NCBI RefSeq assembly: GCF_027921745.1
Contig: NC_079238.1
Coordinates: 5,456,001 to 5,520,000, forward strand
DNA: 64,000 nt
Direction: 5' to 3'
Source of the DNA: Schizosaccharomyces osmophilus
Taxonomy: Eukaryota
Part shown: piece after piece, positions 1 through 64,000 of the stretch
Position numbering within the stretch: the first letter of the stretch is position 1
Layout: every line of letters begins with the position of its first letter
The notes under the pieces: generated by a model
The model's input: only the letters and a program-made list of their open reading frames with translations
Database searches by the model: none
Told to the model about the DNA's origin: nothing
Position numbers and translations under genes: made by a program

Positions 1-206
1 ATTAAAGAGTGCTTTTTATTCTTTTGATATTAGAACTGGGAGATCGTTTTTAAAAATAAACAAAACGAATACCAAACGTCAGATATACTGAATAGTTGAT
101 TTGAAATTTATTATTAGAACGGCAATGAGACAAGAATTATAAAAATTATATCAAATTGTATTTATAAAGTCAATGCATTTGCTGAGGGAATTTTGACGAA
201 CTTGGT

Positions 207-1187
207 TTAGAAGAATTGCTTCAAAATCCTTGATTCAACATCCTCTAATAGAGAATTCTTCCCGACGATTTGCACATTTTCGGATTCCAAACGCATCAGC
301 TTGGCAATATCTTGTCCTGGCTGGATAGTTTGCGAAGTAGCAGCTGTTAGAGAAAACCCTGCCATTCCCATTTCATTTTCAGCATTGCTAGCCACTAAAA
401 ATTAGACGTCAGTAAACTATGCACATAATACTTTATTCAACATACTGTTATTCTCTCCAAGTAATAATGCATAGACCGATTTTAACCCGAAGAGATTCAA
501 AAAATACCATGATATAGAAGAAACCCATTGAATACTTAAATCTTGGGTAGCAACTCCAGACTGGAAAATCGATTTAAATTGGTAAGTAAGGGGGAAAGGG
601 AGTTTTACTGTAATGTTAGAACTATCGTTGTTGAAGTAATCGCATATACTGCATAATGTAGAGACATACATATGATAAAGCCAGAAAAGAATTCATTAAT
701 CCAGGTCATTATAATTGTTTGAGGAACCACCATTAACATATTTCCCTTCATAGATTCCATCAGATTTTCTAACGTCTTGTCGTCCATCATAGGATTCAGG
801 TTTTTGGGCGCATTGGGATCGGCAGGCTTCAAGTATTTACCCGACCGTAAAGCGTCTACTAAAAAATCCTTTCTCTTCTCAATAGAATCGGGTAAAAGAA
901 AACATGCATTGTTTCGAAAGGAAAATGCTCTTTGTAACAAGCGTCTAGAGAGTATTAATCACCGGACGAACTTAGGTTCATCTTCAACACACGTACTGTT
1001 CTCGAATTTCTTCTTTTGTTAGTCTTTTAGGAGAAGACTGTAACAGAATTGTGGCATTATGTCTCAAAACTCCAATCAAGATCATAACAAACATAATGGG
1101 TAAAAGAACCCAGTTTCGAAGAGCTAAACCGATTAATATAAAATAAAATGGGAAAAACGCACCTGGATCAAGCAGAAGCTGTTGCAT
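207..1187 (-). CDS. emc3: ER membrane protein complex subunit 3, multi-exon
   Basis: Spliced ORF pieces MQQLLLDP/ALRNWVLLPIMFVMILIGVLRH...VPQTIIMTWINEFFSGFI/KLPFPLT..FKSIFQSGV...WVSSISWYFLNLFGL match Emc3; GT..CTAAC-like..AG introns join them; ATG at 1187, stop at 207. Confidence 0.92.
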
Positions 1188-1770
1188 TTTTCGACCAGAA
1201 TGAAACAAGTCTGTTTCGTGAAGTGAAATGAAATGAAAGTAACCAAAAACAATATGCCACTCTCTAGTAGAAAGTAATTCACAATATTCTAGGATTTTTC
1301 AAAGCAAATCTAAGTCTTTTATAAGAAAACAAAGGAAAACAAGCATTGTTTCAAGAGCCCTTTATAGATTTTTTCAAGAAACCTCTCACTAGATAGCAGG
1401 GCAAAAGCGACCGGCCGCACTCATTTTATGAGTATTATATGAAGGATATTTATTTCTTGATAATTTACATTATCTGGCTAACTTTCTATCCCATCCCATT
1501 ATAGAAGCCAGTATGGATTCCTTCCCACAGGTAAAGTTCAACTTCTTTCTCTCATAAACACAATGCAACGCGAGTTTTTATTGTTACGAACAAATAAGAA
1601 ACGAGTTTTGTTACAAACATTCTATATGTAGATGTGTTTTTTACATTTTCAGATTTTTTCTTAGCAGTTATATACTATTTTTCTTTCAGTTTGAACAAGA
1701 AAGTTGGTTGCTCGGGTGGTATTGTTCAATTAACTGTGAACGGTTCGAATCCTTGTATTCTCAATGAAAG

Positions 1771-1842
1771 TGCGCGGTAGGAGAGTGGAACTCCGACGGG
1801 CTCATAACCCGTAGGTCCCAGGATCGAAACCTGGCCGCGCAA
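1771..1842 (+). tRNA. tRNA-Met initiator (CAU)
   Basis: 72-nt cloverleaf TGCGCGG...CCGCGCAA; anticodon arm ACGGG-CT-CAT-AA-CCCGT; initiator-type T loop GATCGAAAC. Confidence 0.97.
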
Positions 1843-2058
1843 TTATTTTCTTTCTTTTTTTCGATAGCAGAGTCAGATGTTTCAGATACACCTTCGTTTC
1901 TGTCGCATTTTACTTTTCAGTGTCAAAGAAGTACACTTCGTAAAGGTTGCATCCAATCCCCAGTTTCTTTTTATTACCTTTTTGGCATTATAAGTTTCAA
2001 AGTTTAATACTACAAAAGTAAAAATTAAAGCATACAAAGTAAAGCTCAAAAAGAGTAA

Positions 2059-2137
2059 TGAAAGGGGTGGGACTCGAACCCACGAGCTTTCGCACTAGTG
2101 CCTTAAACTAGCTCCATAACCACTCGGACACCCTTCC
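2059..2137 (-). tRNA. tRNA-Leu (AAG)
   Basis: Reverse complement GGAAGGG...CCTTTCA; anticodon arm CTAGT-TT-AAG-GC-ACTAG; extended variable arm; GGTTCGAGTCC. Confidence 0.95.
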
Positions 2138-2412
2138 AACTGTTATTGGTACAAAAGAGCATATTATATTTAGAGTAATGAAGTTAGCTTTGAAAGCGAC
2201 AGAAAGTCGAATTGCATATGACTGCTATCTCAAAGGGAATGAAATGTTCAGAATTCGATTGCTCTATCGGAATTGTATTTGTAAACTAATTGCATTGGAT
2301 CATCCTTCTACACTTTCTTACTTTTATGGGAACGATTTGTTAGATATTTTCAATAAGACTTTCTTAAACGAATGCAATTCAAAGAAATGAGTAAAAAGAA
2401 TAAATATTAAAC

Positions 2413-2991
2413 AAGGAAAAGTGCAAGAAGAGAAAAGCCTACAGAACTCTGAGTACCGATGTTGTCTTCAATCATACATAATAAGAACGATGCCTTCAGG
2501 CGTTCAACTGCATCGTTCTAACGGCTACTGGCCTTGTGATAGCCAGGCATTATTTATGTATAGTCTGAATATCGGAAAGATGTTTAATATTATACATGAT
2601 TGCAGTAATAACTTGTATAATGCAGAATTCCAAGAGTCTGAGGTAGATTTCAATACAAAAAACAAACGGAAATTCTTTCTGTTCGTGAACATTTATTAAC
2701 CACGGTGCGACCTGAGACTTTCCCGTCGATTCGATGCACTATTTCGATCTTGTATATCCTAAAGGGGTTCATTGTTATCTGAAAACTCGTAACGGGATTC
2801 TTGGGATGTAATAAAACCAACGTAATCAGAAAGCTTTCTTTTAAGAAACACTCGCGGCTCAGTCTCATCATAGTTACCACCGTATCCCTCTAGGTATGTT
2901 CTCAAATGGCTGGATTCAAACTATCAATGTCAGAAATAGCTTTAAATTGAGGCAGCCTAGCAGGACGTTCTTGCCCATTGGCAAAAGGAAT
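2413..2991. repeat. Segmental copy of the 41-43 kb locus (degenerate 5S plus 3' end of DUF1773-like pseudogene on the minus strand), without the LTR
   Basis: 2413-2575 is near-identical to 41312-41474; 2571-2991 is near-identical to the reverse complement of about 42625-43045. Confidence 0.93.
2436..2565 (-). pseudogene. Degenerate 5S rRNA copy
   Basis: AGCCTACAG..ATGTTGTCTT..CATA..AACGA.GCCTTCAGGCGTTCAACTGCA aligns with the 5S gene at 51525-51643; the 5' third is very diverged. Confidence 0.7.
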
Positions 2992-3839
2992 GAAAACCCA
3001 AAGGGAGGTTGCATCCTTGATTTATACGCTCAGAGATTCTTGGTATCATTACATGTAAAATGCGCATATTAGAATAACCTATATATTTTACATTGCCGCA
3101 TCTTGATAAAACATGTTTATAAAAGGAAAAGGTGTGGAAGATATTCTTCTAACCCAAGCGAAGTTGGAAGCTTTCTATTGTTTTGATACTCTTCTAATTC
3201 TTTGGATATTTGAAATAATAAATTGAGCGATATAATTGAAAGGGTATTAATAATACAATCAGGATTCAACTTTGACTATTACTTTGAATAAATCTGTTTA
3301 ATTCTGAAAGTCTAATTAGTTGAATCTGGTGTAGTCGCGAATAGGTAAAAAGACATAACGAACTGGCATTAGAAAGTACCTGCGATAACCTCTCAGTTTT
3401 TACTGCCGTATGTAACGCTCATTATTTCCAAGTAAAAAATTGAGTATTACATTAAGAAGTGTGTTCCCGTAGAGTTTCTTTTATGCAGATGACTTACGGC
3501 ACGTATATGTGAAAACTTGGGAAAGCCCACAAAGTATACATTAAGTGTATTATGGAACATGTCCATAGAAGCAATTAATCTCCCATTTGGCAGAATATAA
3601 AAATATTAATAATTTCTATAGGGCATCTCAATCAACCACCTTGGTGTTTCAGACATGCTTGACATGGGACAGATGGATGTAAAAGGGCACAAACTCGTTG
3701 TAGATTTGTTGCTTTCCACAGAGTTTCATATTAATATCTCCAAAGGAAATCAATGTATTGAAGAATGTAAAATTAAAATTCATCAGGACAGTCTATAATC
3801 GTCTGTCGATGTGTAAAAAAAATCAGGTGATTCGGGAAA

Positions 3840-3842
<3 letters not shown>

Positions 3843-3875
<33 letters not shown>
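3843..3875. repeat. (TA)n microsatellite
   Basis: Direct reading of the TA run. Confidence 0.9.
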
Positions 3876-3880
<5 letters not shown>

Positions 3881-3950
3881 AGATATGGGTTAAATAAAGC
3901 ATTCACAATTGTTGGAAAGCCACGATAGAGGGAGAATATTTAAAATGGTA

Positions 3951-4844
3951 CTAAATATTTAAATCGGAAGAAGATAAACTTTTTTCGTCCCGGTCGGAAC
4001 GATCAGCTTGGTAGGTCGGATTTGAGGTGCTTTCGTTCGAACCAGCAAACCTTTTTTGAGTTGCAGGATAAATCGATGGAAGCAAAAAGAAGGATGCTAT
4101 AATCATGGGAATAAAGTCGAAAACACCAAACCATACTTCATGGGTAATGACACTACCGCTCCAACCTCCAGAAAGCTCAATAACGCGGTAGACGGCACGC
4201 ACGAGAATAGCAAGGGTTGCAAAGCATAGACATAAAAAGCAGAAATCTCTGTATCGTGAACGAGGAGTGTCTGGAATGTTGGGACCAGCTCGCACGGGTT
4301 TACCCATGCACACAGCCGCGGCAAACAGTAACCCCAAGATGGAAAACACAACAGTGCTGAAGAGCTGAAAGCAAATTCCACCGAGCATAATGTTTGCACC
4401 AGTGTCCTGTTCAGAAGAACCTTCCTTCGCACCACCGGCAATACCACCACCGGCGGCTTGCAGAATAAGAGCAATAACATCGAAAGAGATGAAAATAATG
4501 GCATACAATCTGGGACTGAGAAGGGAAAAACGAGGTCCGTAAAGCATAACCCAGTGATAAAGCAAAACATACACTTGGGCAGAATAAAAGACCGGTGAAA
4601 TAACCAAAGAAATAATTTGACCTAAAAAGTCTGAATAGTTATTAGGATTGTAATGAGCATGAAGTCGACAAGCCCATCCAGCAACCTCACCAATTGTTCC
4701 AACAATTGGAACAAGAATTAGCAGGTGCCTATATACTACCAACGAAGACACTAAAAGGACAAGGGATATACCGAACAAAACGACAGCGATAATTGCCAAC
4801 CATCCCTCTGGAATATAACCGAATGAATTATCATATGCTGCCAT
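3951..4844 (-). CDS. RTA1-like multi-pass membrane protein
   Basis: Motifs [53 protein letters not shown] and HEVWFGVFD are typical of the RTA1/Rsb1 family. Confidence 0.9.
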
Positions 4845-6021
4845 TGTTAAATTGTGTTAAATTGCACACGAAAGGAGAGTAACGTTCAGATGAATTAGAG
4901 AATTAGAAACCAAGAAACAAACTGGTTTTAAAAGATCGACTATGGGTATAAATTATGAATCAGCACTATAATTAAGAGAGGAGATGTTGTTTTTGGAAAG
5001 AATGAGTCCTTGCGAAAAAGGAGAGGATATTTTATAAAGAAAGACTAAGACTGCAGTCAAATTTTGACTGACGACTCGGTTGTAATTAACCGGCAGAGCG
5101 ACGTACTTCTACTTTTAAATCCGTTGTCGACTGGAGACTAAAAGAATGTTATGGAATATCTCCCAAATAAATAAAAGCAGACCAATACCTATACCAATCC
5201 AATCCAATTCAGGAAAACCTTTTCTTCCTTTTCTCTAAAGTTGTAAAAGAAAGAGATCTAATTACCTTAAATAGCGAAAGGCTTTAGGAGACCGAGTGAA
5301 CTCGGTACTCCGCGGATTTTGTGGAATCCACAATCTCTTTGTGCTAGTAATTATCGATAACATCAATCTCGTTTACTTTATTATATTAACACTTTATTGC
5401 GTTATCGAGTACACTTTATATAGTCAAAGCTTTAAAATGGTACCAAATAAGCAGGGACATAAACAACATTATGTGAAGTACTTTATTAGAAAGAGTTTTG
5501 TTTTGTTTTGTTTTATTAATAACTAATGTTCTATAGAAAAGGAACGAAATGAGAATTCAAAAGACTTTGTTTTAAATGCACTCCATTACGGTAATAAACA
5601 GTGGTTACGCAGAACAATACTTATCCTACAAGTTCTTCAAGAGGAAAGCGGATTCGATCTCTTCTTACACCTTGCTAGAAACATTTTTATTCAGTTGCTT
5701 TCACTCTTATGATTACTAATGTGTATGTGGGAACGTGTAGAGGATGAACTTGTTAGATGATGCTCACAACATCATCACCCACTGTCATAATTGGAAGCAC
5801 GAAGTTATGCTGCTCTTTTTACTTCCTTGAATCAAATCTCTTCGTTTTTGCTTAGCAGTAGTAATCTGTTTATCGGATTTTGCACTTTGCTATCGCGGCT
5901 ATAACGTATACTTGCTATCTAGGTGGATCAGAGAAAAGACGCACATTGAATTTGTATTTAATATTATCTTTGCACTTTACTTTTCTGGTTTTTTACATTT
6001 CACTTTGCTTGGTGCTTCAAT

Positions 6022-6834
6022 ATGTCAGTTCGAGTTTGTTGCGTTCAGATGGCTCCAGAAGTAGGAGATGTAAAAGGGAACGTGAAGAGAATGTCTGAAT
6101 ATGTCGACGAAGTTATGAGCAAAGAAGCCGTCGACATGATCGTTTTTCCAGAGCTGGTTACTTCGGGGTACGAATGTGGGGATATGTTTATTGATCTAGC
6201 AGAATACGTTGAAACCAGTGACACCATTCATTTTATGTGTAAAGTTGCAAAGAAGTATGCTGTGCATGTTGTGTTTGGGTTCCCTGAACGAAGAAGTCGA
6301 GAAAAAAAAGAAGTATTCAACTCATGTGTATACATTGACTCGGATGGACATGTTTGTGGAACCTACCAAAAGATGCACTTATTTGGGCAAGAACAAAACT
6401 ATTTTTCCCATGGCACAAAATTTCCCATCTTCAATACTCCGTTTGGTAAAATGGGACTTTTGATTTGCTGGGATACTGCATTCCCAGAGGCGGCTCGAAT
6501 GTACTCGTTACAAGGAGCAGACTTTTTGATCGTAAGTTCCAACTGGGAGAAACCCTATCAAGATGATTGGGATTTGGTGGTGAGTGCTAGAGCCCTAGAT
6601 AATTGTATCCCGATTGCAGCGGCAAACCGTGTAGGCAAAGACAAAACACTTGGGTTTTTTGGCCATAGTAGAATAGTTGGTCCCACCGGTAAGGTCATTA
6701 GAAGCCTTGACCAAGATGTTGAGGGGTATATTACTGCTGATCTGGATTTAAACCAATCCAAGCGTCTTCGACAAGAGTATTATACATTCTTTCGTGATCG
6801 AAAACCTCAGTTGTATACGGAACTAACAAACTAA
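6022..6834 (+). CDS. Nitrilase-superfamily carbon-nitrogen hydrolase
   Basis: E-K-C triad contexts: VFPELVTSGY, YQKMHLF, LICWDTAFPE. Confidence 0.93.
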   Translation: MSVRVCCVQMAPEVGDVKGNVKRMSEYVDEVMSKEAVDMIVFPELVTSGYECGDMFIDLAEYVETSDTIHFMCKVAKKYAVHVVFGFPERRSREKKEVFNSCVYIDSDGHVCGTYQKMHLFGQEQNYFSHGTKFPIFNTPFGKMGLLICWDTAFPEAARMYSLQGADFLIVSSNWEKPYQDDWDLVVSARALDNCIPIAAANRVGKDKTLGFFGHSRIVGPTGKVIRSLDQDVEGYITADLDLNQSKRLRQEYYTFFRDRKPQLYTELTN

Positions 6835-6996
6835 CTTATGTGGAAAGTGTCATATAAATGAATTTATTATCCTGCCTGATCTTTAACGTTTCCTAAAAAT
6901 AAACAAAAAGTCAAAGTTTACTTTTGCTTGTATAATCAGGCCTTTTTTTACATTTTTTCCGCTATATTCTTTTTATTTCATCTGTCTAATAACTGT

Positions 6997-7069
6997 GCTC
7001 CCGTGGCCTAATGGCTAGGGCATTTGACTTCTAATCAAGGGACTGCGGGTTCGAGTCCCGCCGGGAGCT
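6997..7069 (+). tRNA. tRNA-Arg (UCU)
   Basis: GCTCCCG...CGGGAGCT; anticodon arm TTGA-CT-TCT-AA-TCAA; GGTTCGAGTCC. Confidence 0.95.
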
Positions 7070-7419
7070 TCTTTTTGGCAAACATAGTTCGTCAATTTTT
7101 GGTACTTTTTTTAAAATTAAAACGGGTTTTAGATGCAGCAAGAAGCAACAGCGTTGTTTGACGAAAAGGCTCAATTCTAATAGTGCCGAAATGAATAACT
7201 TTGTTTGTCATTTCTCTTGTAGGTTTGTTTCAGTAAGACATTTATTGTTCTATAAGCGTTACGAAAGATTAGACAGATTCTCGTATGTCTTATTGATACA
7301 AAAGAAAGAACTGCTGGTTTCTTTCTCAAATGATCATTCATACTTTATAACTGGAAAAATAAATTCCAACATAAACAAAAAGTGGAAAGGACCCAACGTC
7401 ATTTATATATAAAAAGAAA

Positions 7420-7911
7420 CTAATCCCAGAAATGATGGTGCGGGATGGCAGCTTCATCTTCGAGAAATGGACCCAGCACCTCAATGGGGCGAGATGCAGT
7501 CTTTGCTATTTCTTTATTACTTATCTTCAAATAAGCATTTTTTGGATTCGAGTGTGCCATTTTGATCAAACTCGCATTGGAAAGACCAAATACTATACGT
7601 CCTATGCCTGACCAAAAAATGGCTCCGGAACACATTGCACAAGGTTCCGTACTCGAGTAAAGCGTACAGTTCAACAAGCTTTCAGCACCTCTTGATCTCG
7701 TAATTGTACTTACTGCACGAAGTTCAGCATGTTGAGTTACATCCTCTGAAGGTACCCGGTTTTCAGCTATAGCCACCACCCTGTCATGTTCGTCAACAAT
7801 AACACACCCAAAAGGATGTTGGCCATGTTTCCTTGCTTCTCCAGAGACTTCAATTGCTTGGCGAAGATAGTTCACATCATTCTCTGAGAGTATATCTGCG
7901 TTTGAACCCAT
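7420..7911 (-). CDS. Zn-dependent cytosine/nucleobase deaminase
   Basis: HPFGCVIV, HAE and EPCAMC motifs; likely ATG (MGSNADIL) at 7911. Confidence 0.9.
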   Translation of the reverse strand: MGSNADILSENDVNYLRQAIEVSGEARKHGQHPFGCVIVDEHDRVVAIAENRVPSEDVTQHAELRAVSTITRSRGAESLLNCTLYSSTEPCAMCSGAIFWSGIGRIVFGLSNASLIKMAHSNPKNAYLKISNKEIAKTASRPIEVLGPFLEDEAAIPHHHFWD

Positions 7912-8362
7912 ATCTGAATCTTTTGAAATTCTTAAAAAGTATATAGCTTTTAAACTGTATATTAAAGAATTGTAGCCTTCTAATGTAGTCAATCTTCCCT
8001 CTTCCGTATATGAGGAGTGTTTCAGCCAAGCTGCTCTTTCATCAGGTGGTTACTGCTATCAGTGTGCATACTCTGTATACATTCTTGTCAGTCACCGTAC
8101 GTGGTTAATATAATTATTATTAATATTAATATCAACGAAACAACTGGTTGATCAATATATTAAATTGTAAATATTGAACATATATATATTGTGAAGAATT
8201 ACCCAAAAAGCAAACAACCACATTGAGACTAGACGTCTTGATTTATGAAAGGGGAATAGAGACAAGGAACAAATCAACAATTCAAAGAAACTGATAGCTT
8301 TTTGGCAGGGAAAAAATGGAAAACACTTGAATAAATAACATATATGATACGACAAAACCACA

Positions 8363-9925
8363 TTAAACTTCAACGTTCTTTTCATTTCGCTCAGCCAAAG
8401 CCTCTTGTGTAATAGCGAGTCGACTATGTCTGCGGAGGATATGACCAAAAAAGTAAACAACGTAGATTAACAAAACAAGTGAAAGGCTAATAAAACCCAA
8501 AGTAGCCATTGCCCAAGTTGTCGTCATGTTGTTAAACATAATAGCACCGAGGTGAACAAGGACAGCTGCTAGGGTAAAACTAGGGAGAGTAAAAGCAGCG
8601 ACGGCAGAGCCGGCCACCGAAGGGTATGAATCAGTTACATAGTTCAGCATAGCTAACCAAAGCTGAGGATCACCAACAGCAATAAAACCACCAGCAATTA
8701 AAGGGGAAACCCAAGATATGTTTCCGCTAGAAGTAAATGCAAACCAAAAAAGTCCAAGAGGGAAGAACCAAACAGTAACTAGGGAAATCAAGAATCGAGC
8801 TTCGGGACGATCAATGCCGCCATTCTTCTTTTTATCACGTCGATAAAGCCAATCTTGGATAGGTTGCATCATAACGACTATTGTTACACCCACCAAAAAG
8901 TTGAGGAATGTTTCGTTTGCATGCATATAAGACATGTCGTAGTTATTTTTGAAGACAGGAAACAGACCATCAAGATACAAAAAATTAATACCGTAAGCAA
9001 ATCCATTATACAAACCCAAAGCCATAATAATTGGTTCGGTGACGAAAATTCGAGCAGCCATGGTAAATGCAAACTTGGCACGTGTCACAGCTGATTTTGC
9101 TTTTGCAAGAGTAGAAATTTGTACGTTGGTCTGTTCAGTTTTCTTTGCATAATTCATAACATTACTCGCAGGTAATGTTTCAGGTACGAGGATGCAAAGG
9201 ATAATTAGGAAACCACCGACAATCATGTTCATCCAATAAAACCATCTCCAGTTCTTTTCAGCCAGTGCTTCACCAATTGGTGATCCAATGGATGCACCGG
9301 CATTCGCACCCCAGACAAACAATGCCATACCTAGACCAACAGTTTCTTTTGTGAATACATCGCACATGCTACTAGCAACATTTGCCACAGCAGCGCTTCC
9401 ACAGATTCCAGCAATTGCGCTGTTGATAACCATCATGGGGAGATTATAAGCCAAAGCTTGAGGAATTTGGAAAATTATGTAAAATGTAACAGAGATCACA
9501 TATACCCATTTCCGACCAAGGATATCCGACATAGGACCCAAGATCATTGGTCCAAATGCATTTCCTAGAATAAAGAGACTTTGAACTAGATTGGAAGCCT
9601 GTGCACTACAATGCCATTCTTCTTGAAAATAGGTCACAAAGTTAATCACAGCAGTACTGGACCAAATGATATATGTTTCTAGCAAGGTGTAAGTGATTGC
9701 CACAAACCATTTTTTCCATGCAGGCCAATGATGGGGATGTGCTGGATGATTTGCATCGATGGACATCAAAGCCGTCGCGACATTCCATTCATCCAAATGT
9801 TCTACCGATCCTTCTGAAAGCTTGTCGTGAATGACAGGAGAGGCAGACCGTTGGACGGATTTTTTGTCTTCTGGTCCATCCATCAAACTAGTATCATTTA
9901 TAGCATTTTCCGATGAAGCATCCAT
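8363..9925 (-). CDS. MFS transporter, DHA1 family
   Basis: P..WPAWKKW, GPMSDILGRK, WRWFYW and PEARF motifs; about 12 hydrophobic segments. Confidence 0.92.
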   Translation of the reverse strand: MDASSENAINDTSLMDGPEDKKSVQRSASPVIHDKLSEGSVEHLDEWNVATALMSIDANHPAHPHHWPAWKKWFVAITYTLLETYIIWSSTAVINFVTYFQEEWHCSAQASNLVQSLFILGNAFGPMILGPMSDILGRKWVYVISVTFYIIFQIPQALAYNLPMMVINSAIAGICGSAAVANVASSMCDVFTKETVGLGMALFVWGANAGASIGSPIGEALAEKNWRWFYWMNMIVGGFLIILCILVPETLPASNVMNYAKKTEQTNVQISTLAKAKSAVTRAKFAFTMAARIFVTEPIIMALGLYNGFAYGINFLYLDGLFPVFKNNYDMSYMHANETFLNFLVGVTIVVMMQPIQDWLYRRDKKKNGGIDRPEARFLISLVTVWFFPLGLFWFAFTSSGNISWVSPLIAGGFIAVGDPQLWLAMLNYVTDSYPSVAGSAVAAFTLPSFTLAAVLVHLGAIMFNNMTTTWAMATLGFISLSLVLLIYVVYFFGHILRRHSRLAITQEALAERNEKNVEV

Positions 9926-11206
9926 ATTGATTAAACTTTTTTTCTTTTCCCTTTTAGCTGATCAAAACCGATGGATTTTACCCTTTATTTGAATTTTTGG
10001 ATAAGCTTGGAAAATTGCAAACTGATCCAAATTTGGAGTCGTGAAGTTGCCACGACAATTCACCTTGTTTTATTAGAATTTAAAAACAGGCCTTGTTTTG
10101 AAAAAATTATACGCAATAAAGCTGAATGGTGTTTGGTAGAAAACAACCTCCAAACGCTCTGTTCTAACCCTGCCCTGTCACTGTCCAGTCAGCCTTGGTT
10201 CATTCCGACGGCCTTTTGATAAAGCGAAGTGACATTTATCAATTCAGCCATTCAATGGTCCTATAGAATAAACTCAAGACGAAGCGCAAACAAACAGTCC
10301 AAGGTGAACGAACCGAAATTGGTTTTTGGCCTAAAAGGAAAGGAAAATTTATTTTCAGGTAACAAAAATTATTGCATTGCTACCTGTCCTTTTATTTTTT
10401 TTTTTTTTTTTTGGGTATAAACAGGAATTCATCTCATGTTTTATTGTCTCTAATTTAAAAAGGAAAAGGGTTTTTGCGGTTTAAAAATTAAAAAAAAAAT
10501 AGTTTGCGTTGATTGTTTCTGCTGATCGCGTCTACAATTCCCAATGGACCTATGTGAGCCGAATTAAAATCTGGTACTTTGTTGTAGTTTGTTGTCTGCA
10601 ATGAATATATAAGGATAGCTTAGAAGAACGGTATTTGAGAGTTATTTCTTGAGCTTCTCGATATCTCTTTTGCTTTGACTTGGAACATGGGGACACGGGA
10701 ACAAGAAAGCATGCGGATTGTCAGAGAGTAGCTAGCATGTCATATAGAGGCCTCTAAAATAGAATCAGCTCCTTTGTGATTTCCTTTAGATATTCTTCGC
10801 GTCCAAGTATACTTCCATAAAATTGTAAACGACCTTTTCAAGTTTTTGCCAATCTCCAGAAAGAGTAAAATAATCCTCATACATAGCAAACGTGAATTAC
10901 AGACATTAAGGTGAATGGGAGGAGTTCAATCCAGAATGCTTCCAGAGAAAGCAAGCGAACCTTTTCAACCACTAATTTCTTTGTTCCCTTTTTCTATTTG
11001 TTTTCTCTTTCATAATTCCTTAAAATGCATTAAGCTTAGATAGACTCTACTCTATGCTTATGTCCAGGTCTACTTATAGATTTTATAGTCTGACTTCATC
11101 CGGTTATCTGATCCTTTGTTCGGGTATATATGTGCATAATTTCTCCATCGTTGCTTTTAAAACCTTTATTTTCTAACCAACACCAAAACGAAAACGAAAT
11201 TCAACC

Positions 11207-12041
11207 ATGCCAACTCTAGAAAACCCCGTTCAGACGAAGCGAAGCTTCAAAACAAAAGAGTACCAAAAGATGATCCAAGGAGAATTGTAAGTAGATGATG
11301 CAAAGAAAAAAAAACAAAGACCCATGAAGAAAGTTGGATTTGAAACTTGTTATTCCTAGCTCCTTTGTTCTCCATTTTTGCTTATAAGCGTTACTAACAC
11401 TTATTGCTGGATAGATATTATGCTCCTGATGCAGAACTCGATGAAGCAAGAGAATTTGCCAAAGCGGTCGCACGTCAATACAACGACACCCTTGGAAATC
11501 CAAAAAAGCTTAGTAATGACGAGTTGAAAAAATATAGAGCAGCCATCTTATCCCAAGTGATGTCGTTTGAAGATGACGGTTCTTCTGTGTATATGGAACC
11601 TCCTATAAATCTCGATTACGGTCTCCATATTCACATTGGGAAAAATTTTTATGCCAACAACAATTGTAATTATCTCGATGTTGCTCCCATTACCATTGGA
11701 GACAATGTTTTATTTGGTCCTGGTGTATGCACCCACAAGCTTTAGCTCTACTACTACTTTTCACCCGCCTTCATGCTAACGTTTTCTTGCTTTAGGTACA
11801 ATTATGCACAGCTACTCATCCGTTGGACATCGCAACCCGAAACAGTGCACAGGAACTTGCGAAACCTATCAAGGTCGGTAATAACGTTTGGATAGGTCTG
11901 AGTGCCGTTATTTTACCAGGCGTCACGCTTGGCGATGGCTGTGTTATCGGCGCAGGCTCCGTCGTTACGAAGGATATTCCTCCCAATACAGTAGCAGTTG
12001 GTTCGCCTGCTCGTGTCGTCAAGGAAATTGACCAAAAATGA
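11207..12041 (+). CDS. Maltose/galactoside O-acetyltransferase-like hexapeptide-repeat protein, 3 exons
   Basis: [20 protein letters not shown]...[49 protein letters not shown]...[24 protein letters not shown]; introns about 11287-11414 and 11724-11795. Confidence 0.88.
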
Positions 12042-12813
12042 TTACAGAGCTTTCATTAAACTTATTTGGTAAGAATAAGGATAGTCAAAAAAAAGTAACC
12101 CCAAATAATCGCTGGATTCATGAAACGTTTACATCTTTGTCAAACAAATGATAGATTTTATGGCACCAAAGCCTTAAATGAATGATTCGTTGTTTTGGGA
12201 ATTTTATATATATATATAGTGTAATTGAATTTTATTATAGAAGGGAAACTTATTTGACATTATTCAACAATTCTAAATAGACATATCAGAGAAGAATTCC
12301 AACTTCAATCGCAGTAAGAAGCCGAGGTCAATTGTTTTCATTGAAAGAAACATAGTAAAATGCTTAATTGCTTTCATTCAAGCATGAAAATTTTCAAAAC
12401 TTCCAAGGGAAGTAGAATACCAACTTGCCATGAAATTTTACAACGACCTTTCAAGGACCGAACTTATTCACCCATCAACAAGAGTCCATCGTTCCTTCTT
12501 CGAATCCTTTAACAGTAAGTCGGCTTTTTTTCGGTAAAACATAAAGATTTGTAATTTGCGAATTCGTCGAAATTTCGTTTCTTTTCTTTACGTAATTGGA
12601 ACAACTCCATCCTATTTTATATGGCTTTCTGAAGTTAACCATGACTATCATCATTGACCTGCTGTTTTCAATTGAGAGTTGTTGATCCCATCTCCTTATC
12701 GAACTTTTGTAATAGGAAGAAGAAATCCAATCTCTCTTTAGCTCTCTACACTCTGAGCACGATTGCTACACCAGATCTCTCTTTGCTGTGATTCACTCCT
12801 TTTATACACACAA

Positions 12814-13776
12814 ATGGGATCAGTAGAATTACCTTCTATTGATCTTTCTTTAAAAGATTCAAAACATGTCGCTGCGGAGCTAATTACAGCATGCAAGCAG
12901 TGGGGATTCTTCACAGTGAAAAACCATGGAATCCCTCTGGAAGATGTAGCTCGAATTTTCAAGATTAGCGATGAGTTTTTCAACTCTCCTTTAGAGGAAA
13001 AGAAACAATTTATGTTTAAAGAAGAGCGATTACATTCAGGATATACAGGACACGTTGGAGAAAAGTTGGATGCCGAACATCAATGTAGAGGAGATATGAT
13101 CGAGTCCTATGATATAGCAGGATTTCCTAGTCCAGATTCAAAAGTAAATAGTCCAGTCATCCAAAAGTACTTTCTTGAACTAAAAGCCTTTCAACGGCAA
13201 TGTCATTATCTTTCATTAAAAATCCTTGACCTTATTGCTGGTGGGTTTGGACTTTCATCGGATTTTTTCAGCAAGTACCATAGTTCGTCTAAGGATATTC
13301 TTCGTTTGTTAAAGTATAGTATTCCTGAGGGAGTAAAACGCCGAGAACATGATGAAGATGCCGGCGCTCATTCCGACTATGGATCCATTACTCTACTGTT
13401 TCAAAAAGATATGGGAGGTTTACAAATTCGACCACCAGAGTCATACAATGTAGCCGACTGGCTGAAAGTCTCCGTAGACGAAACATCAATTGTGTAAGTA
13501 GAAACAAAAAAATTTGTTTCTTTTTTTTTGTCTTTACGCAGCTTTACTAACCACCCCTTTAGTGTCAATATTGGAGATATGTTACAATTTTGGACGAGTG
13601 GACGGCTTAAAAGCACTGTTCACCGGGTAAGACTTGATCCAGACATAAAATCCAGACAAACGATTGCATATTTTGTAATACCTGATTCTGAAACTATTAT
13701 AGATCCAGTGTATGAGGACGAAAACGAAAGCGAAGGAAAAGGAAATAGCGTGAAGATAGTACCGGCCAGCGAATAA
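12814..13776 (+). CDS. 2-oxoglutarate/Fe(II) dioxygenase (DIOX_N type), 1 intron, possibly C-terminally truncated
   Basis: LPSIDLS, WGFFTVKNHGI, HSDYGSITLLFQ, VNIGDMLQFWT..LKSTVHRV; intron 13494-13562. Confidence 0.88.
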
Positions 13777-15413
13777 ATAGAAGGAAGATTAAACGTAAAA
13801 ATTATGGCTATGAAGAAGCTCTTAGAGGATTTATGGGCAGCCAAAATGGTCTGAATAGTCAGGCTACATGATTTGAATGATTCCCGATCTAGACATAAAA
13901 GACATGAATATCCCGAAATGTGTATGAATATAAACGAGTTTTATGTGTCAATGATTACATTTGCAACATGCTATTATGATTAAACAGAATACCATATTTT
14001 AGTTGCTTTTCTAGCTTGCCGAATGGAAGGCACAAGATGTCATAGCGAAAGAGTTCTTACAAGAGAATATGAAAGATCTTACTTCAAATTTCTCAGAGCC
14101 GTGTATTTTTGCTGATTGATATTCTTGATATTTTTGAATGAAAGCTGTCTTGCCTTTGTGCTTTTGATGACAAAAGGATTGATAATACAAAGGTCAAACT
14201 TACTACCAAACGACAAAAGTTCACTATCATAATGAAACTTTTATAAATTTAATGATTATACGCTTAAGGACAGTTATCTTTCAAGACGTGACTCTAGGAA
14301 CTGAAGAAGAACCCCGTTTCCTTTATAAATATGATCCTGAGCAAAGATAAAAATTTGCTTTTGCATTGAATATTTGCTTACTAACGAAACATTCCTCACA
14401 GATCCTCAAATTTGGTAATGAAATTGTGATACTGTCCTTTGTAATCGACCTCTGGTAAATGATTATGCACTTGTAAAACCACTCTACTTTCAATTTTTGT
14501 CATTTGCAGCGAGGAGCACGCTGTAATATTTACATTTCTACATGTTTATCTTTTAAATAACAAGTCAAAGGCTGTTTGACGCCGAAAATACAGACAAGAG
14601 ACCTCAAAGTTACAATCTGTCTTCGTTGACTTTGTCTGCTATAAAGATTATTCAGGTGCGGTTGAATGGATCTCAGAAAGACTTCTAAATTCTTTTCCGA
14701 TTATATTATCATTTCATTATTCGTTTATGCTGTAAATTCGAAGATGTTGTATACATCTGCTAAGTGTTTATTATTTTTGACAACACAGGCTACTGCTTGC
14801 TTTACAGCACATAGTTATGAGAAGAATGTTTAATCTATTAAAGGTTCGTCAGGTTGTTTATCAAGAGGCACACATGAGATAAGTGTTTGAATATTAGAAT
14901 ATTATGAGTCCGATATACACTCTGGAGATTTTTATTTGTTTATTCATTAAAACAGTAAAAACAGTAAATAAATAGATAAATAATCAATACGAATGAACAA
15001 ACACGATATCACTCCATAAAATATAAGTGCAAATAGGGAATGAAAGCCAAACTGCTAATCGATATACTATAATAATGTTTACAATTCACCCATACCTTAT
15101 AAATAGAGAAAGTTGTTTCAAGGTATTTCGTCCAAGCAGTACAACAAGCAAAACCAATATCGCAGACTTCTCGTACAAAACAAAACTGACGTTAATTTCG
15201 GATCACCCACCACATTCTTGAAGATTGGTGATCTGCAAGTGCGCGTACCTCTTAAACATTCACGTACAGATATGGTACAAGATTGCCACCAGGCATGCCA
15301 ATACGCTTGAAAACGAAAACGAGTAACAATCGACATCGTACAACGCCAATCCGTATAGGTTCTTCCATCATAGACTATCATAATAAATTATAAAGGTTGT
15401 ACCTCCAGGGGTT

Positions 15414-16106
15414 TCACATATCTTCATAATCACTTGGAGGATCAGTCAAAGGTACATAACGTACAGAAAACAAGGACTTTTTTGAAAGCTTTCCATCAGC
15501 GTGTTTATCGTATACAAATATATCCTGAAACGCTGTTCCCACCGGGATAATCATTTTCCCATGGATTTTCAGTTGCTCAGTCAACCGTTTTGGAAGTTCG
15601 GAGGCAGCAGCACCTACGTGGATTGCATCGAACTGTTCATCTTCAGGTGAACCTAGCCTTCCGTCGCCACGGACAACCTCAATCCTTTTATGCTCCACCA
15701 TGTAATCAATCAACGGGTCATGTTTTGCGTCTTCTTGCAAATTCTTTTTTGACAAATCGACGAGTCCTTGTATGTGCTCAACACCTTTAACATAACCTGT
15801 TTTTCCTACCATACGAGCCATAGCAGCCACCAAATACCCGCTTCCTGAACCAATGTCTAAAGCTCTGTTACCCGGTTGAAGCTTCGGCTCCAACTCTTGC
15901 AGAGCAATACCATGCATATGGGGAGCGGATATAGTAGCACTATACCCTATAGTCTGTGGTGAGTCTGCATAAGAGAAGTGAGGGCAATAAAACTTGCGAT
16001 CGGTGTGTTTCATCGCTTCAATTGCCCGCGGCTTCGATATAATCCCCGCCAGATTTAAATTTCGAACAAGAGCTGCATTTGATGAGGCACCGCACTCCCA
16101 CGCCAT
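15414..16106 (-). CDS. Protein-L-isoaspartate O-methyltransferase
   Basis: MAW start; [27 protein letters not shown] and VRYVPLT motifs. Confidence 0.93.
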
Positions 16107-16674
16107 ATTGAATAAAGGAAACACTAGGCCAAAGTTCAATAAAAGAATAGTCAAAGAGAAGAAATTGAAGAGTCCAAAAATCATGAACTCAAATGTCGCC
16201 ACAAATGCTAATTTATATTGTGGACGGCAAAGCAATCTATCGACGTTTTGTATTTCAAAATATTATTCCCATGGTGCATTACCTCAAGTTGTGTAAAGCC
16301 AAAAGTTGAGTGGCAGCATAAGTTATGACGATAAATGATCGAGGGTGTCAAACACATACAAATATATACCAATAAAAAATGTATTAGTTAAGAACAGAAC
16401 AATAGTTTATTTGCTTTAAATGTTGACTATCATAATAGACCATACGTGCCACTTGCCTAACTTATGGATAACCAATCTTTTGTAATGAGAACATGATAAC
16501 TCTGGAAGAAATTATCTTCTAGATTCCGAAAATCTGTAATCCCACCTCCCTTGAAAACGTTCTTATTAGAAATAACAAGGAACTGAAATGTTTTAACCCA
16601 GTTTATATCCGTTACTTAACCATTGTAAATTTCAACCTTGGCCACTTCATCATTATATTTTTTTGTTTACAGAA

Positions 16675-17418
16675 TTATGGTCGAGATAACTTGGACTCTA
16701 GAGTTTCGATAGCCGCTTTGGCGGTTGATTCAGCACTTTCAGGATTCACTCCGGTTACTATTCTACCGTCAACCTGAACAAAATCAGACACTGGAGTACT
16801 GGGGTTAATGTATCTCGCTTCAGCCTGTTCTAAAATTTCATTCAAGAATCCAATATTGTGATTTTTCAATGGAGTAGAAAGCCCCATCATTACTTCACCC
16901 GCATGCGTAAATGCGGTGACATTTTTCCCATAAACAACAGATTTTCCTGCAGGGCACTTGGAGTTTTTAACATGCACCAACAAAACGGGTCCATGACAAA
17001 CAGCAGCTAAAATCCCTTTATTATCATATATTTTAGCTGCCAAGTCTTGCATGTCTTTGGCTATAGGTAGGTCAAACATTGCACCATGTCCTCCTGCAAC
17101 AAATAACAATGGGTATTCGTTAGGGTTAACCTCTTTAGCAGCTTTAGCATTTTTCAAGCAAGTCCAAAAGTCATCATCCTTATCATCGAGAACTTGCTTC
17201 TCCAACTTTCCTAATGCCATATTCATCAAGGAAAGATCATCAAACATGCACTGCCCTGTCTCCGATACTATTTGTACCTCGTACCCAGCTTTTTTGAATA
17301 CTTTGTATGGAACAAGCGTTTCAGAAAAAAAAGCTCCTGTTTTCATGCCATTTAAATAAAAAGGGCCATAGTAACTAGTGGTACCCAACAGCACTTTCTT
17401 GGTATTGTTTAAGGTCAT
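16675..17418 (-). CDS. DJ-1/ThiJ/PfpI (Hsp31-type glyoxalase III) protein
   Basis: TGAFFSE, AGGHGAMFD, AVCHGP and DGRIVTGVNPES motifs. Confidence 0.92.
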   Translation of the reverse strand: MTLNNTKKVLLGTTSYYGPFYLNGMKTGAFFSETLVPYKVFKKAGYEVQIVSETGQCMFDDLSLMNMALGKLEKQVLDDKDDDFWTCLKNAKAAKEVNPNEYPLLFVAGGHGAMFDLPIAKDMQDLAAKIYDNKGILAAVCHGPVLLVHVKNSKCPAGKSVVYGKNVTAFTHAGEVMMGLSTPLKNHNIGFLNEILEQAEARYINPSTPVSDFVQVDGRIVTGVNPESAESTAKAAIETLESKLSRP

Positions 17419-17741
17419 TTTACTCACAAGTGAAGTTTGTAGGTCGAATCAATTGCTGAAATTTATATCAAAAATTGTTTATTTGCCCATCTCAAATCAA
17501 TCCGAAACTTGGTAAATTGCCCACATTACACATTACCTGAGGTGACCGAAATCTAACATCATCCAAATCGTAAGAGTAGGTACTGAAGAAAATTAGAAGC
17601 GAAATATAGAGACCAGCATATCAGCAGTCAATTCCTAGCTACTAAATTAAGGCTTCATTAACTGAAATAAAAATGTGGAACTTTGACGACGCTAGTCCGA
17701 AAACCCAAATTTTTATAAAGATAGAAACCATGAAATCATGT

Positions 17742-18905
17742 TTAACTTAGGTTATCGTCCATTTCTTTTATAAAGTTATACAGTGCATTCACTCCAAACT
17801 TTTGAGACCATTCCTCAAAAGTTATATATTTCCTCAAGAGCATAAAAGTTTCTGTAACGAACAAACCATCATGAATGCCCTTGTTTTCGATCATTATCCT
17901 TTCAGGATAATTTTTACTTAGAGAGGACTTTTCGAGGCACCATTCCAAAATACTGTCTCTCAAGATTTCGTCCTTGCCAACCACTACCAGAAAGTTACCT
18001 TTACGCAAAGGTGGAAGTTCTGCCCAAATATCATCTGAAGTGTTCAAATTTATATTTGCTAATGGCAAAGAGTATAAATTCTCATTTCGTTGAAAAAATT
18101 CTTTTCCATATTTTTGCGAAACCTCGAAGGTGAGCACATCTTTATTAGCATTATTTTTATAAGATTTGGTTTTTTCGGCATTGTTCAAATCCAACCAAGG
18201 TGAAACTAACGCTACACCATGAGGCCAGACTACCTTGTTTGTTTTGGACCTTTCGTTTAAATAGTAAAGCATAGACAGCGAGAGGTACCCACCAGAAGAG
18301 TCACCGACTAGAAGTATTTTCTTGTATCCAAGGGAAACCAACTTGTCATAAACATTTAAGCATTCAAGAATTGGTGTTGGATAGGTGTTTCCGTTAGGTA
18401 GCAAAGAATAATCGATAAACAACATAGAAGGCGGTTTTGATCCTTTTTTTTTAAGCAGAGTATACATATTACTGAACGCAGAAATCTGAACCGGTGAAAT
18501 AGAATGGCACAACATTCCGCCATGAAGATAGACGATAACGGAGTCCTCTTTACCCATTTCTTGAGGATGTTTAGCAAGCCATGCGGAATCGGGGATAATT
18601 TTTTCAGTATCTTTTCGAGTGAATACTTCTCCATAGCTAGGAAGACTTTTAGAAGGATTGAATTTGTTCTCGTTTTTTTCTAGTATACCAAACAAACTCT
18701 TTCCCCCATCGATGTATTTAAAATCTTTCAACGTCGTCCCACTACTTAGATGCGTATAGCTCATAGCAAACAAATTCAGAGAAAAGCTTTTTTGAAATGC
18801 TTCTTGTTCTCGAAATCTTGTCCCCACGGTTACATACAAAATAGCTGTCCAAATCCATACAAACGGAAGGGTAATTAACCGCAAAAAGAATGAAAAAGAC
18901 ATCAT
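17742..18905 (-). CDS. Alpha/beta hydrolase, HSL-like (Say1/Mug180-like)
   Basis: N-terminal hydrophobic anchor; YLHGG, DYSL, GDSSGG and SPWLDL motifs; C-terminal His (GIHD). Confidence 0.85.
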   Translation of the reverse strand: MMSFSFFLRLITLPFVWIWTAILYVTVGTRFREQEAFQKSFSLNLFAMSYTHLSSGTTLKDFKYIDGGKSLFGILEKNENKFNPSKSLPSYGEVFTRKDTEKIIPDSAWLAKHPQEMGKEDSVIVYLHGGMLCHSISPVQISAFSNMYTLLKKKGSKPPSMLFIDYSLLPNGNTYPTPILECLNVYDKLVSLGYKKILLVGDSSGGYLSLSMLYYLNERSKTNKVVWPHGVALVSPWLDLNNAEKTKSYKNNANKDVLTFEVSQKYGKEFFQRNENLYSLPLANINLNTSDDIWAELPPLRKGNFLVVVGKDEILRDSILEWCLEKSSLSKNYPERIMIENKGIHDGLFVTETFMLLRKYITFEEWSQKFGVNALYNFIKEMDDNLS

Positions 18906-19612
18906 TTTGATATAAAAGTTTAAACCAAGGAAATATTCTTTAGTGGTTTATATCGCAAAAGATATTCACTAGATATGCCGACTTTACCTAACAGATTTTG
19001 AACGCTTGCAATCGTGAGTTATAGGACCTGTAGAGCACTTCATCTAATAACTAGCAGATGAAAACGGAATAAAACTTACTTATGTTTGTCAGTAGCAGTT
19101 TTATACGAGACTTTTCTTGGTCCTCCAAGCTGTAAGAAGTACTCTATTCGACAAAAAATTTCAGTAATTAAAAGGTCGTTGCCTATTATTCATCCACCGG
19201 AGTAATTTAGAAAATGGTTCCATCCGTTCGTTCAAGTGAAAAAGTGTGTCTGTGTAGTAGTCGTGAAATATTCCAGTCTTAGTACGGTTAAGGTGTCAAA
19301 TGCAAATTCGAATAGTAGACTAGAATCAACTTAACATTAGATTAATGAAGATTTGTAACCTAGAATTATTCATCAACACTTGAAACTGTTGCTGGAAAAT
19401 CGATTGATGGGAACATAGGAGATCAGCTCTTCACGTTGATGGGTTTCGGTTGAAAGACGCTTTCTTGCTTTGATTTTAGTTCCACTGAAAACCGTTTTTT
19501 TGCTTTATATACATCTGTTAACTGAAAATGACTACTTTAGTTCAGACAAAAGTGGATGAAACTACCCCATAAGGAATGCCTTGCTTTTGTCATCATTTGT
19601 CGGCTTTTTACC

Positions 19613-20032
19613 TCTTTGTTTCAAAAAGCGAACAAATCGGCACAATGTTAAGATACACCAGATGTTCGAGCGAAAAAAAAACCGGTCCTTTCCTTTGTTT
19701 CTCAACAGCATTGAAACGATTACCACACAATCGGAAACTCTTATAAGAGTGAGACCGCTTGTTTTTATTTTTCTTTCTATCTCCTGTTTATTACCGTAAG
19801 TCCCGCTCTTTTATTCGTTTTGTTTGAACATCTATTGTCCGAGTCGAATGGCGATTACAAGTCGTACACAAACCCCTCCGCGACGGATCTAAAAATGCAA
19901 TGTATCTTTGATGAAGTTTTGATTCTTCTTGCCATCTCCACATTGTTCGTGACTCTTCATCTTGGACCAAAGCGATAGCCAATTTTGGGACAATGGAAAA
20001 TTTCGTAGCGAAGAATGGGACCTTGAACAAAG
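19613..20032 (+). promoter_or_regulatory. Candidate Ste11 TR-box and Mat1-Mc M-box sites upstream of the M-factor gene
   Basis: TCTTTGTT at 19613 with ACAATG at 19642; CATTGT at 19941; ACAATG at 19990; AACAAAG at about 20026. Confidence 0.5.
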
Positions 20033-20206
20033 GGAGGACATGGTCGGTTCGTTCGGAAGTCTTGATTTCAGGTATAAATACAGGCTGAAATGGAACAAGA
20101 AATCATCATCCAAAGCTTGGTTTTCATCTCTTTGATCACTACTCTTTTCTCTTTTTGACTTTTTGACACTTTTTTTTGCTCTCCTACCTTTCAACAAACA
20201 ACAACA

Positions 20207-20387
20207 ATGGACGCTATGAACAACACTTCCAACAACTCTACTCTTGCCAACAACGCTCCTTCCAAGCCTGCTGTTACCGTTAGCGCCGCTCAGTGGTACC
20301 AACCCAAACCTCCAGGAATGTGGTATGGCAATTTCTTCTTCTATACCATTCTGTACTAACTTTCCTTTCTTTAGTGTCATCGCTTAA
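20207..20387 (+). CDS. mfm: M-factor mating pheromone precursor (42 aa, CAAX), 1 intron
   Basis: Exons 20207-20322 and 20375-20387 give MDAMNNTSNNSTLANNAPSKPAVTVSAAQWYQPKPPGMCVIA*; the intron GTATGG..TACTAAC..TAG splits the Cys codon. Confidence 0.93.
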
Positions 20388-21108
20388 GAGCAAGTCAGCA
20401 TTTGTGACTTTTTTATGCCTTTTACGAGGCTACGTTTTTACTTTATAATTTTGCCAATTTAATTTTAATTTTAATTCTTATAATTACAAAACTTTCATAT
20501 ATATCACCTCAAATCCAAATTTTTTGATTCCATTTTATTTCGCTTTCATAACTTCAAAAATTGCAGGATTGAGTAAAGGAGAGACGTAAATTCTCATGCT
20601 TATAAAGACCATGATTTCCCATCTTGAATGCTAGATCTAAAGTATCTTGTCTCACCTACTCTCACCCCGGCAACAAACAATTGAAAGCAGGCACTCTGTG
20701 CTACCGACAATTTTTTCGCTACTATTGCCAAATTCCAAATGAATTACCAATGAGTTCAAAACAGAAAGAAAAAAAGTAAAGAAACGAGAGGTCAATCCCA
20801 GTCGTCATTCATCCTTCACTATGATGTGTCAAATAATTGGCCTTTCGTCGACCAAACGTAGATGACAGAAATTGGTCAATCAGAATGGTTTCGATAGATT
20901 TATTTACATAGAAAACAAAGTATTGATAAAGCCAGCGTCATGTAAACATAACAAATTGCTCGATGCTAATGTCGGCATATCACTCATGAAAACTTCAGTG
21001 ATGAACAACTGAGGTCAGTTAAACTTTCCATGCTTCACAATGTTTTTCTCTTGAAGAATTTCTATATAAACCAGGCGAACCCAGCTCTCATGGAATAAAT
21101 CAGTACGA

Positions 21109-21717
21109 ATGCTAAAGCAACGTCTTCATTTGCCATTGTTAACCATAACAAGAACATACGCAACAAAAATGTCGAGAATCTCAGACGTAGTATTCAAAGA
21201 TCACCGAGAGTTACAGGATCAATACAAAAAGATCAAGACCGCCAAGGATGCAGACACTGCAATTCGTTGGCAAAACCAATTTGTATGGGAATTGGCTCGC
21301 CATTCAATAGGCGAAGAAATTGTCGTTTATCCAAAGTTTAAAAAATACCTTGGAGAAGTTGGAGCAGAACTTGCAGAGAAAGATCGAAACGAGCATCAAA
21401 TTGTCAAAGATTATTTATATAAATTTCAGTCTTTGAAGCCTAATCAAACGGAATTCCTCCCGACAATTGATGCCTTGATGGCAAACCTTCAAAAACATAT
21501 TGAAGAAGAAGAATCTCAAGATTTTCCTCAATTAGAAAGTAAATTGCTGGCAGATGAGTCACAGGAGATGGCGCACAGTTTTCAAAGAACAAAGATGTTT
21601 GTTCCTACCCACAGCCATCCATCTGCCCCTAACAAGCCTCCCTTCGAAACTATTGTTGGACTGCTTTCAGCACCTCTTGACAAGTTGCAAGATTTAATGA
21701 AACGATGGCCTCAATAG
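21109..21717 (+). CDS. Hemerythrin/HHE cation-binding domain protein
   Basis: DHREL, ELARHSIGEEIVVYP, EHQ, HIEEEE and PTHSHPSAPNKPPFET motifs; basic N-terminal extension before a second Met. Confidence 0.9.
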   Translation: MLKQRLHLPLLTITRTYATKMSRISDVVFKDHRELQDQYKKIKTAKDADTAIRWQNQFVWELARHSIGEEIVVYPKFKKYLGEVGAELAEKDRNEHQIVKDYLYKFQSLKPNQTEFLPTIDALMANLQKHIEEEESQDFPQLESKLLADESQEMAHSFQRTKMFVPTHSHPSAPNKPPFETIVGLLSAPLDKLQDLMKRWPQ

Positions 21718-23091
21718 TATTATGATGCAGTTTCCTTGCATGCTTTTAGTAGTTTTATAATCCTATAATGAGTTTAAGTAATTGGTAGGATTTGAAATAA
21801 GAATGCCAAATACATATAAAACCCACGAAATGATTACAGTAAGAAGGGAAAACCCCAAGTCATTTTGTCACTTTTGTTATTTTACTAAGCCGTAAAGACT
21901 ACAGAAAGTCATTTTATGGTATTACTAAACAACATGTACGGAATTGGAATATGTTTTTTTTCATGGAATGGAGGATTTATATCAAGATCGGAATTTGTAT
22001 GAAAAGAAGTTTTCCTTGTTACTCTTCTCTTGCGATCCGTTTTATACTGTTTGATTTTAGTACTTGTATTACTTGAAGGAGTCGTAAAGACAGATTGAAT
22101 CAGGATGATTATTTCCTTTTGGCGGTAATTTTCGTTTGCCTCTTATTTACCTTTTCTTTCTGATATGCTTGCTTATTTGTTTTATTTTCATTGTAAAGCA
22201 TGCACTTCCATAGCGGGTATTTATCGAGTCAGAGAGAAACAAATAGAAACGGACTTTTATCACTTTCTTTTCTTTGCTATGTGCTTCCTTCGCTCAGTTG
22301 GATGTCAGTCTCTATGGGCGAGTCTAGTTCAAAGATTTATCATCTAGTATACAAAGCTATGTGAATTCAAAAACTAATAACCAAATTTAAGATATAAGCA
22401 TGCACGTATTTCGAGGCATTCCAAAGGTTGAAATGGGTTGTCTGATACGACTTATTAACGAAATTGGAAACAGCATATCATCATTTGAAATGCGCAAAAA
22501 CACAATCAATAGCTCCTCTTAACTTCCATACGTCTATACCGGCTTTCGATGGATACTTTTTCTACTCATACTCGCACAATGCTTTAATGTAACTTGCCAA
22601 GTAACGCAGAGAACCCACACTAACTGTAAGGTCCGCAGCATGGAACAAAGCCTACTTTATAAGTAGTTTGCTGGTAAAGATACGAGAAGTTCTATCTCAA
22701 GTTAAAGAATATGCAAAATTCTACCCATAAAAACTTTCCCTTGTTACAAAATAAAGCAGTACAGATTCAACACATCTAAAAAAGGGATATTTTATTTCAA
22801 ATAAATCAGCATACGTATCTCATTAATTTCATAATAATCAAAAATAAAAGAATACCTAAAGTACCTTTATTGTCATATTCATCAATTGAAAATCCATGAA
22901 CCATTCCAATTCCCGAAATAGATGCTTCAGCTATTTTGCTTTTAGTCCATTTATATGGGTATAAACATACAAAAATCATGCTTTATAAGCTAAATATCAT
23001 CGTAACTTAGATGAAAAATCAAATAAGCTATCGCTCCCATAATTTCATTAGGTTCTTCTATAGGTAGCGTGAGGAGCCGCAAGAAAACGGT

Positions 23092-24699
23092 TTATATTTT
23101 AAAGTCCAATCTTCCGGCATCAACGGTTTTATCAACATCTTCAATTTTTTCGGCATTTTCAATAAATTCTTCTTCTTGACCCTGGGCTCCTTTGGACTTC
23201 TCTCTTTCACGTCTTTCTTCTTCTTTGCTGAATTCAATATGATGTTTCTTAACATTACGAATGTAGATGGAAGAATTCCAGGGCTTGACGTTCGAAAGAT
23301 AAAGATCATTCACCTCTTCTAACGTCAATCCCTTAGTTTCCTTCGCCATGAAGAAGATTTGGAACGCTGAAACAACATTAATGCAAGCATAAATATATCC
23401 TAATTTGAAGCCTATAGCATTTGAAATAAAGGGAGTAAAGAAAGAAACCATAAAGTTACCAAGCCAATTTCCTGCAGCTGCGACACCAGCACATTTACTG
23501 CGATAGCGGATTGGAAACGTTTCACCAACAATGACCCAACCAATAGGTCCCCAAGAACAGCAGTAGGAAAAGATAAACAAACATGAAAACACAATCATTA
23601 CAGAACCGGCTCTAGTGTCTGAAGAACCATCTGGATTATATAGCTTTTTATCACCAACGGCGGCGTAAATGAAAAAGCATATACCCTGAAAACTGGCACC
23701 AAGCACAAGCGGAAGTCTCCTACCAACGCGGTCCACAATACCAAGTACACACAAGGTCGTACCAAAATTGATGGCACCTAGAATAATTGCAGGAAGATAC
23801 TTGTTTGTCATTCCGGTTCCCTTAAACACCTGAGTAGCATAATAGAAGTAGTAGTTATTACCGATGAGCTCTCTTAAAAGCATAGTCAAGAACCCAAGAG
23901 CAGTACGATACCGAATTTCTGGACCAAGGATGTCACCCCATTTTGCTTTTCCTCCAGCCATCTCTTTATCAATATCACTTCGAATCGTGTTGAAGTTTGT
24001 TTGAATGATATCGGTCTCTGGGCTGAGTTCAGCAGTCTCACACATAACTTGAAGAGCTTGGTCTTCTTTTCCAATGTAAATAAGGTATCTAGGGGATTCA
24101 GGAAGGAAAAGGACACCGATCATAAGAAATACTCCCCAAAGCATGTTGATTCCTAGAGGGATTCTCCAAGTGGCTGTGTTGGCGAGATCCTTGGTTCCGA
24201 TGTTGATGCATGCTGCTACCAATGTACCGCATGTTTGAAACACTTGGTATGTGCAGACAACGGCGCCGCGAATTTGTGGTGGGGCGACTTCTGATTGGTA
24301 ACTTGGACTAAGAACAGACAAGGCACCGATCGTGAGACCGACAAAGATTTTACCAACCAAGACTTGCACCCAAGAATGGATGGAAGTAATCAAAACAATT
24401 TGACCTATAATATAGCATCCACTAAAAAAGCAAATAGAATTTCGCTTTCCAATGAATTCCGTAAACGGGGAAGAAAGCATGGCACCAAACAGACAACCAG
24501 CATTCACCATACCCGTCAAAAGACCTTGACGCGCAGCCGTATAAGAATACTCATGTGTAGAAGGATTAAAACGATTCGCAAAACGAGCTTGGAAATCCTT
24601 CATATTTAAAATGCCGCTAATGGAACCGGTATCGGCACCTCCCAGCCATCCAGCCATGGAGATAAACACAACGAGAATGGATGTAATAATTCTCTTCAT
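23092..24699 (-). CDS. Hexose transporter, Ght family
   Basis: GADTGSISG, YQSEVAPPQIRG, PESPRYL, GNNYYFYY, GETFPIRYRSK and ETKGLTLEEV motifs; paralog identity not resolved. Confidence 0.93.
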   Translation of the reverse strand: MKRIITSILVVFISMAGWLGGADTGSISGILNMKDFQARFANRFNPSTHEYSYTAARQGLLTGMVNAGCLFGAMLSSPFTEFIGKRNSICFFSGCYIIGQIVLITSIHSWVQVLVGKIFVGLTIGALSVLSPSYQSEVAPPQIRGAVVCTYQVFQTCGTLVAACINIGTKDLANTATWRIPLGINMLWGVFLMIGVLFLPESPRYLIYIGKEDQALQVMCETAELSPETDIIQTNFNTIRSDIDKEMAGGKAKWGDILGPEIRYRTALGFLTMLLRELIGNNYYFYYATQVFKGTGMTNKYLPAIILGAINFGTTLCVLGIVDRVGRRLPLVLGASFQGICFFIYAAVGDKKLYNPDGSSDTRAGSVMIVFSCLFIFSYCCSWGPIGWVIVGETFPIRYRSKCAGVAAAGNWLGNFMVSFFTPFISNAIGFKLGYIYACINVVSAFQIFFMAKETKGLTLEEVNDLYLSNVKPWNSSIYIRNVKKHHIEFSKEEERREREKSKGAQGQEEEFIENAEKIEDVDKTVDAGRLDFKI

Positions 24700-25662
24700 T
24701 TTCAAATACGGCACACAAACTATTCAGCGGCTTTGGGGATGATACAATGGGAATAAAAGTTAATGGTAAAACGAAAGTGCAAGCAAACTCAAATGAAAGA
24801 GAGTTGAATAGTCAAAGAGGAGAAATAACCCTCCATAAAGGGAGCGAATTCTACAAAAGGAGGAATCACAGACAGCGAGCGATTTACGACTATGAACAAC
24901 TCCAAGAACCGAAGATTAGTATAAACAAGGAATGGAAAAAAAATGAAAATAAAAATGAAAAGAGAAATTTACTAAGGAACAAGAACTGTACTTTCCGGGT
25001 GGAAGCCTTTTTATATTGAAATATGCTTTTCATTCTGTCAGTACCAACCTAATCGCAGGGCAAAGCTTAAATATTGAATTTCATGGGGAGATCAGCTCTA
25101 GCGCCAATAATGTCTCGTTTAGGACTTTGAATCATCATCATTCCAGAGTTGCTCCATAAATAATAAAAGAAATGATGTGGTTTATTAGCCAATGGTAGTC
25201 TACAGATCCGAGCACTCGTTCTTTAGAAGTGGAGAAGTGACATCGCGTTCAAATAAGGTATCCTATAGGAAGGTAAGGAAATGCGGAGTTTACCTATACC
25301 GAACACTAATCCTCTGCCCCCTACTTGATGACACGCAACTGGTCGAATAGAAGGAACCTTATTTTAGTTTGTTACTTCGAGAACATCCAGCGTATCATTC
25401 CACCCATGTTGCCTGGGCCCGGCGGGGATTCCTCTCGCGGAATTTGTTTATTTGTTTTATTGCTTATTTTTTTAATTATTTCGTTGTTTGTTTATTTACT
25501 TTTTCTTGTTTTCATTCTGTTTCTACTTTTGCTGTGGTTTCCCACATGGTCCTAAATGGGATTGTTGTGAAAACATATAGCGGGACAGAAATGGGGCCCA
25601 AAAAGTCCAGTAAAAGTTTGAGTTTGAATTGAAATTAAAATTGGGTTTGTGACAAAAAGCGT

Positions 25663-25696
<34 letters not shown>

Positions 25697-28116
25697 CCTT
25701 TACGCAAGGGTGGGCGATTTGTTCTTTGAGTTCTTTGAGTTCCTTGGGGTCCTTGGGGTCCTTGGAAAAAGTGTAAACAAAGCTTAAGTGGGGGATGTAG
25801 AAGGGACGTGTTGGCACGGATGTACTGATGTACTGATGTGGTGGCATGGCTTGGTATACTCAGAAAAGATATGCAAAGAAAGTGGTGGTCCATACAGGCC
25901 GCCATTTGCAAGGCAAGGAAACGATGAATGCCTCGTGTAAGATGTCCTGTACAAAATGACTCAAAGTTTTCTAATCGCACATAGTTGCTCAAGTGTATCA
26001 GTTTGGCAATGCTCTCTTGTCTTGCTGTAGGAAAGCCAAATTCATTGAAATATAGATCCTTATCAGCTGCTGCTGAAGATCTTTGTTCCCCATTGTAATC
26101 AACTAGTTCATTTCTACGGTTTAGAGGGCTCTATTTTGCTTTATCAAAGATGGGAAGCGTGAAATAAATATTCTCTGTTTCAGCATTCCGTTGATTTGGC
26201 ATTCGCCAGTTAGACGAACAAGAATAAGCAAAATTGCTTTTTTCCTTCTTTTATACAAGAAGTTCATCTAATAAATTGATAACGCAATCCATGCGAAAGA
26301 TTCCTAGCTTTACGGTTCGTAGAAAAATTCAATGTTTTGTCACTGCCAATGCTCGTTTGTAAAAGGACTAAAGGCTTTAGGCCTAACAAAATTCAGAAAG
26401 ACTGATATATTCTGCATCTCAATTTCAAAAGTATAGTAATATGATTGTCTAAAAAAAAGTAGGAAACAGCGCTTTTTTAAAACAAAAGTGTTGTAGGTAT
26501 TCAACAATCTCAGCTCTTGTTCATATAGCTGTTTAGCAATAAATCTCAGTATCGCGCTCTACATACAGAGAGGACTTGAGAAGTACTCTATCTTATTTTT
26601 TTCATTATCATTGTTTTAAGTTTAACAATCTGTTCATAAGCCTACATTACTGCCCCGCTAGTTTGGTATTTACTTATGGATTCCATTCGAGCCATTTCTT
26701 TGTTTCCTGAACGACTCTGAATAGTTTTTACAAATATTTTTCTTTATAGAGATAGAATATCTTGTGGGCTAGTTTCTCCTCTACCTCGAGATAAAAGAGT
26801 CCTATAAATTCTTGCTAATTTTGAGCGATGTGACTCAAATTATTCTTGGGGACTGCCCTTTAAATTCAACTACAAATAGTAGTGCCGGATAAGGGCCACC
26901 AGATGGAAAAGAGTAATAAATGGATTAGCAAAACAATTCTTAACTCGTTCTGAAACAAACCTAATTCTATCCATACTTATAAGGAAATCTCGAAGCAATA
27001 TCAAAAGCAACAGCAGCTGGAACACCCTGGTAATGTTAAAGCTTCTTCAATATGGGTATCCGTAATTTATTTCTAGGCTCACCATAATCCTCATTACTTC
27101 AAACCTCCTTTCTATGCACATTACTCATAAACTAGGCGAATTTTGTAAAAGGTGCTTCCTTTTCTTACTCTCATCGTTATTATTGACTACTATCTTTTCC
27201 TTTAGACTTTCGATTCCAGAAACAATACAAACGTAAGCACGATAGCTCGAATTCGAATATAATACACAATTTGCTTTTTAAAACGCTTGAAGTGACAGTG
27301 TGGTATTAGTAGTTTTTTGCAATAAATTACTTTGCATGATCGTCTAAACTTGTAGGACCAATGTCTCCTAAATTTTGCATCTCTATTTCTTGATCTCTTC
27401 CACAATGCTTAGCAGAAAAAGTTGCCAGAAGAGCATCATCCTCGTATATATTTCTGACGGATTTGCTCGTAAAAATGCGTTCCTTCTAGTTCACACTCAA
27501 AATCCAAGACGGAACAACACTAAAAATCCTTTGATAGTTTTGTTCTACTTTACATAAACAACAGTCGGACCTCTCCATACACAAAAGTAACTTCAACAGC
27601 GTCCAAGCTGTTACTTATAGATGCCCTGCAATCGCCTTACTTTTGATCGGTGGAGCTGCTTATCCCAAACTACAGAAAGGGTTCTTTCACTTTTTATCAT
27701 ATCATCAAGTCCAACCAGATAATTTTTATGACGTTGAAAGATAAACAAACAACTGGAATTTTAATATTTTTGTTTCTCGATAAAAAGCAATTGGTTAGTG
27801 GATTCGTTTTAAACTTAAAGCTACTGATTAAGGATTGCTATATATGGACCTATTTCTCGTAAGAAAATGCGTTTTCTGGCAGGACTTATACGATACGCTA
27901 CAATAAGACTTACAAGGCTATCATTTTGTGAAATATTGAAGAGTTTTTCTTCGATTTGCATTTTCCTCGGTGTAAACGCGCTTTTACTGTTCTAGCGAGC
28001 AATTTCCTCATTTTCTGATTTTAGTACCTATCCAATTGGGGGGTTGTCTAGTTCAAAGTTTATATCTTATCTTTTCTGTTTTCTGATTTATTATTTATAT
28101 TTTGTTAGCGTTTATT

Positions 28117-29676
28117 ATGTCTTCAAATTTGAGTTCTTTTTCTGTTGAAAAAGTCGAAACAAGTGTTCCACCAAATACTGAATTAATGGTTCATGATTCG
28201 ATAGCTACATCCTATTCAAAACATTCAATGAGAAATTTAGACGATGAAAAACAAAATGTTTACGAATCTTCATCGCAAATAGAAGAAGGATCTATCCATT
28301 CTACCACTGAAACTGGGGGTGAGTCTATTAGCGAATGGAAAAAGTTCTATGAAGTCTTCATCTGTGGTGTTGCCTTAATTTCGGATGGCTATTGCTCCAA
28401 CTCTATCGGTACTGTCATAACGATTTTAAAGAGGCTTTATCCCAAGGAGACAACAGGCAACAAGTCACTAAAGGACATAGGTATGATTGCGTATGTTGGT
28501 ACTGTTGTCGGTCAATTATCCTTTGGTTGGTACTCTGACTTTTTCGGTCGTAAGAATGGTATGATTACTGCTACTCTTATTCTTATTGTATCGACTGCTC
28601 TTTGCACTGGCGCTTATGGATATCACGGAAGTATTAATGGAATGATTTCTGCTATGATTGCTTATCGATTTTTTCTCGGTATCGGTATTGGCGCTGAATA
28701 CCCTTGTGGATCAGTAGCTGCTTCTGAGAACTCGAGTCAAATGAAGCCAGGTAGACGACATGGTTTATTCATTTTGGTAACAAATGCTGCTGTTGACATT
28801 GGGCTTGCTCTAGGTGCTTTTGTTCCATACATCCTTGTTTGCATATTTAGCGATCGTCATCTTCGGGCTGTCTGGCGTATGTCGATTGGTTTAGGTTCTG
28901 TCATTCCTATTCTTCTTCTAATTGTTCGCTTACCAATGAAAGAAAATGGAGTTTATTTGAAATCTAAAATTCCCTATTCCAAAATTCCATGGCCTGTCGT
29001 CTTGCGTTTATACGGTGTTCGTTTCCTCGTCATCTGCATTGTGTGGTTCACTTATGACTTATCCACTTTTGCATTTAGCTTATACTCTAGTACTATTGTT
29101 AGTGGCGTTCTCCCTTCGAATGCATCTATCGCGAAAAGCTTTGGGTGGAACACTCTTATCAACTCATTTCCCCTCCCAGGTACTTGGTTCAGCTGTATTT
29201 TTGTCGACATTATTGGTCCCAAGTGGTGCTTAGTGTCTGGCTTGATTTCCCAAGGTGTCATCGGTCTTTTCATGTCCGGATTTTACAATCAACTGGTTCA
29301 TCGTATCGCCGGCTTTTGTGTTATATATGGCATCTTTTTGACACTCGGTGAATTTGGTCCTGGTAGTAATATTGGCTTACTAGCTTCCAAAACTTCGCCT
29401 ACTGCCATTCGCGGTATTTATTATGGTCTTGCTGCTGCCATTGGAAAGTGCGGTGCTATTGCTGGTGTATACGCCTTTGGTGGAAATCAAGTGCGAGTGT
29501 ATTTTTTTGCTGCCAGTGGAATCGCGCTATTTGTTGCTGTCTTGGTTTTCTTTTTTCTTCCTCAAGTCCATCAGACCTGCGTGGAAGACGAAGATGAACG
29601 CTTCATTCAAGCTTGTGTCGATGCTGGATATGGAAATCCTTATGTTTACGAGGAAACATACCTTGTGAAATCGTAA
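28117..29676 (+). CDS. Glycerophosphodiester transporter (Git1/Tgp1-like MFS)
   Basis: [39 protein letters not shown] and TLGEFGPG motifs. Confidence 0.88.
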
Positions 29677-32579
29677 TGTTAGATCCAACACTTGATGTTG
29701 AAAGGAAAGAATTAAAAGTACATTGCATGATAGCGGGGTCTTTCTTTTTCAGTCAAATGTATTTTTACTTTTTTTTTTTTTTTTTTTTATGATCGATATG
29801 ACTAATTTATATATGCTTTTGAATTTTTCCTTTAATGAATGACTCAGAAAAGAAAAACAATAATAGTACTTTTATTGATTTTCGAGTGGAAACACTACTT
29901 TGGACCGAATCATCTACGGAGCGCGTTCTTAGGTGTTTGAGGTTGATAATTACAGCATTATTTATAGAAATTATAGAAAATCGTTCAAAAAGGAGAATAC
30001 AAAAATCATGTTCTAAAGAATATAAAGACTAAACCATTTAATATCCAGGTTTTTTATCGTATTTTTGATAATCCAAAAGACTGCAAACCTCAGATTTATT
30101 TCAAAAACAGCAAATGGTATAACTAGTGGCTTGATTCCAAAGTCCAATAACGAACTATTCAGCTCCAGTTTCATTGGATACTTATCTGCAAATTGGAATG
30201 AACGACAGGTACAAAATAGAGTTAAGAACATCAATTCCAGCCTTGGCGAAATATAACGGAGCACTTGAAGGATTCGTTTGCTATACAACTAAGGACTCAA
30301 CATAAAAAAGTGAGCTAACTGACTATAAGAAATAACTGGATAATGTAATTATAAATGGGACAATCTTTCCTTAAAAAAGGCATTGCTTCTCAAAAAAAAT
30401 ATCAGTTCTAGTAAAATATTTTAGCAAAAAGATCCCAACTTAAGGATTCTTTGCTCTATTTTTTCGCCTTTATTATAATAGCAACAAATGAACCAAAACA
30501 AACGGAAGAGTATGCATAGTAAATAAAATAAATTAAAGATTCTTTTTAGCGAAATCCCATCTCATCCTCCACTGAATATTTATCATGTTGGGATGCAATT
30601 TAATTACCGTTGTCCATGATCGTAACAAAAAAGAGACGTAACGTAGCTTTAATTTCTTCCCACCCTGCTGTTAAGTCACGAATCGATTTAAATTTTTGGA
30701 AAGCATGAATAGAAAAGTAAAATGTAAAAATGGCTGGCTGGCTCGTTCAAATTGTACTTGGGGCTTCCTTTTCATTGTATAAAAATACAAGTTCTTAAGA
30801 ATTGATCCTTATCAAGCTTCAATTCTTTTTGTATCTGTCGTTGAAAGATATAGAAAAGATGTGATCAAATAACCTCTTACACTCAAAAAAACCTTATGTA
30901 CTGCACTTGCACTTGCACTTGAACTTGTTTTCAAACATGATTGCACATTATCACTTCTACATAAACATCCATCTCATCTCGAAGCGATCATTGTACAAAA
31001 GAGGTATTATGATTTCGGCCGTTTCTTTGTCTTTGTTAACGAATGGATTTCATACCAGGAGGGTTGAGTGTGACTTGCTCAGCTCAACATAACAAAGAAA
31101 AGATGCGAAATCGTTTCTTTATTCTGATCATCAAAAGAAGTGACACATCTCTTTCATCGTCAATAGTATATGATGTACTTGTTTGAACTCTCAATCAAAA
31201 ACAAATGACTTGTAACAAAAGATCACCTATTGTGTGTTTTATAAGCCCTCAAGATGTCGCAAATTTAGGCTTTGTCTTACTCTCTTTGTTTGGAAACTGT
31301 GACGAAATATCATAATGAACAAAAAAAGTAAAAGTGGAGACGTTGTTTTCAAAATTTCTACTTAATGAACCCAATGGCTCTTAAATTTGGTAAATCCAAG
31401 GAACCATCTACCATACCATTGACACTTTCCAAGGTTTATCAAGGTTAATACAATGCGCATCTTTTTAATCAGTCTTTTTTTCACAGCTCTTTTGGGAATC
31501 GGTGTTGCCCATCCGTTGAATAACGGTGAAGTCGTTAAAAACACCACTTCGATTGCTGTTGCTACCCATGAAAGCTTTAAAACTATAACTTCTGTTGCTC
31601 CTCCAGTTTATTATACTGGCAAATCTTAAGAGAGAGAGTAGAATGCACTGTTTCCGATCTAATTCCAGACGGGATGCAATACAATTATTATTATTAACGA
31701 GATGATTCTGAAAGAATATTTATGACTTTTGTTAGAGTACTACTAGAGAGGACAGGAATAAACTGTTTTGCAACTATTGATTTATTATTTACTTTCAGCA
31801 ACACTGTGTAGCACTCGGTAGAAGGAACGAGACCATCAGACGCTTAAATTCAGCTATCAAACGACTACTAGCACTGTGACAGCCAACCGGTGAATTATAA
31901 ATACCTTCAATATTTGAAAAGATGCTAAATTTTATACGTTCATTGCAGTAATAAGCTATAGAATACAGAATTCAACAAGGCTCCGGCAAACTTCATTATA
32001 GAAAGCAAGCACAGATTCTTACTTGCTTTGTTAACATTTATAAGCCATAGCAAAGGTCCTCGTCCATCAATAAATGGGATTGGCTCTGTTTATAAAGTTT
32101 TCAGATCTCTTTGCCGAGGTTTTTGTTTACCTTGAATTCATTTCCGTCAATCTATTTTAATAACATGCACATTACCTCGAAAAACAAATTTAAAAAACCC
32201 AACTTTCTCCTTTAACCTCTACAGGGAAGCTATTTTGTCAGAAGAAAGTAAGCAACTCATCCCTCTATAACCTTATGTTGTTCCGTACAAATATTCTCCT
32301 ACCAAGTACTCCGTATTACAAATTGTAAACAAAGCAAAGTAACAAAACATGAAGCAATTCGAAACGAAAATTGTGCAACTTGAAGAAGAAATTTGTGATG
32401 TTCTTTTTTCTAATCAGTAGATAAGCGCATCTTTTTAGTGCTATATATTCCACCAGGCGACTCACTCAGCAGTAGAACACGCAGAGATCCTTGTAAACAA
32501 AAGGTACCGCTTAACTTGATCCTTCTTTTTGTTTCTTTCCTTTTTTTTGAACTTTCAATTTTCCTTTTTAGCAGACAAC

Positions 32580-34265
32580 ATGACAAAATCTCCAAACTTT
32601 CTCATTATTGTTGCAGATGACTTGGGTTGGTCAGATGTTGGAGCGTTTGGATCAGAAATCAACACACCCAATTTAGACGCCTTGGCCAAGGAGGGCCTTC
32701 GCTTTACTGACTTTCATACAGCATCAGCTTGTTCACCGACAAGGTCTATGCTCTTGTCTGGAACCGACAACCATCTTGCCGGTCTGGGTCAAATGGCAGA
32801 GTTTGCATCACGGATCCATCAATGGGATGGCTATCCTGGATACGAAGGCTATTTGAACTGGCGGGTAGCAGCTTTGCCTGAGATTTTGAAGGAAAAATAT
32901 GATACCATAATTTCCGGAAAATGGCACTTGGGATTAACCAAAGAAACTTCTCCTTCAGCTCGTGGATTTGAAAAAGTATTTTCCTTACTCCCTGGTGCTG
33001 GCCATCATTTTAAAGATTACAAACCTTCAGATGAAAATTACAAAGAGAGTTCAGATGAACTAAAGAAATTACTTCCCCCTCTCTATATGTCTGGAAGCGA
33101 ATTCGTCGACGCAGATAAAGAGCTCCCTGAAGATTTCTATTCTTCAGATTATTTCGCTTCCAAGCTCATAAATTATCTTGATGAACATTATAGAAAAGAC
33201 AAAGATAAACCTTTCTTTGCGTACCTTCCATTTACCGCTCCTCACTGGCCTCTACAAGCACCTCGTCATCTCATCGAAAAGTACAAAGGGAAATATAATA
33301 AAGGCCCAGATGCTTTGCGGTTATCCAGGCTAGCAAAGCAGGAGACGCTTGGAGTCTATAACAGCACAACAGACGGTCCTCCAGCAGAAGTATCTACCGA
33401 TGAAGAAAAACAGTGGTCAGATATGAGTGAAGAAGAACAAAAAACTAGTTCAAGGACGATGGAAGTTTACGCAGCAATGGTCGAACAACTAGATCGGAAT
33501 GTTGGAAACGTGATTCAATATTTAAAGGAAAAAGGAGAATACGACAACACATTTGTTTTGTTTATGTCGGACAATGGTGCTGAAGGTGCTATTCTTGAGA
33601 ATAAACCTTTAAATGGAGAGAAAGTTTCTGACCTCATTCGTCAAAGATATAATAACACATTTGATAATCTAGGAAATAGAAACTCATTCGTATGGTACGG
33701 CCCAAGATGGGCGTTGGCTGCCACGGCTCCTTCAAAAGATAGCAAATTTTACATTTCAGAAGGTGGAATCCGTTGTCCACTTATTGTTCGATTCCCTCCA
33801 ATCATTAAGAACCCAGGAGGCATCTCGCATGACTTTACTACAGTTATGGATATCACTCCAACTGTCCTTGAGCTAGCGGGCATTCGACACCCATATCCTC
33901 GATACAATGAAAGGGATGTTTTACCATTGAGAGGGAAATCTTGGGTAAATCATCTTGCTAACGGGGAACCTGTCTATGATGAAGAAGTAGACTTTACTGG
34001 ATGGGAATTATTTGGCCAGCGCGCAGTAAGACGTGGACCTTGGAAGGCCATTTACGTTCCCAAATCAAACGCCTTTTCTGTTGTAACTCAAAAGTATAAG
34101 AGCGGGCGAGGTGGTGATTCGAAATGGAGGCTTTACAACGTAAAAGAAGATTGTGCTGAATCCAAGGACCTTTCTGAGGAGAGGCCAGATATACTCCGTG
34201 ATCTGGTCAATTATTGGACTTTGTATGTCAGCGAGACAGGCTTAGTTCCTGTCATTGAAAATTAA
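32580..34265 (+). CDS. Arylsulfatase (Cys-type, formylglycine-dependent)
   Basis: PNFLIIVADDLG, CSPTRSMLLSG (CxPxR), GKWHLG, FTAPHWPLQAP and SDNG motifs. Confidence 0.95.
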   Translation: MTKSPNFLIIVADDLGWSDVGAFGSEINTPNLDALAKEGLRFTDFHTASACSPTRSMLLSGTDNHLAGLGQMAEFASRIHQWDGYPGYEGYLNWRVAALPEILKEKYDTIISGKWHLGLTKETSPSARGFEKVFSLLPGAGHHFKDYKPSDENYKESSDELKKLLPPLYMSGSEFVDADKELPEDFYSSDYFASKLINYLDEHYRKDKDKPFFAYLPFTAPHWPLQAPRHLIEKYKGKYNKGPDALRLSRLAKQETLGVYNSTTDGPPAEVSTDEEKQWSDMSEEEQKTSSRTMEVYAAMVEQLDRNVGNVIQYLKEKGEYDNTFVLFMSDNGAEGAILENKPLNGEKVSDLIRQRYNNTFDNLGNRNSFVWYGPRWALAATAPSKDSKFYISEGGIRCPLIVRFPPIIKNPGGISHDFTTVMDITPTVLELAGIRHPYPRYNERDVLPLRGKSWVNHLANGEPVYDEEVDFTGWELFGQRAVRRGPWKAIYVPKSNAFSVVTQKYKSGRGGDSKWRLYNVKEDCAESKDLSEERPDILRDLVNYWTLYVSETGLVPVIEN

Positions 34266-34799
34266 CGGGCAGACAACTCCATAAATTCACCTTTATCCAT
34301 GCGCTTTATGATTCAAATTTAATTTGTATAAAATCGTAGTCGTATTGTGCGGCATGTCATTTGTAGGAAGCTACATAAATAAAAAAGAAAAAAAAAGTCA
34401 GTAATTGCAAAGACAAGAATATAAAAATGACTGCAAATCTCACTGTTTATGAGATTGCTTACAACGAAAGCAGTATAGTTTGTATACTTTAGTTTAAACG
34501 TTGATGTCTTTTGCATTTAGACGCCAGTATAGGCTCGCGAAATTTGTTGGTAAAATCGGAGTAAAGCCGATATTATAGTTGGATCTTCCCATCCAAAGAT
34601 CTGAAGAATTTAACTAAAATTGCTATCTCAAACATTCAATTTGAACTCAAAATGATTTTCGTTTAAAAAATTCAGCTCCACAAGGCCCATATTCGCTTCA
34701 AAGGCATTTTTATACTTTGCGCCATCAAGAAAAAAGAATTTCATTCAGCATATTATTCGTAAAGGTCTCTCAAATATATGATTAATACACAATAGGTAC

Positions 34800-36572
34800 T
34801 CAGTGAAGAAAACGAAAATCTAGTCTTTTGTTTCCTTCATCCGTAGTATTTTCAATGTAATATTTTTTCTCCTCTTCCGTCGTGTCATTCCATACTTTCT
34901 CTCTCTTTTTGTTTATGTAGACATAGAAGAATTTTGTAAATAAATAAATAACAACGTTAAGGCAAGTAATGCCAATGAGATCGCGGTTTCCTCGTCTGTA
35001 GCGAGGGGCATCATCTGCCCGATAAATCATGGAAGACACAATACCACCAATCTGGACCGAGATATTATACAATGAAGCAGACACAGTTCGGGTACGAACA
35101 GAATTCGAATTTTGAGAATTCCAACCTACCTGTACTGGATGCGCATAAGGTGTACCAACAATTAAAGTAGAGAGTACATACAATACCCACTTGCTGGTAG
35201 ACCCGGGCAAAACGTACAAGGCAATTAGTAGAGGCAGCATATAAAATTGCGGACTCATGCAAACCATTGCTTTCTCTCCAATCATTTCGCTGAAAAACGT
35301 AAGTGTCAACATGTTTATAATCTTTAAGAATATTGACGGAAGGACTAGTAAATTGGTTTTGACAGTTGAGAATCCAAGGTTTTTCAAGCTCAATGTTAAA
35401 TAGGAGTTTGGTGGAGTACAGGGAATCATAAAACAAACTCCAATTGCATACAGAGGCCACAAATGGTAATCGCAGAGGGCTTTCCAAAGAAGCTTGGGAG
35501 TTAATGCTTGTCGATTGTGCATAGTACCTTTCGAAGGATCGTTTCGTAATGCTCGATTGACAATGATTTTCTCTTGTCGTTCACTAAACCAACCTTTTTT
35601 CCCGCGGAACCAAGAGGCAGTGGCAGTGGGGCCAGAAGGCATCATACCATAGGAAAATAAACCAATAAAAAAAGTGATAAGGCCTTGAATCAAAAAGAGG
35701 TAGCGCCAACCAGCAATCCCATGGCGACCACCTAGTTTGAGAATGCCGACGGCAGAAAAAGCAGCGAAAATATCAGCAAGGGAATTGGAAATCCAAAAGA
35801 AGGAAAAGCGAAGGTTCAACTCGGAACCCGTGTAGTAATAAGACAAATACAAAACAACATCCGGAATGAATCCTCCTTCTAAAACACCAAGCAAGGCTCG
35901 GGTCACATAAAAGGAAGCTTTATTTTTTAAGAAAAATTGAAATATTGTCACAATACTCCAAAGCGTGATTTGAGTGGGGATCCAGTGATCAGGACCAATA
36001 CGTTTACTGATCAGTTGTGATGGCAACTCTGCAAGTAAAAAGGAGCAGTAAAAAACAATCATTCCGTTATTATAATCATTTGTGGTCATGCCTAAATCAC
36101 CCAAAAGGTTATCACTCAGCGCTTGTTTGATATTGGCACGATCCAGCTCGAGTGCGAAAAACATAACACATGTCCAGAGCATAATAAACAAATCCATTTT
36201 TCTAACAAGTCGTTTTTCTTCTCTCCAACTCCATCGAAAAAATGGGTCGAATCGGTGATTATTTTCATAGGTATCAATAGGGTAATACGCTTCTCGTACA
36301 TTGGGATCATCGTACACGGAATACTGAGTGGCTATCGCATCGTCGGGTATTTTTGTCCTTGGTCCAAAGAACAAAGAGTATAGGGTCCTTTGAGGAAGTG
36401 GTGGTCCCAAGTCATCGGGTTTGGCTTCATGGACCTTGGGTTGGGATTCTAATTCCGTTAACTTGAGTGTAAATGTATGTGGTCCTTTTTTGTCTTCCTC
36501 TGAATCGGATGAATGTGAACTACGACTTCCACTGATATGGGTAAGATAGTCATCTGTTTCGTCGTTGCTCAT
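34800..36572 (-). CDS. MFS transporter, allantoate-permease/Soa1-like
   Basis: LELDRANI, AELPSQLISKRIGP, EGGFIPD, GWRYLFLIQG and EGNKRLDFRFLH motifs. Confidence 0.88.
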   Translation of the reverse strand: MSNDETDDYLTHISGSRSSHSSDSEEDKKGPHTFTLKLTELESQPKVHEAKPDDLGPPLPQRTLYSLFFGPRTKIPDDAIATQYSVYDDPNVREAYYPIDTYENNHRFDPFFRWSWREEKRLVRKMDLFIMLWTCVMFFALELDRANIKQALSDNLLGDLGMTTNDYNNGMIVFYCSFLLAELPSQLISKRIGPDHWIPTQITLWSIVTIFQFFLKNKASFYVTRALLGVLEGGFIPDVVLYLSYYYTGSELNLRFSFFWISNSLADIFAAFSAVGILKLGGRHGIAGWRYLFLIQGLITFFIGLFSYGMMPSGPTATASWFRGKKGWFSERQEKIIVNRALRNDPSKGTMHNRQALTPKLLWKALCDYHLWPLYAIGVCFMIPCTPPNSYLTLSLKNLGFSTVKTNLLVLPSIFLKIINMLTLTFFSEMIGEKAMVCMSPQFYMLPLLIALYVLPGSTSKWVLYVLSTLIVGTPYAHPVQVGWNSQNSNSVRTRTVSASLYNISVQIGGIVSSMIYRADDAPRYRRGNRDLIGITCLNVVIYLFTKFFYVYINKKREKVWNDTTEEEKKYYIENTTDEGNKRLDFRFLH

Positions 36573-39179
36573 GATGAAAGATTGACAGCGTCCTTTCGGT
36601 TTGGTTCGTTTTCCTATAGTAGTACTTATAAGCTATAAAGCGCCTCGGTTGACGACAAACGATGTCTAGTCAATGCTTCGTTTTCTCAGGCGGGAAAAGA
36701 ATGACAAAGATCAATACGCAAAAGCACCGCCATTCCAACATTTATATACATATTCAATCGTCAAGATGGTGGAACCTTGCGGTAGATAGATTATCTGTTG
36801 TTCTTCGGAAACCCGTCTAATCATGCTCGACGGCCCAATTAGTAGACTTGGAAATTATATTTTTTTCTGTTAAAATTAACAACAAACATGGTCACATAGG
36901 TAGTTCAAATGATAAATTTTGGAAAGAATTAGGAATCTCTAGGTCTCGATTACGCTGGCAAGAAAGGGCCATTGCGTTTGTCACGGTTGTAATATTCACT
37001 GGCTGTTAGAATAAAAGTCGGTGGATATAATAGTGCTGTAAATAGGGAATTGGTTTCTTCTTGTCCTGTAGTAGAAAGACAATAAACAGGCGCTGGAGAT
37101 TCCAATAAGTTCGCTTTGAAATAGATATGAAAAGATCTGGTTTCAACCTGAGTGTCTTTCGAGCAAAAATTCAGACGGTAGACTTGGGGAAGATTCGTTT
37201 ATTTGTCAATTGAAGGGTAAGAATTCATATTTGGAAGTTACTTAGATTTCCTGAATGATCGAACTTGGGTTCGACGTAAATCCAAGAAACGGGTTTTCGT
37301 CAGCGATTCTATAGTTGGATTGGCACACAAAGTTTGCAATGCAAAACAGCTATGGAAATTGTTAGAATTACCAGAGATATCTTCCAATCTTTTTTTTAAA
37401 CATAATGTAAGAATGGCTTACTGTTCTCTGTTTATCCTAAAAAAGTATGAAACTCACATGGAAATAGTCGCCTTTGCATGAAGTTGGAATGACGAAAAAT
37501 AGGTGGTTCTAAAAACAGACTTTTAACATCATGCTATGGATTTGGATTATGTTTTTGTACTTTGCAACTAATTTTGTAAGGTATCATCAGTATGCCGGTA
37601 TTGCTTCCTGTCTGTCTTTTATTGCTTTCTACTTCTACGATGCTGCTATATGCAAATAAGTAATCCGAATATATCAACTAAAATCATATAAAGTGATAGT
37701 TCGCATATTACAAATCGTAAACAAAGCAAAGAGATTTGTGACATATGAATGAAATCTGGTGTATTTGAAGTAAATGGGTCGTTCGCTGAACAGGAATAAG
37801 AATAAAAAAATGCTTGACATGTTTAGTTACAATGAGATACTTCCAACACCGAGTCTTTACACTATCATTGCCGCGGTCTTAGGTGTGAACAACGGCAACC
37901 TTCCTTCCCTCCTTTTCTCTTGCCTGTTCGTTCAAAATCAATCATCTGAAGCTAGTACGGTGGTGGATGTTACATTGTTGCCAAACACTTCAGTTTTCAA
38001 CTAGTTCTCACAACCAGAGGAAAGCAATGAAACAGCATTGAATTGGCACACATCTACAGTAGTACGGATTTATATGAAATTCACTCTAAAAAGCTGTCTT
38101 CATGCTTTATGCGTTGTATACAGAACGATGCTCTATAAGGAGATGTATACTCAGAAAACCGATTTCGGTCATCATTTAGTTATGGCCGTGACCCTGACAA
38201 AAAAAAGTTACTTGAAATGTACCTCAACGTACGTTCCACTTACAAAAAACCGCTCCTGTTAGTTGCCCTCCCCAGCTAATTGACTCTTGTATGATGAAAG
38301 CCTTTACTCGTTTATTGAAAAACTGACTATCTCCATCTAACCCATTAACGTTTTTCTTTTCCATAAAGAAAATGGGGTTTTGCATTTTATTGGGGATGAT
38401 TGCTTCTACCAGGAAAAGGTTATATCTAGCTATTACGTTGAAATACAAAAGTTATTTCAACTTTTGTCAAAATGCGAAAATAAAAAAAAAATTAAACATG
38501 GAAATCACCTCAAATACCGCGATTTTGACTGTCAAATTTTCACATCGGTAGAAATCACTTTCCTTTTTTTATTTTTCAGAATCATTAGATGAAAGTCATG
38601 ACGTAACAATGTTGTTTCATGGGTGACTTGTTTTTTGTCATACCCAACGGGGTCGTTTGATTCTAAGTGCTTATTTCGGTAAATGTCCATTGTCACTCAC
38701 TTGCTCAACAAGCTTTTGGTTTGAAACAATGATGCTTTGTAGTAGTTGTTTATTTCTTTTTTTTATTGATTCCTTTGATTATCGTACTTACATTCGCATG
38801 CAGACGAATTTCAATTAGAAATTTGAGCACATATGGCAAGTCCAAACACGCAGAAAAAAAATCAGTTGGTTTTTGCTATTACGTTTACCGTTGCCAACGA
38901 ATTTTTAATTGAAAATAAGTAACAATGATCAGTAATAGAAGTAGAAAAATCGTAAATAAAAAAGAAATGGAAAAAATGTTTATAAAGGATTTAGTTGCTG
39001 CAGGTTTTCCATGCGATCAAGATAAAGGTTTTTTTGATTATCTTTTGACACTTGGGATATCTTGGACTCATAGGAACTAATTGAAATTGAATTAAAAATC
39101 AAAATTAACAGAACAAAAAAGCAAAGCAAAGCAAAGGATAGGATAGAAAAGAAGTTTTCACTTTTGAACATGGAAAATA

Positions 39180-40883
39180 ATGTATGATTCAACATGGAGA
39201 ATACAGTATGATGTTAATGACAAGTGGGCGATCATTTTCTTATTTCTATTTCTTGGGTGCTTAGTTGCTCTTTCCGGACTTTATGTTATTGAAACAGCAA
39301 GGGTATATCGCAAGTCTTGTAAAAGATATGATTCTCCAAGCGATAAAACTTCTCCGTCGCTGTCGCCTTCAGTTTTGGAGCGTATTTATCTTATGATAAG
39401 AAACGCTTATTTGCATTTGGCAACCCATAAAGGTATTATGACAATCATTGCTGTTCCAATTGTTTTTGGAATTACAGTTCCTTTTATTGGAAGAGACACA
39501 AACAACCCAGGGACAAAAGGGGATTGGGTTGGAATGCTAGTGTGTGCGAGATTAGGATTTTTGTCAACAGCTGTTTTTACCCTTTCCTTCCTTTTCAGTA
39601 TGAAAAACAATCCATTCGCTTTGATGCTTTTCTCTTCCCATGAAAAGATGAATTATATTCATCGTCTCTTATCCCAATTCGCCATTCTACTAGGTATCAT
39701 ACATGGTTTTACGCGCCTTGCTTTGGATGCCGAGAAAGGCCTAAGTTTAATTAATCGTGTATATAATACGGGATATGCCATTCTCGCCATAACGGTCCTT
39801 TTATTTATCAGCGTTCTACCGTGTTTCCGACGAAGATTTTATGAATGGTTTTTCCTTATTCATCATGTCTGTAGCATTGCTTTTATTATATGTATTTACA
39901 TGCATCATCCCCGATGCATTCCTTACATGATTGCAGCTAGTGCTTTCTATGCACTGGATCGTGGATGTAGAGTCCTGCGTTGCTTTATGAATAAAACAAC
40001 ATTCCAGGCAACCATGATTGATGATGATGTCGTTTACTTGCGTGGAAAAAAACCCAAAGCTTCTTTCTTTTCTTTGCCATGGTCTTCAGGTAATCATGTT
40101 TATATCAATATCCCTCGTTTAAGTTTTTGGCAAATGCATCCATTTACCCTCGCTAGCTGTCCTTGGGACGAATACATTGAGCTGTTGGTTGTCGTTCGAA
40201 AGGGATTCACTCGACGCTTGGCAAGCCATCTTGGTTCCATAGACGATTCATCAAGTGACGAAGCTGAAAAGTCCAATGCTAGCGTTTCTGTATCTAAATC
40301 AAGCTATAAAAATAATTCATTTAATTTACATAAGCGAATGGATTCTGACGCTACTTGTGCAGTACCGACCAAGGAAATGACAGTTTTCCTGGATGGACCA
40401 TATGGACCAGTGTCCAACCCCTGTAAGAATTACTCTTATGTTTTTTTTGCTGCAGCCGGTTGCGGTATTACTTCCACCTTACCGACCTTCAGGGATATGC
40501 TGGTGAAGCCTGGGAACACACTTCACATTACATTTGTATGGTCATGTCGATCATTCAAGTTCATTCGTCTTTTTAAGGAAATTTTGGAGGATTCTATAAA
40601 ACAGAATCGGGTGTCTGTCCATATATATTGTCATCTGACGACAAGCTATTCTGTGAAAGAGCACCATTTATTATCTCAAACGAGTGGTTCAAACTCAATT
40701 CAATACTTTGATGAAAGGCCCAATTTAGAAAACCATATCAAGGACTACTTTGATTTGTCTGGAACAAACGTTAGCGCAATAAGTGCATGCGGACCTGATG
40801 CCTTTTTGAAGAGTTTGAAAAAGGAGGTGACTTCTCAGCAAAAATGGGATGCCGATACTTTCCAGCAATATGAAGAAATTTGA
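39180..40883 (+). CDS. frp1: Ferric-chelate reductase, Frp1-like
   Basis: Heme His contexts (YIHR..IIHG, LIHH..YMH); FAD motif HPFT; NADPH motifs DGPYG, AAGCGIT and CGP; several GATA sites at about 39020-39062. Confidence 0.85.
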   Translation: MYDSTWRIQYDVNDKWAIIFLFLFLGCLVALSGLYVIETARVYRKSCKRYDSPSDKTSPSLSPSVLERIYLMIRNAYLHLATHKGIMTIIAVPIVFGITVPFIGRDTNNPGTKGDWVGMLVCARLGFLSTAVFTLSFLFSMKNNPFALMLFSSHEKMNYIHRLLSQFAILLGIIHGFTRLALDAEKGLSLINRVYNTGYAILAITVLLFISVLPCFRRRFYEWFFLIHHVCSIAFIICIYMHHPRCIPYMIAASAFYALDRGCRVLRCFMNKTTFQATMIDDDVVYLRGKKPKASFFSLPWSSGNHVYINIPRLSFWQMHPFTLASCPWDEYIELLVVVRKGFTRRLASHLGSIDDSSSDEAEKSNASVSVSKSSYKNNSFNLHKRMDSDATCAVPTKEMTVFLDGPYGPVSNPCKNYSYVFFAAAGCGITSTLPTFRDMLVKPGNTLHITFVWSCRSFKFIRLFKEILEDSIKQNRVSVHIYCHLTTSYSVKEHHLLSQTSGSNSIQYFDERPNLENHIKDYFDLSGTNVSAISACGPDAFLKSLKKEVTSQQKWDADTFQQYEEI

Positions 40884-41334
40884 ATGAATTCCAGCAAGCT
40901 GTTGGTGGTCGGTCGGCTCCAGAGTTGTATATAGAAATTTTTTTCGTCTTTTGTTTTTCTTGTCCTATTATATTATGTTATGCAGCAGAGATTAATCGTT
41001 TCGTACTTTTTACTTTTTATTTAATTCAGTTACTAAATGTGTAGAAGACGATATGTATGAGACGAAGAGTGAAAAACAGAATACAAAAAACTTGTCAGCA
41101 GTATGAAGAACTTTGAATTAATTCCAGCATCATTAGAACTTAAACCTTCATTTAATTGAAAATGCGGGTGATTGTAGTTATTGGTCAAGACACTTGTCAA
41201 ATTTGGTGGGTCGCCTATTTCTTTCATCAAGTCCTTTATGCATAATGAGCAGTACTTGTCCAAGGAGTGATATAGCTTCATTTTATTTGTGTGAACGGAA
41301 GAATATGAATTAAGGAAAAGTGCAAGAAGAGAAA

Positions 41335-41464
41335 AGCCTACAGAACTCTGAGTACCGATGTTGTCTTCTACCATACATAATAAGAACGAGGCCTTCAGGC
41401 GTTCAACTGCATCTTTCTAACGGCTATTGGCCTTGTGATAGCCAGGCACTATTTATGTATAGTC
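41335..41464 (-). pseudogene. Degenerate 5S rRNA copy
   Basis: AGCCTACAG..ATGTTGTCTTCTACCATA..AACGAGGCCTTCAGGCGTTCAACTGCA aligns to 51525 onward; weak similarity continues to TAGTC at 41464. Confidence 0.7.
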
Positions 41465-41474
41465 TGAATATCGG

Positions 41475-41869
41475 TGTCACAGGACGAATCTCACTTGTTA
41501 TGAGAATAAGTATTCAGTGGAAAAGATGTAAGTAATAACAATTCATAAAATTGTATGTTTGACTTTTAAATTGGATACTTTTGTACTATAGAAGAATAGT
41601 AACAGCTTCCAGGGATCTGATTCACTAAGTAAGTTGTATGAACAATTTTATTTAGCTAGATCAGTCAAATCTTCCAATCTGAAGATTTGAGCTTTCCATT
41701 AGAGGTATATATATCTTTCTAGGATTAGTCAGCTTCTATATAACCTTAGTTCTAGATTTATAAAATTTTCAATCGCAAAAATGAACATTTAGTTTTGTAA
41801 TAACGTATTTGATAATACAATACATTTATTGTATCAAGATATTAGTAATATCGTATACCAGTTATGACA
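41475..41869 (-). mobile_element. Solo LTR, inverted, 395 bp
   Basis: Reverse complement of 43046-43440 with no differences seen by eye; TG..CA ends. Confidence 0.96.
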
Positions 41870-42133
41870 AGTAATACCGGCACAGACCATACTTTCATTG
41901 CGTTAGGAGTCGTTAAACCCGTAACGCGGTTGACAGCATCCTTATTCCACCCTCTTCGACCAGCTTGACCGTACGCACGTAAACAACTTGATCGGTGCAC
42001 TCTACCTGATCAACAAACAAGAAAGCCAATCTTCTTATAATGAGTCTAATAAAAGTCGCTGCAAATCAATAATAATATTTTTTCCTTCAATTAGTCTTCA
42101 ATTCTTTTTTCGCTGCTTTGACCCTTTTGAAAA

Positions 42134-42857
42134 ATGAACCAAGATTTATTTGATAATCCATTTGGAATTGCTCCACCCTCTGATGATTCTTATACAGCGC
42201 TCTCAAAGTTTACAAATGAATTCGCAGAGGCGATTCCCCAAGATCGATTTGATTCATTCAGAAGTAAACTGGCGAGCCTTCATAAAGCAGTTACTTCTAA
42301 ACTAGAAGGAGGAGAGACATTTTCACAAGATTTCGAAGAATGTTTCAATTGTCTGATGAAAAGTCAAATGAAAAGATTAATAGTCTCAGAGAAGACATGA
42401 TCCAAGGACACAATAATCTCAGAGAAGACATGATCCAAGAGTCAGATACAAAGTTTGGCATCCTAGAAGGGCAGCTTGTGGTGTTAGAAAACAGTTTTCG
42501 AGTCAATACGGGTAATATTACCTGAAGTATTCGCCAAAATGAATTTAAGCTTAATAAGACAACAACTTTAGCACAGAGATCTGAAAACATTATACACAGA
42601 GTTATGGCTAATGATACGAAGCCAATTCCGTTTGCCAATGGGCAAGAACGTCCTGCTAGGCTGCCTCAATTTAAAGCTATTTCTGACATTGATAGTTTGA
42701 ATCCAGCCATTTGAGAACATACCTAGAGGGATACGGTGGTAACTATGATGAGACTGAGCCGCGAGTGTTTCTTAAAAGAAAGCTTTCTGATTACGTTGGT
42801 TTTATTACATCCCAAGAATCCCGTTACGAGTTTTCAGATAACAATGAACCCCTTTAG
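42134..42857 (+). pseudogene. Mug135/Tdk1-like (DUF1773-like) pseudogene
   Basis: Reconstructed MNQDLFDNPFGIAPP.../..LREDMIQ x2..NIT*...RSENIIHR...IPFANGQERPARLPQFKAISDIDSL/LRTYLEGYG...LKRKLSDYVGF* aligns with the 60613-61221 protein; two frameshifts and a stop at 42523. Confidence 0.85.
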
Positions 42858-43503
42858 GATATACAAGATCGAAATAGTGCATCGAGTCGACGGGAAAGTC
42901 TCAGGTCGCACCATGGTTAATAAATGTTCACAAACAGAAAGAATTTCCGTTTGTTTTTTGTATTGAAATCTACCTCAGACTCCTGGAATTCTGCATTATA
43001 CAAGTTATTACTGCAATCATGTATAATATTAAACATCTTTCCGATTGTCATAACTGGTATACGATATTACTAATATCTTGATACAATAAATGTATTGTAT
43101 TATCAAATACGTTATTACAAAACTAAATGTTCATTTTTGCGATTGAAAATTTTATAAATCTAGAACTAAGGTTATATAGAAGCTGACTAATCCTAGAAAG
43201 ATATATATACCTCTAATGGAAAGCTCAAATCTTCAGATTGGAAGATTTGACTGATCTAGCTAAATAAAATTGTTCATACAACTTACTTAGTGAATCAGAT
43301 CCCTGGAAGCTGTTACTATTCTTCTATAGTACAAAAGTATCCAATTTAAAAGTCAAACATACAATTTTATGAATTGTTATTACTTACATCTTTTCCACTG
43401 AATACTTATTCTCATAACAAGTGAGATTCGTCCTGTGACAATTTATCTTCCAATCTCAAAGTGGAAATAGTTTCGTTCAATTACAAATTAAACGAACATA
43501 AGT

Positions 43504-44370
43504 ATGGAAATGGATTCTGAAAATTCAGGAACTGGATTTTTCGTTAGTGCGGCGGATATGCAAAATCTCAAAGCGGAAATAAGCGATCAACTCAAAGTTA
43601 TATCTGAACAGATGGTTGCTGCAAATCAAGAAAAAATGGCCGAAAAATTAAGTCAAATGGAAATTGACGAAGATTACATCGCCGAAGAACCAATGGACCT
43701 AATTGAAAGTGTTGAGAACGCATATGGTAATAGGGCTGAAAAATACTTAAGACGAATTAATACGAGAGAACCAGAAGTTTATAATCCAGATAAGCATGAA
43801 TTAGATGATTTCTTGCGAGACTTGGAGACCATATACGAAATGGTACGTTTGGTGTTTCCTACTGACCAAGAAAAAATCATGTATCTTTATTCTAAATCCC
43901 AAAGTCATCAGAGACAACAGATAAGAGAAGTGGTAAAGAAACCCGGTCCAAATAGAACGTTCGATTTTGTATTCGAAAAAGTTTTTCGAAGCGGATCAAA
44001 CGATTCTTGGGTAGAGACTCTCCATGAACATCTGGACAAGGCTACTAATTCAGATTTCGATTTCGCAGAGTACAGAAAATGGCTTTTAAATTTGGACATG
44101 GAAACCAACATAAAGATCAGTGCATTCCTATGTCAAAAAATGCATAACCGAAATCAACTCTTAAAAAATAAATATGAAAAAGGAGATCCACAAAAAGCCA
44201 TGAGAGAAACAAATCGCCACGCACGGTATACACCACTTCCAAAACCAACGAAATATACACGCCAACAGTTCTCAACACCGAAACAGAAAGCTTGGAAACC
44301 AAATAAGCGCGAACAAACCAAGAACTGGGATGACTCCAAATATGGAGCGAAATCAAAACCAAGCGAATGA
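43504..44370 (+). CDS. gag: Retrotransposon Gag
   Basis: First ORF after the 5' LTR; EPEVY..LDDFLRDLE capsid-like segment; basic C-terminus; no CCHC knuckle. Confidence 0.85.
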   Translation: MEMDSENSGTGFFVSAADMQNLKAEISDQLKVISEQMVAANQEKMAEKLSQMEIDEDYIAEEPMDLIESVENAYGNRAEKYLRRINTREPEVYNPDKHELDDFLRDLETIYEMVRLVFPTDQEKIMYLYSKSQSHQRQQIREVVKKPGPNRTFDFVFEKVFRSGSNDSWVETLHEHLDKATNSDFDFAEYRKWLLNLDMETNIKISAFLCQKMHNRNQLLKNKYEKGDPQKAMRETNRHARYTPLPKPTKYTRQQFSTPKQKAWKPNKREQTKNWDDSKYGAKSKPSE

Positions 44371-47300
44371 CTAGATAAGGGAAACAAGTCTAGAAGAGAT
44401 GAAGTCGTCTCTATAAACAAAATCATTGCGGGAAATCCACAAAAACACTACGAAAAGCAATCTTCACAATATCAAGATGTCAAAATTGCAAACCTCAAGG
44501 TCAATGCATTGATAGATACTGGCGCCAACGTATCCATCTTGAGAGAAGACCTGGCTAAACAAATTACGCGTAAATTTAATAAAGAAAACCGAACGTTTCT
44601 AGGGATAACAAACGACAAACTTCAAGTTAAAGGAAATTTAACATTGCCAGTAGAAATTAATAAACGAAAATTTTACGAAACGTTTATAATTACTCCGACT
44701 TCAGAAAACGAAGTTCTCCTCGGATGGAGCATTCTGAAAAAATTGAAAAGTTTAGACTTTTTATATGGTAACAAGACAAAGGAAGAAAAGAATAACGACA
44801 AGGAAAATCCAAAAGTCGAAGATCTATTGAAATCATTCAACAAAGTGTTCACAGAAGTTGCAGACATTCCTTTACCCAGACACACAGATAGTGATTTAAA
44901 AATCGAACTTACAAACAAATTGCCAGATTACGCACCGAAACTAAGGCCATATACACAAAAAGAATCTGCGACAATAAAAGAAAACGTGCAAAAATTATTA
45001 AGTCAAGGCAAAATTCGCGAAAGCTCATCAAATTTTATGTGCGCTCCACTAGTTGTACCGAAAAAGGGAACAGATAAATATCGCATGGTTATAAACTATA
45101 AACCACTAAATGCAATCACCAAAAGAGACAATTACCCATTACCAAACTTTGAAGAAATTATAAATTGCCTAAGCGGAGCCAAAGTTTTCAGTACGATTGA
45201 TCTAAAAGAAGCATATCATTTACTTAGAATTCGAGAAGGTGATGAACAAAAGACAGCCTTCAAGACACCCTTTGGAGCATTTGAATACAAAGTAATGCCC
45301 TTCGGATTAACCAATGCGCCAGCAAATTTTCAAAGGTATATTAACAAAGTACTTTTACCATACCTTGGAATTTTTATTATCGTTTATTTGGACGATATTC
45401 TGATATTTTCTTCCTCAGAAAAAGAACACGAGGAACATTTACGAAAAGTATTGCAAAAGCTACAAGACGCAAATTTATACGCAAATCGAGAGAAATGTAC
45501 CTTTTTCCAAAAGAAAGTCAAATTCTTAGGTCATATCTTCTCCAACCAAGGACTTGAGATTGACCCAGAAAGAATTCAAGCTGTTACAAATTGGCCTGAA
45601 CCCAATACGTTGCGACGCCTACAATCTTTCTTAGGTTTTGTTAATTATTCCAGACGATTTATGCCGAATCTTTCAAAATTGGCACGACCGTTATATGATT
45701 TAACAAAAAAGAATGTCAAATACAAATGGACCGATCGTCATAAAGAAGCCTTTGTCAACATCAAGAAAGAACTAGAAAACGTTTCTATGTTAAAACACTA
45801 TGATCCAACAAAAGAAACTCGATTAGAAACTGACGCTTCCGACTTTGCCATAGGAGCCATCCTATCGCAAAAACAAGAAGACAACGTTTATCATCCAATA
45901 GCTTTCTATTCAGAAACATTCACAGATCGTCAATGCATTTGGCCAACATGGGAAAAAGAAGCCTATGCAATTATTGCTGCTCTCCGAAAATGGTATCATT
46001 TCTTAGCTCACACAGAAACACCATTTCAAATATTAACGGATCACAAGAATCTAACATCTATGTTTACAAAAATTCGCACAGATACTCGTTCCAAAATCAA
46101 TAGATGGGCAACAGAATTGGAACTATACAATTTCGAAATTCAATATCGACCTGGCCGAAAGAATGAACCAGCAGACGCAATCTCACGTCGCCCAGATTAT
46201 AAAATCACTGCCATCAATCAACTAAGTGAAGCAAATTATCTAACAAATGTTTTCGATTACGTTCGCAAAGAATACTCCAATCATAAAAATTTTCAAAGAA
46301 TCCTAAATGGAGACAACGACAATCCGCAATATACAATTATAAACGGCCTCATCATTAATGATAAAAGACAAATTATCATCCCAACAGTTCCACAACTAGT
46401 TCAGTTGATATGTTATCAATTCCATGATCATCCTATTTCAGGAGGACATCGAGGAAAACTGTCCACAACAAATCGCATTCGCGAAAAGTTTTATTGGCAA
46501 GGCATGACAAGCGATATCCAAAAGTATGTTAAAAATTGTGATATATGTCAGCACAGTAAAACTCGAAATCATCAACGCTATGGTCAATTACAACCACTGC
46601 CCATTGCAGAAAAACCGTTTCAACATTATTCTATGGATTTTATCGTTGGATTACCAGTATCTCAAGGTAAAGATGCCATCTTAACAATTGTTGATCGTTT
46701 CACCAAAATGGCTTGGTTTCTTCCTTGTAATACAACCACGACCGCAGAACAACTGATCGCAATGTTCGAATCTCACATCGTAGCTGTATACGGCAAACCA
46801 AGAGACATAGTTTCCGATCGAGGACCTGTATTCATTTCTGATAAATGGAAACAATACCTCAAAGATCATAATGTAACACTCAAATTATCTTCTGGATATC
46901 ATCCACAAACGAATGGACAAACTGAACGTGTTAACCAAATAGTAGAAACATATTTACGATGCTATATGCATGACAACTTGGAAAATTGGGCCGCTTATTT
47001 GACAAAAGCACAATTATGTTATAACTCTGCTGAACATAGCGCTACCAAAGTAAGCCCTATAAAGGCCGCATTTGGTATACAACCTATACTAACAGAATGG
47101 GATTTGCAATTGATAAACGATCTCGGTACATCATTTTTATCCTCACAAACAGAACCTGTTCACGAGATCAGAAACCACATACGAAAAGCAAATGAACGTT
47201 ATGCAAAATTATATAATCGCAAGACAGAGATACCGCCGATATTCAAATCCGGTGACCAAGTACTCATTAAGAATGGTAAAGTGGGATTCTTTCATCAAAA

Positions 47301-47658
47301 CAACAAACTGGAACCAACGTTTGTCGGACCATTCGAAATAAAAAAGAAAGTTGCAGAACACAATTATACTTTAAATTTTCCTCGTGAAATACGAAGACGA
47401 TACCCTGCATCATTTCATGTGTCTGAACTCGAACCATACAACGCAGACTCACATGCAAACAACTTTCTAGCAAATATAACTATCGACCGTATATTAGACG
47501 TCGACAACAACCAAAAGCCTTCGCTTTATTACTGTTTATACCATACGAAACTGTCAAACGACTACCTTCGTTCAGTCACTTGGATCCCCACTCACATTGT
47601 TCAACAGAAAGCAGATGCAAAACTCGTTGAATTTAACCACAGCGCTTCATCTCGATAG
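44371..47658 (+). CDS. pol: Retrotransposon Pol (PR-RT-RH-IN plus chromodomain-like tail), in frame with gag
   Basis: DTGA protease, YLDD RT, TDASD RNase H, HHCC and D,D,E integrase, GPF motif; the frame is open directly after the gag TGA. Confidence 0.96.
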   Translation, partial: LDKGNKSRRDEVVSINKIIAGNPQKHYEKQSSQYQDVKIANLKVNALIDTGANVSILREDLAKQITRKFNKENRTFLGITNDKLQVKGNLTLPVEINKRKFYETFIITPTSENEVLLGWSILKKLKSLDFLYGNKTKEEKNNDKENPKVEDLLKSFNKVFTEVADIPLPRHTDSDLKIELTNKLPDYAPKLRPYTQKESATIKENVQKLLSQGKIRESSSNFMCAPLVVPKKGTDKYRMVINYKPLNAITKRDNYPLPNFEEIINCLSGAKVFSTIDLKEAYHLLRIREGDEQKTAFKTPFGAFEYKVMPFGLTNAPANFQRYINKVLLPYLGIFIIVYLDDILIFSSSEKEHEEHLRKVLQKLQDANLYANREKCTFFQKKVKFLGHIFSNQGLEIDPERIQAVTNWPEPNTLRRLQSFLGFVNYSRRFMPNLSKLARPLYDLTKKNVKYKWTDRHKEAFVNIKKELENVSMLKHYDPTKETRLETDASDFAIGAILSQKQEDNVYHPIAFYSETFTDRQCIWPTWEKEAYAIIAALRKWYHFLAHTETPFQILTDHKNLTSMFTKIRTDTRSKINRWATELELYNFEIQYRPGRKNEPADAISRRPDYKITAINQLSEANYLTNVFDYVRKEYSNHKNFQRILNGDNDNPQYTIINGLIINDKRQIIIPTVPQLVQLICYQFHDHPISGGHRGKLSTTNRIREKFYWQGMTSDIQKYVKNCDICQHSKTRNHQRYGQLQPLPIAEKPFQHYSMDFIVGLPVSQGKDAILTIVDRFTKMAWFLPCNTTTTAEQLIAMFESHIVAVYGKPRDIVSDRGPVFISDKWKQYLKDHNVTLKLSSGYHPQTNGQTERVNQIVETYLRCYMHDNLENWAAYLTKAQLCYNSAEHSATKVSPIKAAFGIQPILTEWDLQLINDLGTSFLSSQTEPVHEIRNHIRKANERYAKLYNRKTEIPPIFKSGDQVLIKNGKVGFFHQNNKLEPTFVGPFEIKKKVAEHNYTLNFPREIRRRYPASFHVSELEPYNADSHANNFLANITIDRILDVDNNQKPSLYYCLYHTKLSNDYLRSVTWIPTHIVQQKADAKLVEFNHSASSR

Positions 47659-48176
47659 AACCGCAAGGAATACAAGATCTTTCAATTCAAGGAAGTGAAA
47701 GCGTCTTAAGAAGGGAGGTGTCATAACTGGTATACGATATTACTAATATCTTGATACAATAAATGTATTGTATTATCAAATACGTTATTACAAAACTAAA
47801 TGTTCATTTTTGCGATTGAAAATTTTATAAATCTAGAACTAAGGTTATATAGAAGCTGACTAATCCTAGAAAGATATATATACCTCTAATGGAAAGCTCA
47901 AATCTTCAGATTGGAAGATTTGACTGATCTAGCTAAATAAAATTGTTCATACAACTTACTTAGTGAATCAGATCCCTGGAAGCTGTTACTATTCTTCTAT
48001 AGTACAAAAGTATCCAATTTAAAAGTCAAACATACAATTTTATGAATTGTTATTACTTACATCTTTTCCACTGAATACTTATTCTCATAACAAGTGAGAT
48101 TCGTCCTGTGACACTGTGACATTACTCAATTGCTAATAATATAATCGTAACTGTTCTCTGATAATATTGTATCATG

Positions 48177-48187
48177 GTAAACAAACA
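48177..48187 (+). promoter_or_regulatory. FLEX (Mei4 forkhead) consensus
   Basis: Exact GTAAACAAACA. Confidence 0.5.
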
Positions 48188-48431
48188 AATCAATCAATTT
48201 CTGGAACGTTGAAATTATATATTACCTGCAAGAGAAAAAATCAAAAATAATTTAGTCGCTAATGTAAAAAAAAACGAATTCCATTCTTTTGCATGGGTCA
48301 TTGCACTCCCTATCCAATGAAATAGATTAGCCATAAGGATACTACTAACCTGTATCAGAAAAAATAAGAAATTTTAATATGTATGTTTCAACTGATTGAC
48401 AAGACGTGTGAGTGAGGAAAAAAAGTGGTAA

Positions 48432-48555
48432 AACCTACGGCACCCCGGATCCCCATGTTGTCTCCAACCATACTAGGAAAGAGTGAGGTCCTCAGACGCT
48501 TAATTGCAGTGATCGAACGGAAATGGGTCTTTTTTTTCTAAGTGTCGCCGTAGAC
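48432..48555 (-). pseudogene. Diverged 5S rRNA copy
   Basis: ACCTACGGCACCCCGGATCCCCATGTTGTCTCCAACCATA...CTCAGACGCTTAATTGCAGTGATCG...GCCGTAGAC; many substitutions and indels relative to 51525-51643. Confidence 0.9.
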
Positions 48556-49292
48556 GCTTGTTTCTTTCGTAAGAGCAACAAAAGCAATTTGTCTTGCTGT
48601 AGTTTTGTCTTTAAAGTTGTGTGTTGGCCTGGTGTCCTTTAAGATACAATTCTACTCAGCTCTGTCTGTGTGTTTTGTCACGGCTGAATAGAGAATGCTT
48701 CCATATTGTAAGAATAAGATTTAAAAACACACTGTTTTCCTCTTTTCTATTGATTCACATTGTGGTCACAGAAGCATTAGATTGAGTGTATGAGTTTATG
48801 GGTTGAAAATGTTATTTATATAAATCGGTTCTACTTTAATATTTTTCATGATCCGTTGATTTGACTCTCTATATAAACAGGAAATTAAATTTATTAAGCT
48901 ACATCTGTCGAATCTTTTAATCTGAAGATTTGTGCTTTCTACGCTGTGAATCAATTTTACCTCTGGCGATAATCACTTTCGTCCTTGCCATTTATGAATT
49001 ACATGCGGAAAGTACGAAGTTCATTACGGCAGAATTTTCGTCGGAATAAATAAATAATCATTAAAAAGGGTGTTCTATTCACGAAGAAAATGAACGATGC
49101 GTAAGCAACAATGCTGTGAAACAAAATAGAAAATTCATAAAAGAGTGAATGAGTAAAGAAAACAAAGTCTTCCGGATTCATCAGATGCTTGGTTTTGTGA
49201 ACACGAATACAGGAACTTGGTAGACTGCAATTGACGTGGATACTTCCAAAGAAGGAGCGAAATATAAAGAATGAAAGCAGGTTCGGTAAAAC

Positions 49293-50443
49293 TTAAACTT
49301 CAGCGCTTTGCTCAGAAAGATGCTGGAGTTCGATTTGTTCGTTCTGAGGTACTTGCTCTCCTCGATTTGTATCTTTAAAATAGGTTAATTAAAGCCCTAA
49401 CGATAGCAAGCATTTACGAAGTGTACATACCTAAAATACGATCCACAGCGTTTCCTATACCATTTCCTATGCCGTTTCCTATTCCGTTTACGCCGACGCC
49501 TATTCCGTTTCTCAGATCGACGAGAACTAATCTTAATAGTTCGCGCGCATTTGCATTCACTAGAACAGTTAGAATATTTCGCGGGTGTATGACATACTCG
49601 TCAATAAAAGAAACAAGACAAAGTTAACAAAACAAACAGCATAGAAAAAATTATTGTTTATCTTTTCAAATCCTGTAAACTTCTTTGCAGCATAATACAC
49701 GGTGAAACCGAGGACATCGAGAAAACACACACATAATACTGAGATACACATAGCTGACAATACGTTTTTGGTTGCTCTTCCAGCTTGCGTGAGCCCTTGT
49801 TTGGCCTGCGGGAACCATTCTTTAGGCATTTGAGTCATTGCTAAGAATTAATAAATCTTTCAAAATAAAAGACAGCGCTAACTTACCAAACAAAAACAAT
49901 GCAAAGGATGCTACACAGCCAGCAGAAAGCCCCCAAAGGGGTTTCGCACTCACAGAAGCCTTAAAACCAAAAAATAACACAAGAAGAATAGCATAGGCCA
50001 CAATATACCCAATAGTTATAGGCAACAAGATGCCTGCTAAGACTTTCTGGCAAAGCACCACATCCCAACCAGAATTATTAGCGGAATTCTGAGCGGATCC
50101 ATCAGCCATTTCTAAATCGATAAACTTGTTTGAAGCTAATGGATGTATTAGTAAATAGTTCGTTGTTTGTGAAAAGATAGAGGTGTCTATTATGTTTGCT
50201 GACAGTTATCGACAAGGTTATTAGTTTCAAACCCGACAAATAAAAAACAAGCATGATTCTTCCATCATGAGCCGTTCCAACAAGAACACAAAGAATTAAC
50301 ATGTCTATTTTAATTCAACAAATCTTACCTGAATACGGAGGAGGCGTACCATTTGAAGGAGACGACTGACTATCTGCCTTTTCATCATTGAGCGTTTTGG
50401 AAGAGTCATCAGAATCTGAAATAGGAGAGTATTTGTTTTTCAT
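49293..50443 (-). CDS. wtf: wtf poison-antidote meiotic driver family protein, 5 exons, 263 aa
   Basis: Exons 50443-50329, 50111-49887, 49840-49598, 49559-49431 and 49372-49293 splice in frame (792 nt). MKNKY start, PPPYS motif in exon 1, TM segments, (IGNG)n repeat, C-terminal ..SAEV*. Confidence 0.92.
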
Positions 50444-50917
50444 ATTTACAATGGCAATTAGAGCTCAAAATGATGCCGATAGTTACAGTCTAAACGAAAT
50501 CAACTTTTGAATCGCCGAGAAAAGTCCGTAAGAACTGGCTCCAATTTTCACAGATCTTTCAAAAATAGGAATTGGACCTTGCTTCAACCATCAAAAGCAA
50601 AAGCAAACTTTGTTTTGCAAGATTAGTTTGCTTTAAAACCAAAGATACGATTTTGAAAAAATCTTGGTAGTGGCTTTTCGCATGTCTCAATCACAAAGGC
50701 AGCGACATTATGTCACTGACTGGTCACAGTCCTCATTGCGATTTTTTCGTTATAGTATAATCCAAAAGAGTCGTCGTTTATTACAAAATGTAAACATAGA
50801 ACCAGCGTTAGAAAAAACAGTGCTAATCAGTTTGAATGATATTCAAACAGGATTGGACTTTGCTTTTTTTGAAATCCACCCAGTTGCATTTGCAATACTA
50901 ATGCTCTAGGCTTCAGG

Positions 50918-51400
50918 ATGCCGTCGGAAAGAAACGACTTGACGACTGATACTGTATCCCGTTAAACACTATGCCAGCAGAGCCTGAAAACCAGTTCAAC
51001 GGTCGTAGTGACAATACTTTCAAACAACTGTCCTCTGAACATACCTCTGAACATACTGAGCAATCTCCAGGGTTACGCCAGGAACCGGGTCAGTCTAGGG
51101 ATGTTGAAAGCGGTGGGAGTTGATTTATGCGGAAAGTAAAGCAATGTTTGTTCTTTTCGTTTTTTCTCCAGCATGCTTATGTTTATATTTCGGTTATTTC
51201 TTTCCTGCATATTTATTAAAATGCTTTTTGCATGACTGATGCTCCTGTATGGCGGGCGTTTTCTTGATTCACTTCATCTCTTCGACATTGAATAAGTAAG
51301 GGTGCTTATCACTGGATGGTATTGTCATTGTACCTGCGTAGTGTGGTTCATTTGCTTGTTGTTATTTATTCATTTATAGCTTTTTATTATTGAAGCAAGA
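50918..51400 (+). pseudogene. Possible decayed small membrane-protein gene divergent from wtf (wag-like position)
   Basis: Hydrophilic ORF MPAEPENQ...DVESGGS* at 50971-51123, followed by broken hydrophobic frames; lies between wtf and 5S. Confidence 0.35.
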
Positions 51401-51524
51401 GTAATCATTGCATTTTCCGCATCCACTAGTATTAATTAGTCCATGCCGACTAAAACGGCAACCATATGTTTCCAATAAAAAGAGCAACAGAAAAAGAAGC
51501 AAAAAGTAAAATAAAAAAGTGAAA

Positions 51525-51643
51525 AGCCTACAGCATCCCGGATTCCCATGTTGTCTCCAACCATAGTACTAACGAGACCCTCAGACGCTTAACTGCAGTG
51601 ATCGGACGGGAACTGGTGTTTTCGCCTAGGTGTGGCCGTAGAC
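51525..51643 (-). rRNA. 5S rRNA gene
   Basis: 119 nt GTCTACGGCCACACCTAGGCG...GCTGTAGGCT followed by a T run; near the fission yeast 5S sequence as I recall it. Confidence 0.95.
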
Positions 51644-52511
51644 ATTTATTTTTCTGCTTAAATGTATATTAAAGATGAAGACTACTAAAAAAGTTAAGCT
51701 AGCTAGTTATAAGCGTTCTGTCATACTGGTTCGAATTGTCTCAATCATCGCTCTTTTGAACTAGCTATATGATAACACTACTTACCTGCAATGAGATTAT
51801 AAATTTTACACTCTATTTCATCTCGTCTGTATTGTTTATATTTTGATTCCGCTAATGCTGTGTGTACAAATGATGAGGTAACTTGAAGCGTCATTTCTAT
51901 TTATCTGCATGATGGATCATACTTTCTCAAATGAAAAATTACAATTACAAGTAAAAAAAGCTCACGCTGTTCAAAAAAGGCGGTATAGCATTCAGCAATC
52001 CTATGTCCTCAATATTTTTTTCTACGCTCGTAAGTTAGCTATTTCCTTGGTAGTTTTAGTTAGTCCAAATCTAAAGACTAGTTGATTCTGTTGCATTCGA
52101 TCCTCAAATTCTTGAATCGCCGAGAGATTACTACTTTTGGTTGGACACAGACACAGAAGTAATTCCGTGTTCTTGGGGTATTCAATTGTATCATCATACC
52201 TCTTAAATTAGCCCCAGAATTATGTGTCATTTCATTTTACAAGTTTTGTGGCTACTTCTTTGAGAGACATAGTAGCTATCGGAACAAATGACATTGAAAC
52301 GATGTAAAGATGAAGTATTGTTTCCATTAGCTTTCTTTATTAAAATTTCTAAATAAAAAAAGATCTTTTACTTGTTCCCTACCCTACACTGAAATTCGCT
52401 TCAGAGTAGGTTCTTATTACGGGCGGGCAAAAGTAAAGGCATACCTATACCTATACCTATATCTACCTCTATTTTCTGTTTTTGTTTTTTGTTTCTATTT
52501 ATAAATCTCTT

Positions 52512-53503
52512 ATGAAAGTAATAGAATTACCTTCTATTGATCTATCTGAGCAAAATACAAAACTTCTCAGTACATTAATAATTGATGCTTGTCAAGAATG
52601 GGGATTTTTCACATTAAAAAACCATGGGATAAAATTGGAAGACGTGCAAGTACTCTTCAAAGAGAGCGATGAATTCTTCAAGTTACCCACAGAGGAAAAG
52701 GAACATTATGTGTTTCAAGGAAATGACTTGCCGTCAGGATATTCAAGACATACTAAACATTCGCATTCAGAAGATTCTTTTTCTAGAGCTATAAAGGAGT
52801 ATTATGATATAGCAAGGTTCCCTAATCCAGATATTGAAAAAATTAGCCCGGCCATCCGTAAGCGTTTACCTGAGCTAAAGATGTTTTTTAAACAGTGTCA
52901 TATTCTTTCGTTAAAAATTCTTGATTTAATTGCTCTTGGATTTGGGCTTTCACAGGATTTCTTCAGCAAATACCATAGTTCCGCTGAGGACTTTCTTCGC
53001 TTCATAAAGTACATGGTTCCTGAGGGAAAGGAACACACAGAGGACGATGTGGATAACGATAGTCATTTCGATTATGGTACTATCACATTATTGTTTCAAA
53101 GAGAATATGGAATTCTACAGATTCAACCTCCAGAATCTGACGCTACGGCTGATTGGGTTCGAGTCTCCGTCGATAAAGAGGTGATTTCGTAAGTAAAGTC
53201 TCAATTGTTCGCTTCATTTCTTTCTTTTTCTGTTACTCGTAAAAACAAAGTAAATTTACTGACAATACCTTTAGAGTCAATGTTGCAGATACGTTACAAT
53301 TCTGGACCGGTGAAAGGATAAAAAGTAGCATTCACCAAATAAGAATTGATCCAAGAATAAGAGAACGACAATTAATCGCTTTTTTTGCTATACCTGATTT
53401 GGATTGTCCTATATCTAAAGTTTCTGATGAAGAAGATGGAAAAAACGCAAAGACAATGACAATGCGTGAATATAGGAGAAGGAAGATGGCATGTTTACCA
53501 TAG
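52512..53503 (+). CDS. 2-oxoglutarate/Fe(II) dioxygenase paralog, 1 intron
   Basis: Colinear with the 12814 gene with the same intron position (53189-53274); HFD...H metal ligands retained. Confidence 0.85.
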
Positions 53504-54194
53504 TAATATCCATAGATAGCTACAAAACAGATGCTTCAATGGAAAAATGACACGAATTATTTGTTTACGTTCACCGTAAGCAATTAAATGAGCTATTCAT
53601 CTTGATATATTTAATTGAGGGGATAATGCAGTGAGATGAAGTTTTGGTTTGAGAACGATGCTTTAGCTTTTTGCAAACAAAAAATTTTTTTTGATTATTT
53701 TGATGACACAGCCGTCAATACCTCCTCGTTTATATGAACGGAAAGAACTTGAAAATGCAGCTGTGTTCGTGTAAAAACAAATTAATATAGATATTATAAA
53801 AGATGTGTTTATTTACTTATAATCATTTGTACTTTCATACCAAGAAAACATTTCGAATTTTTGAATTTTCTTTTATTTATCAAATACAGTTATCAATATG
53901 TTGTTTGCAAAAGTTTGCAGCATCACGAAAACAATCTTTCAATTTTGTATCAATTATGGCTCATATTCGTAATCGTAAGAGAGAATGTTCTCAAAATCCA
54001 TACAATACAAAGTAATCCAAACATGATATATTCATGGGCGAAATCAAAAGCTGTTTATCTATCGTACATGATTACTCTTTATCAAAGCAAAAGAAATGAA
54101 GCGGTTATGTTGTATTATATATAGTCTTGTGCAGAGTAAGCATTTTCAACTTATTAAGCGTTTTTTGATTTACCAGTCGTACAAAGCTAACAAC

Positions 54195-55343
54195 ATGTCT
54201 GCAGTCACTATTGAAAATCGTACTACAAAGGATCATTCCTTGGTTGGTGATACGAATGCCGTAAAATCCATCACACTTGAAGCAGCAAACGAGTTGAACA
54301 AAGTTACCCTAAGCGAAGCAAACAACCTGATCAATTTGCAACTAAAAGATGCTCTTAAAGGCGAGGAATTTATCGATCTAACACCAAGTATTGGTAGGGA
54401 GTATCCAAGTGTACAGCTTTCACAGTGGATCCATGGAAAGGATTCCGATCGACTACTTCGGGAATTGGCCAATATAATCTCAACCAAGGGAGTTGTGTTT
54501 TTTCGAAACCAAGATTTGAATGCCCAGGAACAAAAGATCCTAGGCCAAAGGCTCGGTGAATTGACAGGAAAACCCAAGGACTCTTCGCTGCATATTCATC
54601 CAGTCGTTAACAGTGGACGGAAAGATGTCGACTCTACAGGTGAAATTGAAAATGATGATAATGAGGTCTCGATATTGTCAAAGTCTCAATACAAAAAAAT
54701 CTATCCACTCAAAGAACGTCCTAGGGCATTTCATCCAAAAGCAAGTGCTGGATGGCATAGCGATATAACCTTTGAACCCGTACCTGCAGATTACTCAATC
54801 TTGAAAATGCAAAAACCATCTGAAAATGGAGGCGACACTTTATGGGCATCTGGGTATGAACTTTACACCAGATTTTCTCCTCCATTTCGTCGATTTTTAG
54901 ATGGATTGACTGCTACATATGCTCAACCCAAATTTCAACAATTTGCAGATGCAAGTGGATTCAAGTTGTACGATGGTCCACGTGGATCTCCAAGAAATGT
55001 TGGTGAAACACTGGAAGCCGTCCATCCTGTAGTTCGTACGAACCCAGTAACTGGATTAAAGAGTGTATTTGCAGTGGGACATCATGTTGAAAAGATCAAC
55101 GATGTAACAACAGAAGAGAGTAGCTACTTACTTAATCGGTTTGTTGATCTAATTGCGCATAATCATGATCTTCAAGTTCGTTTTAAATGGAAAAAAAATG
55201 ACTTGGCAATTTGGGATAATCGCAGTGTTTATCATACGGCTACTTATGATGCTGTAGGTCCTGAACGTTTAGGTATACGGGTAGTAGGTATTGGTGAAAA
55301 GCCATACCTTGATCCCAGCTCTCGTGCTATTGACGGACTTTAG
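54195..55343 (+). CDS. TauD/Jlp1-like alpha-ketoglutarate-dependent sulfonate dioxygenase
   Basis: GVVFFRNQ, WHSDITFE, GGDTLWASGY, HPVVRTNPVTG and WDNRSVYH motifs. Confidence 0.92.
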   Translation: MSAVTIENRTTKDHSLVGDTNAVKSITLEAANELNKVTLSEANNLINLQLKDALKGEEFIDLTPSIGREYPSVQLSQWIHGKDSDRLLRELANIISTKGVVFFRNQDLNAQEQKILGQRLGELTGKPKDSSLHIHPVVNSGRKDVDSTGEIENDDNEVSILSKSQYKKIYPLKERPRAFHPKASAGWHSDITFEPVPADYSILKMQKPSENGGDTLWASGYELYTRFSPPFRRFLDGLTATYAQPKFQQFADASGFKLYDGPRGSPRNVGETLEAVHPVVRTNPVTGLKSVFAVGHHVEKINDVTTEESSYLLNRFVDLIAHNHDLQVRFKWKKNDLAIWDNRSVYHTATYDAVGPERLGIRVVGIGEKPYLDPSSRAIDGL

Positions 55344-55789
55344 CTAGAGATGAGTTGATGTGCATGGAGGAAAACATAGTTTTTCGTAGCCTTGCCAGTC
55401 TTTCAGACCATAAATAAGTGAAAGGTATGATGAAGAATGATATCAGCAAGTAAAGATGGAACCCTTTTTTTTTAATTATCATTATTCATTTTGAACTTTG
55501 TTTTACAAACCTATCTAAGTTTTTACTCACAATAAAAACAACGTTTTAAATGATTCATAAAGTGTTCGAAACCAGCAGAGAAATAAAACGCTTTTATAGT
55601 TGAATTATTCTATTATACAAATTCGCGGCATGTGCCTCGACTCCGAATTGCATATTTCTATATATTTAGTTTTCTTAGTAAATAAGTCCTTTCGTGGAGC
55701 TCGAAGTGCTACCTAGCATCCTTTTCCCAGTTTTTTTATTTATTTATTTATTTTTTTTTTGATAGAGTCTGTGCTACAACCGTTCGTAA

Positions 55790-56620
55790 AAATTGCAGTA
55801 CTCTATTTGCGTGCTGGCCTTCACACTCTGTTTTTCACTCGCAAAAGCAGTAAAAATTTATGATCCTTTGTCTTTAGAAAACCTTACCAATGCAAGTGCA
55901 AGAACAGCTGATTACCCATTTTATGTCTAAGCTTTTCCAGATGATTTGTACTGTCCTCCTCCTATTGATGGACAAGGAGCCTACTTGTATATGGAAAATG
56001 TCAGCTTGATTTTGACAGTTCCTGCAGATAATACCAGCGTAACATGTATGTACGTAGGAGACGACGAACCTACTTGCTACTCTGGAGATTTCTCAACATG
56101 TTTTAGCGTGTCAAAAAAAAAACGCAATTAGTATTCTCATGAACGATTCATCCCATGTAATCAATAATCCATTTTCAGCCTTGTCGACCCAAACTTACTC
56201 CATAATTACCCCATGGTTAACATATGTGTAATTGAATTCAAGTGTGAAATATATCAATAACGAACCTTATGCAGGATATGAAAGCTACTTTTATCCCTGT
56301 GATGTGAATAAAACGTGTATGTTTGACTACCTGAGAACGGAAACAACTTTAAAAAAAATTATTTCCGGTTTTACTAATGTTTGAGAAAAGACAAAAATTT
56401 TATAAACAAAGAAAAATTTATGGACTATTTCGAAAAACAACGAGAAAACACTGCAAGACACACGAATCTGTCTTTTATCACGGCAAAATTAAGACCGATT
56501 TCTAATAGGCAGGTTGTGAACCAAGCTGAGTTGGTATCCTCTTTAACCTCAACTAGTAAAGCAAATAGACCATTGTACATTTGCATAGCTCTTGGTTTGG
56601 TTATGTTGAGTTTTCGGTGA
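55790..56620 (+). pseudogene. Possible decayed secreted/GPI-like Cys-containing protein gene
   Basis: Signal-like KLQYSICVLAFTLCFSLAKA is in frame with the 55946 ORF across a TAA at 55928; later frameshifts; hydrophobic tail in ORF 56381-56620. Confidence 0.4.
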
Positions 56621-56967
56621 GAAAGAGGTAACTAGTAAATAGAATTAATATAAGTCGTTCTTTTAAAGAAGATTGCAAAAGGATGTCGAAGGATGCCAGA
56701 TGGCATTGTTAATTAAACCTCTTCACCAAAAGCATTTATACAATTCTCACAGATCGTGTTGCTGTTATTGTTTTGAGTGATACTTGTGACGTGCTTCCCA
56801 TCAAGCAAGTGTCTTTCTATCCCTTTCTTGGTTTAATCAAACTTTAATAAAGTCAACGACTATTTTATAACGATATCGTATGTTTTCTTGATCCTATTTG
56901 TGCGTTCAACAAATGCAGACTGTACTCAGTAAATTTATACCCATTATGCATTTGTTTATATGCACTG

Positions 56968-57000
<33 letters not shown>

Positions 57001-57333
57001 GACACACAGAAGAGAGAGGATGAAAACAGATAGTTGGGCTAGAGATTCCATAAGCAGTTCATTTTTGCCGAACGTTTTGAGTATGTTACTCTCTAGGTAA
57101 CAGCCAGCTTTTGGAGGAGCCATAAATCGTTCATCATAGCAATCGGTGATCAATAACAGCGTGCTCACTGTCCAAAAGAGTGTGAACGTTTTACGTTTGG
57201 TGGCAGACTAATAAAAAGTTATTATATTAAAGCATTCTTGGTTGACGGATTGTAGTTTTACACGACGTTAGGGTATCATGTATGTGAACACTTTATCGAT
57301 TAGATTGTACATAATAACATATTCTTTCGGTTC

Positions 57334-57405
57334 GGCCGTTTGGTCTAGTGGTATGATACCATCTTAGGGTGATGGTGGTCCTGGGTTCGATTCCCAGAAC
57401 AGCCC
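57334..57405 (+). tRNA. tRNA-Pro (AGG)
   Basis: Anticodon arm CCATC-TT-AGG-GT-GATGG; GGTTCGATTCC; one acceptor-stem mismatch. Confidence 0.92.
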
Positions 57406-57638
57406 AACTTTTTTCTCTTTCTCATTCGATACTTTTGTTGTATGGCAGTGCGTTTTTATAAAAGAGTAATTAGAAAAAGAAGCAAGTCGAGATACTCCGC
57501 GACGCGCGAAAAAGGGATTCTACAAATTTCTTTGTTGTATACTACTGAAATGGATAATCCAAAGACTAGACGTGTGTTTCTGTACAAAAACTAAACGAAG
57601 TATGCACATATGTCAAAAGCACTTACACTGAATATGTC

Positions 57639-57709
57639 GCATCAGTGGTGTAGCGGTAACATGGATGCCTTCCAAGCATTCGCTCCGGGTTCGACTCCCG
57701 GCTGATGCA
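57639..57709 (+). tRNA. tRNA-Gly (UCC)
   Basis: GCATCAG...CTGATGCA; anticodon arm ATGC-CT-TCC-AA-GCAT; GGTTCGACTCC. Confidence 0.95.
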
Positions 57710-58536
57710 AATTTTGGTTTTTATTTGTTAAAGAACAAGTCACGACAGAAATTACACGCCGTGTAATAATGAGTTTTGAGTGAAATGAACAACAAAAGTT
57801 GTATTGCTATATATCCCAAACGGAAGACTTGGTACTACGTAAATGAATAAGTAACGGGCTGACCCGTCGATTCTTTCGTCTGTAGACAATTGTTTACACA
57901 ACTTTGTCCAACAATCAATGTAAGCTTATTCTTTTTCTACCATCTGGGTCTCCATTTCGTTCTGCATCACAATTTTCATTGTTTGTTTACTTGGTAATAT
58001 GATATTTTATCTCTCACTAATAAATATAATAAAGATGAACAGGTAGCCGGCAATCACATGACATATGTGACAACATGAAAATACAAGTCGCATTTATATC
58101 AGCTTCGTGCTACACGCTCGTTGGCTCGGATTGTTAAAGGCCGCGGGGTATAGCAACCAAAAGGCTTTTGACTCAGCACATGATAAAGTTTCACAACCAT
58201 GTGGCTTGTTTTTTTTAGCTCCGACTTTATTGTCAGACTTTAGGACTCGGGTTAATTCAATGGAAGTTGACAAGTCAGTTCTGGTTCGTAGTGTTACGTC
58301 TGTTAAGTTGTTCCTAGTTCCGTGATAGTATGATCTGTACAGGGAGTCAATGCTTGTTATGACCAAATGCTTCTTGCTAGAATTGATATATAAAGCCTGA
58401 GATTTCCTTCCTACTTGACATACATAGGAAAAGAATTCATCCTTTGACTCGACTTGTTCTTGCATTTTATCTATCAAATTTAATTCATTTCTGAACATCA
58501 CATCTTTTAACATTTCAATTTCAAAGTACTATCAAA

Positions 58537-59016
58537 ATGAAGTTTTCCTTGTCTGCTGTCTTCCTTACTCTTCTTGGAGCCACTTCTGCTTTGGGTGCTT
58601 CGGCTTCAACTTCGTCTCTTGACAGACAATTTGGTATCGTGAGTAGCCACTCTGGTATCATCCATGTCCACCTACGCACATTCGAAGTTGGTCAATCTGG
58701 TCATGTTTACTTGAGTAAATATGATAATTCTGACGGTAATGCCAATTTCAATCTCAAAAATGGAGAATTGTTACATGAAAACAAGACTGCTTCTATTGAC
58801 AAGGACGGTGCTCTTGTTTTCGAATCCTCTGGCTCTCCTCTGTCAGGTTTCGAAGCTAAGCAGGTGAATTCCCAATTCTATGATCTCAGCTTGAACAACG
58901 ATTACCCTGTCGCATGCCCTGTTCCCAATGCCAACGATGTTTATCAAATCTACTACGGAAAGGGTAATGGTAATGCTGACTGTGTTGGTATTTACCCTTT
59001 GGCTGCCACTCCTTAA
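58537..59016 (+). CDS. Small secreted cell-wall-type protein (Cwp1/PhiA-like)
   Basis: Signal peptide MKFSLSAVFLTLLGATSALG; FGIVSSHSG; ACP..YQIYYG..CVGI. Confidence 0.7.
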   Translation: MKFSLSAVFLTLLGATSALGASASTSSLDRQFGIVSSHSGIIHVHLRTFEVGQSGHVYLSKYDNSDGNANFNLKNGELLHENKTASIDKDGALVFESSGSPLSGFEAKQVNSQFYDLSLNNDYPVACPVPNANDVYQIYYGKGNGNADCVGIYPLAATP

Positions 59017-59521
59017 ATGCCGTTCTTTTTTAAATTTTTCGAATTTCATTTCATACCCTATAACACAACGTCTATGTTATGTACGATTCAACTCGATACC
59101 TTAGACTATTAGCTATTATTTACATTTGCATATAATCATTTTTTGCATCAATTGAAGCATTTTTTATTTGTCATATCTTTGTTTTCGATCACTTGTTATC
59201 TGTACCTTTTCATTTTCGTAAAAAATAGAAGATTGTATTTCAATCCTCTGAAAAAGGACGCAACACCATGAATTTAATTCCTTATTAAGGACAAAAGCAC
59301 TTGAAAGTGGTTATTGTTTAGGATATTGTAAAGCAACCGTATGATTTAATGATCTTGCGCTTCGCTAAATAATTTTTTGGAAACTTACAAATACTTTAAT
59401 TACCAAGTTACTCATTAAGATCTACTCGTTTCACAAGTAAGTCCGCTAGGAGATGAGGGACTGCTGATAGAGCTCATAGTAGAAAGAAGCTGTGTTCACA
59501 GAGGGGAGAAGGATTCCTACT

Positions 59522-59868
59522 TTAATCGCTTGGCGGCGTAAGAATGAATTCTTCTGACTGAGCATAGATTTCCTCAGCACGCTCGGGGTTGCCCATGTTG
59601 ATGCGATAACCTCCACCAGTTGGCCAATTGGTAGTATCTGTGGTATAGCTGCCATCCAATATAGAAACCGTCGCAAGCAACTTATAAAGGGAGGATACCT
59701 GAAATAGTTGCTAAGATAGATTCCTACAACTTTTTGTCTGTATCCACATAGTTCCAGCTGATTGTGTGATCGATGCCAGTTTTCCATTGTTCAAATGTTA
59801 TGTATTTGTTATTTGTATAGCCATAGAGTAAGCGTAGAGGAAAAAAATGCGAGTTTTGATAACATCAT
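59522..59868 (-). pseudogene. Frameshifted secreted protein with a Kre9/Knh1-like N-terminal Ig-like domain
   Basis: Stitched frames: MMLSKLAFFFLYAYSMAIQIT / WKTGIDHTISWNYVDTD / VGIYLSNY / LATVSILDGSY..WPTGGGYRINMG..IYAQSEEFIL. Confidence 0.6.
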
Positions 59869-60612
59869 TTTGAAAGAGTAATTTTAAGATAGACGAGAAG
59901 GGTCGAATTGTAGGGGATTTGTAGGTCGCCTGTTATAGACAAATTGAAATTAAACGTTCAAAGGATGAAGCAATGAAGGAAAAAAAAAAAAAAAGTTCTT
60001 TAGGACACGTTTTGTTTCCTTTCTTTTGCACTCGGAAAGGAACAGATTAATAAAAGGATTCAAGATATAGATACATTGACGGGATAAAAAAATCCAAATA
60101 TAAATTATAATAAGAATGATTTGAATGATTTCTTACTGATGGTTTCATGAAGTGTGAGGGATCTAATTATAGACTAAAATTCATTCCCTATTTTGTAAGT
60201 AAACAAACATAGAAATGTCATTCGAGTTCCAATTCCACCAAAAGCATGTACACTAGCAATAGCGCAACATTTACCAATAGCAGAGGGTAACGGTCGGTGG
60301 TATCTACATACATAAACAATATTTAAGTTCGTAAGGGCTTTTCGTAAAGAAAAAAATTACTAATAATGAAAGCAGGATTTTATTCTGCTTGCCTTTTGGA
60401 AAATAGTAAGCATTCATGGTTCTTCCGAAAATATAATATATGCGATGAGCGCTTGAATTGACTTTAAAGATTTGCTGAAAGAACCTGTTGATTGTGTCTA
60501 TTTTTGATCACAAAACCATATCCTAGTAATTGTCGTCATAAAGCAAAATTTAAAAAATGTTTAGGTATTTACAACTTTGCAGAAATCATCTAAAAGACCA
60601 CATAACATAATG

Positions 60613-61221
60613 TTAGTTGAACCCAGAGAAGTGATGACTAAGATCGTAGACGCTGATTAAACCAAGGGCATCACGAAGTCTTTCTTTCATTTTTATCGAC
60701 TCGTTGAAATTGAAGCGGATTCCGTACCCATCTAAGTAGCGAGCGCACTGGTCCCTTGTTAAGCCATCAATGTCTTTAACAGATCTAATTTCTGGCAAAT
60801 CATCATCTGGCTGAGTCCCACCTAGAAAAGGAACGATATTTATAGGAAATCCCATTGATCTTAACTGGATATTTTCCGTTTTTGTATTTCTCATATCCAT
60901 TCTGTTAAATCTCGTTTCCATTCTGTTAAATCTCGTTTCCATTCTGTTAAATCTCGTTTCCATTCTTGAGGGGAATGCATTCTCATCGGTCAGCCAATTC
61001 TGAAACCACCGCGGTGGTTGATCTTCAGCAACCTCTTCTGCTCGTCTTAATTGATTAGCAACATTTTGAATAACTTGGATTCGATGAATCATGCCAACTT
61101 CATTTTGAAGTTGCGAGCTTTTCATAGCAAATTCTAATTCTTTTAAAAACCGATTTACGTCTAAAAAAGTATCATTCTGTGGAGGAGAGATGTCGAAATC
61201 GTTCGCATAGATATTTTCCAT
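60613..61221 (-). CDS. Mug135/Tdk1/Mug2-like (DUF1773-like) coiled-coil protein
   Basis: PPRWFQ, (RMETRFN)x3 heptads, and C-terminal IVPFLGG.QP...LPEIRSVKDIDGLT...CARYLDGYGI...KERLRDALG recalled as the family's C-terminal domain. Confidence 0.8.
   Translation of the reverse strand: MENIYANDFDISPPQNDTFLDVNRFLKELEFAMKSSQLQNEVGMIHRIQVIQNVANQLRRAEEVAEDQPPRWFQNWLTDENAFPSRMETRFNRMETRFNRMETRFNRMDMRNTKTENIQLRSMGFPINIVPFLGGTQPDDDLPEIRSVKDIDGLTRDQCARYLDGYGIRFNFNESIKMKERLRDALGLISVYDLSHHFSGFN
60896..60966. repeat. 21-bp tandem repeat, about 3.3 copies, encoding heptads
   Basis: Unit TCCATTCTGTTAAATCTCGTT repeated exactly. Confidence 0.95.
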
Positions 61222-62340
61222 TTTAAGAAATTGGTAAAGGTTATGTACAATAGATATGCTGCTAAAATATAAACAAAGCTGTGTTATTTTTGAATTGTGG
61301 TGGTGCCACTCGTTAAACGCTTCGAGTGCACTTCCAAATAGAAAAATTCTCGTAATAATATTTCAACGATGGAATAAATTATAACACTAAACAAAAATTA
61401 CGCAATTATTGGTTTCCTTCGTTACAGATGTTAACAAGCATTAGCAATGAGAGTGTGAGTGGAATACAGTTGTAAAGGTTTAAATTGTCAAGTTGAATAC
61501 TCTAAATTAAGTTACTACATATCTGGAGTGATATATCTTTAGTACAAGTTTATTGGCTCTGCCAGAAAAATCTTCCTAACTGAAGATTTTGTCTGAGAAT
61601 CCCGCTTAGGGCCATTTCTACCAGTGGGGCAGGTATATCAGACTTTGGCAATGGTTCGGTACTTGGGAATTGGTAGTAAAAAAAGGTATTATGAAATAAA
61701 ACCGATTTTGGTATGTATTCTTTTCTTCCTATACATTTATCGCACTAAGCATAATTGTTTCTGAATTTCGTTTGCGAAACCCCAATCTTTGAAAACTCAT
61801 TCTTGACAACTCTGTCCTTTAACTATATGATTAGATTAGCCCAGGTCCTCTAACATAAATTTAAAAGTTCATTATAACACAACCTTGAGTCTTGCTAACA
61901 AGAAGAATAGCAACTACCGTTAAGCTTTTTCGTTTTATTCACATGTTCAACAAGCGATTTCTTCCAGGGAAACTCATATGCACTTTTAACCTGATGCCTA
62001 TCTCAAATCAGATGTAAGAAGGACTTCTTTCAAGTTCTTATTCTTTTTCTATTTTATGTAGTCAAAGCAAACAACTGCGCAGATCGAACAAAAGCACTTA
62101 CTATAACGTTGAAAAAGATGCAACAAAGCCTGTGGTAAAACATTAAGTCTTGCAAAAATCTGTATTCTCCAAAAAGTAAGGTTGAAAAAAAAAAAAGAAA
62201 GAAAACAAGTTTCAGAGTCTCTCATATCCATTCATTAATTTCTGGGCCACTACCGTTCATTTTATTTTTATTTATTTATTCTTTTTTTTTGGTTCTTTAA
62301 TAATTTTTGATACTGTTTATTATAGATTTTGGGAAATTTC

Positions 62341-63960
62341 ATGATCCAGAAGAACAACTACATCACCTCTTCCTGAAACATTGAATTTGCTCTACTCAAA
62401 TTCCTACCGGCACCACTTTTCAGGTCACTTCAAACTCAACACCGAAACCCAAACCAAGAATAATCATAATGGAAGCCTCTCTACTCCTAATGCTCGTATA
62501 ATACCAAACTTAATTTGGATAGGAGTTTCGTTATTTCTAAACGTATTTCTCTCTGGTTTTGATGGGACAGGTACAGCTTCTGCTTATACTACGATCGGTG
62601 AAGAATTTCACGCTGCAAATTTAGCGTCATGGATTACCACTTCGTATTTAATTACTAGTACTACATTTCAGCCTTTATACGGATTGATACGGATCGTTTT
62701 CAGACATTATAGGAAGGTGAGTATGTTAATATATGGCATCGGGACTGTTTAGTCTTGGTTATCTATGGTGCTACTTTGCTATTGGGATCTTTTTTTTTAA
62801 TAATTGCAAGAAGTTTTTTATGGGAATTGGGGGAGGAGGATTGATCACACTGTACACATTCATCGACTCGGATATCATTCCAACAAGGAAACGAGGGCTG
62901 TTCCAAGCATTTCAAAATCTATTGTTATGATTTGGTGCCATTTGTGGAACGTCTTTTGAAGGTGTACTTTGTGAAGCATTTAGTTGGGGAGTTGTTTTCT
63001 CATCCAAGTTCCTTTTTCACTTTCAAGTTTTGCTGTAGGGTATTTTTTTTGTACAAAATTAAGCTTGTTATACAAGGCTTCACAATATCGAATTCTTTTG
63101 ATATATCAGGAGGATACTTTTGGTTTCTGGGTTGACGGCATTGTTATTGGTTTATCTTTTGGTGGTACAAAATCCATTCAAACATGTGAACCCTCTAAAT
63201 TTTCATATTATTGGGAGTGTTGTGTATATCTGCATTCATATATGTAGAATTTACAACGAAAGCGGCGCCAATTATTCCATTAAAATCGCTTCAAGGGTTA
63301 TACAGTACCCTTGTTTTAACGATTGGGGGTTTCACTGGATTAGCAGGATATGCTTATTTATTTACACTCGCTTTATTTTTTCAACTAGTACAAGGGGATA
63401 GTCTTTCCAAAGCCGGACTTTGTCTTGCTTTACCTTCCTTGTCTACAGCTATAGGAGGATTGATTTCTGGTAATCTCATGCATCAACATGTTCGCGTGGG
63501 AGCACCTACTTTTTTGGGGAGTACTTCTCATGGCTTTAGGATATGTCCTTAGTTTGTTTATATATCCTGGCATATCACCAATACTACTGGGTCTATTTTT
63601 GATTCCAGCCAACATTGGGCAAGGTATAGGATTTTCAAGCTCCTTCTTTTCGTTCATTTTTTCTGCGTTTCCTCAAAATTCACATGCTCCATCTACATCA
63701 ACGCTTTATTTGATTAGAAGCATTGGTTCATTGTTTGACGTAGGCGTATTATCAGCCATCATTCAATCGACTCTTAGGAAAAGAGTATTCACTGAATTAT
63801 CAGATTTTACTGATCTCAATGAAAACCAGATTCGAGAGGTTCTTCTTTATATGATTTACCAGAGGATATTCAGAAGATTGTATTAGGTGATTATACTTTT
63901 GCCATTCGAAATGCACAGAGTTTACGATGATTTGCTGCATAATAGCCCTTATCTTATGTA
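62341..63960 (+). pseudogene. Fnx/Vba-like vacuolar MFS (DHA2) pseudogene
   Basis: Fragments FLSGFDGT, ASWITTSYLITSTTFQPLYG, GIGGGGL..DSDIIPTRKRGLFQ and LIRSIGSLF are spread over at least 5 frame segments. Confidence 0.85.
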
Positions 63961-64000
63961 TTTTGAAGGACGTGATAAAACCAAATACACATTCCGGATT

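What the first reader, a model, noticed from the sequence alone, without database searches (positions are those of the whole stretch)
41312..51643. Candidate 5S-rDNA-flanked meiotic-driver array: a Tdk1/Mug135-like gene in tandem with wtf
Seen: three minus-strand 5S copies (41335, 48432, 51525) of increasing intactness. Removing the retroelements and re-inverting 41870-43045 gives a same-strand array: degenerate 5S, DUF1773-like gene, degenerate 5S, wtf, 5S. Established: wtf drivers in the S. octosporus clade are linked to dispersed 5S rDNA, and S. pombe tdk1 (mug135) is a single-gene killer meiotic driver. Inference: a second, unrelated driver family may spread using the same 5S-flanked cassette, making 5S copies a shared platform for selfish elements. 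I do not know of a description of this for the Tdk1-like family.
Basis: partly seen in the sequence, partly recalled or inferred. Interest (0 to 1): 0.88.

Follow-up and report, generated by a model that had tools for sequence, protein, structure and literature searches.

The report
Two killer-gene families share 5S docks
In the fission yeast Schizosaccharomyces osmophilus a broken copy of the tdk offspring-killer gene sits in line with a wtf spore-killer gene between scattered 5S rRNA gene copies, and published gene tables show 6 of 15 tdk genes next to a same-strand 5S gene, so this second selfish family likely spread by recombination at 5S sites as wtf does.

Summary
The anatomy is confirmed. 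Three identical LTRs and two swapped target-site duplications show that 41870-43045 was inverted; an uninterrupted copy at 2403-2991 proves the old junction. Undone, the order is 5S, wag, wtf, degenerate 5S, tdk, 5S remnant, with 5S, wtf and tdk on one strand. Both genes are already catalogued (tdk307*, a pseudogene; wtf20), and the tdk family is described (PMC12930445), but that preprint's text never mentions 5S. Crossing published S. osmophilus tables, 6 of 15 tdk genes lie within 1.5 kb of an annotated 5S, all same strand (0.49 expected; 5 of 78 control genes), including 4 of the 5 non-subtelomeric ones; three more loci repeat 5S-wtf-5S-tdk. The scan's index held no earlier tdk finding.

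The parts
41335..41464 (-). 5S rDNA remnant, about 70% identical to the intact copy; box-C region 17 of 20
   Evidence: not detected by Rfam
41470..41474 (.). target-site duplication 1 (ATCGG), 6-10 bases upstream of the remnant's inferred 5' end; its partner is now at 43041-43045 inverted
41475..41869 (-). Tosmo LTR, identical to the two LTRs of the full-length element
41870..43045 (.). segment inverted by recombination between opposite LTRs
   Evidence: swapped TSDs and uninterrupted copy at 2403-2991
42134..42920 (+). tdk (Mug135/DUF1773) pseudogene, published as tdk307*; frameshifts near 42331 and 42710, stops at 42523 and 42855
43046..48113 (+). full-length Ty3/Gypsy retrotransposon of the Tosmo type; gag 43504-44370, GAA TGA CT read-through site, pol open to 47658; probably Tosmo3-1 (inferred)
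48122..48126 (.). target-site duplication 2 (TTACT), after an 8-base repeat of the LTR end at 48114-48121
48177..48187 (+). exact FLEX (Mei4) 11-mer GTAAACAAACA, about 320 bases upstream of the tdk start before the insertions, now cut off from it
   Evidence: 3 such 11-mers in the window, so weak
48432..48555 (-). degenerate 5S rDNA (98 of 119 positions; box-C region 20 of 20), about 570 bases upstream of the tdk start before the insertions
48887..48939 (-). old LTR fragment, 85% identical over 53 bases
49293..50443 (-). wtf gene, five exons, open frame, PPPY motif in exon 1, in-frame ATG at the start of exon 2; published as wtf20
50444..51524 (+). interval holding the wag gene reported for the syntenic allele; exon structure not worked out here
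   Evidence: wag10, opposite strand; small annotated ORF at 50971-51123
51525..51643 (-). intact 5S rRNA gene
2403..2991 (-). recent partial copy: tdk 3' end (98.8%) plus flank plus 5S remnant (94.8%), uninterrupted; published as tdk306*
31819..32143 (-). old copy of the same tdk 3' flank-5S junction, about 70% identical, not in the published tdk list
60613..61221 (-). intact tdk gene of another clade (tdk308) with no 5S trace nearby: counter-example

Best explanation
The locus is a decayed same-strand row of 5S, wtf, degenerate 5S, tdk pseudogene and 5S remnant, cut and inverted by two Tosmo insertions, and it is one case of a genome-wide link between tdk genes and dispersed 5S genes that likely arose because tdk copies, like wtf copies, land at 5S sites by ectopic recombination. 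Shown: anatomy, inversion, gene identities, enrichment of tdk beside same-strand 5S in published S. osmophilus tables. Inferred: (1) tdk copies reached 5S sites more than once, since 5S-linked members fall in at least two clades and on either side of the 5S; (2) the mechanism is 5S-homology-guided gene conversion or circle integration as proposed for wtf; (3) once a tdk-5S junction decays it is copied on as a passenger by ordinary subtelomeric exchange; (4) the docks are not reserved for selfish genes, drivers are simply the fastest-duplicating users. This copy cannot drive.
For: 6 of 15 tdk loci within 1.5 kb of one of 102 annotated 5S genes, 6 of 6 on the same strand; random placement gives 0.49 (0 of 5000 reach 6), local shifts of +-100 kb give 1.23 (4 of 5000). 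Control: 5 of 78 neighbouring subtelomeric genes, 2 same strand, Fisher p 0.002. 4 of the 5 tdk loci outside the terminal 5% of a chromosome have a 5S 0.5-1.3 kb upstream. tdk304, tdk305 and tdk310* each follow 5S-wtf-5S on the same strand, as here. tdk302 and tdk303 are 5S-linked with no annotated wtf within 100 kb. The window adds three tdk-5S-remnant junctions that the published 5S list lacks. tdk302, tdk313 and tdk307* form one clade, 100/99 support, while tdk303 is placed in clade D by the preprint. 5S-mediated gain and loss of wtf is published for this species.
Against: 9 of 15 tdk loci have no annotated 5S within 1.5 kb; intact tdk308 has no remnant either. Only tdk304 has annotated 5S on both sides within 2.5 kb. 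The recent copies do not end in 5S: the 2403-2991 block runs about 33 bases past the remnant, and doubled contig depth over the promoter stops about 120 bases short of the upstream 5S (depth is only a hint). tdk genes are about as enriched near wtf (7 of 15 within 7 kb) as near 5S. One species, 15 loci at 12 sites, distance cut-offs chosen after seeing the data, control genes from one chromosome end only. No empty-site comparison across species could be made.
Confidence: 0.6

Rival explanations
1. Hitchhiking: tdk became linked to a wtf-5S block once or twice and was copied along with it; tdk itself does not use 5S homology.
For: Four loci share the order 5S-wtf-5S-tdk, three with 494-574 bases between 5S and the tdk start; 7 of 15 tdk within 7 kb of a wtf against 0.66 expected; in the dated duplications the 5S remnant is a passenger.
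Against: tdk302, tdk303 and tdk306* are 5S-linked without an annotated wtf nearby; the wtf at this locus is listed as lineage-specific with a lone 5S at the S. cryophilus site, whose neighbouring gene numbers are tdk pieces, which suggests that 5S-tdk came first (not verified on DNA); tdk307* is nearly identical to tdk312*, which has no wtf within 12 kb.
Confidence: 0.2
2. Selected driver stacking: tdk copies next to wtf are kept because tightly linked, mutually incompatible killers drive as one haplotype, whereas unlinked ones destroy most progeny.
For: Only double carriers survive crosses with unlinked incompatible tdk drivers; tdk-wtf proximity holds against local shuffles at 7 kb (9 of 5000).
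Against: tdk302, 304, 305, 309 and 313 showed no drive in S. pombe assays; the poison of the allele syntenic with this wtf was not toxic in budding yeast; tdk307* shares a frameshift with tdk312*, so it was broken before the last copying; at 2.5 kb the wtf link is not significant against local shuffles (287 of 5000).
Confidence: 0.12
3. Co-location only: tdk, wtf and 5S all accumulate in subtelomeres and other tolerant regions, and the excess is small-number chance.
For: 10 of 15 tdk loci are in the terminal 5%; other multicopy genes (hsp16, a GST-like gene) also lie within 1.5 kb of 5S there.
Against: The excess survives local shifts down to +-25 kb (37 of 5000), is strongest in interior loci (4 of 5) and is strand-biased (6 of 6, p 0.016).
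Confidence: 0.08

Closest known systems
wtf (and wag) genes at dispersed 5S rDNA in S. octosporus, S. osmophilus, S. cryophilus (PMC9562144)
   Same: Same-strand linkage to dispersed 5S genes, degenerate flanking copies, same species; the wtf-wag-5S unit in this window is itself one of the published cases.
   Different: wtf: 30 of 33 within 1.5 kb and usually flanked on both sides; tdk: 6 of 15, mostly one side. Empty-site evidence exists for wtf, not yet for tdk. tdk is an unrelated single-protein, post-germination killer.
tdk killer meiotic driver family (PMC12930445, PMC11551393, PMC11551426)
   Same: PF08593 domain, PP motif in the C-terminal domain region of relatives, internal heptad repeats, high pseudogene rate; this gene is listed as tdk307*.
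   Different: Those papers' text reports subtelomeric enrichment and one wag neighbour but no 5S link; this copy is broken and has no tested activity.
Five-S-associated repeats (FSARs) carrying hsp16 in S. cryophilus centromeres (PMC6538654)
   Same: Protein-coding cargo amplified between 5S copies.
   Different: Centromeric tandem arrays, cargo not known to be selfish; shows that 5S docks are not specific to drivers.
Dox-like genes in 359-bp satellite islands of Drosophila (review PMC12941216)
   Same: Driver family spreading through dispersed repeats by ectopic exchange.
   Different: Satellite DNA, one driver family per repeat; here two unrelated families share one functional-gene repeat.
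Tj1 retrotransposon of S. japonicus (PMC4600332)
   Same: Related Ty3/Gypsy element; one insertion here lies 10 bases upstream of a 5S remnant, in the same orientation, as Tj1 does at Pol III genes.
   Different: One event, uncertain 5' end, and the second insertion is not at a Pol III gene.

Membership tests
tdk family | C-terminal PF08593/IPR013902 domain | tested here: met
   profile 10-46 and 47-80 across a frameshift, each piece under the curated cut-off; whole-length match to tdk302 E 1.4e-67
tdk family | N-terminal region plus helical repeat stalk homologous to intact members | tested here: met
   86% over the first 66 residues to tdk302; two REDMIQ repeats; clade support 100/99
tdk family | intact open reading frame | tested here: not met
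   two frameshifts and two internal stops; published as pseudogene
tdk family | post-germination killing of non-carriers | not testable with these tools
   needs crosses; five S. osmophilus relatives were inactive in S. pombe
wtf drivers | five-exon gene with PY motif in exon 1 and in-frame ATG in exon 2 | tested here: met
   coordinates agree with published wtf20. No Pfam match on three single exons
wtf drivers | FLEX motif in intron 1 | tested here: not met
   no exact 11-mer in 50112-50328; none of 31 intact S. osmophilus wtf genes has a confident one
wtf drivers | toxic poison isoform | not testable with these tools
   the syntenic allele's poison was not toxic in S. cerevisiae
5S-flanked mobile cassette (wtf type) | same-strand 5S direct repeats on both sides of the cargo | tested here: met
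   at this locus after undoing the insertions; genome-wide only 1 of 15 tdk has annotated 5S on both sides within 2.5 kb
5S-flanked mobile cassette (wtf type) | family-wide enrichment beside 5S | tested here: met
   6 of 15 against 0.49 expected and 5 of 78 controls; one species
5S-flanked mobile cassette (wtf type) | duplication boundaries inside the 5S copies | tested here: not met
   for the two recent duplications that could be seen, ends lie about 33 and about 120 bases outside 5S; later gene conversion could hide older ends
5S-flanked mobile cassette (wtf type) | syntenic empty site with a single 5S in a sister lineage | not testable with these tools
   no fission-yeast genome DNA was available

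The most novel reading that the evidence does not exclude
Dispersed 5S genes are shared docks where two unrelated killer families, wtf and tdk, are stacked head to tail into linked multi-driver haplotypes, selected because incompatible killers spare only double carriers; decayed 5S copies that keep box C go on acting as Pol III factor sites that attract both recombination and Tosmo insertions.
Probability: 0.2. Interest if true: 0.8.

Novelty: new variant of a known kind. Interest (0 to 1): 0.55.

Why it matters
How killer meiotic drivers outlive fixation and decay is an open question, and moving to fresh loci is a leading answer. The tdk family paper explains persistence by functional divergence and gives no route of spread. 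A 5S link supplies one, shows that the route found for wtf is reused by an unrelated driver, and predicts where new tdk copies and tdk-wtf double loci will be found. It can be tested at once with the existing telomere-to-telomere assemblies. The locus itself is a fossil.

Tried and rejected
No genome was held for the window, so the genome-wide test rests on published coordinates. Rfam did not see the 41335 remnant. A homolog search with the middle piece of tdk307* found nothing. Two metagenome scans, with the tdk302-clade alignment and with a yeast homolog, gave no locus. No RNA holder was listed; runs X6 and X7 gave 0 and 1 contig, not used. Contig depths are hints, not copy numbers. First guess that the window is S. 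cryophilus with Tcry1 was dropped when S. osmophilus tables fitted. The transposon and full wtf tables of PMC10085805 lie beyond the cut of the held file, so the name Tosmo3-1 is inferred and 8 of 41 wtf loci are missing from my counts. Twenty chromosome-3 rows were entered but not used in the control. The protein atlas did not answer. No fold or complex was predicted: the gene is broken and family membership was clear.
Full report
Observation. The three 5S-derived sequences are there. Rfam scores 51525-51643 at 103.8 bits and 48432-48555 at 38.0 bits. The copy at 41335-41464 is invisible to Rfam but aligns to the intact gene at 68% over 96 bases and scores E 3.3e-12 with a profile built only from the other two copies, against a best E of 5.9 on the reversed window. 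The retroelement anatomy is exact: three identical 395-base LTRs, the left one inverted, and the two 5-base target duplications (ATCGG, TTACT) each split across the 41870-43045 segment in reverse complement. A second copy of the region at 2403-2991 has the 5S-remnant-to-tdk junction uninterrupted, letter for letter as the reconstruction predicts, and a contig of run X1 also joins 41474 to the far end of the segment on opposite strands. Before the insertions the order on the minus strand was intact 5S, (wag on the other strand), wtf, degenerate 5S, about 570 bases, tdk, about 135 bases, 5S remnant.

What the genes are. The gene at 42134-42920 matches PF08593 in two pieces over a frameshift and tdk302 over its whole length. 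It has two frameshifts and two internal stops. Lengths, strands and spacings of three tdk loci, one wtf and one 5S in the window agree with published S. osmophilus tables, which name them tdk306*, tdk307*, tdk308 and wtf20. The wtf splices to an open five-exon frame. For the syntenic allele in another strain the literature lists a wag gene, 5S on both sides, no FLEX motif and a lineage-specific locus, and its poison did not inhibit budding yeast. tdk307* is almost identical to tdk312* on another chromosome (66 of 66 N-terminal residues) and both end at the same frameshift, so the last copying or conversion moved an already broken gene. An exact FLEX 11-mer lay about 320 bases upstream of the start and is now separated from it; three such 11-mers occur in the window, so this is weak.

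Family-wide test. No genome was available, so I crossed two published tables on one assembly: 15 tdk loci and 102 annotated 5S genes. Six of 15 lie within 1.5 kb of a 5S, 7 within 2.5 kb, 8 within 3.5 kb; the six nearest are all on the same strand, five with the 5S upstream. Random placement gives 0.49 (0 of 5000 draws reach 6); shifting each gene locally by up to 100, 50 or 25 kb gives 1.23, 1.56, 2.00 (4, 8, 37 of 5000). Of 78 other annotated genes in the first 206 kb of chromosome 1, 5 are that close and 2 are on the same strand (Fisher p 0.002). Four of the five tdk loci outside the terminal 5% are 5S-adjacent. tdk304, tdk305 and tdk310* each directly follow a 5S-wtf-5S unit on the same strand, the layout seen here. 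The published 5S list holds only 1 of the 5 5S-derived sequences in this window, so tdk306* and tdk307* count as misses above although both touch a remnant; controls are undercounted in the same way. For comparison 30 of 33 listed wtf genes are within 1.5 kb (8 of 41 wtf loci were not in the table I could read). The cut-offs were chosen after seeing the distances, and the 15 loci form 12 sites.

Results against the reading. Nine of 15 have no annotated 5S near; intact tdk308 in this window has no remnant. Only tdk304 has annotated 5S on both sides. The duplications that can be dated do not end in 5S: the 2403-2991 block extends about 33 bases past the remnant, and in runs X1 and X2 (one sample) contig depth is about double over 48121-48313 but single over the degenerate 5S (a hint only). 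There the remnant is cargo, not target; an older copy at 31819-32143 (about 70% identical) shows that the junction is old. tdk is also enriched near wtf, 7 of 15 within 7 kb against 0.66, so the two links cannot be fully separated, though tdk302, 303 and 306* are 5S-linked without an annotated wtf. Five S. osmophilus tdk genes tested in S. pombe, four of them within 1.5 kb of a 5S, did not drive. Non-selfish hsp16 genes are amplified in 5S-associated repeats of S. cryophilus.

Mechanism. Most likely tdk copies arrived at 5S sites more than once by ectopic gene conversion or circle integration, the models published for wtf; 5S-linked members belong to at least two clades and lie on either side of the 5S. 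Junctions then decay and are shuffled among subtelomeres. Here a wtf-wag unit probably entered the 5S upstream of a resident tdk (one search lists a lone 5S at the S. cryophilus site; tdk pieces carry the next gene numbers; not verified on DNA), tdk was lost as a functional gene, two Tosmo insertions followed and recombined. These steps are inferred except for the inversion.

Literature. The tdk family preprint PMC12930445 (read: abstract, all Results, Discussion, figure legends, Supplementary Data 1, one part of Data 2; term searches) has no occurrence of '5S rDNA', '5S rRNA' or 'rDNA' in its text nor of '5S r', 'rRNA', 'rDNA' in its seven supplementary files; its figures, including the synteny maps, were not visible and could show 5S. 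PMC11551393 and PMC11551426 (passages) have no '5S r'. PMC9562144 (abstract, five sections, part of the supplement legend, rows of Supplementary file 1) has no 'mug135' or 'DUF1773'. PMC10085805 (abstract, three sections, passages, Table S5, parts of Table S4) has neither term. PMC6538654, PMC4600332, PMC11497594, PMC12941216 and 10.64898/2026.01.24.701316 were seen as passages. Library searches for tdk + 5S rDNA + Schizosaccharomyces gave one paper, with unrelated mentions, and mug135 + 5S rRNA gave none. The library lacks most subscription papers.

Verdict. A real, well-reconstructed fossil locus of two known families, pointing to a statistically supported and apparently unreported tdk-5S association in one species. 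New variant of a known kind; interest 0.55.

Noticed in passing
window 41464-41475: The left LTR ends 10 bases upstream of the inferred 5' end of the 5S remnant and in the same orientation, as Tj1 inserts at Pol III genes; the remnant keeps 17 of 20 box-C-region bases. It may still bind Pol III factors. One event only.
   Followed up: partly
window 43046-48113: Full-length Tosmo element without a flanking target duplication; the inversion explains this, and it is probably the published Tosmo3-1.
   Followed up: partly
window 26732-26941 (-): Further unlisted tdk remnant (N-terminal part), hit by 7 of 24 relatives at E 1.5e-6 to 6.6e-4; no 5S trace near it.
   Followed up: partly
window 31819-32143 (-): Unlisted old tdk 3'-flank plus truncated 5S remnant, about 70% identical to the other copies.
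   Followed up: yes
window 60613-61221 (-): Intact tdk308 is 86-88% identical to S. cryophilus SPOG_01635 and SPOG_03615 and lies 3.9 kb downstream of wtf21, whose orthogroup holds S. cryophilus wtf1; possible shared or transferred tdk-wtf locus.
   Followed up: partly
window 12814-13759 and 52512-53475: Two paralogous 2-oxoglutarate/Fe(II)-oxygenase-like genes (label recalled from sequence motifs), 67% identical in DNA.
   Followed up: no
window 62270-63990 (+): Transporter-like reading frames broken into several short pieces, probably a pseudogene.
   Followed up: no
window 42105-42331: Run X7, labelled as another organism, holds a 256-base contig about 99% identical to the tdk307* 5' part; single low-depth contig, unexplained.
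   Followed up: no
window 48114-48121: Eight bases of the LTR end are repeated in tandem before the target duplication; an 8-base tandem duplication in the 3' LTR is also reported for Tcry1-1.
   Followed up: no

What the first reader, a model, noticed from the sequence alone, without database searches (positions are those of the whole stretch)
44341..44530. gag and pol separated by a single in-frame UGA-CUAG: probable stop-codon readthrough
Seen: gag ends ...AGC GAA TGA (44368-44370) CTA GAT. The same frame stays open for 46 codons up to the protease LIDTGA with no ATG before it, so Pol cannot be initiated separately with an intact protease. Readthrough would give a 1384-aa Gag-Pol. Established: UGA-CUA(G) is a leaky-stop context in viruses, animals and fungi; S. 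pombe Tf1/Tf2 use one ORF and Ty3 uses a +1 frameshift. Inference: this element sets its Gag:Pol ratio by readthrough.
Basis: partly seen in the sequence, partly recalled or inferred. Interest (0 to 1): 0.75.

Follow-up and report, generated by a model that had tools for sequence, protein, structure and literature searches.

The report
Known leaky stop in Tosmo retrotransposon
An intact fission-yeast jumping gene has one UGA stop between its coat gene and its enzyme gene, which ribosomes likely read through now and then; this layout and its exact sequence context are already published for this element family, so it is ordinary.

Summary
Observation confirmed. A 5,068-bp Ty3/gypsy element (43046-48113, identical 395-bp LTRs) has gag (288 aa), one in-frame TGA (44368-70, GAA-TGA-CTA-G), then 1,095 open codons of PR-RT-RH-IN with no AUG before the protease. 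It belongs to the Tosmo/Tcry1/Tj1 clade and fits Tosmo3. Jia et al. 2023 (PMC10085805) already report the conserved GAA-TGA-CT(A/G) junction and propose readthrough; removing the Tj1 stop abolishes transposition (PMC4600332). My checks agree: three other full-length Gag types (37-56% identical) end at the same Glu, and a divergent Gag type in public contigs keeps GAA-TGA-CTA. Against: sense-codon copies exist, AGA in one decayed copy and ATA in a junction type at three loci. None was shown to be intact. I found no direct measurement of readthrough in these elements, and no RNA data. The scan has noted similar gag-UGA-pol junctions in other genomes. Verdict: real, probably readthrough (0.85), already known. 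The only fresh lead is the stop-less ATA sub-lineage.

The parts
43046..43440 (+). 5' LTR, 395 bp, TGTCA...TGACA
   Evidence: identical to the 3' LTR
43235..43246 (+). predicted self-primer (5' end of the RNA), 33 nt downstream of a TATA-like box at 43202
   Evidence: 12-bp perfect complement to 43445-43456, paired in the MFE fold; start site inferred
43445..43456 (+). primer-binding site of the self-priming (Tf1/sushi) type
43504..44370 (+). gag, 288 aa, no CCHC motif
   Evidence: 55% identical to GenBank Gag UWL51800.1 of S. osmophilus
44365..44374 (+). GAA-TGA-CTA-G junction: in-frame stop in a readthrough-permissive context
   Evidence: conservation
44371..44412 (+). two predicted hairpins 3' of the stop (44371-44393, 44395-44412); role unproven
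   Evidence: z -2.2 to -3.5; junction windows rank 4th and 5th of 105, 7 of 105 reach z<=-2
44371..47658 (+). pol, 1095 codons: protease (44476-44748, DTG at 44515), RT (45055-45537, YLDD), RNase H (45727-46128), integrase HHCC/core/SH3 (46393-47439), chromodomain-like tail (47476-47634)
   Evidence: tail matches the Tosmo rows of Fig. S10A text; 65% identical to S. cryophilus SPOG_05677
47704..47718 (+). TCTT followed by polypurine tract
   Evidence: TCTT is described as a mark of this clade
47719..48113 (+). 3' LTR, followed by an 8-nt repeat of its own end (48114-48121) and TTACT
41475..41869 (-). third, identical solo LTR in inverted orientation; target-site duplications are swapped with the full element

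Best explanation
The TGA at 44368-44370 is the stop of gag in an intact Tosmo-type retrotransposon, and Pol is likely made when a small share of ribosomes read through it to give a predicted 1384-aa Gag-Pol. Most ribosomes would stop and release 288-aa Gag. A minority would insert an amino acid at the UGA, favoured by the weak termination context (AA before, CUA after), and continue through protease, RT, RNase H and integrase; the protease would then cut the fusion. This keeps Gag in excess over Pol. Shown here: the layout, the lack of a Pol AUG, conservation of the stop. Taken from papers: conservation in Tosmo1-3, Tcry1 and Tj1; need for the stop in Tj1; leakiness of UGA-CU(A) in Ustilago and human cells. 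Inferred: that bypass is by readthrough, its rate, the inserted residue, any role of the hairpins.
For: Layout and no in-frame AUG before RT. All catalytic motifs present, LTRs identical. 4 of 4 full-length Gag types aligned (window, P0007, P0010, P0011; 37-56% identical, two species) end in Glu at the same place (the fifth row, P0012, is a 106-aa fragment). A divergent Gag type in runs X1-X3 (one sample) reads GAA-TGA-CTA with the stop in register (table 7). A variant copy bridging the site keeps TGA while synonymous positions 44358 and 44376 change (X2 record 13). PMC10085805 section 28: 8-bp GAA-TGA-CT strictly conserved in 5 elements. PMC4600332: stop removal gives virtually no Tj1 transposition. 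PMC4207609: UGA CU(A) is a readthrough core motif. Splicing, reinitiation and frameshift routes look poor.
Against: No direct measurement for any of these elements was found, and PMC4207609 passages do not mention fission yeast. The Tj1 result shows that the stop is needed, not how it is bypassed. Sense codons do occur at this position: Arg in SOMG_02337 (no intron; T>A at 44368 in one contig of X1, depth 159 of 903, and in the only X3 contig listed over the site), and Ile/ATA in SOMG_00063, SOMG_03736 and the mating-type INT4 copy. In Tca2, a look-alike gag-UGA-pol junction gave only background readthrough (0.3%) in S. cerevisiae and held a cryptic promoter (PMC2194720).
Confidence: 0.85

Rival explanations
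1. The stop is real and conserved, but Pol is made by another bypass: rare splicing that removes the stop, an internal promoter with a non-AUG start, or RNA editing of UGA to UGG.
For: Tca2 precedent for a junction promoter and for failure of local readthrough. A GTACGT donor-like site at 43843 could join in frame to 4 of 10 acceptor-like AGs. In-frame near-cognate codons (ATA, ATC, ATT) lie upstream of the protease.
Against: Those introns would be 537-657 nt, remove over half of Gag, and none has a branch-like YTRAY 5-30 nt upstream. The AG at 44373-44374 is absent in the divergent type (CTAA). Conservation is confined to the stop and its immediate neighbours, as expected of a termination context. 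Free Pol would need a route into the particle (argument in PMC2194720). Stop-correcting A-to-I editing is to my recollection known from filamentous ascomycetes, not fission yeast.
Confidence: 0.1
2. The TGA is a private nonsense mutation or sequencing error in a single-ORF element like Tf1/Tf2.
For: Tf1/Tf2 are single-ORF; sense codons occur at this position in some copies.
Against: The stop is shared by Gags 37-56% identical in two species and by Tj1; independent contigs keep it; the Arg copy has a DTGP protease motif and ends at residue 442; only 1 of 675 nonsense-capable changes would give this context.
Confidence: 0.02
3. Termination-reinitiation at the AUG overlapping the stop (GA-AUG-A), or a frameshift round the stop.
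For: An ATG at 44367 overlaps the stop and lies in the conserved 8-mer.
Against: It is out of the pol frame and meets TAA at 44376 after 3 codons; the other frame has TAG at 44372; no slippery heptamer lies upstream of the stop in 44200-44368. Two opposite shifts would be needed.
Confidence: 0.03

Closest known systems
Tosmo1/2/3 of Schizosaccharomyces osmophilus (OP263985-OP263987; PMC10085805), best fit Tosmo3
   Same: In-frame GAA-TGA-CT junction, TGTCA...TGACA LTR ends, self-priming PBS, TCTT before the PPT, Gag without CCHC, chromodomain letters. Gag is 55% identical to another S. osmophilus Gag, the figure given for Tosmo2 vs Tosmo3; the chromodomain starts IT as in Tosmo1/Tosmo3 (II in Tosmo2); no direct TSD, and the paper lists TSDs for the other three intact copies only.
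   Different: No difference found. I could not align to the GenBank DNA; the assignment to Tosmo3 rather than a sibling is inferred.
Tcry1 (S. cryophilus, BK061829) and Tj1 (S. japonicus, KT447435; PMC4600332)
   Same: Same stop and context per PMC10085805; Tcry1 Gag (DBA06761.1) ends in Glu at the same place; the Tj1 stop is required for transposition.
   Different: Tcry1 Gag about 37% identical; an S. cryophilus Pol is 65% identical. Tj1 sequence was not retrieved.
Tf1/Tf2 of S. pombe
   Same: Same Tf1/sushi chromovirus clade, self-priming, TCTT-PPT.
   Different: Single ORF, no stop between gag and pol.
Tca2 of Candida albicans; type C retroviruses (MuLV)
   Same: gag and pol in frame, separated by one stop.
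   Different: Tca2 is copia-type (recalled) and its junction did not direct readthrough in S. cerevisiae; MuLV uses a downstream pseudoknot with UAG (recalled). No pseudoknot was tested here.

Membership tests
Ty3/gypsy LTR retrotransposon | Paired LTRs; pol order PR-RT-RH-IN | tested here: met
Ty3/gypsy LTR retrotransposon | Target-site duplication | tested here: inconclusive
   No direct TSD (CCGAT left, CTGTG right); TSDs CCGAT and TTACT are recovered if 41870-43045 was inverted between LTRs
Tf1/sushi chromovirus group | Self-priming: PBS complementary to the 5' end of its own RNA | tested here: met
   12-bp complement 43235-43246 / 43445-43456; start site predicted; full three-duplex pretzel not reproduced by the MFE fold
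Tf1/sushi chromovirus group | Chromodomain at the end of integrase | tested here: met
   No Pfam chromo hit at E<=0.1, but the tail matches by eye the Tosmo rows of the chromodomain alignment text in Fig. S10A
Fission-yeast stop-codon clade (Tosmo1-3, Tcry1, Tj1) | GAA-TGA-CT(A/G) at the gag-pol junction | tested here: met
Fission-yeast stop-codon clade (Tosmo1-3, Tcry1, Tj1) | Gag lacks CCHC; TCTT before PPT; TGTCA/TGACA ends | tested here: met
Fission-yeast stop-codon clade (Tosmo1-3, Tcry1, Tj1) | RT-IN phylogenetic placement | not tested
   No tree built; only pairwise identity, 65% to an S. cryophilus Pol
Tosmo3 | DNA identity to OP263987 | not testable with these tools
   Record not available; indirect fit
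Programmed stop-codon readthrough | Measured readthrough product above background, dependent on the context | not testable with these tools
   No ribosome profiling, proteomics or raw RNA reads available
Structure-stimulated readthrough (MuLV type) | Conserved 3' RNA structure a few nt after the stop | tested here: inconclusive
   Two hairpins predicted, not exceptional within the element; too few homologous DNA sequences for covariation

The most novel reading that the evidence does not exclude
The Tosmo family switches between two expression strategies: beside the readthrough elements, a sub-lineage with GAA-ATA-CTA-G (Ile in place of the stop, with its own diverged spacer and protease) was an active single-ORF element that spread to at least three loci. 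That would contradict the proposal in PMC10085805 that single-ORF elements were lost in this lineage, contrast with the Tj1 stop-removal result, and give a natural pair for testing how the Gag:Pol ratio is set without a stop.
Probability: 0.2. Interest if true: 0.45.

Novelty: already known. Interest (0 to 1): 0.13.

Why it matters
As it stands it adds little: the junction, its conservation and the readthrough proposal are in print for this family. What remains open is the measurement: in four literature searches I found no readthrough rate, inserted residue or cis-element test for any fission-yeast element, and Tj1 already transposes in S. pombe, so the test is easy. The stop-less ATA junction type is the one lead not covered in the sections I read.

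Tried and rejected
Whole genome: none held, so copies could not be counted at DNA level. Metagenome scan with the Gag alignment: 594 pattern matches, none confirmed. Search for longer (775-2210 aa) proteins with this Gag: 0 of 2693 candidates; weak evidence, and 505-774 aa was not covered. Pol residues 1-240 search: 1 hit among 1742 candidates. Sequencing runs: no RNA holder listed; X5 is only guessed to be RNA and did not cover the junction; X4 did not cover the stop. Motif search in the paper's GenBank supplements found no match to the window's own junction. Supplementary Table 18 (element list, TSDs) is not in the held text, and Fig. 4b and S11 alignments are pictures I could not see; they bear on the Tosmo3 assignment and on whether the ATA-type copies were noticed. 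A special role for the 3' hairpins was considered and left unproven. Selenocysteine was dismissed from recalled knowledge (no such machinery in S. pombe), not tested. Pfam gave no significant hit for Gag.

Full report
Observation. The coordinates are right. Gag runs 43504-44370 (288 aa) and ends AGC GAA TGA; the same frame then stays open for 1,095 codons to 47658. Forty-six codons precede the L of LIDTGA; none of the 6 ATGs in 44300-44560 is in the pol frame, and the first in-frame Met is residue 223, past the protease. Readthrough would give 1,384 aa. TGACTAG occurs once per strand in the window, so the word alone means little; but only 1 of 675 possible single-base nonsense changes elsewhere in this ORF would produce TGA-CT(A/G) (unweighted).

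The element. It spans 43046-48113 (5,068 bp) with identical 395-bp LTRs ending TGTCA...TGACA. Pol holds protease, RT, RNase H, integrase and SH3 domains in Ty3/gypsy order, with DTG, YLDD and HHCC motifs intact; Gag has no CCHC. A 12-nt stretch inside the LTR is complementary to the sequence just after the LTR, the self-priming arrangement of Tf1/sushi elements, and TCTT precedes the polypurine tract.

What is in print. PMC10085805 (Jia et al. 2023; I read the abstract, passages, sections 17 and 28 in full, and supplement parts 1, 31, 32 and table rows; figures not seen) states that Tosmo1, Tosmo2, Tosmo3, Tcry1 and Tj1 all have an in-frame stop between gag and pol, that GAA-TGA-CT is strictly conserved, and that they appear to use readthrough. 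PMC4600332 (Guo et al. 2015; abstract and passages) shows that removing the Tj1 stop gives virtually no transposition. PMC4207609 (passages) gives UGA CU(A) as a readthrough core motif. The window's Gag is 55% identical to a GenBank Gag of S. osmophilus, the value the paper gives for Tosmo2 versus Tosmo3; its chromodomain letters match Tosmo1/Tosmo3; and it lacks a direct TSD. Tosmo3 is the best fit; this is inferred, as the GenBank DNA could not be aligned.

Independent checks for. A profile search of 1.84 billion representatives returned 8 proteins; the two further full-length Gags are from S. cryophilus, one being the third-party-annotated Gag DBA06761.1. All 4 full-length Gag types aligned end in Glu at the same column despite 37-56% identity. 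In contigs of runs X1-X3 (one sample), a Gag type too divergent to lay on the window joins it at 44383 and reads GAA-TGA-CTA-A with the stop in register (table 7). A variant copy bridging the site keeps TGA with two synonymous changes nearby (X2 record 13). So the conserved part is GAA-UGA-CU(A/G); the fourth base G is optional.

Checks against. Sense codons exist at the stop position. SOMG_02337 (P0004) has Gag 284 of 288 identical to the window's and Arg there; its gene span equals its coding length, so this is no intron artefact. The same allele (T>A at 44368, AGA) is in one X1 contig (depth 159 of 903) and in the only X3 contig listed over the site, which also carries the R253C and T258I changes of P0004. 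This copy looks decayed: DTGP in the protease motif, 29 differences in the 153 aligned positions after the junction, ORF ending at 442 aa. A second type, SOMG_00063 and SOMG_03736 (94% identical to each other), has Ile there. The near-full-length but broken INT4 copy in the published mating-type donor region has the same junction type; read by eye it is GAA-ATA-CTA-G, collinear with the window, and the 37-nt intron annotated in the two genes maps by my reading to the protease C-terminal part, not to the junction. The upstream part of this type also shows as a loose end in all 4 runs laid, two samples, but its junction codon is not visible there. None of these copies was shown to be intact, and the paper found only four intact elements, all of families with the stop. 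The private-mutation rival fails, but the stop can evidently be lost and the loss inherited by several copies.

Mechanism. Readthrough is the most likely bypass (0.85). Reinitiation at the overlapping ATG gives 3 codons in the wrong frame; both other frames close within 8 nt of the stop; no slippery heptamer precedes it. In-frame splicing would need 537-657-nt introns without a branch-like site. The caution is Tca2 (PMC2194720; abstract and Discussion), where a similar junction gave background readthrough in S. cerevisiae and contained a weak promoter. Two hairpins are predicted after the stop (z -2.2 to -3.5), and the variant 44376 T>C would turn a U-G pair into C-G; but 7 of 105 windows in the element reach z<=-2 and the first hairpin starts at +1, where the ribosome would cover it (general knowledge). 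No role is claimed.

Not in print as far as searched. (listings only, apart from the papers named) showed no direct readthrough measurement for a fission-yeast element and no mention of a stop-less Tosmo type; the library lacks most subscription papers, and Supplementary Table 18 was not in the held text. Earlier notes of this scan describe comparable gag-UGA-pol junctions in copia and DIRS elements of other genomes, none in fission yeast among the 8 shown; they were not used as support.

Verdict. Real feature, interpretation probably right, already known. Interest 0.13. The most novel reading left open is a once-active single-ORF Tosmo sub-lineage (probability 0.2, interest 0.45 if true).

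Noticed in passing
window 41470-43045 and 48114-48126; paralogue 2403-2991: LTR-mediated inversion. A third identical LTR lies inverted at 41475-41869. Its flanks (TTACT, CCGAT in LTR orientation) are swapped with those of the full element (CCGAT, TTACT), so the 1,176 bp between them were probably flipped by recombination between inverted LTRs. An empty paralogous site agrees: 2403-2575 matches 41302-41474 directly (94.8%) and 2571-2991 matches 43045-42625 inverted (98.8%), with ATCGG once. This explains the missing TSD.
   Followed up: yes
window 48114-48121: The last 8 nt of the 3' LTR are repeated in tandem before the target-site remnant; the paper describes a different 8-bp tandem duplication in the 3' LTR of Tcry1-1.
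   Followed up: partly
P0002, P0006 (SOMG_00063, SOMG_03736); PMC10085805 File S4 INT4: A Tosmo junction type with ATA (Ile) in place of the TGA, keeping GAA before and CTAG after, with a diverged spacer and protease on a Gag 91-94% identical to P0007; at least three loci, none shown intact.
   Followed up: partly
P0004 (SOMG_02337); runs X1 and X3 at window 44368: A decayed sister copy with TGA changed to AGA (Arg), annotated as a 442-aa host 'hypothetical protein'.
   Followed up: yes
window 2425-2531, 41324-41434, 48419-48563, weakly 31826-31853; intact 5S at 51525-51643 (-): Degenerate 5S rDNA-like copies (70-79% identical to the intact gene) that Rfam does not call. By extrapolation the inverted LTR's insertion site lies about 12-17 bp upstream of the 5' end of the 41324-41434 remnant, reminiscent of Tj1 targeting Pol III genes; weak, since the remnant is decayed.
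   Followed up: partly
window 44239-44370 (Gag C-terminal 45 aa): Two Gags only 55% identical overall share an identical last 45 residues up to the stop, a recombination mosaic like the one the paper describes; another divergent Gag joins the shared sequence at 44383.
   Followed up: partly
window 48887-48939 (-): 53-bp remnant 85% identical to the conserved R-region of the LTR.
   Followed up: no
window 60613-61221 (-): 202-aa ORF with a 21-nt tandem repeat (METRFNR units) at 60873-60956; not examined.
   Followed up: no
window 3951-59016: Gene content typical of a subtelomere-like region: MFS transporters, ferric reductase, sulfatase, two 2OG-Fe oxygenase-like ORFs, nitrilase-like and deaminase-like ORFs (labels recalled from the translations; only the ferric reductase was tested).
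   Followed up: no
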